Positions 1-64,000 of a DNA stretch of 64,000 nt are shown piece by piece. The stretch covers positions 8,930,001 through 8,994,000 of the forward strand of contig NC_087250.1 of assembly GCF_037042905.1 (NCBI RefSeq), in the 5' to 3' direction. The notes below the pieces were generated by a model that worked only from the letters and a program-made list of their open reading frames with translations, had not been told where the DNA came from and did no database searches. Position 1 is the first letter of the stretch, and each line of letters opens with the position of its first letter. This DNA comes from Lytechinus pictus. Its lineage: Eukaryota. Made by a program: the position numbers and the translations under genes.

Positions 1-790
1 AGTTGCGCATCTGAATGAACATGCGTGCGCGTGTTTAGATTTAGACCTAGTATCTGGGCATTCTCAATACATTTTTTTATCATAAAAATCAATAATGCGA
101 GCGCGAAGCGTGAACAGAAAATATTTGATATTCCGATGTGAAAAGGAGTGAATTTAAACACTGTTTCAAGTACTCTGTCAGTGGGGGGGGGGGGGGGGGA
201 GCGGTTTCTACAAAGCGTCGTTCATTTTCATTACAATTAATTCTGTCATTTATCATACCTACCAGATTTCTAGAAGGGGCTGCATAAAATAACACACGCA
301 GCACCGCCAAGGAAAATTTTGGGCGGGTTTCAGCACTTCCGCTTCCCAGGGCCATTGGGCTGGGCGAAAAAGACTGTGAAATTTGATTTCTATTGTCTGA
401 CTTGTAAGTCCAACCACACCCACGCCCCCCCTGCTATCAAGTAGTGTGTATGGTTAACAGGTATCGCACGCGACCACGTCTGTATCGGAGTGCCAGAGCT
501 TGATTTAGTCGCGAAAGGAGGGCAAGGGATATATGTTATTGGAATATGTGAAAGTCAGTGGTAAATGATTTGTGATTGTCGGATGTGATAATTACGTACA
601 TTATAACATATTAAAAAAATACAGGGGAACCTGATTTCGTGGGGGTGCTGCCTATGAAAAATAATACACGCAGCACCCCCAGGAAATTTTCTGGGGGGTG
701 CTTCATCACCCCCAGCACCCCCCGCTTCCCAGGTCCATGATTTGCAGTAGTAGAAATTAAGCGAGCAATGTTCATTTCCAAACCTTTTCT

Positions 791-945
791 TGATTCAGCC
801 ACGGACCTACAACATGATTCAGCCATGGACCTACAACATGATTCAGCCATGGACCTACAACATGATTCAGCCATGGACCTACAACCTGATTTAGCCATGG
901 ACCTACAACATGATTCAGCCAAGGACATACGATATGATTCAACCA
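791..945. repeat. 24-bp minisatellite (TGATTCAGCCATGGACCTACAACA), ~6 copies
   Basis: Unit starts at 791, 815, 839, 863, 887, 911. Confidence 0.9.
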
Positions 946-1779
946 GTGGGCGGAGAGTACCTAAGAGTGTTCGTCGTGGACCGACTCCGTCCTAGTACAC
1001 TATTCTGTGTAATCCCATAGGGTTTTTTTTTGCCAAAATTGATTTTGTGGTTGTTTTGGCTTCAATAGGGTCCCTTGAGACCAAACATGATGGGATTCAA
1101 ATTTTCAGACCCCTCCTTCCCTTCGTGGGGGTCCTTTTTGGCGCCATTTTGGCCTGTACCAAGCCCAATAGGATAAGCAATTGTTTTCACCCTTATTTCT
1201 CAATTTTTATCGCCAATTTTATTCTTAAGTTGTGTGAGGTGTACAAAAATGAATATTTGATGTTGTGATTTCAATGTTTTTCACTTTTACCATATATGGG
1301 GGAGGACTTAACGAAAAATGCCGAAAAATTGTAAAATATTACCCCCAAAAGTGTAATTTTCCCCCTTTTTGGCACTAGAAAACATGGTTAGAAAAAGATT
1401 ACAAAATTAAGTGATGTTGTGATTTAGGCTATCCTGACTGATGCAATATCTAATATTTCGTTTGCAATACTTTCCACATTGTTATTTTTATTATTATTCT
1501 TGTCAATAAATGAATATGTCTTTGTTATATAGTCCAATAACAGAGGAATACATCACATGTGATTTATATGATTATTCTTGTCAATTGATGTAAAAATCAA
1601 ACCCATTTCAGGAATCTATGTCGTGAAAACCTTACGACATTTCTAGATGGCGCCATAACTTATCATAATGATATTAATGTGGTACGGTATGTCATGACAC
1701 AGCTCCTGTAGATTTTTTTTGCCAAAATGATTTTTTTTTTCATTTGGATTCACTTAGGTCCAATTTATCAGGAAGTGTG

Positions 1780-2580
1780 TTCATCACTCCTGGTGCAGGT
1801 ATTGTCTGTTTAATGAGATATAACCATCTTTAAGGGAATTAAATGATTACCATTTTCACGTCAATATAATTATATCAAATATATCTCCTCGCACTTCGAG
1901 CTTTTACTATTTAATGTAGTGACATATGCTTCGTTTTTATGACTACTTAAAGTGATTGCCCCTAAAGGTCTTAATATAAAACAGTTCCAGTCCGTGCTTG
2001 CGTTCGCATTAGTGGCTTGGTGAGATAAGTCTGCTATTCATGAATTCCTACAAAAAAATCCTTAAAATGCCCCTTTTCTGGTCTGAATAACAAATCTCAA
2101 ACTAGTTTGATAGTGAGATACATATCATATTCATGATTGCATGACTACAAAAAGGCGCTCACATTTAGATGACTATGGTGAGATATGTAGGCCTATGCTC
2201 TTCATGAATTCCTTAAAATATAGTCTTTAAAATGTCCCTGTTTGGGGTCAATGTACAAAAAATAAAAAATAAAAAAATAAGCTCGCGCTTCGCGCTCGCA
2301 TTTTTAGTTTAATGAGGCAGGTACGTTTTATGATTACAAAATTTGTTTATAATGCCCCCCTTTTTTTAGATCTGAATATCAACATTTTTTAGCTCGCGCT
2401 TTGCGCTCGCGTTATTCGATCAGTGGGATACATATAAATTCATTGACACAGTCCTTAATAAAATTTCTCTATTAAGTCAGTATACCTGGCAATTAATTAA
2501 GCGCGGTTCGCGCGCCCAATAAGTGACTCAATTTTTTGCTGGTGCCTCCCTAATGCAGTGACTCATGGTAAGCCTCTGCG
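1780..2580. repeat. Dispersed repeat with GCTCGCGCTTCGCGCTCGC motifs (hAT-like non-autonomous family)
   Basis: Homologous to ~63540-64000, with the same motif throughout 33570-36530. Confidence 0.55.
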
Positions 2581-2679
2581 TATGTATTTTATGTCTACCG
2601 TGTTCGACCTCCATGTTTTAATAGTGAAGAAAACTATTTCAGCTTATTCCAAGACAGTTATGAATGAATCGAGCACCAA

Positions 2680-3095
2680 ATGTGACCCCCCCCCCCAAAA
2701 AAAAAAATGCGTTTAAAGGGGTGTTTTTCAGTTTTGGACGCGGTCCGCGCGTGGACTCGTTAAGGGTATCAAAAACACCGATTTTCAAGAAAAAGGGTGG
2801 TTTTGAAAGACTGGTCAACGGTCAATCGCGGGGTCAAACGTATTTAGGGTATGCTTTACCCCTAAAGTTTTTTTTTAAAGACTAGCCAAACGTGTTTAGG
2901 GTATGTTTTTCCCCCAAGCTTTTTCCCCGAGGTCATACTTTGGCGACAACTTGTTTAGGGGCCAAAATGTGTAAATAAAGCCCGCGAGAAACTTGTTTTA
3001 GGGGGTTCTTTTGCACACAGAGAAAAACTCATTTAGGGGGTGTTTGGAAATTCCTTGGTCACGCGTACAACAATATATTTGACTGCCCCCCCAGG
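2680..3095. repeat. Dispersed repeat, second copy at ~62380-62880
   Basis: Shared text such as GGTTTTGAAAGACTGGTCAA.GGTCAATCGCGGGGTCAAACGTA. Confidence 0.7.
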
Positions 3096-3560
3096 CAAAT
3101 GTGCTGACAAAAGGAAACTGCTACGTTAGTGATTATGACACTTCTGGCTATCCAGACCAGAGGTTGAGTTAAACCAGAGTTCTGAATACGGACCAATATG
3201 CGTTGTATGACATTGTAATTTATGCATATTTATTCATAGTTTTTATACTATAACAAAAACATTCGTAATTGATTGATTCACAAAACTAGTGATATCTCTT
3301 TATTTTGTTTACACTAAATGTAGTGCGATTATATCAGTGCGGCCCAGAAAAAAAAGAAATCCGTATTCTGAAACATATATGACAATATGTACCATGTTTA
3401 GACCACAAATCTTGTCATGGTTGTCTGAACCGGGGACGTCCCCAGTTGTAGGACGTCCCTGGTTGCTGGGTAAAGTAAAGTAATATAAATGATAATAATT
3501 ATAAAATGTCCTCAGTAGTAGGTGATTAAAAACTTACACACACACACACACACATGGGTA

Positions 3561-5354
3561 CCCAGGACCAAAATCCAGTTGAAACCAATTAGAGCAAATC
3601 CAATTGAAACCAGTTGGCCAACTGGTTTCAATAGGGAAATTGGAACAACTGGAACCAATTGAAACCAGTTGCCAACTGGTTCCAGTTAAAACCAATTGGG
3701 CAACTGGAACCAGTTGGCAATTGGTTTCAATTGGTTCCAGTTGAAACCAATTTAAGCAACCAGTTGGCAACTGGTTTCAATTGGTTCCAGTTGTTCCAAT
3801 TTCCCTATTAAAACCAGTTGAATCCAATTGGAGGCAACTGGTTTCAATTGGTTCCAGTTGAAACCAATTGGAGGCAACTGGTTTCAACTGGATCCAGTTG
3901 AAACTAATTGGTTTCCAACTGGATCCAATTGGAAATTCCAGTTGGAATGACTTAATTAATGACAAATTAATTAGAATTTGCACTAACTATTGCTCATGCC
4001 AACAAAGAAGCAGTGCTATATGTTTATTAATACCAATGTAAAGGGCATTGATAAAATAGACTTTCTTCATGTATATCTATTTATATGAAAGATCTTCAAA
4101 TATATGTATTTGTATTTGATGTAATTTGGTAACAGTTAGTGGTGTACTAATTATCTTATAATCTGTTTTAATTATAATCTATAACATTTATGAAAATGGT
4201 TTTCACTGCTAAGCATTCTAAACACTTATCTGAAACAAGTATGGTACTTGAATTAGAAAAGAATTAAATAGATACATTTTAAATGATGATGAATCACATA
4301 AAACATTAATCTGTGTACACTGGCAGATAATATGCAAATTAACTGGTTTCAATTGGAACCAGTTGGGTAACTGGAAAATTTCCAATTGGAAACCAATTGG
4401 AAGTCATTTCCAGTTACCCAACTGGTTCCAGTTAGGATTTCCAGTTACCCAACTGGTTCCAATTAGAAATCATTTCCAGTTGGAAGTCATTTCTAGTTAC
4501 CCAATTGGTTCCAGTTAGGATTTCCAGTTACCCAACTGGTTCCAGTTAGAAATCATTTCCAGTTAGAAGTCATTTCCAGTTAGAAATCCTTTCCAGTTGG
4601 AAGTCATTTCCAGTTACCCAATTGGTTCCAGTTAGGATTTCCAGTTACCCAACTGGTTCCAGTTAGAAATCATTTACAGTTGGAAGTCATTTCCAGTTAC
4701 CCAATTGGTTCCAGTTAGGATTTCCAGTTACCCAACTGGTTCCAGTTAGAAATCATTTCCAGTTGGAAGTCATTTCCAGTTACCCAACTGGTTCCAGTTA
4801 GGATTTCCAGTTACCCAACTGGTTCCAGTTAGAAATCATTTACAGTTGGAAGTCATTTCCAGTTACCCAACTGGTTCCAGTTAGGATTTTCAGTTACCCA
4901 ACTGGTTCCAGTTAGAAATCATTTCCAGTTAGAAGTCATTTCCAGTTACCCAACTGGTTCCAGTTAGGATTTCCAGTTACCCAACTGGTTCCAGTTAGAA
5001 ACCATTTCCAGTTGGAAGTCATTTCAAGTTACCCAACTGGTTCCAGTTAGGATTTCCAGTTACCCAACTGGTTCCAGTTAGAAATCATTTCCAGTTAGAA
5101 GTCATTTCCAGCTACCCAACTGGTTCCAGTTAGGATTTCCAGTTACCCAATTGGTTCCAGTTAGAAATCATTTCCAGTTGGAAGTCATTTCCAGTTACCC
5201 AACTGGTTCCAGTTAGGATTTCCAGTTGCCCAACTGGTTTCAATTGGTTTCAACTGGAAATTGTTATATTCCAGTTAAAACCAATTGAAACCAGTTGAAA
5301 CCAATTGAAACCAGTTGGAAATCCAACTGGTTTCAATTGGATTTTGGTCCTGGG
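3561..5354. mobile_element. Non-autonomous TIR element (CACTA/EnSpm-like, CCC termini) carrying an 83-bp satellite array
   Basis: TIR CCCAGGACCAAAATCCARTTGAAACCA at both ends with TA duplication. Subterminal CCAGTT/AACTGG motifs and ~10 x 83-bp units at ~4400-5230. Confidence 0.8.
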
Positions 5355-5593
5355 TAACGCATTACATCATCAATCGGCCATAATAAACTTTGATAGACAC
5401 TTGTTACAAAATCGCGAGAAAAATAAAACACACTTTAATTTCATGAAATTACAATAAAATCCTTTATTTGATCATGTTTATTATTTCAAGCAATCATAGC
5501 TTGTCTTACAAACCCAAACGAAATGTCTCTACTGAGCAACCGCAAATATGGACGCCCCCAACCGGACCTCGTATTATGTCACAGGGACAATAA

Positions 5594-6235
5594 AGGGGAA
5601 TCCAGCCCAATAAAAAGATAAGATAGATAAGATAAGATAGATAAGATATTTATTCGTCTTTTTTTCTTTCTACACAAACATCAGAGGAAAAAGAAAACTC
5701 AGACAAGTTGATAAGTGAAAGTTTGAACAATATCGGACAAACGATAAGAAAGTTATGACATGTTAAAAGTTGTAAAACTTGCTAATCCCTATACCCATGG
5801 AGGTTTCAAATTGGCCGCAAATGTGATGTCATCGTGTTGTAAGGCAATGACTACTCTTCCATGTACTCCAAAACATACAATAGTTATTTTTTTTCAAATT
5901 AAAGTTTTATTTCAATTTATTTGTTCCTTTTATGAGGACATAAAACAATATACTACCTGGGTTATATTTAGATTACTGCCCCAGGAGAATGGGTACTTAG
6001 GCGAGAACCAGAAATCCGTGATAACTAAGTACATGGTCTATAGGAAAGTTGTCCTTTCCCCTTGTCATAATTTACTTACACAGTTGCCAATTTGAAAATT
6101 TCATAGGGATCTCAATTTTAAAGCAGCTATAACTTGCGTATTGCTCGTCCGATTTCGTTCAAACTTTCATCATTCTGTTTTCTTGATATTTTTCCTTTCC
6201 AACCCAATATTTTATGACCAAGGCTGGATTCCCCT
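5594..6235. mobile_element. Kolobok-like MITE
   Basis: TIR AGGGGAATCCAGCC, flanks ATAA/TTAA. Confidence 0.7.
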
Positions 6236-6839
6236 TTAATACCTTTCTTATAACATTGAATCTTAATAAACTTGTTTTGTGTTATATTTGTAACATTCTC
6301 TCTAAAAAGGGTCACATTTTTATTATTTTTTTATTATTGATGTCATTATCATTATTTCATTTTAGTTCATTTCATTTCATTTATTTATTTACTTAATTAT
6401 TTAATTATCTATTATTAACATTCACTATTTATTGATTTATTATTATCATTATTATTATTATTATTATTATTTTTTTTTTTTTTGGGGGGGAGGGCTTTAC
6501 AAAAAGTGTGCTTCGTGGTGAGGGGGGGGGGTGACCATGTGAAGAATGCTGCATTATGTGTTAGGAATTACCTGGCAAGATAGGAGAAGATGAGGGTTTG
6601 GGGTGTTCCTATAAGACGATGCGCTTCATATTGGAGTTCATTTGAGTTTCTTCACAAACATTAATATAAGAAACAGCGAAATCGTGCTTTATCGAAGAAA
6701 ATCACTGACTCGTGATATAATGGCCACAATTTGGCTGAATTATGTCATTGGTTATACCTAAACAATAGTAGCTCTGTCCATGTTAATATGAAATATGTAT
6801 GTTTAGGCCTATAGTTGAATTAAATCGCATAATATATTT

Positions 6840-6954
6840 TCAGCTATTTGGGCCATCTCTTGATAGAAAAGGTTCTGTGGCATCATCAGCATCTGTATTA
6901 ATCGATAGAGGGCGCCTTCCATCAACCTTGCCGATACCCTTGCATTGTAGAACA
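6840..6954 (-). CDS. SLC46A: SLC46-like last coding exon
   Basis: ttcttcag|(G)VLQCKG...DGPNS*, phase 2 matches exon 5. Confidence 0.8.
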
Positions 6955-9900
6955 CTGAAGAAGTGGTATACAAATACAGTAGGAACAGGGAAAGAGAGAG
7001 GAAGAAAGGGAGGGGACAGAGACAAAATAGATACATGAAGAGAGGGACAATGAAATTGAAAAAAAAAAGCATGTTTTAAAAGTTTGTGTGAACAATCAGC
7101 CATTGGGGACAAACATTTCAAATATACTACGTTCATTGACCCTAAATGACATTTGACCCTGATCATGTGACCTAAGACTTGACAGTGATACTTGATTACC
7201 CCTATAGCCACATTTAATAAACTATATCCATAAACTTTGAAAGTTATGACAGCAATTTAATAATTACCTCCAATAGGGCCAGAGTTCATTGACCTTAAAT
7301 GACCTTTGAATTTGGTCATGTGACCTGAAACTCGCACAGGATGTTCAGTGATACTCAATTACTCTTATGTTTTTGTCTTATGAATCAGATTCATAAACTG
7401 TTGAAGTTATGATGGTATTTCAACAAAATCTCCCACTTGGCCCAAGTTCATTGACCTTAAATGACCTTTGACCTTGGTCATGTGACCTGAAACAGGTTGA
7501 TTACTCTTAGGTCCAAGTTATGTGATGTTAATTTAACAAATACCCACACCTTGGTCAAAGTTCATTGACCCTAAATGTTTTTTGTCCTTGGTCATGTGAC
7601 TTGAAACTCAAGCAGGATGTTTAGTAAAATTTGATTAGCCTTATGGCTAAGTTTCACGAACTAGCTAGGTCTATATACTTTCGAAGTTATGACATTTCAA
7701 AATCTTAACTCTAGCTTAAGATTTTGGTGTTGATTCCCCCAACATGGTCTAAGTTCATTGACCCTAAATGAACTTTGACCTTGATTGTGTGACCTGAAAC
7801 TCAGGCAGGATATTTAGTAATACTTGATTAATCTTAATTCCAAATTTAATGAACTAGGTCAATATACTTTTTAAGTTATGATGTCACTTAAAATGACTTA
7901 ACCTTCGGTTAAGATTTGATGTTGAAGCCGCCACCGTCAGAAAAACGGCGCTTATAGTCTCACTCTGCTATGCAGGTGAGACAAAAATGAATAATGAAAT
8001 GAATTAAATTGAGAAATATACATCAATAAATGAATTGAATAACAAAAAAAAATTATTAAATCGATAAGAAAGTAAAAAAAGAAGATGATGAAGAAGAAGA
8101 AAGAAATGGTAGAAAGCAAGTAGAATAATTGATGAAAAAAATGAAGAAGCAAAAGCAAAGAATGACAAGATGACACACATGAATAAAGAATGCTTGTGTC
8201 TAAGATACCTTACCCGGTAATGATGATTGGGATGATCAACAGTGCCGACATTACGAAGAAGACCGCTGTTGATAAGAGATCGATAGTAGCGTAGTATATT
8301 CCATTTACTATGGGCGTGGCGAGAAAGGCAGAAAGGCCGTCCAAGACGCCCAACGCAGCAAATAATGCTCCTTTAAGTTCATAAAAGATAAAGATAGGAA
8401 TGTAATAGACACAAGGCATTCAGGAATAACATAAAACAAATAACCTCCACAAGTGGAAGATTACGAGTTTCTCCAAGCACTCACCCAACGGGGTACACAG
8501 CAAAAACTGTGGTGTTAACCGGTGAACATAGAGGACCACACCAGTTATTTTACACCGGTGTTAAATTGACAGTAGCGCGTTTTCGCCCAGCGTCGTACGA
8601 CGCTATCTACGACGTAGAACGATCTCTTGGTTCGTGCGTCCGTCGCGCTCAACTCTCGCTTGTAAGCAGTTTCGCAAATCGCTGAACGCGGCCGGATCGA
8701 CCGGAAGTACGTAGACTGCATGACGTCACCACTACTAGGGAAAATCCCGCGTCCGCGCTCTATGAACTGGCTGTCGGCGCGCGCTTGCTCGCTCTACAAG
8801 CGATCTGATTGGCTGTTGACGGCTGTTGACAAATCCTACGTTCTAATGCGGACGCCCGCTAATTTGCGGAAGAACCGTCCGTGATTTGAGCTCAAGAACG
8901 CTCGGGCCTCTGTTTCCATGGAAGTTGGCGATTTTTGCACACGACCCTTACGTTCTACGTCGTACGACGCTGGGCGAAAACGCGCTAATGTTAGTTTAAC
9001 ACCTACAGGTGTTATACAATACCTTTGGTTGTTACATTTACACTCTTTGGTGTTATGTTCAATCTCTAGGGTGTAATTTTAACACCTCAGGGTGTGGTCT
9101 TCTATTAACACCAACTGGCGTTAGTTTTAACACCACAGTTTTTACAGTGTATAAACCTACCATATATATTGTGACATTTGCACGAATCATTGATGTATTT
9201 ATTTTGTAAATTAAATTTCTTTGTCTTTGTGTAATGCACTTTCTTTGTTGTTGCACCGTTTTGCTCCGAATAATTCAAATGTGGTCGTAATTTCGGTATG
9301 AAAAAAAAAAATACTCTTGACATGGTAATGAAATGGACCTCATGGCCCCCCTTCAAATCATGTACCATTAAGTCCAATAAAAACTCACTTCTTAACTAAA
9401 TGTCATAACTTGTGTAATGTGTAAATCATTGTGTAAATAGGACAATATATTTGCCAAGTTAGGTTACCTTACTTTCTAAAACGCTTTTTAAAATTTATGT
9501 ATCACCATGATCACTGTATCTTTGTTGTACTTTCAAAGAAACGTCCAATATAAAACCAGCAATGTCGAGTAGGGGTTAAAAAAATCAAACGTGTCTATCG
9601 CAAATTCCATATACAGTACCAGTCACAAATCTTTGACTCACTATTACGTGTTTCAACCAGAGAACAGTTAGATTCGGTCCACTGAATCTATTGTTATCTG
9701 GCTGAAACAGGTAATAGAGAGTCAAAGAATTGTGACTGGTAGTGTATACTGTATTACCGTAATAATGTTAAAAGATTAATCTACAATAATCTTCGACATC
9801 TCTTACAACATTTGTAATACAAACCAGGCATGTCTTTAAACAATATTATCCAAAATAATGCCCACAACACAAATTTTTAACTTTTTGGGACAATACGATC

Positions 9901-12900
9901 AATAGTTATTATAGTAAATGCGTAAAAAACGCAATAGTCAAATGTACACCTTACCCCCCTCCTAACTTTCAAGTACTACTTTTATTCGAACGTCATAGTG
10001 CCCGCAATAAAATTTTGAACAATTTGGGACAGTTCGAACGATAGTTATTATAGTAATGCGTAAAACCAAAAATAGCTAGTATAGTCAACTTTGCACCATC
10101 CCCAATAGTTTTAGGTAGTTCTAATTTCTTCGAACCTCATGGGAACGGTGGATAGTTTGAAAATAATACGTACTAAGAAATAGAGAAAGCAAGTAAATGT
10201 TACCATGTTCGTTTTTCTGCACTACAGTCGAGAGGAATGTACGAATTACGGGAAGACCCAAGAGCTTGAACAACCCAAGGAACGTACCTGCAGAAAGGGA
10301 ATACAAGTATTATGAATACAAAGTTCATTTACCAATAAATGACATATCACGTGAGCTTATTCAGATAATTATATCACCGATAAAATACTTATCACGATAG
10401 CTTATTCAGATTTTTACCAATATATAACCTATCACGATAGCTTATTCAGATATTTACCAATAAATAACCCATCACGATAGCTTATTCAGAGTTTTACCAA
10501 TAAATGACCTACCACGATAGCTTATTCAGAGTTTTACCAATAAATAACCTATCACGGTAGCTTATTCAGAGTTTTACCAATAAATAACCTATCACGATAG
10601 CTTATTCAGATTGTTGAAAATGCGCTGATATAAACTGGTGTGTTAAAACTGTTCCATGACATTTGCGTTTGCGGTAGTGGAAAAACTTCGTCGGGAAGGG
10701 AAAAAATTTAATGACAACAATAGCACCAAAAAAAAGGTCAAAGTTCGAACTTTCCCTTAAATGAAAAATCAAGGTCATCATAATTCCACAAGGGACACTC
10801 TGTACCCCCTCCTCCTCCTCTAAGTACGCTAGTGGGGATGCACCTGATTCCCATCTTGTCATAGATATATCGTGGCTAAGTCTCCAGACTTTGAACCAAA
10901 GTTTCGGGGTTCGAATCCCACCATGGCTTATCGCGATGTCCGGCAAAGGCGCTTACCTACATTTGCCACTCTCCACCCAAGGACTTCGTTGATGAATGCT
11001 CGGGCACCCGATTACGGTAGCCGTGCTAATAAGCCGGGGTACTAGATTGTAGCGCTGAGAAACATTGTATTAAGTTCTATTTTGCATATTATTATCATTA
11101 TCGTGCTCATTATTATCATAACCTAAATATGTAACAATGACACACTCTCTACCTTTAAATTTTTATTTAAAAAAAGAGCTGGAGCAATCATAAACAGGAA
11201 AGGAAACAACACAAATCACTGAACCTTAATAAAAGATGTTAAAACAAGCGAACTTACTTGCAAAGATTAGGAGAGTCGATGGTATGACAAATGTGAATGC
11301 CAATGCTAGGGTATTAGCTAAACCACTTATAATCGAGACCTGCACGATCCACATATAGCTTAGCTTCAATCGTTGAAAAATACCAGCTCCGGCTACCGTT
11401 CCTGCACAATACCATAAATATGAAAACATAGGGTAACATTAATAGGTCAAATAAAAATGTATTATTTAAACAATCCTGAACTTTGATGCGTGTTATATAG
11501 CATACTTAATAATAATAATAATAATATAGGATTTGTATAGCGCACGTATCCACCTTGGTAGGTGCTCAAGGCGCTCCTACATTACCCCGGCTAAGCTAAT
11601 CTACCGATTCTGGTGCGCACAGCTTTTTGAGGAATTACTTCCTGCCGGTACCCATTTATCTCACCTGGGTCGAGTGCAGCACAATGTGGATAAATTTCTT
11701 GTTGAAGGAAAACACGCCATGGCTAGGATTCGAACTCACGACCCTCTGTTTGAAAGGCGAGAGTCAGAACCACTAGACCACGACGCTCCCACACTTATAA
11801 ACAATAGCTCAGCAAAATGATCATTAAATTAATAAAACGTCGGTTTCAATACAAATTTTAAGAAATTAGCAATTTACAGATTCTAATTAAAAAAATGAAA
11901 ATGAGGGTCTTATTAAAAAGCTGAGCTTGTATTGGTACGCCACTCTGGGCATATCATAATCTTCTAACAGGTAGTTAGAAGTCGGGTTGTGTAAACGTAA
12001 TCATATACATCGAAAAGAAAATTGGGTTTTTTATGACAAAGAAAAAAGAAAAGTGACTACACAAACTAAAAAAAAAAGAGAAAAGCAGAGAGTGGTAACG
12101 ATACCGGAAAAGCGATAATCCCTTAAGGCCACCGCACACCTTACGACTGGTCTGCGACCCGATTTCAGAATAAAATGTAATAGAATTTGATGCTAATATT
12201 GAGACTTGGAATATCTTACTGTGTAATGTTCGAAATCATCGTACGAATACCTATGATCAAATTTGTGACTATGCTATCATCCTTCTTAGAATAAAAAAGA
12301 ATTCAATATCTAGTCGTAATGATGTCATAGCAGTCTTACGATTGGCTACGATTTGAAACTAATTTGGACTTCACTCCAAAATAAGGGCTTGCAATCATTC
12401 AAAATTGTTATAATATTATTATTTTAATTAATTTTAACCTCAAATAAAATGATATGTTCCATTCACATCTTCAGAAAATTAGCAAAATGCGATTTGTTCC
12501 AAAATCGGGTCGCAGACCAGTCGTAAGGTGTGCGGTGGCCTTTATAAACAGAGAAAGGAAAAGAGAAATAAGATTGAGAGGCTAAGTGTCGTGTGCAAAA
12601 AGATAAAGAAACTCGCATATGTCTGTATGTTATACATGATACTCAAAAGGTTTATGTCGAGTATTTGCACCGCGACGCAAAACGTTTTCAAGAACATAGA
12701 AAACGTATTTTCAAATGCCTCTCATGACAAAGAGCAATCAAGAGGCTTTGCCGAAAATTGGCGAATCAAAACACCAATTTGGTCCCGGACTAATGACAGA
12801 CGAAATATTTGCAATAAAATTGTTTTGTCAGCTCCGAAACTTCCGGTTCCGGTTTACCAATCTTCGACAGAGGCCTCCTAGCTGTTCATTGTCATTTGAC

Positions 12901-15357
12901 GAGCAGTTTCATTGCATTTATAGGCCCGTATTCTGAAGTCAGGTTTAACTTAGACCATGGTCTAACTGTTTGCTAAAATTATGGGAAGCGGAAAGTGTCA
13001 ACATTTTTATTAAGTTGTATGTTTCTTACATTTATTGTGCTCTTTCCTGATTATTCAATGGTGAAGACAATCAGCTATTTCCACTTCCTAGACAATTATG
13101 AATGATTTGAGAGCCAAAATGAGCTGAAATACGATATCTCTACTGTTAGTGATTTATGCAACAACTGGCTATCCATACTTAAACCACAACTTTAAACCTG
13201 AGTTTAAGTTAACCCCGACTTCAGAATACGGGCCACTGTGTCCTTGGAATCGTTCTGCGTCGCGGTGCAAAAACACTCTGTTTTCGGCAAGGGTCTAGCT
13301 TACCAATTCCTGGTATCACGAGGGAGATAGTGACGAAGTACCCGATCATGACTGGGCCCCAGCAGAACGGTTGCCCTTGGCCATAGAGCACTGTGATCAT
13401 GATACCGCCTTGAATCACGATACCGACTAGTATACTGACAGCAAGCATTGTAATCAGAATGTAGAGACGATTATCTGTTTGATATCGATATAATATGATA
13501 CCGATATCGATAATAAGGAACATATAATATGTAATAATCACCGATATGATATGTAATATAATGTAATAACCACCGAGCTTAAAATAAAATAAAGACTTAT
13601 ACTGACGGGTAAACCATCATATCGGGTTATCGCGTCCGGTCAGGCAATCGTGTAACTAATTCATTCAAGAGAAAGACCCCCTAAATTCCCCAAAAAGATC
13701 GGGTCAAGTTGTATATTTGGCAAATAATTTTCACCAAAGATATTGGCCTAAATTGAATCCGACCTTTCCGAAATTTAGGGGACCCTTTACTCGAATGGTT
13801 GTTTTACACGATTGCCCGACAAGACATGATAACCCGATGAGATGGCACGACATATACTGACGATTTCTTTGTCATGTTCACAATATTTTCTAGAAATGAT
13901 GTATATTCATACATTCACTGTTTTCTTGACAATTCAGTATGCTTCTTTTTGTTTTCAAAGGACATTGAACAAATTTCCTAAAGAAACATTTGTGACACTG
14001 ATGGATTTCCATATGCTTGAGATTGATCGGATAAATCATAACTCTTTGTAAGACGGGGACCTGGAATTCCAATCGACTTTGTACGGCATGGGGAGGACGT
14101 ATTCCAGGGGAGTGTTTCATCAATATTTTTGTCCGACAAGTTGTCAGGTCTGGCAACTTTCCTTGAATTTGATTGGCTGAGAGGCGCTGTTACTACGGTT
14201 ACTGTCGGATAAAACAGGACTTGTCGGATAAAATGTCCGACAAATCCTTTCATGAGACGGTCTCCCGATGGAGCTGTTGGTAAAGTACTCAGACCTTTGC
14301 AAACGACTGGTGATCTTTTCTCGAAAGGCAGATCGACAACAAAGATGATGTGTAGTAGATCATCTACCGCAAGAAAGGATCACCAGTCGTGCGCAATGTC
14401 ACGCGTAATACTCATGAACAGCTTTATGAAACATGATGAAATAGTGCCAGGTAATGTGTTAACCATTAACAGATGTTTACCTTTATTGCCTCGGAACAGA
14501 CGAACGATGTCTTTGAGTACTTCAGCCGTGTCCCTCTTCTTCTCATCGGTAATAGTCTCTTCCAAGAGGCATGGGGTCCCTGCATTGATGATACTCAGAA
14601 CCAGGGCGGTGAACGGAACCCAAAGGCTCCGAGCAAAACCTAGGGCATTGATCAAGTACCCGAGGGTGATCTGCATTGCGGCTATCCCAACAAATATAAG
14701 AATTTCAACAATGACAATCCGGATCATCCGATCTTTCTCTGTAGTTATGTCAGTGATGTAAGTGAAGCATCCTGTCATGAAAAGGGCCAGGTTGCCACAA
14801 AGACCACAGAAGATGCTGCCAACGAAGAGGTAGCCTAGAGGAAGTTGGAGATTTATCACAAAAAGCTTGACAATGCAATCTCCGAGGAATCCCATGCATG
14901 GCAGAAGGATGGAAACTCTTCTCCCGTATCGCTGACTCAGGGTTCCAATCAGCAGTGTCGTGAAGATGCCTGGAAGAGAAGCGGAGCAAGTGAGATAAAG
15001 CGTCCATTTAGACGTGATCTTCTGGATCTCCCCTTCGATGAACGCGGTAGAGTTGCCTTGATCACAGGCGCTGTCATGCGAGCTATTAAAGGTTGCGTTT
15101 CCGTAGAGTTCTGAGCTTACGCGAAACCTGATGTATTGCCCGCCAAGTGTGGATGTGCCACCATAGCTAGCAGCCACCAAGATAACTATAAACTCTACGG
15201 TGATCCAGCAACGACGAGTCCGCCCAGTGTTTACCTCTTTAACGATAGCCACGGGTGAATCCTGGTCCGGTAGAGGGGGTGCTTCGTAAGATGCATAGTC
15301 CCTTAGGTCTGAAGAAGCCCCAACGTAGAGGGCGCTCCTTTCATCACTTTCCTCCAT
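6840..15357 (-). CDS. SLC46A: SLC46-family (PCFT/SLC46A3-like) MFS transporter, 6 coding exons, 515 aa
   Basis: Exons 15357-14481, 13474-13304, 11401-11258, 10287-10204, 8370-8214 and 6954-6840 join through GT-AG introns (phases 1,1,1,1,2) into 1548 nt. Motifs: GTLSQRYGRR (MFS motif A), FTYITDITTEKDRMIRI, PFCWGPVMIGY, EHGALFA. The first loop is glycosylated (NAT, NSS, NST). Paralog not resolvable by eye. Confidence 0.9.
7066..7986. mobile_element. Helentron/HINE-like element with internal tandem repeats
   Basis: Repeated TTCATTGACCCTAAATGACCTTTGACCTTGGTCATGTGACCTGAAAC, terminal hairpin GTCTCAC..GTGAGAC next to an A-run. Related fragment at ~48670-48740. Confidence 0.5.
8214..8370 (-). CDS. 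SLC46A: SLC46-like coding exon 5
   Basis: aag|(G)ALFAALG...IPIIIT, donor GTAAGG, 157 nt. Confidence 0.86.
8496..9149. mobile_element. CACTA-like MITE (CACAG/CACTG termini, TA TSD)
   Basis: CACAGCAAAAACTGTGGTGTTAA ... TTAACACCACAGTTTTTACAGTG, TA flanks. Confidence 0.75.
8573..8987. mobile_element. GC-rich MITE nested in the CACTA-like MITE
   Basis: 30-bp perfect TIR TAGCGCGTTTTCGCCCAGCGTCGTACGACG. Confidence 0.85.
9614..9744. mobile_element. 131-bp fully palindromic CACTA-like mini-element
   Basis: CAGTACCAGTCACAA...TTGTGACTGGTAGTG, TA flanks, arms pair almost to the centre. Confidence 0.7.
10204..10287 (-). CDS. SLC46A: SLC46-like coding exon 4
   Basis: cag|(S)TFLGLF...QKNEH, donor GTAACA, 84 nt. 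Confidence 0.88.
10330..10610. repeat. 40-bp minisatellite (ATCACGATAGCTTATTCAGAGTTTTACCAATAAATAACCT)
   Basis: Unit starts at 10391, 10431, 10471, 10511, 10551, 10591. Confidence 0.9.
11258..11401 (-). CDS. SLC46A: SLC46-like coding exon 3
   Basis: cag|(G)TVAGAG...LLIFA, donor GTAAGT, 144 nt. Confidence 0.88.
11510..11790 (-). mobile_element. tRNA-derived SINE
   Basis: Reverse strand has GTGGTCTAGTGG A-box, GTTCGAATCC B-box, shared core and (TTA)n tail. Confidence 0.8.
12126..12541. mobile_element. PIF/Harbinger-like MITE
   Basis: ~39-bp perfect TIR AGGCCACCGCACACCTTACGACTGGTCTGCGACCCGATT, TTA TSD. Confidence 0.85.
12923..13234. mobile_element. PHIS/Harbinger-like MITE (GGCCCGTATTCTGAA TIR family)
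   Basis: TIRs at both ends. Other copies at 28173-28484 (AAT TSD) and 47230-47513 (ATT TSD). Confidence 0.8.
13304..13474 (-). CDS. SLC46A: SLC46-like coding exon 2
   Basis: cag|(D)NRLYIL...VIPGI, donor GTAAGC, 171 nt. Confidence 0.88.
13615..13845. mobile_element. Palindromic MITE-like element
   Basis: CATCATATCGGGTTATC..GGCAATCGTGTAA pairs with TTACACGATTGCC..GATAACCCGATGAGATG. Confidence 0.6.
14481..15357 (-). CDS. SLC46A: SLC46-like coding exon 1
   Basis: MEESDERS...LFRGNK, donor G|GTAAAC. Confidence 0.9.
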
Positions 15358-15658
15358 CCTGATGCCAAATCCGCCCTAAGCGAACCATAAAGCGTAGTTT
15401 ATTCCACAGAATCAACACAACTGTGAAATTAAATTCAGACAAGACAACAAAACTACGATTAAAACAAATATGATGGCACTTGGGTTCTGTATACTTGTCC
15501 CATGATTTTGAAACCTTTAAAGGTTCCCGACAAGGGTCTAAATCACCTTGAACATCCACTTCCGATCCTTTAAAAATGTTACAGTTCTTAAAAAAACATT
15601 TAAGGTTTTGAGTATGTAAAGGACCTTTTTGGGAACCCTCTTTCTCAAGGACTCTATA

Positions 15659-16720
15659 CAGTGCGTTTCAGAAAAAAGGTAATCCAAATCTAGTGGGTTG
15701 GTATTCGAATTACATTTAATTATGTGAAATTGTTATGCATGAATGTGAAAGAAAAACTCATCTGCTTTCCACTGATACCCCATTTGTACCATTTGTGCCA
15801 CGCATAAGCGAATTAAGTGATGTTAAAGACAACAGGTGCAGATACCACTTTTTCCAAGTTTTCGAAAACTTGATGAAAGGGCAGATGACGATGTGAATAC
15901 TTTCATCGATGCCTGAGCTAGAAAAAAAATCTTGATTGGACCTTTTCATTCATAACGAGAGTAAGTGGGCAAATGAACTTGCAAATGATTAACGAGGAGA
16001 TCGTACCACAGTCGTTGGATCAACATTTTAAGTGGCAGGTTCGAGGAGTGTACCTGCATCTTTGGTGGATTCAGGACTAGGACTCCTGTCCTTAGATCCA
16101 ACATCATTCGAGATAGGCTCAAAGAACTCTTTGGACATCAAGTTGTTGCCCTCAACCATGACGTAGAATTGCCACCAAGATCCCCTCACCTCGCGCCCTG
16201 TGATTATTTCCTTTGGAGACAATTCAAATAAGGCATTTGTAATTCCTTCTCAAGATCTTGATGATTTGCAGGGCCAAATTCAACATGAGGTGGATGTTTT
16301 TTTGCAATGATCTGGCAATGGTAAGACGATCTGTCCAAGATATCCTTAATTCCTCCACGCTATCGTTTTTGTGTGCAGAGGAGAAGGGGGCATGTTGAAG
16401 GTGTGGGTGAATAAGACATTAACTTTTCAATCATCATTTCAGAGGAATGCCTTGACTCTTCTTTCCCCAAAAATACTTTTTTACATTTTATTCTATGAAG
16501 CACACATTTAACCCACTTAGCCATAAAAAAGTGGTACCTGCACCTGTTGTCTTTAACATCAATTAGTTCGGTCATGTTTGGCGCAAATTGTACAAATACG
16601 GTATCAATGGAAAGCTGACGGGTTTTTCTTTCATATCCATGCAGAATAATTTCACAAAATTAAACATGATCCGAATATCGGCCCTCTAGATTTTGATTAC
16701 CTTTTTTCTGAAACGCACTG
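15659..16720 (+). mobile_element. Tc1/mariner-superfamily element with decayed transposase (DD41D-like)
   Basis: TIR CAGTGCGTTTCAGAAAAAA(A)GGTAATC, TA TSD. Remnant WWIQD...VELPPRSPHLAPCDYFLW with stops and a frameshift. Confidence 0.85.
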
Positions 16721-17791
16721 TATACGGGATCGGAGGGATTCCAAATCGCACCATTTATAGGATAGGTAAAAAGACTACACTTACACTAGTTCAAGAAGTT
16801 AAATCATTTACTTTGCATCTGATATAGGCCTACTTTATATCATTATATTTGAATGGAAATGAAATAAAGAATTAAATGAATAAATTGCATCGAGGCCTTT
16901 AGTTCGAGTTTGAGAGGTAACATAATTTTATAGCCCGGCAAGGGAAATGGGATAAGGCCCTTATCACGCAACATCCATTTTATATAAATACTGACAAAGA
17001 AACTTCAAATTACGAAGAAGATGTGATGATAATGCTTTATTATCATCAACTTTGTGGTGTTATCAAACTAACAATATAGATATTTATGTAATCTTTATAA
17101 TTTCTCAATGGATAGTAAATATCTACCACACATTGTCATAGGCATATAACTATAAATCCCTAAATAATGCCCCTAATCAGGGATTATCATCACGATATTT
17201 AATACCCCTTTTCAGAATTTCCTTAAGCAAAGGTAAACCGAGAAAGACAAGGAAACGCGATGAAGCAGAAAGTCCATAATAACTACCATAGGCCTAAATA
17301 CGATTAGGCCTAATATTAGTTATTTCTCATGGGATTATAATTCAATTCAATTTAATTTCAACTCAATTCAATTCAATTTGTTTCATTTCATTTCATTTTC
17401 AACGGAACAAAGTAAAGTGGACGTATAAAATGACAATTGCAAATGAAACTTACACAAACAACATAAATTGAGGTTGGCACATGTATCTATTGTTTTTTTC
17501 CATAAGTAAAAAAAAGTATTTTATATAAGCAAATTATCATAAACTAATGATATGAGAAAAAAGAGAGACCCACTAAAAAGAAAATGCTTGTAGAGTGTGG
17601 ACCCCTCTAAATAATTATTTCAGAATTGCCTACGAAGACGGACACAGAGATGACAGAACAAATAACAGCATAAAAACAAAGAACAAGAAAAAAAAAGAAA
17701 CACACACGAGGGATATGAGAACAAAAGGAGAAAGAAATGGAAATAATATACGAGCAGGGCTTCAACGCTGAAAAAAGTGAAAATAATTTAA

Positions 17792-18379
17792 AGCGACGGT
17801 CCAGGCTGGAGATATTTATATCTCAATAAACAGAGTAAAATGCTGAAAATTTGATCAAAATCGGATAACAAATAACAAAGTTGTTGAATTATAAAGATTT
17901 GCATTATTCCGGTGAAACAGTTCTAGGCATGTCTTCATGAATATCCATTAGGTAGGCTGATGATGTCATATCCCCACTAATTCTTTTGTATTTTATTATA
18001 TGAAATTATATTTATTCAATTTTTTCTTCCAAGAACTAAAAAAAATGGATTGACAACTGATTAAGGGCATTAGTTATGTACTGCCGCAACTTGTTTCATC
18101 ATAATGGATACACATTATTTACACATGTATGAACAAATATAATAATATGGTTTCACGTAATAACATAAGAAAAAGGAAAGTGGGGATGTGACATCATCAG
18201 TTCACCTAATGAATATTCATGACGTTGTGCATATAACTGTTTTCACAAAATACTGATAAACTTTAAAATTCAATAACTTCGTTATTTGTTATCCGATTTT
18301 GATGAAATTTTCAGCATCTTGCTCTGTGAATTTTAATCTATTCATTTAGATATAAATATTTTAAGCCCGGACCATACCT
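17792..18379. mobile_element. Kolobok-like MITE inserted in a CR1/L2-type LINE 3' end
   Basis: TTAA/TAAA flanks and palindromic interior. The adjacent minus strand (~18510-18560) reads TFMHDGPRFWNSLSEEI, typical of CR1/L2 ORF2 C-termini. Confidence 0.65.
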
Positions 18380-20279
18380 TAAAGTATGCATGAAATTGTA
18401 AATTCAATGGTACGATTATTCATCATTGAGGAAATGATGACCTGTATGATTCAAGAAAATGTTTTTAAGGTTTTTTCTTTTAAAAGAACTGATGGATGAG
18501 CTATCAATGATCTCTTCACTGAGGGAGTTCCAGAATCTCGGTCCATCATGCATAAATGTGTTTCATGTATGATACAAAGATTATGTTAGTTATAACACTA
18601 TTGCATAATAGTCGGATACAAAGCGCTGTTGGATGTCGCCTCACGTCACCAAAGGAATTACCAGATCATAACATCCAAAAACATTATTATTACACACATT
18701 TCGACTGACTGGGCATGATGGGCCTAAAGTGTAATCTATATAGAATTAACGAAACTAATATTCTTACCGCAACGCTATATCTAGTGGCTGTTTACACTCT
18801 AGTTGTAGGTCTATTGTGATCACATGAGTGATATACAGCCTGCTCTTGGTAGAAGACAAACGTCCATCGAGCTAGGTTCCAAAGTCTAAGATTGTGTTGA
18901 CATGTGAGCATGACTGTGCATGCCTCACAATTAGAATTCTAATGAATTAAGAAAGAAAACGGAAGGGTTTTATGGATCAATTCATCATGGTTTATTGGCG
19001 GCTCTAGCTCTTTCGAGCTACATTAACATGTATATTAAGGGCGTCACGAGACAAGAATCCTGAGGGTGGCCAGACATGGCGTGTAGGGCCCAATTAAAAA
19101 AAATATGTGAGGTAGCGAAGCGACCGAGGAAAAATTTTGACCCTTTTTAATCAATGAGGACCTTCTTGATTGAGTGACAAGATTTTTAAACAATGGTAAT
19201 TCTCCATGTTCAGAGAGGAATAATGCTTTGTTTGATTCACATGACAATGAAATTTTTTTTTTAAATTTATTGATTTATTTTATTATTATTTATTATTATT
19301 GTTATTTTTTTAAATACAATATTTGACAAAATATACATAAAAAGTATAAAGCAGATAGGTGATGTCATCAGTCTCCCATTCGCACTTACACCAGAATGTG
19401 TTATTAGAACTTTATATTAAGTGAAACTTTAAGATGTCATCACTTTCTAAATTACACCCCATCTTGATGAAATTTTCAGTATTATGTTTGTTTGAATTAT
19501 CCTTTTAGTTGAATTAACTAGGTTGGACTCTGGGGCGGACTTTTCATATAAGGTGAACAGTTTCCGGTAATTATTCAGTTCAAGCGTTTTTATTTCTCAT
19601 GTGTCAAATGAACATACAATATCAAAAATGGTACATAGAAATTGAAGTAAATTGGCAATAAATTTTAGATATATACACATACAAAATCAATGAGCTTGAT
19701 TAGAAAACATGAGAAATGTGGCACTTAAAAGAAGCAGAGCTTGTAAAAAATTTAATACCTCAATCTGTGCTTAAATAAACTTTGCCGTCATAGAATCGAA
19801 ATAATAAAGACTGTACCCCCCTATATATATAAAATTAATGACCATTATACATTGCCTTACCATAGAAAAAGAAAGTAAAAATTCGATCAGATACCATTGT
19901 TAATCGAGCAACAATTAACTATTAGGGCCTATACATTTAACAAGCTGAGAATCTTATCAAAATATTGTCCCGTACAAGTCGACTTCGACCTCGCTCACAA
20001 TCAAGTTATTGCTTCCGTTTTTTTTTAAACAAATGTTATATTACACAGTTAACTTACACATCACTAACGGACAAATGGGGGGGGGGATGCTTTATGGGGG
20101 CATGGCCCCACAAGTTTCACACCACCCCCTCCAAAAAAAAAATGGGAGAGAAAAGGAAAGAAGCGGAAGGAAAGAGGGTAAAATATGACATCATTTTAAG
20201 TATTACGTTAAAATTTACCTCATAAAAACTAAGGCATATTTCATTTCCCGTTCGATCGCCGCGCATCTTTTTAGAAATA

Positions 20280-20931
20280 GGGGGAAGTGGGGTAATGACG
20301 AACACCTTTCTGATCAGAGCGATAGCAAGAATCAAAGTGAGCCTTATTCCAAAACTAGTACATAATTTGATAAAAAAACACACCATATATTGACTGTAAC
20401 AACGTCTTTATTCAACATCAAGCATTCCTTTAGAATTTATAGTACAAAACGCAGATTTTCGGGATAACCCCACACTTCCGGGCCACAGGGTAATCGCGAA
20501 CGCCATTCGTGGAAACATAAACAATTAAAGATATGTAATTTGGATTCTTTTCGATTATTCTTTAATCGGGAGAGACAAGTCAACAGATCCCTGCATGGAA
20601 AGTCAGACAACATTCTGTGTTACGGCTATTATATCGTGACAGCAGAACCTCACCTCTCCTAGGAGATATTGAGATGTTCGGGATTACCCCGCGTTCGGGA
20701 TTACCCCACTCTTCATTCTTCAATGAAGGAAACGTAAAAAAGCGAAAATCTGTCATATGCATTTTCTCGATTATTCTTTAATCGGAAGAGACCAGTCAAC
20801 AGATCCGTGCATAGGAATTCAGACAACATTCTGTGTTACGGCTATTATGCCATGACAGCAGGACCTCACCTCTCCTATAGATATTATGGTGTTCGGGATT
20901 ACCCCGCGTTCGGGATTACCCCACTCTCCCC
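20280..20931. mobile_element. TA-flanked TIR element with an internal ~215-bp direct duplication
   Basis: GGGGGAAGTGGGGTAAT...ATTACCCCACTCTCCCC with TA flanks. ~20545-20710 is repeated at ~20765-20925. Confidence 0.65.
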
Positions 20932-23900
20932 TACTGCTCCCATACAGCATATCTGTCTCCCACCTCACATGCTACTGGCATATACATGCACAAAATCAAA
21001 CATATTATGGTTCTGATGAATATCAGTATAAGAAATTGAACCCAATATATTTTTAGTACCGCATATTACACGATCCTAGATTTGCGTACAACCTAACAAA
21101 ACATGAAAACTATTATGCATGTATGTATTGCATTAGATTATCCAATAACGCAAAAGCTTAGTATGAAGTCTTCTTGTTATTAATGAGGGTATAAGGACTG
21201 AACTTTTTCAGTGTTGTTAAAGTTGTTATAGAGCATAGACACACAAGAGAGTAAATTAAAAGGGACGTACTGTACTTACCGGCAGTTATTTCGACAGGTT
21301 TTAATCTTGGCCTTATCGTGAAATTTGTCACCTCTCTTCTCGTGTGTGTCGGTGTGTGCGCGCTCGTTGTGTACAAAGTCAATGGGAGTGGAAAGATGTC
21401 ACCACCGCTGACGAAATAAACGGCAGTGAATGGACTGGTGACATAAACCACGATATCTGTAGGCCTATATATTCAAAGAAACATCTGTGTTACAGGCAAA
21501 TTCTGCATACTGGTATGCTCGATCTGATTAGAACGGAGATAATTGACATAGACTATAGAGCTAGTACCATTCTTCTTCAAGCTCTACGTACACTGCCTAT
21601 AACAAACATCGATACTGTAATTAAAAGCTTGTCCTGAAAATGTTGCCGTGATATTATGGAAGCTTTTTCATTCGTGTGGATAATTATGCAATACATAGGT
21701 TGAAAATTCTATACACTGTCCAATAGTTGATCTGAACTTATTGTGTTCTTCCACTCGATCATGACGTCTATTTGAGCAGGTTGAGTACTAGTAGTCTGCA
21801 GAGATCAGACCTCGTTGAAACTCTAAAAGAGTTCATATGTCTGGCCAGCCTGGGGATAAGTTTGCCAAGAACGTATGTGAGTTTGAAATATGCATATTGC
21901 CTATACCACCCCTCCCTCACTGACACACATACACACCATTATTGGGTGTGCACACCATTCAGTTGAGTCGGATATCAAATCTTTTAACACTCTCTTGCAT
22001 AGTGTCACTCACGCTCTTATTGTTGTCCTCTTAAAATTGTATGCGTGGACCAGAATCCTGTGTTATTATGACAGTTTACAATGATTACATATTCATTTAT
22101 ATTGTATATTTATATTATTCATTTTACTATTCCTTGCTCCTTGTGAAAACCTTTTTCAATAACGTGATAGCATCCTAATTCATTCAATTCATTCATTTAA
22201 AAAATATTTAGTGTAAATTCTTGCCAAACTATTTAATTTTATGATCTTTTCTAATTAGTAACAACATATATCATGTCATTTTTGTTATTTTGTTTGATTT
22301 ACCGTATATGTTATGCTTCTTTCATATGTGTTTACTTTTTACTTTGTATTGTATATGGACCCCATGGAAGAACAGTAGCCTATAGTCTTGTCGACTAAAC
22401 TGAAAATGTGCTATCCATCCGTTTGGCATTTTTTTTGTTTTTATACGGAAAATAAATACTATACTATACTATATGCGCGCGGATCGGGGGCGGGGGGGGG
22501 GGGGGGTAATATACTGCGGTCTGTTCATCCTCTTTCTCTCTCTCTCTGATCACCTCCTCACTGTCCTACTTTTGATCTGTCACCATCTCTCTCTCTCTCT
22601 TAACATCTATTCGCTCTATATACTGCCCCCTCCCCTCTCCTCCTTTCTCCCTCTCTTGGATCTCCCCCTTTAAAAAAAATTCAGATACGACGAATGGAGC
22701 ACCACCTCGAGTTCTCAACTGCTCGTACCTGGCCAGATTCCTGACCCATAATGCTAGTGTAGTCTAGTAATATAGACCCACTTGAATGATAACACGCTAA
22801 TCAACTACTCAATACATTTATACCGCAATAATTATGTTACCAAGTAGCAAAACAATTACTTTTTCCTCTCAAAACGTTTTAGTTTCTCTATACATTAATG
22901 CAATTATAGGTCAATTTATTTTCTGTAGTTTCAGTAGATATCTGAAAACGTATATTTTAATACTATCAGTCAATGAGAGACCACACACAGTTCACTCCCC
23001 AGTTGGTGTATTCTTTTAATGGTTCTTTCAGTGAGTATAAACAAACTGACATCATAAATTTCATAACGTCATAACTGCATAGACATCATATTATGACAAC
23101 TTCATAAATAATATCATTTTCATCAAGGTACCAGTACAATAAGTCATTCATAAACATATAGACCCTACACAAATTTCCAACTTATTTAAATATTGATCCA
23201 TTCATTTGGAATATGCATATTATTTTAACATGAAAAAGTGGAGGGGTCTACAAAAAAGCTAGTTAGTAAGATATAGACCCCCACCCCTACTCTCTCCCTC
23301 TTACTCTCTTTTATTTCTCTGTCTCACTTCTACCCCTCTCCTTCCCCCGTTTCCTCATTCCTATGTAGTCTCTCCACTGTCTCCTCGCTTTGTGCTCCCC
23401 TCTCTTCTTCCTCCTCTTGAACTCCACCCCCTCCCCAATCATCCCGCCCCCACAATGCGCATCTAGCTCACCCAAACACAACCAAAATATGACTTCATTG
23501 GCCAAGTACACTCAAAGTAACACAACAGGATCAGAGCAAACCAAATCACTTTCAGCAATAAGTCAATAGTAGGTCGCTATCTTTTATTCTCATCAATATA
23601 TACAATAACATACATTCTGTTTAGTACATATTAGAACATATTAAGGTGTAAAGTATAGAAAATCTTTTTAAAACATTCTTAATTTTTTTGTTGCAAAATG
23701 ACATATTCTCATCACATGAGTAGATAATTACATGTGTGTGTGTATATATATATATTCCTAATATATATATATATATAAAGAATGGGGCCATATTTAAATC
23801 ACATTTTACTGGATTTATTTGGAGCCATATATCGTTGCTGTTGTGTGGAATCCTAATAAAAAAAAAGGACAGCGGATCCCCAACCACAAAAAAGAGGATG

Positions 23901-24776
23901 CCTTAAGTAGTCAACATAAGCACCTTCTTTTGTCTAAAAAGAAATCTCTATAGGAATCAGGAGACTGAAGAAGTCGATATAAGGGGGCGACCATATACTT
24001 AGTAAAATCTCTAAATACCTTCCAGAAAGGCTTTCAGTGGTCCCTGTAATTATGAGAGTAAACAAATCCTTGCCTGTTCCATAAACTCCAAGATTGATTT
24101 TTTTCATTTCTTCAACAAAACAATATAATATTCTAAAACATGCTCTTGATGCTAATATGAAATCCTTATAAATCTTGTTTTTTCTAGTCTTGATTAATTT
24201 GATGATTAAAAAGAGCTGATTTCATTCATGTCTTAATACTCTTGAGTTGTATATAAACAAAATAAACTTGAAAAGAATTGAGGTATAAAAACTGAGTTCT
24301 CGTATTGTTTTGTTCCTTTTCACCGATATTTGTCAGCACTATTTCCATCATCTCTAAAATCCGAAAACAAATTGGTTTTTATCAGTAATAGCAAAAAAAA
24401 TCATACATCTGTAAAAATGGGTTAAAATCTTTTGAATTTGAACATGAAGTCATATTTTTGTGTGCAATAAATCCTCTTTTTCTGCTTGTCAGTCAAATTA
24501 TTTGGGATCTTTGTTAACAATTTCTGTAGTAATTAGTCACCGGTCTTGCGTAAAGTCATTCATATTTTACGAACAGCTTTATGGAACGGGCCCCAGGTGA
24601 CTAGAATAGCACAGCAATGGACACTCTATGAAGGTTTTGTTGCGTTTCTACTTTGAATGCATTAGCATGTTCTTATAAGAATGTACTTGGCCAACTGTGT
24701 AATACCAGTCGCTATAGTTGACGGATCAACGTGTTGTGTGGATCTAATGAAAAACGCAATTCAAAAGAATATATGA

Positions 24777-25051
24777 ATAATTTGTAAACAAATTTTTGGC
24801 ATTACTCCTATGTGTTTTAGATTGCATGCTCGATCTGTAATGAAAATCATAAGTCAGACAAAATTCCAGTTCATCGTGATTTAGCCGTGAACCAGAATAG
24901 CCTGGTGGGTAAGTCGCTGCCCGGAAAGCAGTAGATGGCAGGTTCGAATCCCACCGTGTTCCAATTTTTTCTGACTTATGATTTTCATTACAGATTGAGC
25001 GTGCGATCTTGAACACGTAGGAGTAATGCCGAAAATTTGTTTACAAATTAT
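24777..25051 (+). mobile_element. Hairpin element with a tRNA-like Pol III cassette in its loop
   Basis: ~88-bp inverted arms. The loop has A-box TAGCCTGGTGG, B-box GGTTCGAATCC, 3' CCA and a T6 run. Flanked by a 14-bp direct repeat. Confidence 0.65.
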
Positions 25052-25676
25052 AATTTCCTCCTATTTAAGCCTCTTTATTTACAATATATGAATAATCAAG
25101 ACATCAAAGTTGATGCTTATAGTTCATTAAATATTAAACCACCATGTCACTTTAGTACAACTGACCTTCATCTGATCATGAGCAGAATGGAACTCCGAAC
25201 TGGCTTATTCTGGGGTCCATTTCAACTTAGACCATGATTTAACTCTGTGCTACATTTATGGGAATCTGAAACATGTCAAAATGTTGTTTACATTGTATGG
25301 TTCTATATTTCTTTCGTTGTACCCTCACGCTTTAATGCTGATTTCAACTGTTCCCTAATTCTGGATCAATTTATTTTAATCAAATATTTGTTCCTCCTGG
25401 CTTTCTATGGTTGTTAATCATAAGTTGGTTCCTTTTTTGTGCAACCTACCTGTTTTATACTATCATCATGTTATTCCATTTTGTAACTCTATTGTATGTA
25501 ATGATCTTTGTTCACCCAATCAGGTGTGGGAGGGGAGGCCTGTGGGTCATGGCCATTAAGTTGACCTATTTCCTACCCAGGCTACCTGGTTGGGTGAGAA
25601 AGGGTCTAAAGAATATTTGTATTTTTTGTACTATTTCTCAATCTTGCATTGTACATGCTGTCTTGTTTTTTATTAA

Positions 25677-26069
25677 AGCTAAATGAACGTAGTTGCAGTA
25701 AAACACTGATTTCGTGAGAAAGTCTGTAAAACCAAGGTAAAGTATTGATATATCATCGTGGATCTAGATCTGGTACAGTTACATAAACTGAACTTTGTGA
25801 AATCATAATATCTAGCTAAAAACGATCACACTGAAGATCGCCAACACAGATAGGCACACGTGGGACAGTGTATTATTATTGCTGGAATAAAGACCCGACG
25901 GAAATGACAGAATCCGCGCTTATTTTGCTTATTTCTCAGCAATTACACAATTTCTTCCAGAATCCTTTGGCACATATTTTTTATTCATACAAGCAGACAC
26001 TTTGGTGATCATTACATTAAATTCTGTAAAAAATCATTTTGAGATCGTTCCCACAACTGGAATTTATCT
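25677..26069. mobile_element. Kolobok-like MITE (family also at 28140-28770, 31911-43628 split, ~54945-55725)
   Basis: TTAA TSD, shared interior GTAAAACACTGATTTC..GATCTAGATCTGGTACAG. Confidence 0.75.
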
Positions 26070-26229
26070 TTAAGTGCCGAATAAAATAATAATAATGAAG
26101 AAAGCTATTTTGAGTATCATTGCAAAACAGTTACGAATGATTTGAGTGTAAAATGAGCTGATAATGTGAGCCTGCCATGTCATATAATCGTGTAATGTTT
26201 GGCTCTCCATAGTTAAACCACAACATCAG

Positions 26230-26355
26230 GGGCCGGTTGCATAAAACCTTTCGCCATGAAAAAAACGTGTAATTTTCAATTGCATAGTTTTGTTAGCCAG
26301 AGTTTTTGTTTATTTGCAAGGGTTTTTTATGGCAAAAGTATTATGCAACGGGCCC
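26230..26355. mobile_element. Small Harbinger-like MITE (CWG target)
   Basis: GGGCCGGTTGCATAA...TTATGCAACGGGCCC, CAG/CTG flanks. Confidence 0.7.
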
Positions 26356-26647
26356 CTGACCATTTTTTAGTTAACCAGAATTTAGAACATGGGCCACAAT
26401 GTCTCAGTTAATCAGTTATAGATGAAATGAATTACTCTCAGCCCAGTCTGGTTTAATAAAGTGGAGATAATGTCCGAGCAGGGATTTGAACTCTTGACCT
26501 CATGTTCACAAGTCCAAGGCTAGACCACACAACCCATAAGGTCTCATGAATTATTCAACACTGTATCTGTCAATGCTTTACAGCCTCATTTTGTTGGCTT
26601 TCTCATGAATATTCATAATCCTGGATGTGGTCAAGGTAGTCTCTGTT

Positions 26648-26680
26648 TCAGTCACTGTCTTCCCCCAACTCATCAAATTC
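26648..26680 (-). CDS. PKMYT1: Myt1 terminal coding exon ([10 protein letters not shown])
   Basis: Strong pyrimidine tract ctctgtctttctgtctag, phase 0 match, acidic tail. Confidence 0.7.
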   Translation of the reverse strand, partial: EFDELGEDSD

Positions 26681-29600
26681 CTAGACAGAAAGACAGAGAA
26701 TGGAAAATTCCTGTAAATTCTCAGAAAAATATTGAAAAATTGAAAAAAAAAAAAAAAAAATCTTATCCTCTAACAACTCTGCATGAAAACGAGATTAAAT
26801 ACATTTGCTGTAATTTTGTCAACAATGCTTAAAGGCATGAAATTAAAAACTCAAATTTTTATACTATCAAAGTTCTGATCCATCCGGTGGGAATAGTCAA
26901 ATACTATCACAACATGGGTCATAAAAGTTTATCATACTGGAATTTGAATTTCTTTGGAAAAAAAAAAAGATTAAATGTATTAAAGACATCTTTTTCATAA
27001 ATTTATTTGTTGATACATTCATTTATTAAAGGAGAATGAAACCATTGGAACAAGATAGCTTGTGTGAAAACAGAAAAATCAAAGAAACAGATCAACGAAA
27101 GTTTGAGAAAAATCTGACAAATAATGAGAAAGTTATGAGCATTTGAATATTGCGATCACTAATGCTATGGAGATTCTCACATTGGCAATGCGACAAAGAT
27201 GTGTGATGTCACTTGTGAACAACTCTCCCCATTACTTTAGTATACTTTCACTTAAATTGCCTCTTTTATCACATCTATCAGTAGATCGTGTGTTCTTTCT
27301 ATAGGAGGGCATGTAATACAGATTTTTAAAGAATACATCATGGCTAAAGAGTTTGTATCACCGCAAGAAAAAGCAAAAAGAGACATTTTGGGGGTATTTT
27401 ATAGTCCATCAAAGGGAAAGTTGTTCACATGTGACATCACACATCCTTGTCGCATTGCCAATGGGAGGATCTCCATAGCATTAGTGATGGCAATATTCAA
27501 ATGCTCATAACTTTCTCATTATTTGCCCGATTTTGCTCAAACTTTCTTTGTTCTTATTCTTTGATTTTTCTGTTTTTCCAAAGGTTTCATTCCCCTTTAA
27601 AGTCAGTCATTACTCCATTCATCCACCACACATCCAATCTATCCATCCATGCATTCATCCATCCATGCATGCTTTCATCCATGTAATATGCATTCATCCA
27701 TCCATCCATCCATCCGTCCGTCCGTTCATTCATTCATTCATTCATTCATCCATGCATTCATCCATCCGTCCGTCCATCCATCCATCCATCCAGTCCAAAA
27801 TTTAGCCGTTGTTTAGCAATATTTAAGAATTTTAAGGCAAGGATCTTAAGGGGGGGTAGGCAAAAAAGCCCCCCCCCCCCCCGGCGTTTTGGAATACAAA
27901 ACACCACTTCATTGATTATCACTTTCATGAACTTACCAAACTTAAGCTCCTAGGTTCAATCATACAACTATGTCTCTCTGTCTCACTATCTATCGAGCTG
28001 AAATCTAGTTTACTAGGAGTGCATCTCGGGGTTAGAAGGACCGACGTTCTGGACGGCGAAGGACGCGTAGGGGTACCAATCCATTCTGCACCCCGTACTA
28101 AGCTTACATTGGGACTTCCACATGGACTCAGCCTGTTAAAAGATAAATGCCAGTTGTGGTAATGATCATAATGGCCCATATTCTGAAGTCAGGTTTAACT
28201 TAGACCACGGTCTAACTCTGTGCTAAAATTAAATAAAACCAAAAGTTAAATAATTATGTTTATATTGTATATTTCTTATGTTTACTTTTTTCTTTTCCTT
28301 TTCCTTTTATAATGAATAAAAATACTTCATTTATCATTCCTGAAAATTTTGAACAATTTGGGTGTCATATGAATTGATAGATTGAAAGTGTACTGTTGGG
28401 GATTTGTGCTCCAATTGGCTTTCCATAGTTAAACCACAACTTTACACCAGGGTTTAATTTAAATCCGAGTTCAGACTACGGGCCAATGAGTTTGCACAGA
28501 ATGCAATAAACTGACTACCAAAGTGTCTGTTTGCATAAATAACAGGTGCCAAAGGTGCCAATTGCTGCGAAATCAGCAAAACAAGCATAGGATTTGCGCT
28601 GAATATCAGGTATTTCTCCAAGCGATAATAATACACTGTCCCACATATGCTTATCTCTGAAGTCGATCTACAGGGTTATCGCTATTCACCTTAGATTAAA
28701 CTATTTCACGAAGCTCAGGTAATGACACAGTACCAGATCTGGATCCATGACAATAGGATTTGCCACCGAGCTTGTCGTGGGGGCGCTTTTGCATTTACTT
28801 AATTGAAATTTAAGGACTTCATGCACACTTTAGGTGAATTTCGTAAAAATTTTCAGTAAAAAATGTAAGTTCTCTAACTTTCGGGGGGGGGGGGGGGGAG
28901 GGGGGTGGCAACTGCTCCACCATGACAAGCTTGCTGATGAATAGACCAGTTCTGAGTTACCTCAAGGGCAATTTTGGTCATATCAGCTTTTTTTCTTTCA
29001 TTATGATAGGTAGAATTCAAAGCAAGATATTATGTGAGCATGCCCTACATAGCAGGATGCAGAAATTGCATAGACCTGGGCCCCGTTGTACAAAGAGTTA
29101 CGATTGATCCGATCAATCGCAACTATGGAAAGCCAGCAAAGTCAACATATGAAATGCATGTTTGTTAAAAAAAAATCTAGATATGAATGCATATCCATAA
29201 ATTCATTGATTTCTTGACAATTTGGGGTGTTCTCCTTTGATTACAAAGGACATTTTGCAAATTTCCTGTACAAAAAATTATGACACTAATGGATTTCCAT
29301 AGAGTTACGATTGATCGGATCAATCGTAACTCTTTGTACAACGGGGCCCAGGTGACTAATATAGCACACACATTGAACACTCTATCAAGGTACTGTATTT
29401 ATTACATTTCTGTGAATGCATTAGCATGCTGTTATATCAATGCACTTGGCCAACTGAGAAATGAAAAACCTAATTCAAAAGAATGCATGAATAATCAAGA
29501 CATCAAAGTTGGTGCTTATCTCAATAAATATCAAACCTCCATATTATTTTAGTACAAATGATCTTCTCCTGATCATGCGCAGCAGAGAATAATTTTGCTT

Positions 29601-32600
29601 TACAAATTTGAATAGCATTTTTGGTCATAAGAGAAAAGCTCTCAACTAAGTAATGTACAGTCCTATGTAAAAATATGCTATACGAAAGAGTTTATGCATA
29701 GCAGTCTTTAAAAAGTGTGGAGCAAATTGCGATGCGATACGAGGAAAATTATTCCCTGCACAGAATGGAACTCCGAACTGGCCATTCTCTCGTCATGAAT
29801 ATAGATTTGGTACAGTATGCTGCATATGGCCATATGCCATTGTTGCTACTTACTTTGCTGGTTGTCTGTTTTTAGTGATGGGAGATGAGCTTCTTGGAGT
29901 AGGACCACCGCACTTCTTCTTCTTCTTCAATAGAGTTGGTGTAGATGGAGTCAGTATGCCCTTACTAAAGATGTAGGAAATACAAAACACAGGGCATATT
30001 AAAGCCTGTCTTAACCCTAAGAAGACTGGGGAGGGGGGGGGCTGAATCAGCCCCCCCCCTCGACATTTTTTGCGATAAATCCGCCGCTAAATTTTTTTAA
30101 CCGCATTGCTCGCTGACTTTTTACTTTCAAGTCTCGCCCAACTTTTGAGACCAAAATTGTGACCCCTGGGTAAGCGGTTCCGAAATTACGCAACATTTCG
30201 TAAATACATGCAGACCCAAAATTACTTAAAAACGTGAATTTGTGTACAAATCCAATGCAAATAGTGTTTTTAGCCAAAATTCATAAAATGTATCATTATT
30301 TTTCCTTTTACTGCTTAAAATCAATTAATTTTAACTTGTTTATGGTCAAAATAAAGTCCCTGACAATTTCCACTGAAAAAACAATAAAAAAAAGTAAAAA
30401 AACAAAGAAATACATAAGAAATGTAGAAAACAATAGAATACATCTTATGTATTCTATTGTTTTCTAAATTTCTCATGTATTTCTTTAGATTTTTCGCAGA
30501 ATTTGATATTATAGTTTTGTAGATAATGCCATGGGTAATGCACGTGCCAATTTTCGTCGCGATCGACGTTCAAGATCATAAGGGGGGGGGGCTCCCCATC
30601 TTCTTAGGCGTCGAAATAGCCCAGTCTATTTAGGGTTAACCCTTATCAAACTGGGGGGGGGGGGTCAATTTCTATATGTTCACAAAAAATTAGCATTCTA
30701 CTAGCTATATAAATAGAGTTTAATGCAAAAACATACCAAAAAAAACACCAAAATTAGGGCAGTTTTTTTTTTATACCCTTTTTTGCATATTTATTTCATA
30801 AAGAAATATAAGCAATTAAGTTTTAGAAAATTTTACTATACAGTCTTGTAGTTTACATCCGGCTTAACGCGCGTGCAAATTTTCGCAACGATCGCGCAAT
30901 CAACCGCTGAGATCTGAGGGGGGGGGTCAATCAAGTATATGTTAGTCTGAAATAGCCCAGTTAAGATAGGGTTAAGGTTCGGTAAGGGATACTATGTGAA
31001 TTATCACCCGTATCAGACATCTCTGATTTCGACGGTCATTTATAAAACTGTATTGCCCTAGATTTTCTGAATATCGGGAAAGGATAGGTATATTCTTTGT
31101 CTTTTGCTCGGTCTCCATGCGTGTATTGACTTGGCATGCAGAGACGACGCAAAATATACCTTTGTATTTTCCCTGGTCTCATATCCGGGCATTTAAAGAC
31201 GCGAAGAAAGAGATACGCTTCTGCGCAGCAACAATATATGCAGACCTGCCAACCTCTGGGAATGAAAAATTGTATTCTGTGATAAAAAAAAAGTGTATTT
31301 TCCCCCCAAAAATGTATTTCATAACAAAATGCGCGGCGCACCCGCTCATCGCGGCGCTCAAGCTGCATGCCAGCTAATATGCGCACCGCTCTTGCAGATG
31401 AAAAAATGAAAAAAAAAAAAATTTAAACATGTGTTTGTCTTACCCTGGTTTTAACAAAATGATTGAAAAAAAAACCTGAAATTACATTTAAATAACCATA
31501 TTTGTGTAAGTGTTATGAAATAGAGACATACAGAGATGATTTTTCTCAATAAATTACGATTTTGTAAAAAAAAAAAAAACGTATTTCTTAAAGAAAAAAC
31601 GTACTGCCGTATTTTGGTTGCAAAAACATACTAAATACGCCAAAAATGTACTGGTTGGCAGGTCTGGATATGGCATAACAAAGACAATGCAGGATTCTGG
31701 AACTAGATATGCGTCCCTGGGGACCTAAAAGGTATGTCATAATGGTGAAGTGCTGAGCCTATCAACTGATAAAAACATGACAGATTAGAACCCTATTCTT
31801 AAAAGAAATATCTCAATTTCCATGATTTTTGCTCTAAATGTCTGATTTGGATTTTAATAAAAATATTGACTGGCTCTTCTTTCGGGGAATATCAAATATA
31901 TTGCCCTTAAAGGTAAATGCTAGTTTTGGTAACGATATCAAAATGAAAGAATCCAATGAAATGACCACCAAAGTGTCTGTTTGTATAAATAAAACGCATG
32001 TGCCAAAGGATTCTGGAAGAAATTGTGTAATTGCTGAGAAATCAGCAAATAAGCACAGGATTCGGGTAGAGCGTCGGGCCCGACGCTCAAAGCAATAATT
32101 ATACACAGTCCCACGTGCGCTTATCTGTGTTGGGGAAGTTCAGTCTGAACATTTTCAGCGTAGATTTCAAGATTTCACAAAGTTCAGTTTATGAAACTGT
32201 ACCAGATCTAGATCCTCGATGATATACTGACAATTAAGCCTGGTTTTACAGACTTTCTCATGAAATCAGTGTTTACTGCAACTACTGGGGCCCGTTTCAT
32301 AAAACTTTTGACTTGCAACTGTAACATCTCCCAGGGGACATCCCGATAGACCGCGGGTCCGATAGACCGCGGGTCCGTTAGACCGCGGGTCCGATAGACC
32401 GCGGGTCCGATAGACCGCGGGCCCGATAGACCGCGGGTCCGATAGACCGCGGGCCCGATAGACCGCGGGTCCGATAGACCGCGGGCCCGATAGACCGCGG
32501 GTCCGATAGTCCGCAGTGTGTGTAAAATTATAATAAGATATATCAAATGTCATCGAGAAGACCAAAGGTCAAATGATACGAGGCCATGGGGTTCTATTTG

Positions 32601-35600
32601 GTGCGGTTCCATGGGGGGCCGAGGGGGAACTGCCTCACCCCCCACCCCCAGCTCAAAAAAGAGGGGGAAGAGGGGGGAAAAGAGAGAATAAAAAAAGAAA
32701 GAGGAAGATGGTAAAGAAGATAATAGAAAAGAGAGTAAGAAGGAGAAAGGAAGAGAAGAAAAAGGGGAAAGGAAAAAAAGAAAAAAAGGGAGAAGAAAAG
32801 GGGAAAGAAGAGGAAAAAAGAGGACGGAAAAGGAAGAAAACAAAAGAAAGGAGAAAGGAAAAGGAGGAAAAAAAGAGGAAGGAAGAGAAGAATATTTAAA
32901 TAGAGAGGAAGATGGGAAGAAGGATAAGAAAAGAGAGAGAGAGAGGAAAAGAGAGAGTAAGGGGGAAGGGAGGAAAAACGAGAAAAGAAAGAGGAAAAGA
33001 CAAGAGAGAAAAAAGAGAAGAAAAGGGGAAAGAAAAGAAAGAGAGAAAGGAAGGAAGGAGAATGAGGGTAAGAGAAAGAAAAAAGAAAGAAAAGGAGATG
33101 GGAAACGGTAGAGGGAGATGTTGACCTGGACGTCGATTTGATGGCGCCAAAATAACGTTCGAACTACGGGGCGCCGAATTGATGTTCGATATAGCGGGGC
33201 TCCAAATTGATGTTCGAACTAGGGGAGCGCTAATTTGAATTTTGACCATAATGCGACTAATACATGTTTCAGAGGGGGAGGGAGGGCAAAGTTATATTTC
33301 ACATGGGGGCGCCAAGTTTATGTTCAACCGAGGGCGCCAAACTGACCTTCAACTTAGAGGGCTTCATGCAAATTCATTTTCTACCGGGGGCGCAACATTG
33401 CTCGTATTTCCTGTTTATAGTGAAATATATGTCCTGCCAAAAAACTTAAATTAATGCGGCTGAATTAAAATATCACGTTTTTACGATAGCAGAAAAAAAC
33501 AATGTTTTCGAGTTTTAAGTCTGTTTAGCGAGATAGATACCCTGTTTAGGGTCACAAACAAGGGTTATCAAATTCAGCTCGCGCTACGCGCTCGCAATAT
33601 TTGATTAATGAAATATGCATCCTCTGCTTCAATCCCACATGTAAGTGTTAGTGTTTTTAAAGTCAAAATACATAGGCCGATCCAGGGGGCAAAGATTCCC
33701 CCCCCCCTTGGTGGCGCAAAAAAGGGGTAAGAAACAGAAAAAAAGGAAGAGAAAAAGGACAAGCAATTAGAGTAGGAATTATAACTTAGTCCTTCTTAAG
33801 TCAGTATATAAAAAAATTGAGCTCGTGCTTCGCGCTGGCATCAATAAATTGTTTAATTATATACGCATCCCGACCTTACAGTTTTTTATGCGAACGAGAA
33901 GCACAAGCTGAAAATATTTGATATTCTAACCTGACAACTGAAAATGTATTTTTCATTTCACCATTATAAAAGTTTTCAGCTAGCGCTTCGCAGTCGCATT
34001 CATTTTTTAATAGATATGCATCGTGTTCATCATAACAACTACTAACATAGGCGGATCGAGGCGGCCCGAGGGCAACCTCCCCCTATTGACAGAGCAAATA
34101 AATTGTGAAAAACGGGGAAAGAAAAAAAGGGGGAAAGGAAGGAGAAAAAAGAAGACGAAACATAAAAGGAGGAAGACGAGTGAATAAAACAAGGTCAGGA
34201 GAAGACTTGGAAAACAATTTGTAAAAATATTTAATGTCACTATATTAAAGTTTCGCTCGCGCATCGCGCTCGCATTGCCTGTTCGATAAGATACATATCT
34301 TGCTCAATAGGCTGATATGTAGTTTAAAATATCAATATACAAAACATAATTCAGATCGGACATCGATCTTTCATTATTTTGTTTTATTTACCAATTTATG
34401 TGCTCTGGAAAATGTCCGTTTTATGGTATGAATCAACATTTGCAACATTTTGTGCGCTCGCACTATTTGCCAAGTAGGCCTACCTATTGTCTTTTTATAT
34501 TTCATATAAGATTCTCTAAATATACCTTTTCAGGTGTCTCGATTGTAAAAAAAAATAATAAAGGCCTATGAGCTAGAGCTGTGCGCTCGCATTTTGATTG
34601 GTGAGTTATGTATACATATATATTAATTCTATAACAAACTACTTAAATCCCCCCATTAAAAAATTCCGGATCGCAATTTGCGCTCGCATTATTTGCTAAA
34701 AATAATATCAACCAATGAATCCTATTCAGGATTACAAAAATACTTAAAATATCCAGTTTTCAAGCCTCATGCACTGTCAACAAATTTCACACACTCATGA
34801 GGCTTAACAGATTAATAAATATGAAATAAAATTTGTATGAATTCATAATAACTAAATTGTCCCCTTTTCAAAATAAATGTCAACAAGTTTTAGGAAAAGA
34901 AATAGAAGATAGTCATCATTCTTATATGATGACAAAATGTCCTTAGGCCTAAAATGTCTTGATCCTAGGTCAAATAAATAATAAAATATCAGCTCGCGCT
35001 TCGCGTTCGCATTATTTATATAGTGCTATCAAATTTCCCTATATACACAGTGCTGTAAACAGCGCTTAAATTGACCCTTTTCAAATCGGAATTTCAAATA
35101 TTATTTTCAGCTCGGGCTCTGCGCTCGCATTATTGATTTTTATGATGAAAAATGAAATGTATTCAGCTTGCCAGTATTCTGTCTAACTCTAAAACACGCG
35201 CACGCATGTTTTTGAGATACAAAGCTTGATCTTATTCTAAACGTGCTAAAATTATCCTGTTTCGAATCAAAATATCAAAAAATTTCTGCTCGCGCTTTGC
35301 GCTTGCATTATTATTGTAGTTAGATACCAAAAATTACTCATCCTTTTTCATGATTGACAAACATGAATTGATTGTCCCATTGGGGGATTTGAAATCTCAT
35401 CTTTTTAGGTTGGAACATCAAAAATGTTCAGCTCGCGCTTCGCGCACGCATTATTTAATCGTTGAAATATGTATCGTCTTAATGGCTAACTGCAAAACAT
35501 CCTTAACAGGTCCCTTTTCGACCAGTCCAGAACGAATATTTAACATTTCTGCTCGCGCTTCGCGCCCGTGGTAATTATCTAGTTACGTACGCGTCCTGTT

Positions 35601-38600
35601 CAGGCTCACAAACATTGCCCAAAATGTTCAATTTTCAGGACAAAATACATGAAATTTCATTTTTAGATTACATAGGACTTAAGAGATTATTACACATTTA
35701 TGTTGCTTATAAAGTAAAGCTAGGCAATGACTGTTAGGACATGGGCGTTTTGCCCCCCCCCCCTAAAAAAAGAGAGAATCAAGACTAAGAAAAAATAGAG
35801 AGAAAAGGAAAGGGATTAGAATGAAATATAATATTTTCCAAATATTATGTCAAAATCTATCACAACCTTGTATTTTTGTTATAAAAATGTCAGCATATTT
35901 GCTTGCTCGCTTCGCTCACTGGCAACTTCTTATTAATTTTATGCGATACACAATCTCGAGCCCCCTCGAGATTGTTGGCTCATTACGGCACTGGGACAAC
36001 CCCTTCAAAGAAAAAAAAATCAACTTTGAGCGGCCGATCGGGGTAAATATGGGTGAAAAAATGGCCCCTCACCCTATTGGCGGAAGCTGGGTCCACCCCT
36101 GACTTAGGCTTCCAAGATATAATACATGAAAAATCTATTTTAAAAAATCAGATCGCGCTTCGCGTTCTCATTATTTATTTAGGCCTTGTGAGATACCTCA
36201 ATTTGTTTTTGAGAATGAAATCTCAGATTTTCTTTGACGTCTACCCCCCCCCCATTTCATTTTTTTTACTTGGTGCCCTCGCCACCCCCCCTCCCTTCCG
36301 TGCACTCATGCTGAATAAATACGCAACTGATGAGAATTAGTCGATTGCTTCGAGATTGCATTATTCCCAAAAGGTTATCATTAATATTATTGAGGGGTAT
36401 TCTAACACAACAGTACAGAAACTATAGCTCCCGTCCACACAAAATTCTAGTAGGGCCTACTCTGGTTAGAAGTTAAACCAAATTGAACCCCCCCCCCCCA
36501 AATCGCTCGTGCTTCGCGCTCCCATTGATATTACATTATATATTCATGGATTTTTTTGTCAAGAACACATGAAAAAGTGGTCTTTGATTTTTTTAAAAAT
36601 AAGATTATAAGATAATTCAAATCCATTTAAGGCACTTAAGTTAGCCTGGCCGGGAGGGAGTGGGCGCCATTTTTCGAAAAGTACACATATGGGCGCCAAA
36701 TATCAGGTCAAATTGCCCCCCCCCCCCTCCCTCCACACGAAATCCTGGATCCGCGCCTGGGTTCTATAACAATAACCCAGTTAGGGCAATCACCACCTGA
36801 AAACTACTTAGGTAAATATTATCCCCATATTTTTACCGCCGGGGACTAATACCCCCCCCCCCCCGGAAATTTACCCTCCAGACAATTACCCCGAATAATT
36901 ACCCCTAGTACGGAGCCTTGAAAATGCCATCAACGTGACGACATGGCGTGGTACTTTATCTTGCCATGTCTTAATTAATCATTGGCGGCGGAAGGCAAAA
37001 AAATTTAGGGGGTCCACCTGAAATTTTGGGATGGACACAGGTAAAAAAAATTGACAAGCAAATCAACCAAAATTTATTGGAAGGACGACCAAAATTTTTT
37101 GACAAGAAAAACAGGTTTTTAACCAAAATTAGGGGGGACAAAGATTTTAGGGGGGATTAACCTCAATTAGGGGGGGGGGGGGCGTAGAAAACAAATTGAC
37201 AAGCAAAAAAAAAGGTTCTCAACTAAAAATCTGGGGGGGGGGGCCGTCCCCCACCTCAAATTTAGGGGAGAAAGGTCCCCCCTCCGCTTCCGCCGCCTAA
37301 GTAATTAATACGCTTATTATTTCGACATAGCGATATATTCTATCTTGTCAAGTAGATATGTCCACATGGCGAAATATGAAGTGTACAAGTCCCGGCGAGA
37401 ATCCCGATATATCGCTATGTTGACATGTAACTTATTTAAGTCGACTTGGCAAGATAAAATATCTCGCCATGTTGACATAATAACTTTTTATAAGTGGACT
37501 GACTTGGCAGGATAACGTATCGCGCCATGCGGACATAATAAGCTTATTTAGTCGACATGGCAAGATAAAGTATCTCGCCATGTCGTCGAGTCGATGGCAT
37601 TTTAGAGGCTCCGTATGGCGTCTAGAGGGTAAATTTCCGGGGGGTAACAGTCCCTGACGATAAAAATATGGGGATAATATTTTCCTTGAAGTAGAAGTCA
37701 GGGGGCGATTGTCCTTTGGGTCATCGATATAGAACCCCATGGACTCGTATCATTGACCTTTAACCTCTTGATAGCATTGGATTTAACTATATCCTGATCA
37801 TAATTTTACACACACCGCGGACTATCGGACCCGCGGACTATCGGACCCGCGGTCTATCGGGCCCGCGGTCTATCGGGCCCGCGGTCTATCGGGCCCGCGG
37901 TCTATCGGGCCCGCGGTCTATCGGACCCGCGGTCTATCGGGCTGTAACCATCTCCCATATCTATGGCAAATCTTGTTATTGCAATGGCAACTTGTCATAG
38001 TTGCAAATATCCGTTTCATAAAAGCAATAACAAATTGTTATCGTAAATAAAAATAAATAAATGAAAAATAGTTCGTGAACGAGCCTGCGCCTGATTTGCA
38101 GCTAACAGTCGGTTTTTTTCTTCACACACGTCGTCTGCGAAAAAATTTTGATGGTGAAAGAATTTACGTAAAATTTGAATCGGAGATGTAAGTACTTTCT
38201 AATTATTGTATTTATTCAATTATTACATCATTTGATAAAGTAATAAATAAATCACTTCCGAAAGAATGACATTGATAATACATATCATATTTCCATCGTT
38301 TTCTACGAGGTAAACATGCATTTTGCCCGGGGATATCGTGGAGGCATCATCGAGATGCCGAGTGGTCGCTATCCCGGAGCTTCGGCGTAGTACACGGCAG
38401 TAGTGTTGATGTGTGTGGGGTGGAGCTCGAATGAGCGGCGTTGCGACTCGAGTTGCATCTGTCTTTCTTTCTGACTTTAGTCTTTAATTACCTAATTCAG
38501 TGCGATATGTGAACAGCTGTGTGAGAGTGAGCCTTTATTTTTTTGTGGCTTGGCTTGTTGTGGGCGACAAAAATACAGTCAAGTCTCGAGAAGCATTGAT

Positions 38601-41600
38601 GGGTGTCGATTGGTGTTCACGCTTATGTTTGGCCTCGGCTTTGCCTTTGGCATGTTTTTTTTTTTTGGGGGGGGGGTGACTGTCACAAATATTGTACTCT
38701 GTAACTGTGAAGGATTGTTTTTCTTATAGTTTTCAGGGGGGGGGGGTGGGTGGCTTGCGAGTATAAACAGTTTAGTGGCCAGACAGTAATACAAAAAGGC
38801 AAAATTAATTTTTTTTTAAAGCTGAGTCAGTTAGCAAAAATTTGGGCCTTTTTTAGAGGATCTAAGTACTTCTAGATCTAGACTCTATACAAAATCTGAT
38901 TTTGTGATATATTTCGAGTAACCCAGGCAACTGCGGCCCGCTGTACGGGCTGCAGCCCAGGAGCTGTCCGTGTATTACACGGACAGCTCCTGGCTAGTTG
39001 GCAGACAAATGGGGTAGAATTGTGGTCACCATATCACCCCAAATTAAAGGGGGAAAATTATGCACTTGCCTCTATTACATGGATGAAGATCTATCGTGAC
39101 ACAATACTATCATCGATGCATAAAGTGTAAGCTCAAAAAAGGCGAAAGTTATGTCGCTTTTGTTCTGCTTTCAAAATTGAAAACAAAATGGCAGATCGAT
39201 ACCGGGGCTACTTTTTTTTTTAGCTTACATAACATAGTTTATGCATCGACGTTAGGAATGTGTCTCTCAATAGACCATTTTTTTTTTTAATTTAGACAAT
39301 ACAACACTTCTATGTGTGAATCATATCTAAATGCATAACTATTAGTGTTGTATCCTAGGCTGGGTCAGCCGAGACAGAGACCGCTAAAAATATTTGCATG
39401 TTTTTTGTTAAATTCAATTGACCATTGACCCCCCCTCAAGAAAAAATAAATAAATGAATGTAAAAAATTGAAAATAAATAAATAGAATTAATTAAAAAAA
39501 CAGGCAAAATATATAGATATTACCGGTATATATAATCTACAGAGAGGGGGTGGGGTGGAATCTAGATCTAATAATAATGTGTGCATTAGAAATTCACATT
39601 GCGTTGATGATGGACACAATTTATGTGCTGGAAATGACTGCATTTGTCAGGCCTCGGAGCCGAGACATCAAGACAGAGCGACTGAGGCCGAGACATCAGG
39701 CTTTGAGGCCGAGGACGCAAATTCTGGTCCCGAGGCCGTCCTCGGTACACAACACTGATAGCTATAGAATCAGCATGCTCTCTATACCCTACAAGATTGA
39801 TAACAAAGACATATGTGTTTCAACAAGAAATAATTGGTCAACGTATATCTGAATGGGGTATTGTACAGTACTATTGATCAACCAAAGATTTAAATTTATG
39901 TTCCTCTTTGACCAATGTTGTCAAATAAAAACCTTGCTTTGAGCATAACATCATCAAGGTGGTCTGAAATCTATTAGAAGAAGGTACATGTACTCTTCTG
40001 TGGAATTTCATTTTATGCTTTGACTGCTATATCTACTAGTTTTATTATCAATATACTAGTGTTCTGAAGTTGATGTGTTAATAATCAAATGTTTTAATGT
40101 TTATTCTACTTAAAACATAATAGATGGCAGCAGGAGCAAATGTTGGTCGTGATGAGGCGTATACCACCATCAACAATGCTGCAATTGCAGTCACCACCAC
40201 CACTGCTGCCACCACCATCAGTGCTACTAATGCCACCACCACCAAGTCTGCTTCTGCCACTGCCATCACCATTGCCACCGCCACTACCAAGACCACTCCT
40301 GACACAAAGCCCCCAAGTCCTCAACTGACCAGATATTGCAGCTGGAGAAGGATAGACCAGGAACTTCAAAGCCAGGGCTTACCGGTCTCCTACAATAAGA
40401 AAAATGCCAAGGGCCCATCTAATGAACTTGTAGCAGAATATTTGGCCACAGTTGTAGAAATGCAGAGACTAACATACTGCCACAGGTAAAAATCAATGTC
40501 AGATATGATGGATAGTCTTTGAAATATGGGTTGCAGAATGAATATCAGTAAAACCCATCATGATGTGCAATCTGATTTAACCCTAAAAAGGCGGTGGGGG
40601 CCCAAAATTTTCACGATAAATCCACAACGTGAAAGATGGTGCCGCGTCATTATATGCCTTTTTTTTTTAAAGATTCATGAGTTTTCAGACAAAATTTGTG
40701 ACACATGGGTACCCGGTTCTGTAATTACGCAACGTTGTGTAAGTACATGTCAGAATTGCTTTAAAATGTGATTTCATGAACAAATCCAATGCAAATTCTG
40801 TTTCTAGCCAAAATTCATAATTGCATCATACTGGTTAATATTTATTTTTACTGATTAAAATCAATTAATTGGTGCTTATGATCAGAAATTTTTTTCAACA
40901 ATATGAAAAAAGTAAATAAAACAAAAAACAAAGAAATACTTCAGAAAGGAAAAAAAATACAGATGAAAGGGATTTGATATCAATTAATTTTTATGTGTCT
41001 GAACAAAACAAAAAAATTCAAGGGCTTTGTTTATAGATTTCCAGCCAAATTCTAATTTCATGCATGATTTAATAAAATATATTTATTAAAAATTAAATTT
41101 AAATAATTTTAGAACGATCAAATATACAATTTTTTCATCTGTGGCAGGCATATTGCATTTCTTCACAATTGCGCAATTAACGGTCAAGTTCTTGAGGGCC
41201 CCCACCCCCCTTCCACCCATCTTTCCTGCCTCCAAAATACCCTGGCAGTCTTATTAGGGTTAGATTAGGTTTACATTAAAATATAAAATTCTTACAATGG
41301 ATTTCAGTGGCGTAATGAGCCAAATATTTTGAGAGGGCTAAATATGGCGGATGGAACAAAAGTTCTCCAAAGATGCAAGAGAGCGAAGGGAGTGAGCAAA
41401 ATTGTTGAACTTTTAAATACAGAAATCAAATTTTTAGAAAGATTTTGATGTAATCAGAAAATAATAGACTATTTCACCCTTTCCCATTCCCTTTTTTTTT
41501 TCTTGGTCATGAAACATTGGGGGGGGGGGGCATTGCCCCCTCATCTATACACCAGTGATGGATTTAATACTTTTTGCATGTACGATGACAACGCTCGCTC

Positions 41601-44600
41601 TCTCTCTCTCCCTCACCCATCCTCACTACGTGTACATATGTGTGCAAGATAAATTATGAGGAACAAATTACAATTGTATAGCATATGAAGTGATGTTTCT
41701 CAACCAGAGATTCCTTATATATTATCTATTGTTGCATGTTTGCATTTTTGTTCATCATATTAACCCATCTTGAGCCCTTTACCCCCCCCCCCGCCCCCCA
41801 TGATAAAAACCTAGTAGTCAAATGACGTTTCCTTTTATTTTCTTTTGATATACTTGCAATGTATACATGTGAGGAAAAAAAATATAGTGCGAAACATTTT
41901 TTGAAAATTTCAATTTAATTCCTTCAGGTGAGGCTTTGTCCACATTTCCAGAAAGACACAAGATAGTATCAGAAAGCCATGCCAAATTCAACGACTGAAT
42001 GGTTTGGAGAGCCAGACAAAGAGCCTAGAAATGTGATTTCACCCGTAAGTTAAACACTCTTGATCATAATTTTGATTCACTTTGGCATTTAAAGTAAGTC
42101 ACATAATAACAATTTGAATGATTTTTTTCTTCTTCATATGCTCTTTGTCAAGAATCCAGTCCAAATTTTAGAAATAAACTCTAAGTTTGAGGTGTTGATG
42201 ATTTTTTTTTTCAGCTGCAAAAATAACAAACCAATATCAATCATTGGTAGATAATTAATATTAATAAATTATTGGTGTGACTTGCCAAATTGGTACATGA
42301 ATATTCTGCATTTCTATAATTATTGACCCCCACCACTACCACCTAAGATGCAACATGTCAAATTACTGTCAAATTCACTTCATCATGTTTTTAATTATTA
42401 ATTTGTCAGTAAAGGAGTAAAATGACTCAGAAAGATTACCCGAAGAAGCTCACATAATTTTTTTTTTACTGGTAGATCCCTTACATTCATTTGATGAATT
42501 GAGTTCATGCAAAATCAACTGAATGTAATGAGTACAAAATCCTGTTAATACACCTTACTAGGTGAGGCTATTCTGGTAGATCATCCCAGGTGGCGCCTGA
42601 GGATCTTGTCCATTTGGAGAAATCTTGCAAAGTATCCAAAGGTGCCTCCACCCCTCCCCCCCCCCCCTCCCCCACAGTCTATTAAGGGTTAACAATGAAA
42701 ATGAAATTAGGAATAAATTTGGTATCTTGCTTATATGCATTATAAATTAATTTCTATTTCAGGTACTTCAATCACATGAACAGCAGCAGGAGCAAAAACA
42801 GCAGCAACCACACAGGAGATGTAACGACAGCATTGACCAACAGCAACAACAACAGCAGCATAAACAATTTCTGCAGGAGGTGCAAAAACCACACCGGCAA
42901 CCTCAACAACATCAAGATGTCCAACAACCACTCCGGGAACATTAACAGCAACCACAACTTCAGCAAGAGTTTCAACAAACACATCAGCAAAAACCAACAG
43001 CAGCAGCAACAACAGCACTTATGAAATGAATTTAATTGAAACTTAAAAGCCAATGAGGAAACATCTTTAACAAAATGAGACATCATTTGTTCATTCTTTT
43101 ACAGGATAAAGGAAAGCTTTTTTGAAAGTGTAAATTTGCAGGAACACAATGTATGTTCCCTATGTATCTATTTATTGAAATAAATTTGACTTTAAAAAGA
43201 ATGAATGATGATTCAATAAATATCTACTTTTTATTTGTCAATGAGTAAAAATACATGTATTTTCTATTTAGAATGACAAAAAGCAATTTATCAAATCAAA
43301 ATCATCAAAAAATTGACCAATATGGCTCTTAGGCCCTCAAAATTGTTGGTATTTTGATGAAAAAGCTGTTTCTGCGGCAATATTTGACGCAGCTCAAATA
43401 GCTGCATCAAATTTGCCGCAGAAATTGTCATTTGCCGCAGCTCCTTGAGCTGCGTCAAATATTGCCGCTGAAATTGTCATTTGCCGCAGAAAGTATCTGC
43501 GGCAAAGTTTTATGAAACGGAAACTTGACGCTGTTATAAGATTTGCCGCAGAAACACAGATTTGCCGCAGAAAATGGGAGTTGCCGCTGCGGCAAATGTT
43601 TTATGAAACGGGCCCCTGGAATTTATCTTTAAAAGAACCATATTGCCCTCGTCTAAAGACTCAGGCCAATATGATTCTGTTGTGGGCAATACATATATTT
43701 GATGTTCCCTCAAGGCCAGTCAATATTGTATAATTATACTCGAGTACCCTATAAAATTCCAATATTACACAAATGTAGTGGTCATTATGTGTTTTGCCCA
43801 ATTTTCTTAAAACATTGAAGTAGCAATAAAGTGTGAAGTCAACCTACCTGTTATGAATAGGTTTTGTATGTTGGATGTTGCAGGCATCTTCCTCACTAGA
43901 GAATGAAAGACTGCCCAAAGGACAACCCAAGGAACCGTGTGATATGTCACTCTCAAATATCTCATCTGAAATAAAAATGAATATTCAGTTCTGAATACAA
44001 AACATTATTGACAACATTGATAATGAAAGATTCCATAACAATAAGCGTCTATGTTTTAGTACAGGATAATCAACCTAGTTTGGGTTGAGCGTTGTGGCCC
44101 AGTGGATTAGTCTTCAGACTTGGAAACAGAGGGTCGTGGGTTCGAATCCCAGCCATGGCGTAATTTCCTTCGGCAAGAAATTTATCCACATTGTGCTGCA
44201 CTCGACCCAGGTGAGGTGAATGGGTACCCGGTAGGATTTTATTCCTTGAATGCTTTAGCGCCTATATGGCCGCTCAGCTGCAGCTGGGGTAATAATAATA
44301 TACCAAGTATATTTCAGCGCCTTGAGCACATAATCAATGTGGATTTGGCGCTTTATAAATACTCTATATTATTATTATTATTACCAACAAATCTCTCTCC
44401 CCCTCTTCTTCCACTGCCCCTTCAACCATTACCCCTCCTCCACTGCTCCCCTCCCTAACCCTCACATACCATCTGAAAAGCTTAGATCCCATGATGACGG
44501 GTGTCTATGTTTAATTACAGGTGCATCTATCTCATCTTGATGACCAACAAAACTTTCTTCCCCTCCATAACCCCCTCCCCTCTCCTTCTTCAATAGCAGA

Positions 44601-47600
44601 CCTGCCAATCTCTGGGAATGAAAAACTGTATTCTGTGATAAAAAAAACTGTATTTTTGCCTAAAAAAAGTGTATTTCATAATAAAATGCTTGGTTCACTC
44701 GCTGCATGCAAGCTAAAATGCGCACTGCTCTTGCAGATGAAAAAAAAAAACATTAAAACATGTGTATATCTTCACCCTGGTTTGAACAAAATGATTGAAA
44801 AAAAAACAAGTTACCTGAAATTACATTGATCTAATAACCATATTTGTGCACGTTTTATGAAATAGAGACATATAGAGATTATTTTTCTCAATAAATTACG
44901 ATTTAGTTTTTTTTTTTTTTTTTTTTACAAAAAACGTATTTTTCAAAGAAAAAACGTACTGCCGTATTTTGGTTGCAAAAACGTACTAAATACGGCTAAA
45001 ATGTACTGGTTGGCAGGTCTGCAATAATTCTATCCTTCAGCCCCCCCTCCCTAACCAACTCCCTTGACATGCCATCTGAAAAGCTTATTATTATATGAAC
45101 TACTTTCTCTTTTTAATATTTTTATTGTCACTTATTCGCTTTATTCTGATATTTGTAGATTACTTGTTTTAAGCTCTACTGTGTCCGTCTCCATTTTTGT
45201 ATATAGTTGTATATATAGTTTGTTTATAATTAGTATTGAAACTAAGTTTAGGGACTTCCCTTCTATACAAGCTTTGCTTTTCTTGGCAAGTCCCTCCGTT
45301 CATTTCTTCATTCTTTTCATGGATAAAATAATTGCAACTCACTTTAGTTTTGTTTAACTTATCTTCAATATTTGTTACAAAATGTCATTGATCTGTCTGT
45401 ATTATATTGAATAATCTATGTATTCTTACTTTGATTATATTTTGAAATTTTGGAAAATGGAAATAAATAAATCTAAATCTAAAGCTAAGATCCCACGATG
45501 ATGGGAGTCTATTGGAGTCTAGACGGCAATCTATTTCATCTGGGTAACCAGTAAAACTCTCTCCCTACTTCACCCACACATCTACCACTCCCTTCCTCTA
45601 ACACCCCTTCCCCCATTACCCCTACTCACAGCGCCCCTTCCCTATTGAATCCCCTCACATACCATCTGAAAAGCTGAGATCCCATGATGACGGGTGTCTG
45701 TGTTTGATCACAGGGGCATCGATCTCATCTTGGTTCATACTATGCTTGGATGGGGATAAGATCTTGAAGACAGCAGCACTCAGCAGGGTGAATAGAAGCG
45801 AAAGGAATCCTTGAAACTTGTTCCACTGGGGATAAAAGAAAATGGAGAGCACCTTCAAGATAAACACTAGGTTTGGAAAGATACTAGCATTTGAATACTA
45901 GCATTCAAATCAAAATCTTATCAACCAGTGTGGTGGCTCAGTTGGTAGAGCGTCCGTCTCGCAACCGAGAGGTTGTGAGACCAAACCCCGGCTGTGTCAG
46001 ACCAAAAGACGTTAAAAAAAGATGGGAGTTGCTGCTACCCTGTTTGGGCTCAACAATTAAAGGGATAGAGCCCCGTCAATCTGGCGCTGCACAGCGGCTG
46101 CCGAGCCTGCGATCAATTGGGCAAAAACAAATTTTCTGAGTATTTCATTGAATATAAAATATGAAAATATGGATTGTAAAATGAATTCAAAGAGAATCCA
46201 ATATAATGAACGCTCAATTGTTTGTATGTATTCATAGGTGGCAAATGATTTTATTTGAGAATGTGTAACAGCAGAAAAATAACAAAATACCCGTAAGTAT
46301 GGCATTCTAGGCATTTTCAAGGCTTTTTCAAGCAATAACAATATATTATATATAAGAATTGTAGGAGAAATAACATGTATATTCATCCATTTAGTTATTC
46401 TTTTTCTATAAGGAAGTTTATTGCATAATAAGAACATTTCAGAATGTCTTATTTAGGTATGTATGCATGAGGCAGAATAATGATTGGTATTTGTGTAATA
46501 TACAATGATTCTTGGCAGGCAATAGGGCCTGCTAAAAGCAGTTGGAAAATGAAAATAGGATAAGCTCTGTTGTTTACATTGTTAATTTCACTGAGGTCAT
46601 TCAAGAGTCTCCTAGAGTTAGGATTGCTCTAGAAAGAAGGAGAATGTTCTTCTTAAAGACAATACCAAAAGCTTCGAGAATAGTGGACATTTAAGGAATC
46701 TTCGCCACATGTGCCTATCTGTGTTATTGATCTTTAATGTTAAGCACTGCATACAATTAATGGCTTTAGCATGTTCCAAGGAATTCCTTCGTACCGGGTA
46801 CCCACTGACTACAATGCATGGAAAGTCACAGATGTAGGGTATTCTTACAATTAATTTCAACCTAAAATAAGAAGATGCTTTTCATTTCACATTTTCAGAA
46901 AATAAGCATGACGTGATTTGTTTCGAAATTGGATTGTGGACCAGTCGTTAAGTGCGAAGAGGCCTTCAGACAAGGTGCCTCACACAGTAGCAGATGATAT
47001 CTTACTACCAGCATATCAACCAAGGCGGAGTAGAGCATTTATTTTCCTCACCATTCTGCACAGCGCCCTCTTTCTTCTCTGCCAGGCAATAGTACGTTGA
47101 ACTACACTAGTCTCCATCAATTCAGCAAGGGATGGTCTCTTTTGAAAGTCTGGATTCATCATACTTTTTATCAATCCTTTCAGATCAGATGAAATACCTA
47201 GGGAATAAAAAAAGCATAATAAACATATTGGCCCGTATTCTGAACTCCGGTTTAAATTACACCCTGGTTTCAAAATGTGGTTTAACTATGTAGAGCCAAT
47301 TGGGGCACAAATCCCTAACAGTACACATCCAATTCATTAACTCATATGACACCCAAGTATTTTATCATTATGAAAGCAACAGAAATCAAAATAGTTAACA
47401 AGAAATATACAATATAAACAGATTGTTAGAATTTTTGGCTCCCATAATTTTAGCACAGACTTAAATTAAACCATGGTCTAATTTAAACCTGACATAGACT
47501 CAGAATACAGGCCATTGGGTGGTATCCTGATAATAAAACCAAGGTTTAACCCAAGTCTAAACTAGAATTATAACCGCACTTCTATGGAATGATGGGATTC

Positions 47601-47796
47601 ATAATATTTCTTCCATATTCATTGCACTTATAATGTATCAATTAATTCATTAGAATTCATAATTCATAACCAGCTTCTGATATTACTACTATTAGTAGTA
47701 GTAGTAGTACTACTACTACTACTACTACTACTAATACTACTACTTCTACTACAACTACTACAACTAGTACTATTACTACTACTACTATTACTACTT

Positions 47797-47827
<31 letters not shown>

Positions 47828-47843
47828 AACTATTACTACAACA

Positions 47844-47881
<38 letters not shown>

Positions 47882-47925
47882 TACAACTACTACTAGTACT
47901 ATTATTACTTCTACTACTGCTACAG

Positions 47926-47974
<49 letters not shown>

Positions 47975-47995
47975 TACAACTACTACTAGTACTAT

Positions 47996-48053
<58 letters not shown>

Positions 48054-51000
48054 GCTGCTGCTGCTAGTGCTGTTGCTACTACTACCACCACTTCTACTAC
48101 TACTACTACTCCTACTACTACTTCTACTACTACTACTACTACTACTACTGCTGTTGTTGTTATATAAAGTGCAAATACCTTCACGGCGCTAGCCCAGCAA
48201 CAGTTCCTTTACATATATACAGACAAGCTACAAATATACCTGTAAGCAAATTCTACCAATATATCAAATGAATGTTAGTGGCTCATGCATTATTAAGCAC
48301 GTAAATGGATTTCCTGACATACCAGCCGTTAGTTGCCATGGTATCCTCCCCCTTCGTAGATCATGCCAGGAGTCTCCATTACGAGGAAGCTCTAAGTCGC
48401 TGGCGAGCTCGAAGATCGTTATACCTAAGCTGAAAAACACAGGTATGTATTCTCATTGTATTTATTAAATCGAAGTTAACTTAGGCACACACTGAAAGTA
48501 ATATTGGGCAAATATTTTGTACAGAGCAAGGGAAATTGTACATAGAAGTGAATTGAATAGATAATATGTTTATAAACAAATTTTCTTGAAATTAGCTGTT
48601 AAAACTCTGTCACTTGCTGTTAACATAAAGAAACAACAAGATATGGCTGTTATATATTATTATATATATTATACTGCTGCCGCTGCTGTCAGAAAAACAG
48701 CACCTACAGACTCACTCTGCTGTGCAGTAAAGAGATAACATAAACAAATGAAGAATTTCTTCATACGAAAGTGAAGGAAAAATAGTTTACCTGAAAACAT
48801 CAGCATGCATTCCAAAGTGACCTTGTAAAAGCTCAGGTGCTAGGTATTTAGGATCTCCTTCTTGAGCATCAGTGAAATCACGCTAGATTAACAAAATAAA
48901 AAGAGACTTAAAGTTAAAATGGAAGTAATCATTGAGTTCTTGAACTCCTTTTATTATATTTAGTAAGAATATCATGAAACTAGAAGCATTCTCAATCGCA
49001 AACAATCCAAATCTTTGCCTCCGTCATTACCAGACAGAGAATATATAACACTTAAACTTTTTGTGAAACACCCCCACCCCCTGGTCTAATATCACTAACA
49101 CTAAAGCCCAGCGCATACTATGCGACATGATTGCATCAAGATCCAATTGTAACAAAATCAGAGTGTGCGCCAACCTACAACGCACTCACTGCAATAGCGA
49201 CCCGCTTTGTTACAGTAGGATCGCAGAACAAATCTCAGACATTTTACGTGTCAAATCTTTGTGATTTTTCTGCGCTTTTACTAATTTCAGCCAATCAGAT
49301 TTGTCCTAGACGACAAAATCATGGCCAATTTGCTGCACTGCTGCAGCCCAGACAAAGAACGCGCAAAAGAAGAGGCACCGTGAGATGCAACGCGCTGCAG
49401 AGCTGTTGCAATGTGTGCGCTGGCCTGCGATTCGATCGCACGAAGATGGGAACGGCAACTTGTTGGAATCAGATCTTAGTGCAATCGCATAGCATAGTTT
49501 GCGTTGGGCTTTACATCCATATGATTAAAAGACCTATTAGTGTTATTTACCAAATTTTCAGCTGACAAAATGCAATACAATAAAGACAAAGTAGAAATGA
49601 ACCATCTGGGGCAGTCGACCAAAGATTGAGACCACGTAGTAAAACAAGACGGTGTTTGTCTGGTTGTTAGGAATGTTCCCTTTTATTATACGATCTGTAT
49701 ATTTCTATCCAGTCTCTCTCGCTCATCTCTCTACTCTGGAGCTAATTTTATTCTCCTTTTCTTTCACTTTACCTCTCCTACCTCTCCTCCCGACTCATCT
49801 TTACTTGATCTCTTTCTCAGTCTATTACTGCATCCTTGAGTTCATCCCTTTTATTGACATATTTTCTTATTTGAGGCTACCTTGCCTTTAGGCCTTCTTA
49901 GGTGTGCCTCACAAGCCTTGCATTTTTATAGAACACAACTGTATTTTATATTTTACCATTTTACTATTTACCATAATCTGTGATGAGGTACTACATCCTT
50001 ATGTACATTGTAATTGAAATGTTATATTGTATGTAGGTTTTATCAGCCTATTTTGATTGGCTTGTGAAATAAAGATGAAATAAATGAAATGAAAGACCAT
50101 GCTCTCATCTTTTTTCTTGAACTGGTATCCCTTTACTCAGTTCAACAAAAGAGTTTTTATTATTATCATTATTTGTTTGGCATCGCCTGTGTCTAGGAGG
50201 CGAAAAGCGAACTGAATCACTATGACCGCAGGTCTCTCCTCCCAATATAACCGATGGGGGGGGGGGGGGGGGGGGGGGGGAGTGCACGCGGACCACTACA
50301 CCGGGGTTTCCCCCTACTCTTATGCGAATAGTGCAGTGGGTTCTTAACGTGCAAAGGTGGTGACTCTCCTCTACACGGGGCCTCCATTTAATGTCCTATC
50401 CGAGGGACGGAGTGTTTTCCATTGTAACATAGCCTGCATCTATGAAACATGGGAAAGACGTTTACACACAACGCACTGGCTTCAGTCATCCACCAGGGGT
50501 GGACTCGAATCCACGATCTTTGGTTCGATGGGCAGACGCGTTATCGACTGAGCCAACAACGCTCTCAAAAGAAGTTTAGAAGATCCCTTTGTTAATATTC
50601 TCATCACAATATCCTGAACCACATCGCAAGGTGAGACCACTTAAGATCTCTTTCAAGACTGTTCAAACTTTCCATTATACATTAAACTGGTTTCCACTCA
50701 GAAGGTAGATAGGTATGCGGTCCAAGTCGATATAAACCCACAAAAAAATCAAATGAAATCCATCCACAAATTAAATCTTACCCTAAAAAAATAATAAAAA
50801 CTTACTTCATTCATTTGAACAGACAGTCCAAAGTCCCCCAGCTTGCAGACTTTATCAAAAGATATGAAGATGTTCTCTGGTTTAATGTCCAGATGCAACA
50901 GACCGTGTGAATGCATGTGGTGTAATCCCTGAAAAATATTGAAAAACAGATTTAACAAAAACTGTTACAACGTATTTCTTTTCTCCTGGTTATGGGATCA

Positions 51001-54000
51001 ATTTCACACAATTTTCATCAATACTGAGTGAACCCAATGTTGCAGCACAACATGGATAAATTTCTTGCCGAAGGAAATTACACATCTAATTTTCTACTTT
51101 ATATAAGATTGCCCAACTGCAAGGTACATGTAGTTCAACATTGAATCAAATATTTGTGTGGATTATTGAATGATTTTAACATGCAATACATCATTTTAGA
51201 CATTAGCCTCTGCTTTTTAAAAATATTTAATACACCTATCATCGACTGAGCTGTCAAATGATAATAATACCAACATGCTTATATAGCACATATCACTGCC
51301 AAATGCGTCCCTATGCGCTTCGTTTGATATTATTACCCTGGCTTTAGCCCGGCAGCCTTTTACAGCGAGGTGGCATTTCAAGGAATAAATTCCTGCCGGC
51401 TACCCATTTACCTCACCTGGGTCGAGTGCAGCACAACATGGATAAATTTCTTGCCGAAGGAAATTACACCATGGCTGGGATTCGAACCCACGACCCTCTG
51501 TTTCAAAGTCCGAAGATTAATCCACTGGGCCACAACGCTCCACACAAAATGATGAAAAGCTTGAAAAGAAGCTTGATTTTAGAGATAAGACACAAGTAGC
51601 ATCATTCTTTTGCCTTGGAAAATTTCTCTGCAGGAATTAGAACATTTATAGATTGCCACTCTTGCCATATTCCTAAAATACCGTTTTGGAGCTGTCTTCT
51701 CAATTTTTTTTTATAATAAATAATAATAATCAGTACTTACAGACCCATAATGCCATATGAATAGTCTCTATGTGTGATATGTTTTTGACACAGATTTGAA
51801 TCCGTCGAAGTTTGTTATTGTTCTTATATTATGAGGTAGGTTGCCCCATAATTTTGGTGCCATTTCCACATAAGCTTTATCACCAAAAGTCTTGAATTGG
51901 ACTTTTATCTCAGAGAGAATATCCTTTGATTGGGAACAAAATTGTCAAATGTTCAAAATGTGAGATACACCATTTAATCATGATAATGAGACAAATTCAC
52001 ACAATCAATATTTCAACAATAAATGAGTGAACCCCAAACTTCATAGCCTGTATTATTCTTACTCTTTGAAGGTGCTTCATCAATATCAATTTTTTTTTTT
52101 CTTGTGTGTGGGTTATTGTCACTCAAACAATTTTGACAGGTAATGTATTATCAATGTGGAGTGTTGTGGCCCAGTGGATTAGTCTGCTGACTTTGAAACA
52201 GAGGGTCGTGGGTTCGAATCCCAGCCATGGCGTAATTTCCTTCGGCAAGACATTTATCCACATTGTGCTGCACTCGACCCAGGTGAGGTAAATGGGTACC
52301 TGGCAGGAATTTATTCCTTGAAATGCCACCGCGCTGTAAAAGGCTGCGAGGCTAAAGCCAGGGTAACAATATCCAATTAAGCGCATAGGGACGCATTTGG
52401 CAGTGATATGCGCTATATAAGCATGTTGGTATTATTATTATTATCATCTTACACTTTACAATCTGCATATTCAAACCTATAACATTATCTCGAAATTGAT
52501 TTTGGCTCATTGTTTTCAAATCCCAGCCATGGTGTAGTTTCCTTCAGCAAGAAATGTATCCATGTTGTGCTGCACTTGACCCAGGTGAGCAAAATAGGTA
52601 CCTAGTAGGAATTAATTCCTACTGCGTGTGCTCTGTAAGTAATTTCGGCCGCCAATTTGAAGCCGGGGTTATAATATCCAAGTCCTTTTGACACCCATAA
52701 AGACGTTATAATCATAATGTAATAATGCGCTATACCAGAACTGTTTATTATTATTATTGAGGTGGAAGATCAGAAATAGAGGGCGATTTCTTCACAATAC
52801 CTGAATAAGATCCACTAAGAAGCTCCAGAGGATATGTTCAGGAATCTTGTGATTCTGTTCAGCATAAGACTGCAAGCTGAAATTAAAGTGAAATGAAATG
52901 TAATGAAAATAATCCAAGTTTTACCCTGGGAAACTACTACCTCACATTGTATCCCCTCCCCCCAACAAAATAAATTCTCTGCTTTGTTTTTTTTTTCTGG
53001 GACGCACAGTAGAGCTGTAAGCTGGTTCTTCAAATAGCCCTGCTTATTAGCCTGGAGGACCCCTTTCAGAAACCTTCATTGCATTCCTGAGGTGGGCACC
53101 TGAAACAAGCTAAAGGCAGGCCCACATTTATAGAATACAAGCTTTAATAGATATAAATATACATGTAAGTATTTCAAAATTCAAAAATAGATATAAATAT
53201 TTTGCCTCTGAACATCTGAAGGACTAATGAAATCAAAAGCAAAGAAATAAGAAATGGAAGCAGGAGGGGTGTATACATGTACATATCATTATCTACGAGA
53301 GGTAAAATTTTTTCTGCTTCGCTTTATCCCAAATTACATGTACCTCGGCCTTTCTTCTGTCATCTTGCACAGTTCTATCTGTTCGTCCTCTCTCCCAACA
53401 ACCCCAGGCTTTTCATTGTACAGTTCAGTCTGTAAATGCTCTCCCTCTCCCCACCCCCATACCCGACCCTCCCTCCCTCAGCCCTTCTTGCCATCTTGCA
53501 CAGTTCTGTCTATAAATGCCCTCTCTTACCCCATCCCCTTCCCATACGGATACCCCACCCTCCCTTAGCCTTCTTACGTTATCTTGCACAATTCTCTCTG
53601 CATATCCCATAATGCTCTCTCCCCACCCCTCCCCCCCTGATACCTAACTATCCCTAACAGTTCCAGCTATATAAATGATGCACAGCATTTGTATAGCGCC
53701 ATGTATCTGTCAAAGACATTCAAAGGCGCATTGGAGGAACCAGCCAATCTGGGTAGCCTAGAAGGGCGCGCACACAGAACTGTGACCCGCAGGTCTCTCC
53801 TCCCGATATCTGGGGGAATGCAGGAGACCACTACACCGGGGTTTCCCCCTACTCTTATTCGAATAGTGCAGTGGGTTCTTTACGTGCAAAGGTGGTGATT
53901 CTCCTCTACACGGTGCCTCCGTTTAACATCCTATCCAAGGGACGGACTGTTTTCCACTGTAACATTGCCTGCATCTATGAAACATGGGAGAGACATTTAC

Positions 54001-57000
54001 ACACAACGCACTGGCTTCAGTCATCCGCCCGGGGTGGCAGACGCGTTACCGACTGAGCCAACTTTGCTTTCAAATGCCCTCCCTCACCTCATCCCCACCC
54101 CATACAGATGCCCTACTCTCCCTCATACTTCTTACAACTGTATGTCATCTTCTACAGTTCTGTCTGTATATAAAATATCCTCTCACCCCGTCTCCACCCC
54201 CATACCCAACCCTCCCTCAGGCTGTCTTACGTCATCTTGCACAGTTTTCTCTGTATATCCCATAATGCTCTCTCTCCGCGTCCCCCCCCCCCCCCCGATA
54301 CCTATTATAATAAACCCTCCCTCAGCCCTTCTTACGTCATTTTGCAGAGTTCAGTCTGTATATATAAATGTCCCCTCTCAGCCCATGCCTTATAGAACTC
54401 CACACAGTTGGGGTGTTTGGAAAGACTCTCGTGTTTCTTCACTTCTTCTAGCTTTCTCCTCCTGCAAATTTAATTATAATCATTTCAAAAATAAAATCAT
54501 AAACATTATAGCCTACTTATAGTTTGTTAAAATGTGAATTATATCTGCATTGAAGTACATGTATTTCTCTAATATTCAGATCTTGGAAGAGTGTCGCAAA
54601 TGTTTACAACAGTTTTGATAAGTGATCATTCATACTAATTTGAATTTGAATGTTCGACTCAGATTAAAGACCGTTTCTGTTAATATTATTCTAGTCCTCA
54701 TTCACAGTGCTGATAAATGAAGCACTTTCAAAGGAGGATATAAAATAAATGAATTCTTAAAAATAAAATGCCTTTCCATTAAAGAAATTTGTTTCTTGAA
54801 GTTTTCCCCCTTTCCCCATTAAAGAATGCTGTGGCCGAGTGGTCCATGGCGCCCGGCTACACCATGAAGGTCTGGGGTTCGATACCCAGCACAGCCCTTG
54901 GCCAAGGAATTTTATCCACATTGCTCTGTTATCTTGCATCTAATAAATGAAAATGCTTTATGCATTATTGATACCAAGAGTAAACACAGATATCATGAAA
55001 AAGTCTGTAAAACCAAGGTTTATTGTTACCATATTATCCTAGATGTACATGTAGATCAGGTACAGGGCCTTTTCACACATGAATCTTGAATCATCTTTGT
55101 AATAATGATTGCAATTTGTCTTTAGAATCATCAGACCTTTCACACCCTCACTCAAAAACTATGATTTGAATTTGAATTCCTGAGCAAAGGCGATATGTGT
55201 CCTTGGTGACTTGTCAATCAAAGCACTGCATCGCAAATACAAACTACGATGAGTGCGTGACAATTGTATTATCTATGGAAGTGCCTGAAAGGTCACGTAA
55301 GCTCCGCCCCCCCAAAAAAATGTTTTAGAGTTCAAGCCTTTCAAACGCAAACTTCGTACTGTAAATTGAGTGAAACTTAACTGGAATTCATCTCCGGAGT
55401 AGAATTTGAATTCGTGATTGTGATTAGCGTTCATGATTCTAATCATGTTCTACTTTGGATTCACACGTGCTAAAAATTTATTCTTCTTTGTCACTGGAAT
55501 CATCATTCAAATTACGACTTTTTTTACAGTATGAAAGGGCAGACAGTTATTTTGGTGAAATGTCATGCTCAATTTGCTTATTTCTCAGCAATTACACAAT
55601 TTCTTCCAGAGTCCTCTGGAACATATTTCAATCCATACACATACATACAGACATTTGGGTGGCCCCTTTGTTTGATACCATAAAGCTCATTTTGAAATTG
55701 TTACCATAGCTAACATTTATCTAAGAAATAAATAAGGTTAGGCTTTGTTATATCTTGTGGCTTTGAGCTGATACATTATTCAATAACTCACTTGTCCGAC
55801 TCTCCTCTGAACCTATCTCTTGATCTCTTGACCGCGTAATACCCGCCATCTTCTTTACTCTGGACCTTGAAAACCTGGTATGAATGCAACAAAAACATGA
55901 GTTAAAGGCCAATGTGAACACATCATTTTATCACTCATTGTATGCGTTGAGTGAAGTTGATCAACACTACTAATATGACTTGTATCATACTATTACTAGG
56001 GGTGGGCAAATAAAACATTTTTGGTAAAAATTGCTCCCAAATGACAATTTTTGTACAATAGAACCTTGATTATACATGTATGTTCATCTGTCGTTTGTTA
56101 TCTGTCTGAATATTTGTTTTCATGGCCACTGAGTCCAACAATAGATAAAACAGACATGTTTGGTCTTTTGTACTGTCCTTTTTAATAAAAAAAAAATATC
56201 AATTAAGATGATAGGTTAAATCAATACTTTCAACTGAATACCAGCCTAGGGCTCCAAACAAACAAGCGGGTAAGGAAAATTATTGAATTTTACTTGCCTG
56301 ACACAGCAATCTACTTGCCCTGGGCAAGCGGTAGTGTCATTATTATTAAAAGGTTATGATTTTAATTTGTTTATATAGAGGTTTTATAGAGGAATACTTT
56401 ATGAAAGATTTAATGATTTTATTTTAAAAAATAGCTACATGTATGGCAAGCCAATGAATTTTTGGTTTGAGACAGCATGATTTATCCAAAGCTACTTTAT
56501 AATTTCTTACTTCTCCAAATGATCCAGCTCCTAGTCTTCTCTCCACTCTGAAACACTGATCAAAATAGAGTTCTCCACTGCTTTGGTTATAGTGAGGGCT
56601 CTGGAGAACAGCTGGAAAATAGACTAGTCAAGGAATATAAACATCAATTGGGCATTGAAGCATACACCTGTAATTCAAGCTACAACCATGAAAAGGAACT
56701 TTACAAATTGATGCAGAGCTTTGTTGAATCGTGACGTTAAAACTCTGTCCCAGATGTAGGCAATAATCATATCATATTTAATATTCATGAGTGTAAAGAC
56801 AAACAAGCATAGATCACTTTGAAGGAGTACATCTATAGTGTGTGGCAAAAGAAGTCAAATTTGACTGATTGTCATACTGTGTAAAGTCCTTAATCTTAAA
56901 GGAAAATATCACTATAATCCTTAAATTGGCAAAGCAATACAACCCAAATTTCAATGCATTCACAAGAAAGTTTGTAAATTTTCAACCCATACTTTACGAG

Positions 57001-57620
57001 TTGCTAATTTAAAGAATAAAGCTGGAAAAACAAGAGCTTCAAATTGCTGCTAGTGTCAAATGAGTTTGAAATACTTTTTTCCATGTAGGATACATTGATC
57101 TGTAGTGTTGTCAACTTGAAATATAAAATATATTGAAGACCTTTTATTATGATTATTGTCTTTTGAAAATAATTAAAGACAACATTTTCTACAAAAGATG
57201 CATTTATTTCTATAAGTGTGAAATAATCATATTGTTGCAAGTTTGAAGAATAAAGAGCTCTGAATTTTATTTTAGTCTCATTAGTTTTTGTACATTCTTT
57301 CTTTTTCTTTCTTCCATCCTTCCTTCCTTCCTTCCTTCCTTCCTTCTTTCTTTCTTTCTTTCTGTCTTTCTTCTATCTTAAGGATATATTTATTTGCTTG
57401 TATAAAATAGTACAAGTGTTGTCATCTTGGAATAATTAATCTTAATCGTAATCACTATTTTCTATTGAAGGATACAGTTATCTGCTTGTCTGAAGGACAC
57501 ATTTGTAGCTCTGTTCTCATCCTCTGTTCTAGATCGGTGAGGAAACAAACGGCTCACAGACGGAAGACTCTTCGCTGGAGGACGCGGTGGTAGAGAGCCA
57601 TGAGGGGTCGAGCCAGTATT
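26648..57620 (-). CDS. PKMYT1: Membrane-associated Tyr/Thr Cdc2-inhibitory kinase Myt1 (Wee1 family), 5'-partial, 14 exons, 539 aa in window
   Basis: Phase-consistent exons total 1620 nt including the stop. Motifs: [55 protein letters not shown], a hydrophobic membrane segment, TP/SP sites and C-terminal EPRSL (RxL). The start-codon exon was not found in the window. Confidence 0.93.
27030..27596. mobile_element. Kolobok-like MITE
   Basis: TIR AGGRGAATGAAACC, TTAA TSD. Confidence 0.8.
27615..27792. repeat. (CATC)n/(CATT)n microsatellite
   Basis: Direct observation. Confidence 0.85.
27937..28132 (-). CDS. PKMYT1: Myt1 exon M (KLSPCGSP...[11 protein letters not shown]...EPRSLSL)
   Basis: Resembles the vertebrate Myt1 tail (TPR..CTP..LD..EPRNL), GTAAGT donor. 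Confidence 0.85.
29079..29348. mobile_element. Harbinger-like MITE (CWG target)
   Basis: TIR GGCCCCGTTGTACAAAGAGTTACGATTGATCCGATCAATCG, partial copy at ~13890-14060. Confidence 0.8.
29854..29964 (-). CDS. PKMYT1: Myt1 exon L ([18 protein letters not shown]...)
   Basis: tttag acceptor, GTAAGT donor, TP/SP sites, phase 2/2. Confidence 0.8.
30015..30635. mobile_element. piggyBac-like MITE
   Basis: TTAA|CCCTAA..GACTGGG ... CCCAGTCTATTTAGGG|TTAA, related copy at ~40580-41260. Confidence 0.8.
30640..30971. mobile_element. Second piggyBac-like MITE sharing the TTAA of the previous one
   Basis: TTAA|CCCTTATCAAACTGGG ... CCCAGTTAAGATAGGG|TTAA. Confidence 0.75.
31241..31666. mobile_element. hAT-like MITE
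   Basis: TIR CAGACCTGCCAAC, imperfect 6-bp flank duplication, close copy at 44597-45021. Confidence 0.75.
32598..36759. mobile_element. 4.2-kb hAT-like non-autonomous element inside the left arm of the foldback
   Basis: GGTTCTAT 8-bp TSD, right end GGATCCGCGCCTG, degenerate left end TTGGTGCGGTTCC. Confidence 0.7.
36980..37301. mobile_element. hAT-like MITE
   Basis: CATTGGCGGCGGAAG...CTTCCGCCGCCTAAG, TAATTAAT TSD. Confidence 0.8.
39343..39757. mobile_element. hAT-like MITE
   Basis: TAGTGTTGT...ACAACACTG, TSD ATAACTAT/ATAGCTAT. Confidence 0.7.
40124..43070 (+). pseudogene. Decayed multi-exon gene inside the Harbinger-like element (product unknown, T/P-rich and Q-rich segments)
   Basis: Exon-like blocks 40124-40485, 41928-42044 and 42763-~43070 with AG/GT borders and downstream AATAAA. 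In-frame stops appear on splicing. Confidence 0.45.
41305..41557. mobile_element. hAT-like MITE
   Basis: CAGTGGCGTA...TACACCAGTG, ATGGATTT TSD. Confidence 0.8.
43848..43965 (-). CDS. PKMYT1: Myt1 exon K ([11 protein letters not shown]...PIHN)
   Basis: tttcag acceptor, GTAGGT donor, phases 1/2 fit. Confidence 0.82.
44086..44383 (+). mobile_element. tRNA-derived SINE
   Basis: GTGGCCCAGTGG A-box, GGTTCGAATCC B-box, (TTA)n tail. Confidence 0.85.
44470..44535 (-). other. Duplicated 3' part of Myt1 exon J with intact donor; candidate 66-nt cassette exon
   Basis: Encodes (D)[21 protein letters not shown], identical to exon J, with 6 differences that are all synonymous. Donor GTATGT, weak AAG acceptor. 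Confidence 0.5.
44597..45021. mobile_element. hAT-like MITE (copy of 31241-31666)
   Basis: TIR CAGACCTGCCAA, CAATAG/CAATAA flanks. Confidence 0.75.
45073..45539 (-). pseudogene. Second exon-J duplicate, split by a ~395-bp insertion (pseudo-exon)
   Basis: cccag|(D)[21 protein letters not shown], interrupted by an AT-rich LINE-tail-like insert with AAAGCT duplication. Donor is GC. Confidence 0.55.
45663..45825 (-). CDS. PKMYT1: Myt1 exon J ([15 protein letters not shown]...SSWDLSFSD)
   Basis: Membrane-association segment, GTATGT donor. Confidence 0.88.
45925..46150 (+). mobile_element. tRNA-derived SINE, second family
   Basis: GGTGGCTCAGTTGGTAGAGC head, degenerate B-box, non-tRNA body. Confidence 0.65.
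47052..47197 (-). CDS. PKMYT1: Myt1 exon I ([10 protein letters not shown]...ALCRM)
   Basis: Subdomain XI, GTGAGG donor. Confidence 0.9.
47683..48160. repeat. (CTA)n imperfect microsatellite, ~480 bp
   Basis: Direct observation, source of the poly-Val ORF. Confidence 0.95.
48323..48429 (-). CDS. PKMYT1: Myt1 exon H ([16 protein letters not shown]...)
   Basis: Kinase subdomains IX-X, GTATGT donor. Confidence 0.92.
48791..48882 (-). CDS. PKMYT1: Myt1 exon G ([17 protein letters not shown]...ADVF)
   Basis: APE motif, GTAAAC donor. Confidence 0.93.
49105..49510. mobile_element. PIF/Harbinger-like MITE
   Basis: AGCCCAGCGCATACTATGC...GCATAGTTTGCGTTGGGCT, TAA/TTA flanks. Confidence 0.7.
50155..50566 (-). 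mobile_element. tRNA-derived SINE, third family (copy at 53685-54062)
   Basis: Reverse strand TTGGCTCAGTCGATAAC..GGATTCGAGTCC, body shared with 53685-54062. Confidence 0.75.
50806..50928 (-). CDS. PKMYT1: Myt1 exon F ([17 protein letters not shown])
   Basis: Catalytic loop and DFG, GTAAGT donor. Confidence 0.95.
51260..51543 (-). mobile_element. tRNA-derived SINE
   Basis: Near-identical reverse complement of 52155-52443. Confidence 0.85.
52155..52443 (+). mobile_element. tRNA-derived SINE
   Basis: A/B boxes, core and (TTA)n tail. Confidence 0.85.
52801..52876 (-). CDS. PKMYT1: Myt1 exon E (TLQSYAEQ...LVDLIQ)
   Basis: ttcag acceptor, GTATTG donor. Confidence 0.9.
53345..54335. repeat. Degenerate tandem array derived from the Myt1 exon D 3' end plus donor
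   Basis: Repeated CAGCCCTTCTTACGTCATCTTGCACAGTTCTGTCTGTATATAAATG-like units, interrupted by a SINE. Confidence 0.7.
54336..54461 (-). CDS. PKMYT1: Myt1 exon D ([12 protein letters not shown]...[10 protein letters not shown])
   Basis: tgcag acceptor, GTAAGA donor. Confidence 0.92.
55792..55874 (-). CDS. PKMYT1: Myt1 exon C ([18 protein letters not shown]...)
   Basis: AVK motif, GTGAGT donor. Confidence 0.92.
56511..56611 (-). CDS. PKMYT1: Myt1 exon B (SVLQSPHYN...LGAGSFGE)
   Basis: ccag acceptor, GTAAGA donor, Gly-rich loop. Confidence 0.9.
56612..57475 (-). other. U12-type (minor spliceosome) GT-AG intron in Myt1
   Basis: 5'ss GTATCCTT and branch site TTCCTTGAC (56635-56627) with the A 17 nt from the 3' end. 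Splicing here restores the reading frame. Confidence 0.85.
57476..57620 (-). CDS. PKMYT1: Myt1 exon A (NTGSTPHG...SFRQADN)
   Basis: tttcag acceptor, U12-type donor GTATCCTT. Confidence 0.85.
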
Positions 57621-58740
57621 CTGAAACAAATCAAAAAAGAAAAAAAATGTTACAATTCTAGATTTAATTCAATATAGTAGTACAACACAATTTGTTGGGA
57701 GCCATTGAGGTTCTATGAAGTGGTTTCAGGCAGACGAGAAAAGAATGAAAGGTTTTAGTTTACTAGTATAGTAGAACATGGTAGGCTTTACTTGTGGACT
57801 ACACTTGTAGCCAATGATAATGATTCACAGCATTTATATCGCATGATAAACAATCATAGGTGCAGATTAAAGCCTTATAAAAATTACAGTGTGATGTGTC
57901 TCCTGAAATTGTCACTTTGGTTTACATTTATTACACCTTTTTTGTTTAATTAGGCCCAGATCTTCTGTTAGTGTTAGTTTCACCAGGATTTTATTTTTGT
58001 AAGTTTCTTGAATTCCCTTAGGTACATCTCGAGCAAATGAGAATGGAGTAATAATAATTACATTCACTGTTTTATAATTAATTAAATAAATATGAGTAAA
58101 CTTTTAAACTTTTTCATTTTTTTTCCTTCAATTTTAGTGGATGGGACTTAGGTCTTGCTGGCTTGTACAATATGTAGGCCTAGGCCTATATTGAAAATAT
58201 TTTGCGTGTTACCTTATTTTCCGCAAAGTCGCATATATCTCAAAATAAATCAATATCTTGAAAATCTGATAACACCAACAGAAAAATTAACTTAAAGTTA
58301 AAATTACCCAGATGAGTAATTTTGTTGAAGATTTGGTGTCCATTTGTTGAAATATTGACAAAATTTGTTGACTTTTGCATCCGTTCAATGAAAGTCAGAA
58401 CTTCTCGACAAGCATCAAGAAAACACAATTTTTGCAAGAAGTGCCAGGTCTCTAAAGTAAAAAAAAAAAAAAATGTGATACCAACCGATTTTATGGCATT
58501 TTAAACTCCATCTGATAGTGATACTATTAATCTTACCTTTGTCCACTCCTAGTCCATTTCTATTATAAAGCTTTGCAAAACGATCATGCGAAAGTAAAGG
58601 TCACACCTTTTCAGCCACTCACATTAACTTCATCCATACTCGATCACCATTGGCATGGATGATGCAAATTAAATTGAGATAGCGATACCAGCGAAACCCT
58701 TGATCTACTAAAGTTACATTATAATTCCATCAATCGATTT

Positions 58741-58976
58741 TAGGGACAGTGATTTTCCGTTTTACCGGTAAATAAAATGGAAATTCCGTTTGGTTCTTAT
58801 ACTTTTCATGTAAAATTTAACGGAATCCACCTTTGCAAAACGGAGGTCAGGTTTTTGCTGTGTACATTTTCAGTGACAAAACGGAATTTCCATTTTTAAA
58901 TCAAGTTCAAACGGAATTACAGTGATTTTCAGAAACAGAAAATACAATTTTTTGAGACGGAAAATCACTGTCAATG
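58741..58976. mobile_element. hAT-like MITE
   Basis: GACAGTGATTTTCCGT inverted repeat, CGATTT flank duplication. Confidence 0.65.
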
Positions 58977-59333
58977 CGATTTTAACTATCATTTGATCAG
59001 TGATCATGACTAGATAGGATCTTGCCTTCTGTTTGGTATTGATGATTTCAATTAACTTTGATTGTGTGTGAACTTTGAGTTGGACATTATAATTTGGGGG
59101 TTGAAAACTTGAATGATAATTTTTCAAATCGACAAATGTGCGCAAATTGGCATAATCGTGATATAGTCCCCAAATCCAGAAGTGGGGATTATTAGAATCA
59201 CACCTACCAGAACGCATGAAAATCACTTCCTTTCTCCAGAACACAGTCTCCAACTCTCGCACAACTCTGTGGCAAAATGATAACACACACAAATAACACA
59301 TTGTATATAAACACTAGGGTTCTCTCCCTATTA

Positions 59334-59635
59334 TATACTCGTGATACAGTCCCCACTCAACGGGAAATCAAGCTTGATTTTCACGGCGGTGGGGACAGTT
59401 TCAACAGTATATATACTCGTGATCCAGTCCCCACGCTATGGGATACACGGTTCACTTTGCACGCAGTGGGGACAGTTTCAACAGTATAGTATACTCGTGA
59501 TCCAGTCCCCACGCTATGGGATACACAGTTCGTTTGGCACACAGTGGGGATAGCTCCAACAGTATATTATACTCGTGATACCGTCCCCTCACAACATAAA
59601 ATCGTGCTCGTTCAACAAGGGGATGGGGACAGTTT
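59334..59635. repeat. ~78-bp tandem repeat with palindromic constant part and variable spacer
   Basis: ATACTCGTGAT..GTCCCC at ~59335, 59413, 59491 and 59570, paired with GTGGGGAC. Confidence 0.8.
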
Positions 59636-60895
59636 CCCGATGCATTGTGACAAGGATAAAACATTTTAGAGTATGGCTGCGGAAGTTGAGGGAGGGGGAC
59701 TTCAGCTAGTCTGCTGGGCAAACCCTTCGCTCGAGTTAAGGGTCTGAATGTGCAGCCTACTCATGCCTTGTGTACTGAAGGCTCTCTCGCGAAGGGTCTG
59801 CTTCATCTTTGGAAGTTGGGCACAAATTTTGCTATGTCAATCACTGTGAGTTTGTTACCATGACATTCCCTCTCTGAACTCTCCTCCCACTAGCTGGTCA
59901 TTTGGGCCAGTCACCTACTGGGCAGGAGATCAACTGGTGTTTGTTTAATTACACGCTGCATCGCACTTATACTCCTGATTGAAACTCCAGTCTAGCATTA
60001 TGCAATAGCATAGTGGCATACATATATGGCAAATGTCTTGCCATGTTCCCTGACTCCCTGATAAATAAATGTTGCTTTCTCTCTTTTTGAATCTTGATAG
60101 TTTTCTTAATTGTGCATGTTGGTATGTTTATTATTTTGGATCACACAGTGTTTTTTTTAAACAAAGCCCTTTTCGTTGCTTATAATTAACATTGTACAGC
60201 AAAGTTTTATCAAACAAAAGTAATCTTTGACAGCGCAGGCATAACATTTTATCCTACATGTATAGGCATTAGAAGGCAAAGAAAGTTCTGGAAATATTCT
60301 CCAAAACTGTAACATCAATATCAATTTTGTTGATATTATCTTAATTATCAAGTTTTAGTTTGTAGGCTTATATGGGTTTGTTTTCCCCTATAATTATTGG
60401 AAAAAAGCAAAGCATTTATCAATTTACACTCACTAAATTTGATATCAAAGATACTCTCGAATAATTCATATTCATCTACAATATGCCTTTTGTGGTTCCA
60501 CATGTACAAATTTGCTCAGTCATATTAATAATTTTTCATAATATATGATTACAAACAGAAGGAATTGAAACATTTCACATCATAAGATAATGCAAATGAA
60601 AATGGTGTGTGACATGGGTAATTCTCTCATTTGCATGATGATCAGGAGGTAGGCCTTCATGTACAAATGTATAAACATTAAACTCAATGTTTTGTGAAAA
60701 ATTAATGTCATAACATTCTTATCTTTAACACCAACTCGATTACTTAAAATGGTAAAAGAAAGAAATAACATTTTATAGAAATTACACTAAAAATGAGACA
60801 GCAAAAAGCCGAACAAACCCTGGAAAATACAAAACTACTACAACCTATATATCAATTGAAATACTGATCGAAAGAAAAAAAAAAGAAAACATTAA

Positions 60896-61497
60896 AGGTC
60901 AAGTCCACCCCAGAAAAATGTTGATTTGAATCAATAGAGAAAAATCAAACAAGCACAATGCTGAAAATTTCATCAAAATCGGATGTAAAATAAGAAAGTT
61001 ATGACATTTTAAAGTTTCGCTATTTTTCCACAAAATAGTTATATGAACGAGTCAGTTACATCCAAATTAGAGAGTCAATGATGTCACTTACTCACTATTT
61101 CTTTTGTTTTTTATTGTTTGAATCATACAATATTTCAATTTTTACAAATTTGACAATTAGGACCTCCTTGCCTGAACCACAAAATGTTCAAATAATGGAA
61201 TTCCACATGTTCAGGGAGGAATGAAACTTCGTTTCACATGACAATGAAGAGAAAATCAAAATATTTCATATTTCATATAATAAAATACAAAAGAAATAGT
61301 GAGTGAGTGAGTGAGTGATGTCATCAGTTCCCTCATTTGCATGCCAACCGAGATGTGCATATAACTGTTTTGTGAAATGAAGTGAAACTTTAAAATGTCA
61401 TATTTTACATCCGATTTTGATGAAATTTTCAGCATTATGCTTGTTGGATTTTTCTCTTTTTATTCAAATCAAGTCATTGTTGGGGTGGACTTGTCCT
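60896..61497. mobile_element. Kolobok-like MITE
   Basis: TIR AGGWCAAGTCCACCCCA, TTAA TSD. Confidence 0.85.
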
Positions 61498-61501
61498 TTA
61501 A

Positions 61502-62077
61502 AAGACAAGTCCACCCCAACGAAAAGTTGATTTGAATAAAAAGAGAAAAATCCAACAAACATAACACTGAAAATCAAAATCGGATGTAAAATAAGAAAGT
61601 TATGACATTTTAAAGTTTTGCTTAATTTCACAAAATAGTTATATGCACATCCTGGTGGGTATGCAAATGAGGAGACTGATGACGTCATCCACTCACTATT
61701 TCTTTTGTATTTTATTATATGAAATAGGGAATATTCTATTTTTATCCTTGTCAAGTGAAACAACGATTAATTCTCCCCTGAACATGTGGAATAAGCATTG
61801 TTTAATACTATATGATTCAGTCAAGTTGGTCCTCATTTTCAAATCTATAAAAAATGAAATATTGTATAATTCAAACAATAAAAAACAAAAGAAATAGTGA
61901 GTGAGGGACATCATCAACTTTCTCATTTGAGTTGTGCATATCACTGTTTTGTGAAAAATAAGCAAAACTTGAAACTTTCTTATTTTTCATCCGATTTTGA
62001 TGAAATTTTCAGCGTTTTGCTAATTTGATTTATCTCTATTTATTCAAATCAACATTTTTCTGGGGTGGACTTGACCT
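61502..62077. mobile_element. Kolobok-like MITE, same family, opposite orientation, shared TTAA
   Basis: AAGACAAGTCCACCCCA...TGGGGTGGACTTGACCT|TTAA. Confidence 0.85.
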
Positions 62078-63307
62078 TTAATGACCTGACAGTTTCTCTG
62101 TTTCCAATTATTCCCCTCCTTATATCATCTTCACATTTTTTCTCTTCATTTCTTTCTTCGTATTTGTGTATGTTCCTTCCTTTTTTATTTACCATTTTCC
62201 CCTATTTTCGGCAGAAGGGGGGGGGGGTGCGGAGCCGCTCTGGCTCTCTGGATCCACATAATTATCGTTACAGGGAAATACAGTAATTGTAGTTTTGGCC
62301 TATAGTCTTCTTTATACAAAGCAGTATAATTGTGTGAATAATTGGGCATGCGTCGCGAACGCGTAGCGCCAAGGTGGCGGGGGGGGGGGGGGTGCAGTGA
62401 AATATATTGCTGTACACATGCGTAACCAAAAAAAGAAAATAGTTTAAAGGGGTGCATTTTTTAAGTTTTGGACGCGGACCGCGCATGCACTTGTTTAGGG
62501 TATCAAAAATACAAATTTTCAAAAAAGGGGTGGTTTTGAAAGACTGGTCAATGGTCAATCGCGGGGTCAAACGTAGAGTCTATTTAGGGTATGTTTTTTC
62601 CAAAGTTTTTTTTTAGACTAGCAAAACGCGTTTAGGGTATGTTTTTTCCTCGGGGCTTTTCCTCCTCCTTTCTGAAAAGTGTATGGGCCTGAGACAAAAC
62701 TTGTTTAGGTGTCATATTCTGGCGACAACTCGTTTAGGGGCCAAAATGTGCAAAATGAACCCGCGAAAAACTTGTTTAGCGGGTTATTTTCAACACAGAG
62801 GAAAACTCGTTTATAGGGGGGTTGGAAATAATTTGGTCATGTGTACAGCAGTACATTTGACTGCCCCCCCCCCCCCCCACGGCAAGGCGGGTAGAGTTAT
62901 AATGTTAACCGACTTTTACATCCTTTCTTCACCAGGGGCTCCTTTCCCTTTTTTTTCACCCGTGACTTTCCCCCATTTTTTCTTATTCATTTAGGTTTCC
63001 TTTTTGTTTGGGAGGGATGTCCCCACCAGAAATTTAGTGTAGACTCATCCTTATGCCCCGCCCATGCTTCCACTGCCTACATTATAACTTTATTTTTTAT
63101 TTTCTTTATTACTGGTACCTTATTTTCATCCTAATCGATGTGCATGTGCAATTTTTTTATTATAAGCAAAGTTGATTTGAGTAAAAAGAGAAAAATCCCA
63201 CAAGCATAACGCTGAAAAAAAGAAAGTGATAACAATTTACATGTTTGCTTCATTTCACCAGGGAGTTGTGATGTATTTCACAACAATGATGTGAACATCC
63301 TGGTCGG

Positions 63308-64000
63308 CAGTGGCGTAACTACGGGAGGGGGGCATGTGCCCCCCAATCGGCTGACTCCCCCCCCCAAAAAAAAAAAAAGGGGGGAAAGGAGAAAAAGAGG
63401 GAGAAAGGAAGAGAAATGTACTGGGAAAGAAGAAATTATTGTTCATTATGATGTTTTGTTAAATTATGATTATGTTATGTTATATTACATAAGAAATATC
63501 TTTTTCATAAATTTATGAAACATTAACTCAGGCCCTATGTCTTCACTGTTCCTGGTGCTCGCATTGTCTGTTTAAGAAGATATCTAATCCTGTTGTACTA
63601 AAACCTCCCGTTTTCAAGTCAATATACACCAAATATATTTTTTCGCACTTCGAGATATTGTTTTATGCACAATAGTATGCTTCTTTTTCATGACTACTTA
63701 AAGCGATTGCCCAATATTAAGGTCTTAATATAAAACATTTCCTGTCCGTGCTTACGTTCGCAATTAGTGGATTGGTGAGGTATAACTGCCCTCCATGAGT
63801 TCCTATAGAATCAGTCCTTAAAATGTCCCTTTTTCTGATCTGAATGTAAAAAAATTTCAGCTCGCTCTTCGTATAATGATTACACAAATTTAATTATAAT
63901 GTCAATTTTTAGGTCTGAATATCCAAAATTTTCAGTTCGCGCTTTGCGCTCGCAATATTTGATTAGTGAGATGCGTATGATGATTACAATTACTACAAGC
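63308..64000. mobile_element. hAT-like non-autonomous element, truncated by the window end
   Basis: Begins CAGTGGCGTAAC, interior homologous to 1780-2420. Confidence 0.55.

Follow-up and report, generated by a model that had tools for sequence, protein, structure and literature searches.

The J-K intron of a Lytechinus pictus gene holds partial copies of the exon that precedes it, one of which (copy B) departs from its parent at silent positions only. Is this copy a new cassette exon kept by purifying selection, as a reading made from the sequence alone had proposed, or a silent relic that merely resembles one? We examined the locus within a window of 64,000 nucleotides (the whole stretch of DNA analysed), whose coordinates are used throughout.

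The host gene lies on the minus strand of the window and the array sits between two of its exons, named J and K here. The matching proteins were records from L. pictus and L. variegatus that carry the name Myt1-like at NCBI (98-100% identity). The encoded protein presents a kinase domain (PF00069 and PF07714 in the precomputed Pfam entries of the matches), then a hydrophobic stretch and then a Ser/acidic tail, a layout shared with Myt1/PKMYT1, the membrane-associated Cdk1-inhibitory kinase. The kinase domain, the C-terminal hydrophobic segment and the orthology to named Myt1 proteins together identify the gene as Myt1/PKMYT1. Measured against that family the expressed protein is in no way unusual, the duplication staying out of the mRNA as far as tested. 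The exons of the gene could be mapped to P0006. The translation of exon J equals residues 339-392 of this protein at 100% identity, and the exon is joined to the upstream exon I by 22 RNA reads from three libraries (6+7+9; joint 45825/47052). Repeat unit 1 takes its exonic part from the final 66 nt of exon J (45728-45663), and the residues duplicated in the array are those best conserved in the tail across echinoderms (motif R-x-PS-x-WDLSFSD).

We then determined the architecture of the array. The repeat unit consists of the last 66 nt of exon J and some 90-120 nt of G-rich intron, arranged in tandem within the J-K intron. A repeat family of 81 nt links the tail and donor of exon J (45652-45732) to copy B (44459-44539) at 93% identity and to copy C (45463-45543) at 60%. 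The repeat is real and lies far beyond chance. Repeat search and alignments thus agree with the earlier proposal that the tail of exon J and the adjoining intron had been tandemly duplicated; to the two copies recognised then, B and C, we add a third, copy D. Structurally this is a tandem exon duplication, since J and B are 93% identical over 81 nt while C and D stand in register with a gapless codon alignment. The array did not appear in the TRF output for the sequence because insertions lie between the units, and when metagenome contigs were scanned for exact patterns of the repeat unit, 0 matches were obtained. The features are collected in Table 1.

Table 1. Exons, exon J tail copies, intron parts and insertions of the array (window coordinates; a dot marks features given no strand)
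Feature	Position	Strand	Description
Exon J	45663..45825	-	Ends ...SSWDLSFSD plus 1 nt of the next codon; matches a 54-residue range of P0006 (339-392)
Unit-1 intron part, G-rich	45545..45662	-	From donor GTATGTGAGGGG to ...GAGAGTTTTACTGGTTA
Copy C, 5' part	45481..45542	-	CAG acceptor (45542-45540) and 59 nt of would-be exon
AT-rich insertion, 393 nt	45088..45480	.	Splits copy C; read from sequence
Copy C, 3' part	45023..45087	-	..AAGCTTTTCAGATG; GC donor 45072-45071; begins unit-2 intron part
MITE-like insertion, 427 nt	44596..45022	.	Terminal inverted repeats GCAGACCTGCC / GGCAGGTCTGC
Rest of unit-2 intron part	44536..44595	-	Ends in would-be B acceptor ...gttttgttggtcatcaag
Copy B	44470..44535	-	Intact 66-nt phase-1 pseudo-exon; 22-aa translation
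Unit-3 donor and G-rich intron part	44381..44469	-	Donor GTATGTGAGGG
tRNA-derived SINE-like element	44086..44380	.	Start of unit 4; boundaries approximate; read from sequence
Copy D	about 44071-44015	-	Decayed fourth copy behind the SINE; 19 codons read
Exon K	43848..43965	-	Ends ...KPIHN; true splice partner of exon J; 16 J-to-K reads

Three insertions interrupt the array. On either side of the 393-nt element stands one of two nearly identical 8-mers, TTAGCTTT and TAAGCTTT, resembling a target-site duplication, and the 427-nt MITE-like element splits the intron part of unit 2. RNA depth over the latter reached 50-120x with loose ends at its borders, indicating many copies elsewhere in the genome; similarly, the SINE-like element behaved as a multi-copy element, with a depth of 1000-3000x and loose ends at 44087 and 44228-44250. 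Contigs of run X12 (organism B) covered only transposon parts of the region, and neither exons nor copies.

Copy B is the member of the array that still looks like an intact exon. Pairwise alignment and the codon table gave six differences from exon J in 66 nt (ATC>ATA, GCC>GCA, GTG>GTA, ATC>ATT, CAC>CAT and CTC>CTA in the direction J to B), all of them synonymous and at third positions, without an indel. The copy preserves the frame, contains no stop and has phase 1 at both ends. Its donor, G|GTATGTGAGGG, is the one that exon J uses, and the 12 nt past the donor are identical in the two. On the six differences, the missing indel and the donor, the sequence-only reading was exact, and it was equally so on the acceptor (caag|ATGAG), the symmetric phase 1 and the 22-residue translation. 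It had also warned that the acceptor is weak. The would-be acceptor of B is AAG (A at the -3 base) in a purine-rich context with 10 pyrimidines in the 20 upstream positions, whereas the nine acceptors mapped in this gene all read CAG or TAG and have 9-18 pyrimidines of 20. The acceptor of exon K in the sequence is CAG.

In order to see how often a neutral copy would produce such a pattern, we computed a null in which exon J accepts synonymous changes only and B changes freely. The probability that six out of six differences are synonymous was 0.001-0.006 under this null, which makes the pattern nominally unusual, although it was picked post hoc. This value weighs against a silent B and in favour of a genuine cassette exon, rare or restricted to a tissue or stage, that would add a second R-x-PS-x-WDLSFSD motif under purifying selection. 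The same alternative draws on the frame-preserving, symmetric 66 nt, on the donor and following nucleotides shared with exon J, and on the fact that the duplicated residues are the most conserved part of the tail. Its extended form would have B, together with C before its disruption or in insertion-free haplotypes, act as a real 66-nt cassette exon, used rarely or in certain cells only, oocytes for instance, that doubles the motif; protein-level selection on both copies would explain the 0 non-synonymous changes against 6 synonymous ones in B and 5 in the flanks of C. Were it true, the locus would represent the birth of an exon from a partial-exon tandem duplication caught with one copy alive, one recently killed and one decayed, and the series D, C, B would be a dated record of such a duplication becoming a coding exon in a cell-cycle regulator. 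The conserved tail motif of Myt1 would then appear to be dosage- or copy-sensitive.

The splicing data did not bear this out. The RNA came from three stranded libraries depleted of rRNA, with about 6% of every run read, at modest depth and from unspecified tissues. In these, exon J was joined directly to exon K by 16 reads (4+10+2), and the joints listed included none that started or ended at B or C. Accordingly, the two junctions that would tie B to its neighbours, 45663->44535 and 44470->43965, were missing from the joints listed for the three libraries at this limited depth. B falls entirely within the bin 44417-44547, where the RNA depth was 0 in the three runs and on both strands. Given a pooled depth of about 22-34x over exon J, some 40 reads would be expected over B were it constitutive; with 16 J-to-K reads the test is shallow, and the 95% upper bound on B inclusion is about 8-17%. 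Reads over 45721, 45736 and 45772 carried the reference base in no case, meaning that the RNA animals have non-reference J haplotypes, and B may differ in them as well.

Protein models led to the same picture. All five Lytechinus Myt1 proteins that span the region (P0001, P0002, P0004, P0006 and P0007) contain a single motif, with ...SFSD followed by DEIFESD. Searches for longer or near forms of the region retrieved single-motif forms only, and none of 14 candidates was a shorter fragment spanning the J-K boundary at E <= 0.01. Nor was the doubled motif present in any aligned orthologue (L. variegatus, two further echinoderms and a brittle star). With J joined to K directly, zero depth over B, five proteins out of five lacking a second motif and an AAG acceptor unlike those mapped in the gene, the claim that B is a live cassette exon kept by purifying selection was not upheld by the data examined, and we regard that interpretation, in its simple as in its extended form, as unlikely. 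The earlier picture of one copy alive and one dead is right in that an intact-looking copy lies beside broken ones, but with no depth over it the life of B is unsupported.

We then asked on which lineage the six differences arose, with copies C and D as well as the alleles seen in the RNA serving as outgroups. B agrees with C, D or both at 45721, 45709 and 45700, and expressed J alleles show the B state too at 45721 and 45700. The derived state at these three positions is therefore the one in the reference exon J. A state private to B occurs at 45715 and 45706 only, and 45676 is ambiguous. Three of the six differences therefore arose on the exon J lineage, where nothing but silent change is to be expected in any case. 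This also counts against the cassette exon. For the two to three changes that remain on B itself, the probability that all are synonymous is 0.008-0.07 under the neutral-B model, a value that still sits on the side opposed to silence. The (1/3)^6 of the sequence-only reading is correct arithmetic, but with half of the changes on the J lineage the signal of selection is weaker than it had been taken to be.

Exon J is itself highly variable at silent sites. Two expressed J haplotypes each showed four synonymous differences from the reference in the 66 nt (at 45721, 45697 or 45700, 45685 and 45664), compared with six for B. The intron parts of units 1 and 3 are the closest pair in the array, at 74-86% identity depending on the alignment, and this range predicts about 6-11 differences in the exonic part. 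With six observed, the overall divergence between J and B also fits a neutral B.

On these grounds we consider it probable that copies C, B and D are silent intronic pseudo-exons that stay outside the mRNA, and that B looks intact yet is not selected. The array would have arisen by repeated duplication of one unit, the 66-nt end of exon J with its 90-120 nt of G-rich intron. D would have decayed freely, C would have been disrupted when a transposon inserted and its donor changed from GT to GC, and B has stayed intact. Its appearance of selection may have three sources. About half of the differences between J and B are synonymous changes on the functional J lineage. B may have been homogenised last, by non-allelic gene conversion, from another allele of the polymorphic exon J, in which case it would differ from the reference J only synonymously. 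Finally, chance alone may have placed the few changes on B itself at third positions.

Conversion from a divergent allele had been raised before as something that could mimic the pattern. Its premise holds, as the J alleles do differ at four synonymous sites; the conversion itself we infer rather than demonstrate. It is known that unprocessed pseudogenes and pseudo-exons can be homogenised by non-allelic gene conversion with a functional parent. Like such converted sequences, B presents a patch of high similarity to its parent (66 nt at 91% identity without gaps, plus the 12 identical nucleotides) bounded by less similar, indel-rich sequence (74-86% with 2-9 gaps), and variant states are common to the copies and to segregating alleles of the parent exon. 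Unlike in those systems, the tracts here are putative, and the shared states do not exceed the chance overlap of third-position variants: 2/6 B states segregate in J against a chance expectation of about 1.4 (hand estimate).

Copies C and D illustrate two further stages of decay. The CAG acceptor, insertion and GC donor that had been noted for C are all found in the sequence. The 5' part of C together with the acceptor G gives 20 readable codons that align to J without a gap and depart from it at 18 of 60 nt. Codons 5-12 hold 13 of these differences, while the five in codons 1-4 and 13-20 are all synonymous, so that the flanks show 5 synonymous and 0 non-synonymous differences (6.7 and 29.3 sites, respectively). 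Seven amino acids are changed, all of them outside the 10 residues that never vary between the echinoderm orthologues (hypergeometric probability 0.005). The middle of C contains a local repeat, TAGACTCC-AA-TAGACTCC, suggesting one templated event; if codons 7-9 are counted as such, the significance falls to about 0.05. Copy D aligns without gaps to codons 4-22 of the 66-nt unit and has 5/9 of its amino-acid changes at invariant residues, indicating that free decay does hit those residues.

These data raise the alternative that B and C were formerly functional exons that are now being lost, C through its transposon and GC donor and B through a weakened acceptor. The flanks of C, whose synonymous sites are near saturation (5/6.7) with 0/29.3 non-synonymous ones, point in this direction, as do the retained CAG acceptor and replacements that avoid the invariant residues when those of D do not. 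In fact, C repeats the all-synonymous pattern at the conserved motif, which silent pseudo-exons do not explain. On the other hand, the choice to treat the flanks of C apart from its middle was partly post hoc, the possible templated event weakens the avoidance, the aligned orthologues named above carry no doubled motif, and no expression was seen. We hold past function to be rather improbable, slightly more so than present use of B as a cassette exon.

The history of the array is probably not a simple one. B was considered as a young duplicate of a whole unit, but the closest pair of intron parts still contains 2-9 gaps; the resemblance between C and D is low (32/62 positions alike), and none of the simple duplication orders fits the units. 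An assembly artefact, in which collapsed or expanded haplotypes gave false tandem copies, has nothing direct in its favour; the RNA animals do carry other haplotypes. The copies differ by 9-35%, three different transposons are inserted between them and their intron parts are distinct, unlike the product of an allele mis-join, which makes such an origin very improbable. We also considered whether exon K, with DEI at its start and LSFS further on, derives from this repeat unit. Local alignment of exon K to the units gave shuffle p values of 0.33 for J, 0.01 for B, 0.13 for D and 0.74 for C; at the protein level the value was 0.07. The orthologue alignment shows exon K conserved in P0008, from a second echinoderm, and in P0009, from the brittle star, and its recent birth from the unit was rejected, in part because of its presence in the brittle star orthologue.

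A survey of 2002 reported tandemly duplicated exons in about 10% of animal genes, as cited by Ivanov and Pervouchine (2022, PMC9013439), who describe 4,027 unannotated intronic targets of exon duplication in human genes, only some of them supported by RNA. Like those duplicates, the array places exon-derived sequence and flanking intron in tandem in a neighbouring intron of the gene it came from, with frame and splice-like signals kept; that some are expressed tissue-specifically, according to the same study, lends the cassette exon a precedent. Unlike the cases presented there, only the 3' 66 nt of the exon were copied, three copies stand at different stages of decay and no expression was seen. 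Because the copies are partial, the acceptor of each had to arise from formerly exonic or intronic sequence. With mutually exclusive and cassette exons that derive from tandem duplication the array shares its proposed origin and a frame-preserving length, whereas inclusion in mature mRNA was absent from the libraries and models examined; in addition, a partial copy would add a repeat rather than replace the parent exon. The locus is thus most likely an intronic relic of an ordinary kind, in which a few partial copies of an exon stand in tandem and none reaches the mRNA in the data examined. It also carries a caution: where an exon is constrained yet highly polymorphic, a copy can differ from it only synonymously without selection of its own, since the parent lineage and its alleles contribute only synonymous changes.

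A repeat search and alignments bore out how the sequence-only reading had described the intron between exons J and K of Myt1: the tail of exon J and its donor (45652-45732) belong to an 81-nt repeat family that recurs downstream, with 93% identity in copy B (44459-44539) and 60% in copy C (45463-45543). The acceptor, donor and insertion reported for C were likewise found, together with a fourth copy, D. The array thus runs J-tail, C, B, D and contains three transposon insertions; a unit consists of 66 nt of exon sequence with ~90-120 nt of G-rich intron. Alignment and a codon table confirmed that J and B differ over their 66 nt at six positions without indels, all third-position and synonymous (ATC>ATA, GCC>GCA, GTG>GTA, ATC>ATT, CAC>CAT and CTC>CTA), and that splicing of B from caag/ATGAG to GATG/gtatgt would yield a symmetric phase-1 exon repeating the 22-amino-acid J tail. 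The first 12 nt past the donor are identical in J and B; the G-rich intron parts beyond them share 74-86% identity with 2-9 gaps, varying with the alignment. Copy C aligned with J gap-free across 20 codons. The duplication is real, and an array arising as an assembly artefact is extremely improbable.

Coordinates of the features in and around the exon J array (positions in the window)
Feature	Coordinates	Strand	Remarks
Exon J, last 66 nt	45728-45663	-	
Copy B	44535-44470		
Copy C			CAG acceptor, GC donor; 393-nt insertion 45480-45088, flanks TTAGCTTT/TAAGCTTT
Copy D	~44071-44015		codons 4-22 aligned gap-free, heavily decayed
tRNA-type SINE	~44380-44086		copy D sits behind it
427-nt MITE	45022-44596		terminal inverted repeats GCAGACCTGCC/GGCAGGTCTGC; interrupts intron part of unit 2
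G-run stretches	45545-45662, 44381-44469, 44536-44595		
P0006 odd terminal exon	40302-40397	-	P0006 model
Canonical tail exons	29880-29954 and 28009-28116	-	sequence found in P0005
Ten invariant residues (A1)	R381, P383, S384, W386-D392		

The array belongs to a known class, that of unannotated intronic tandem exon duplicates. Ivanov and Pervouchine (PMC9013439) report 4,027 intronic tandem exon-duplicate targets in human genes, with tissue-specific RNA support for only some, and cite a 2002 survey that placed tandemly duplicated exons in ~10% of animal genes. Two features set the Myt1 array apart: its units copy only the 3′ part of the exon, so that inclusion would add a repeat without an exon swap, and the array holds three copies at unequal stages of decay.

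The junctions predicted for a live copy B (45663->44535 and 44470->43965) were sought in three stranded rRNA-depleted runs of the same species label and unspecified tissues (X21-X23), ~6% of each being read and mapped on 43500-47400 with reads at least 95% like the reference. Neither was listed, and no joint touching B or C was among those listed at three or more reads. The direct J-K joint (45665/43966, the final base of the exon being a variant) drew 16 reads (4+10+2) and the I-J joint (45825/47052) 22 (6+7+9). The bin holding the whole of B (44417-44547) had depth 0 on both strands in X21-X23; exon J bins reached 2-11 per run, or ~22-34x pooled and corrected for the exonic share of the bin. 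By our own estimates a constitutive B would draw ~40 reads, and inclusion lies below ~8% judged from coverage and below ~17% judged from junctions (95% confidence), bounds limited by the haplotypes of the RNA animals: the reference base is absent from all X21-X23 reads over 45721, 45736 and 45772, so their J haplotypes differ from the reference and their B copies were never observed as DNA. The nine mapped acceptors are CAG (seven) or TAG (two), with 9-18 pyrimidines in the 20 positions upstream, and that of exon K reads CAG in the sequence; B has AAG preceded by gaggggaagaaag...ttggtcatc, with 10/20 pyrimidines, and the same donor as J. Taken together, B, C and D are probably silent intronic pseudo-exons. 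A role for B as a cassette exon used rarely or in particular tissues is unlikely: the inclusion junctions defining such an exon were not found in X21-X23, although C repeats the synonymous pattern and carries no changes at invariant residues.

The unit intron parts just past the donor are crowded with G-runs (GGG/GGGG). Close to a 5′ splice site, G-triplets often serve as intronic splicing enhancers, and runs copied together with the donor may affect recognition of the copies. RNA depth was ~1000-3000x over the SINE-like region (44024-44416) and 50-120x over the MITE-like one (44548-45071), with many loose ends at the borders; both families are abundant and transcribed genome-wide. Contigs of organism B (X12) also span such insertions, so a related species has these families too.

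The synonymous-only look of B, first read as purifying selection, probably reflects the parent exon lineage together with allelic diversity, likely gene conversion and chance. Under a null in which J takes only synonymous changes and B is free, P for six of six synonymous was 0.001-0.006 across mutation spectra, near the figure originally proposed, but polarity weakened the signature. At 45709 and 45700 one state is common to B, C and D and J alone differs, and B and C both have A at 45721. Among expressed J alleles, 45721 is A in X21 (5/5 reads) and X22 (14/14) and T in X23 (8/8), and X23 has the B state at 45700 (7/7 reads). Three of the six changes thus belong to the reference-J lineage, on which only synonymous change is expected. 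Positions 45715 and 45706 are unique to B and 45676 is ambiguous, giving P = 0.008-0.07 for 2-3 changes on B alone. Each of two expressed J haplotypes shows at least four differences from reference J within the 66 nt (45721, 45685, 45664, and 45697 or 45700), all synonymous, so B, with six, is little further from reference J than the J alleles themselves. Had gene conversion, an event inferred here, last homogenised B with a different J allele, exactly such a pattern would result. By our own estimate, the intron-part mismatch of 14-26% predicts ~6-11 exonic differences, against six seen, and total J/B divergence fits a neutral B.

Copy C retains a residual pattern. Its codons 1-4 and 13-20 hold five synonymous and no non-synonymous changes (6.7 versus 29.3 sites) and codons 5-12 hold 13 nucleotide differences, a division into flanks and middle that is partly post hoc. 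All seven amino-acid changes fall in the 12 codons variable among echinoderm orthologues (alignment A1) and none in the 10 invariant ones (hypergeometric P 0.005). A local repeat, TAGACTCC-AA-TAGACTCC, suggests that codons 7-9 changed in one templated event, which would weaken P to ~0.05. Copy D is a picture of free decay, five of its nine changes striking invariant residues. The unexplained pattern in C keeps alive the rare-cassette reading of B as well as past use, in which B and C were exons now being lost; the synonymous-only flanks and spared invariant residues of C speak for the latter, which we regard as quite unlikely.

Across exon J (45663-45825), every RNA read from the three libraries was unlike the reference, at 5-8/162 positions, one of the changes being a replacement (45736, Met>Ile), and the two haplotypes each seemed homozygous within their library; exon I (47022-47204) varied at 47087 and 47091. 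The reference probably holds a deeply divergent allele of the expressed gene; a paralogue is less likely.

The host is a Myt1/PKMYT1-type kinase gene on the minus strand, its kinase exons visible in stop-to-stop frames. In a protein search the exon J translation (45825-45664) matched L. variegatus and L. pictus proteins at 98% identity, named by NCBI 'membrane-associated tyrosine- and threonine-specific cdc2-inhibitory kinase-like'. The L. pictus protein P0006 (XP_063956783.1), a 100% match to exon J by cluster look-up and tblastn, served for exact mapping of nine introns and placed the J-K junction at 45663/43965. All five Lytechinus Myt1 proteins spanning the region (P0001 and P0004 of L. 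variegatus; P0002, P0006 and P0007 of L. pictus) carry a single motif copy; two 90% protein clusters held no members besides these Lytechinus records, and searches among longer and shorter proteins gave no other Myt1 form.

After exon K, P0006 (466 aa) ends in an odd terminal exon (...EWSW), and the canonical tail exons (ILTPSTPT...) lie 14-16 kb beyond it, their sequence carried by P0005, a separate 120-aa 'uncharacterized protein'; P0007 (575 aa, an older model) unites the exons with the canonical tail. The gene model looks split between P0006 and P0005. In P0003 (source label XP_784711.4) the model continues past the donor of exon J (SFSD-GM-LQIKQIK), and the exon K sequence that Lytechinus, P0008 and a brittle star conserve is missing; this is probably mis-annotation, not real loss. 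The Myt1-like protein of the brittle star Amphiura (P0009) has a threefold repeat, FDSDISYD / FDSDISYD / FDSDISRSD, at the equivalent of the exon K start (A1 columns ~450-480): the same acidic/Ser part of the tail was amplified in tandem independently, there within coding sequence. The intron upstream of exon I contains a ~590-nt trinucleotide-type low-complexity tract (47605-48192) with poly-Leu, poly-Ser/Thr and poly-Val open frames.

What the first reader, a model, noticed from the sequence alone, without database searches (positions are those of the whole stretch)
56612..57475. U12-type minor intron in the Myt1 kinase gene
Seen: exon A would hit TAG four codons past ...ADN unless spliced at T|GTATCCTTC. 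The intron ends TTCCTTGAC-tagtctattttccag. Established: RTATCCTT and TTCCTTRAC close to the 3'ss are the U12 consensus, and such introns are rare and can be rate-limiting. Inference: minor-spliceosome activity could gate this G2/M inhibitor, since retention truncates the protein before the kinase domain. I recall no intron at this position in human PKMYT1, but this is unverified.
Basis: partly seen in the sequence, partly recalled or inferred. Interest (0 to 1): 0.7.

Follow-up and report, generated by a model that had tools for sequence, protein, structure and literature searches.

The report
Ancient minor intron in urchin Myt1
A sea urchin gene for the cell-division brake Myt1 carries a real intron of the rare "minor" (U12) type that is shared with mollusc-like and cnidarian-like animals and is not on human or mouse minor-intron lists, but nothing seen here shows that it regulates the gene.

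Summary
An 864-nt phase-1 GT-AG intron (57475-56612, minus strand) of a Lytechinus Myt1/PKMYT1 gene has perfect U12 donor and branch-site motifs, each unique in the window. Reads confirm this junction: 27 raw reads in two runs, plus contigs in two more.

It is old. At the same site, 3 of 7 intron-bearing metagenome loci are U12-type, 3 are U2-type and 1 cannot be typed; 4 other genomic loci lack the intron. Thirteen of 14 short ORFs that break here read x-Ile-Leu, the translation of a U12 donor, in oyster-like and cnidarian-like sequences. PKMYT1 is absent from human and mouse minor-intron lists.

The proposed G2/M gate is unsupported. No unspliced reads were seen (0 versus 27, shallow data), and all 10 introns tested would truncate the protein if retained.

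Verdict: a new member of a known class, probably already in automated catalogues that I could not query. No earlier scan finding on Myt1 turned up.

The parts
57476..57620 (-). Myt1 coding exon A (N-terminal regulatory region, ends with the first base of a Ser codon)
   Evidence: 100% identical to L. variegatus Myt1 over 48 aa; covered by reads and contigs
57467..57475 (-). U12-type 5' splice site GTATCCTTC, preceded by -1 T
   Evidence: 0 mismatches to RTATCCTT; the only GTATCCTT in the window; used in reads
56612..57475 (-). 864-nt phase-1 GT-AG U12-type intron
   Evidence: joint 56611/57476 in 4 of 4 runs
57462..57464 (-). in-frame TAG reached after C-I-L-Q if the intron is retained
57295..57372 (.). 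short tetranucleotide microsatellite inside the intron
56627..56635 (-). U12-type branch site TTCCTTGAC; predicted branch A at 56628 (-17)
   Evidence: the only TTCCTTRAY in the window; use as branch point is inferred
56612..56614 (-). 3' splice site CAG; a nearer TAG right after the branch site is not the acceptor in the joints listed
56511..56611 (-). exon B, linker and start of the kinase domain (glycine-rich loop)
43848..55874 (-). nine further coding exons (55874-55792, 54461-54336, 52876-52801, 50928-50806, 48882-48791, 48429-48323, 47197-47052, 45825-45663, 43965-43848) with U2-type introns
   Evidence: joined translation equals the core of P0008
26651..29966 (-). three last coding exons (about 29966-29853, 28134-27937, 26680-26651) after a 14-kb intron
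   Evidence: tblastn of P0009; boundaries viewed

Best explanation
This is an ordinary GT-AG U12-type intron in the sea urchin Myt1 (PKMYT1) gene, removed routinely by the minor spliceosome. U11 would pair with the donor and U12 with the branch site, and the CAG 17 nt from the branch A is used (junction shown; snRNA use inferred from motifs). It is inherited from an early animal ancestor, at least the cnidarian-bilaterian one (inferred from sequence placement). It is kept as U12 in echinoid, mollusc-like, other lophotrochozoan-like and cnidarian-like genes, changed to U2 type in some lineages and deleted in others, probably including vertebrates. Myt1 production needs the minor spliceosome, but the intron is a passive inherited feature, not a tuned switch.
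For: Perfect unique motifs, and the other 9 scored introns lack them. Exact junction in 4 of 4 runs. Phase 1 and -1 T fit the known U12 biases (PMC7367187 passages). A related sea urchin has all four minor snRNAs and 274 minor introns (PMC11347168 Tables S4, S7). Same-site U12 donor and branch motifs in L001, L005, L017; U2 donors in L007, L008, L019; no intron in L004, L021, L013, L015. 13 of 14 ORFs breaking at the site read x-I-L, none reads x-K/E, 1 is ambiguous (18 of 4096 hexamers give I-L by chance). Zero intron depth against 27 spliced reads. Repeated loss and conversion fit the neutral pattern in PMC10639083 (passages).
Against: No knockdown, lariat or intronIC score was possible. The U12 snRNA genes of this genome were not seen (no genome held; none in the window). 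The branch site is a little further from the acceptor than the 11-13 nt optimum (PMC3584512), and the last 20 nt are 69% pyrimidine like the U2 introns. Read depth is low, stage and tissue are unknown, and the raw-read runs differ from the window at 5 synonymous sites in exon A. Taxon labels of unnamed loci rest on trees and best hits. Retention as U12 in three distant groups could reflect selection.
Confidence: 0.8

Rival explanations
1. Regulatory gate: limiting minor-spliceosome activity leaves this intron in at certain stages, such as oogenesis or the cleavage-to-blastula transition. That lowers Myt1 through nuclear decay or nonsense-mediated decay and so tunes G2/M entry.
For: Retention stops translation before the kinase domain. 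The U12 type has persisted in urchin, oyster-like and cnidarian-like genes. Slow U12 splicing as a rate-limiting step is a published model (PMC3584512 passage). The intron lies six codons after the serine that aligns with the starfish SGK/Akt site (PMC6829662 passage).
Against: 0 unspliced against 27 spliced reads in rRNA-depleted libraries (rough 95% upper bound 10.5%). Early stops are generic to all 10 introns tested. The intron is converted or lost in 7 of 11 informative genomic loci. Two cnidarian-like ORFs (P0063, P0064) appear to have this intron already removed while the next one is still in (anecdotal). PMC10639083 found no link of minor splicing to proliferation in a fungus.
Confidence: 0.12
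2. The intron looks like U12 but is spliced partly or wholly by the major spliceosome (hybrid), using the GT donor and the short pyrimidine run before the CAG.
For: GT-AG ends; 69% pyrimidine at -20 to -5; natural U2 versions at the same site in L007, L008, L019.
Against: The donor and the -1 T are poor U1 matches (established knowledge). Both U12 motifs are perfect here and are kept together in L001 and L017 and, with two branch mismatches, in L005.
Confidence: 0.05
3. The U12 signals are a chance match or a recent urchin-specific gain.
For: PKMYT1 is not a minor-intron gene in human or mouse lists. The linker around the site varies in length between species, so exact position homology has about one residue of slack.
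Against: Joint chance about 2.5e-7; same phase and same donor motif in distant animals.
Confidence: 0.02

Closest known systems
Canonical GT-AG U12-type introns of animals, e.g. human/mouse BRAF and MAPK14 minor introns (Olthof et al. 2019, PMC6717393, supplement rows)
   Same: The first nine intron bases equal those of the BRAF donor row; the branch core CCTTGAC equals that of the MAPK14 row; GT-AG subtype; host gene is a protein kinase.
   Different: PKMYT1 is not in those lists; this intron has no listed mammalian counterpart.
Catalogued minor introns of Strongylocentrotus purpuratus (274; PMC11347168 Table S4) and the introns.info database (PMC10639083)
   Same: Same class and same animal group; public protein models of three urchins already join across this site.
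   Different: No per-gene entry for Myt1 could be seen; the databases cannot be queried here.
Minor-to-major conversion and minor-intron loss series (PMC7367187, PMC10639083; passages)
   Same: U12, U2 and absent states at one orthologous phase-1 position.
   Different: This particular Myt1 series was not found in print.
Srsf10 autoregulated minor intron (PMC7244321; search listing and abstract start only)
   Different: No alternative splice site use or retention was seen for the Myt1 intron among the joints shown (15 lesser joints were not shown).

Membership tests
U12-type intron | 5' splice site RTATCCTT | tested here: met
   0 mismatches; unique in window
U12-type intron | Branch site TTCCTTRAY close to the 3' splice site | tested here: met
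   0 mismatches; motif at -24 to -16, A at -17; slightly beyond the 11-13 nt optimum quoted in PMC3584512
U12-type intron | Predicted donor and acceptor are the ones used in RNA | tested here: met
   27 raw junction reads plus 2 contigs, 4 of 4 runs
U12-type intron | No distinct polypyrimidine tract | tested here: inconclusive
   69% pyrimidine at -20 to -5, within the 50-88% range of the U2 introns; the window overlaps the branch motif
U12-type intron | Organism has U11, U12, U4atac, U6atac | tested here: inconclusive
   No genome held, none in the window; all four are listed for S. purpuratus
U12-type intron | Splicing depends on the minor snRNPs | not testable with these tools
   needs knockdown
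U12-type intron | intronIC or PWM score above threshold | not testable with these tools
   only mismatch counts to the consensus were made
Myt1/PKMYT1 kinase | Closest named proteins are Myt1; Pkinase domain | tested here: met
   human PKMYT1 structure 3p1a E=1.6e-86; Pfam Pkinase 75-320 of P0008
Regulatory (rate-limiting) minor intron | Higher retention than neighbouring U2 introns, or condition-dependent retention | tested here: inconclusive
   No depth in the U12 intron nor in non-repeat bins of neighbouring U2 introns in two shallow runs of unknown stage, other haplotype

The most novel reading that the evidence does not exclude
Myt1, the kinase that holds oocytes and cells in G2, has depended on the minor spliceosome since early animals through one intron just after its SGK/Akt regulatory serine. 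In invertebrates that keep it, minor-spliceosome output sets Myt1 dose during oogenesis or early development. Vertebrates escaped this link by deleting the intron, so minor-spliceosome loss would push invertebrate cells into premature mitosis rather than only slowing them.
Probability: 0.1. Interest if true: 0.7.

Novelty: new member of a known kind. Interest (0 to 1): 0.3.

Why it matters
It adds a core G2/M regulator to the invertebrate minor-intron gene set that mammal-centred lists miss. It also gives one site with all three evolutionary states (U12, converted U2, deleted), useful for testing whether minor introns in cell-cycle genes are kept by selection or by inertia. It is not surprising in itself: a 14-intron gene has about a 3-14% prior chance of holding a minor intron.

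Tried and rejected
Whole-genome checks (snRNA genes, genome-wide scoring) were not possible: no genome is held. Rfam found nothing in the window. No listed holder of the stretch was on record as RNA; the 12 small-share rows are not used as evidence except X1 and X10, which were laid. Contig depth was not used as expression. An ORF running through the site is not proof of intron loss: P0064 runs through it, yet genomic P0124 of the same 90% cluster reads S-I-L, so the 14 contiguous ORFs were not counted as losses. My first automatic tally misfiled oyster-like ORFs as contiguous and was redone. L010, L011, L012 and L014 were dropped as non-Myt1 kinases, and L003, L006, L009, L016, L018 and L020 as cDNA-like. 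L008 (59 aa), L021 (near copy of L004) and the four non-Myt1 loci were left out of the trees. Supplement searches without a working positive control are uninformative: PMC11347168 for PKMYT1, PMC13216214, PMC2831892. The supplement of PMC9501576 could not be read, and that of PMC10639083 was listed but not read. The insect review PMC3291851 does not mention Myt1. No zebrafish or Xenopus list was seen. No structure or complex prediction was run, as it does not bear on the question.

Full report
Observation. On the minus strand, exon A (57620-57476) ends with the first base of a Ser codon. The intron begins GTATCCTTC at 57475 and ends TTCCTTGAC, 15 more bases, then exon B at 56611. It is 864 nt long and phase 1, with the predicted branch A at -17. 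GTATCCTT and TTCCTTRAY each occur once on both strands of the window, and the joint chance at a given intron is about 2.5e-7 from composition. Of the 10 introns scored (of 13 in the window), only this one matches: the other 9 have 3-6 donor mismatches and 2-4 branch mismatches. The consensus strings are recalled; they agree with BRAF and MAPK14 rows in PMC6717393 (supplement rows). Read-through gives C-I-L-Q-stop.

Gene. Exon A is 100% identical to Lytechinus variegatus Myt1 and 81% to Strongylocentrotus purpuratus Myt1. The 11 joined exons are contained exactly in an L. pictus RefSeq protein (P0008), so the window is most likely L. pictus. Human PKMYT1 (PDB 3p1a) aligns without a gap across the junction. 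The Pfam kinase domain starts 21 residues after the intron. The first coding exon of the full-length model P0009 has no match in the window.

RNA. Four runs were laid on 54236-60715. The joint 56611/57476 appears in all four: 9 reads (7 starts) and 18 reads (14 starts) in two rRNA-depleted raw-read runs of one study, and one contig each in X1 and X10 (a second organism). Exon reads are stranded as expected for a minus-strand gene if the library is of the usual kind. Depth in all four bins of the intron is 0 in all runs; the rough 95% upper bound on unspliced molecules is 10.5%. Limits: only about 6% of each raw run was read, stage and tissue are unknown, 15 lesser joints were not shown, and the raw reads differ from the window at five synonymous sites in exon A, so a divergent intron haplotype could map poorly. 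Non-repeat bins of the neighbouring U2 introns are also empty on the sense strand, so no difference in splicing speed can be read.

Conservation in DNA. A pattern for exon B found 21 metagenome loci. Four are other kinases and six are cDNA-like, leaving 11 genomic Myt1 loci. Seven have a phase-1 intron at this site. L001, L005 and L017 have a perfect U12 donor, with branch motifs at 1, 2 and 0 mismatches starting at -19 or -20. L007, L008 and L019 have GTAAG donors and no branch motif. L002 shows only the acceptor. Four loci lack the intron (L004 and its near copy L021, L013, L015). The split codon is six residues before the conserved Tyr in those loci and seven in the urchin, so position homology has one residue of slack in a variable linker. 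Trees put L001, L005 and L017 with Lingula and molluscs (98/96; L001 and L005 again at 88, where L017 was not included). L002, L007 and L019 form a firm clade that joins the sponge Oscarella only weakly (85/73 and 87), so a sponge origin, and with it an age at the root of animals, is tentative. L008 was too short to place.

Conservation in read-through ORFs. A phase-1 U12 donor translates as (C/S/G/R)-I-L, a U2 donor usually as x-K or x-E. Of 50 short proteins returned cover only the exon B side, 14 run through the site, and 14 break at it: 13 read x-I-L, none x-K/E, one is ambiguous. All 16 extra cluster members fetched read x-I-L, but 14 are one oyster-like cluster. Four representatives have an oyster protein as best hit (three at 88-94% identity), and five of the 13 have a jellyfish protein as best hit. 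Genomic P0124 reads S-I-L where the spliced P0125 of the same cluster continues into exon B; P0125 matches L018 in sequence and contig length, and L018 groups with jellyfish at 85/89, while P0125 is unresolved. The profile may slightly favour x-I-L endings, and I-L can arise from 18 hexamers of which 4 are ATCCTN, so this is support, not proof. The U12 state most likely goes back to the cnidarian-bilaterian ancestor; conversion is held to run from minor to major (PMC7367187, PMC10639083; passages).

Vertebrates. PKMYT1 has 0 hits in the eight supplements of PMC6717393 (human and mouse lists; BRAF and MAPK14 found) and 0 in six supplements of PMC12332006 (one file cut; controls found). A fish-like ORF (P0070) runs through this site and through both flanking urchin intron positions, breaking later. 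That fits my recollection that human has one long exon here, which is recalled and not checked; P0070 could also be a partly spliced RNA. So 'not a minor intron in mammals' is tested, and 'deleted in vertebrates' is inferred.

Mechanism. Shown: the junction, the motifs, the frame and the shared site in other animals. Inferred: recognition by U11/U12 and branching at 56628. S. purpuratus has all four minor snRNAs and 274 minor introns among about 147,000 (PMC11347168 Tables S4, S7); this genome's own snRNAs could not be checked. Phase 1 and -1 T fit the U12 biases. Myt1 output therefore should depend on the minor spliceosome, as for any such gene. A tuned gate is a further claim without support here. 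Six of 10 introns hit a stop within 4 codons if retained and all within 28, no retention was seen, and 7 of 11 genomic loci have converted or lost the U12 state. PMC10639083 concludes that its results do not support cell-cycle regulation as the reason minor introns persist (passages). In favour of keeping the gate open: the U12 state persists in three distant groups, slow U12 splicing is a published model (PMC3584512, passages), and no oocyte or staged embryo data were examined knowingly.

Novelty. No paper held PKMYT1, U12 and minor spliceosome together. 'PKMYT1' with 'minor intron' and 'Myt1' with 'U12-type intron' each gave one off-topic paper, seen as a listing only. None of the top 40 of 446 papers mentions Myt1, and searches gave nothing on urchin minor introns in their listings. 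The library lacks most subscription papers. Public urchin models already splice this site, and introns.info covers more than 1500 species, so an automated entry probably exists; I could not check it, nor several supplements. A 14-intron gene has a 3-14% prior chance of a minor intron. The scan's earlier findings hold other U12 introns but none in Myt1; none changed my reading.

Verdict. Interest 0.3; the regulatory reading has about 10% probability and would merit 0.7.

Noticed in passing
window 58637-58623 (-), 29966-26651 (-): RefSeq L. pictus models split this gene: P0008 starts with a five-residue exon (MDEVN) found at about 58637 in a repeat-rich stretch, and P0007 holds the last three exons. 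An older model (P0009) is full length, and its first coding exon is not in the window.
   Followed up: partly
window 54335-53300 (-): The 3' end of the exon at 54461-54336, with its donor, is copied imperfectly several times in tandem in the next intron, leaving possible decoy donors.
   Followed up: no
window 44542-44471 and 45540-45481 (-): Near-exact and partial copies of the 3' end of exon 45825-45663, the first with an intact-looking donor.
   Followed up: no
window about 57515-57490 (-): The starfish SGK/Akt site peptide RPRAVpSFRQ (PMC6829662) aligns with RATNVSFRQ here: the Arg at -3 is lost in Lytechinus and the Arg at -5 in S. purpuratus, so this control of Myt1 may be weakened in these urchins.
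   Followed up: no
P0063, P0064 (compare P0124, P0125): Cnidarian-like ORFs run through the U12 site but break at a later intron position that urchins lack; likely partly spliced RNA with the minor intron removed first.
   Followed up: partly
L004 and L021: Myt1 is uninterrupted over about 390 residues in long genomic contigs, suggesting wholesale intron loss or a retrocopy in an unplaced animal.
   Followed up: no
P0071, P0074, P0095, P0100: ORFs starting in the intron just before exon B contain H-L-N, F-L-N or (T/S)-L-T, compatible with a CCTTAAC branch site; inferred from protein only.
   Followed up: no
window 40124-40486 (+), 42746-43021 (+): Low-complexity open frames inside the 14-kb Myt1 intron on the opposite strand; no Pfam hit.
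   Followed up: partly
window 14383-15375 (-): Long exon of a major-facilitator transporter gene (Pfam MFS_1).
   Followed up: no
window 59329-59636 and 60890-62083: A 78-bp tandem array and nested direct/inverted copies of a mobile-element-like repeat upstream of exon A.
   Followed up: no
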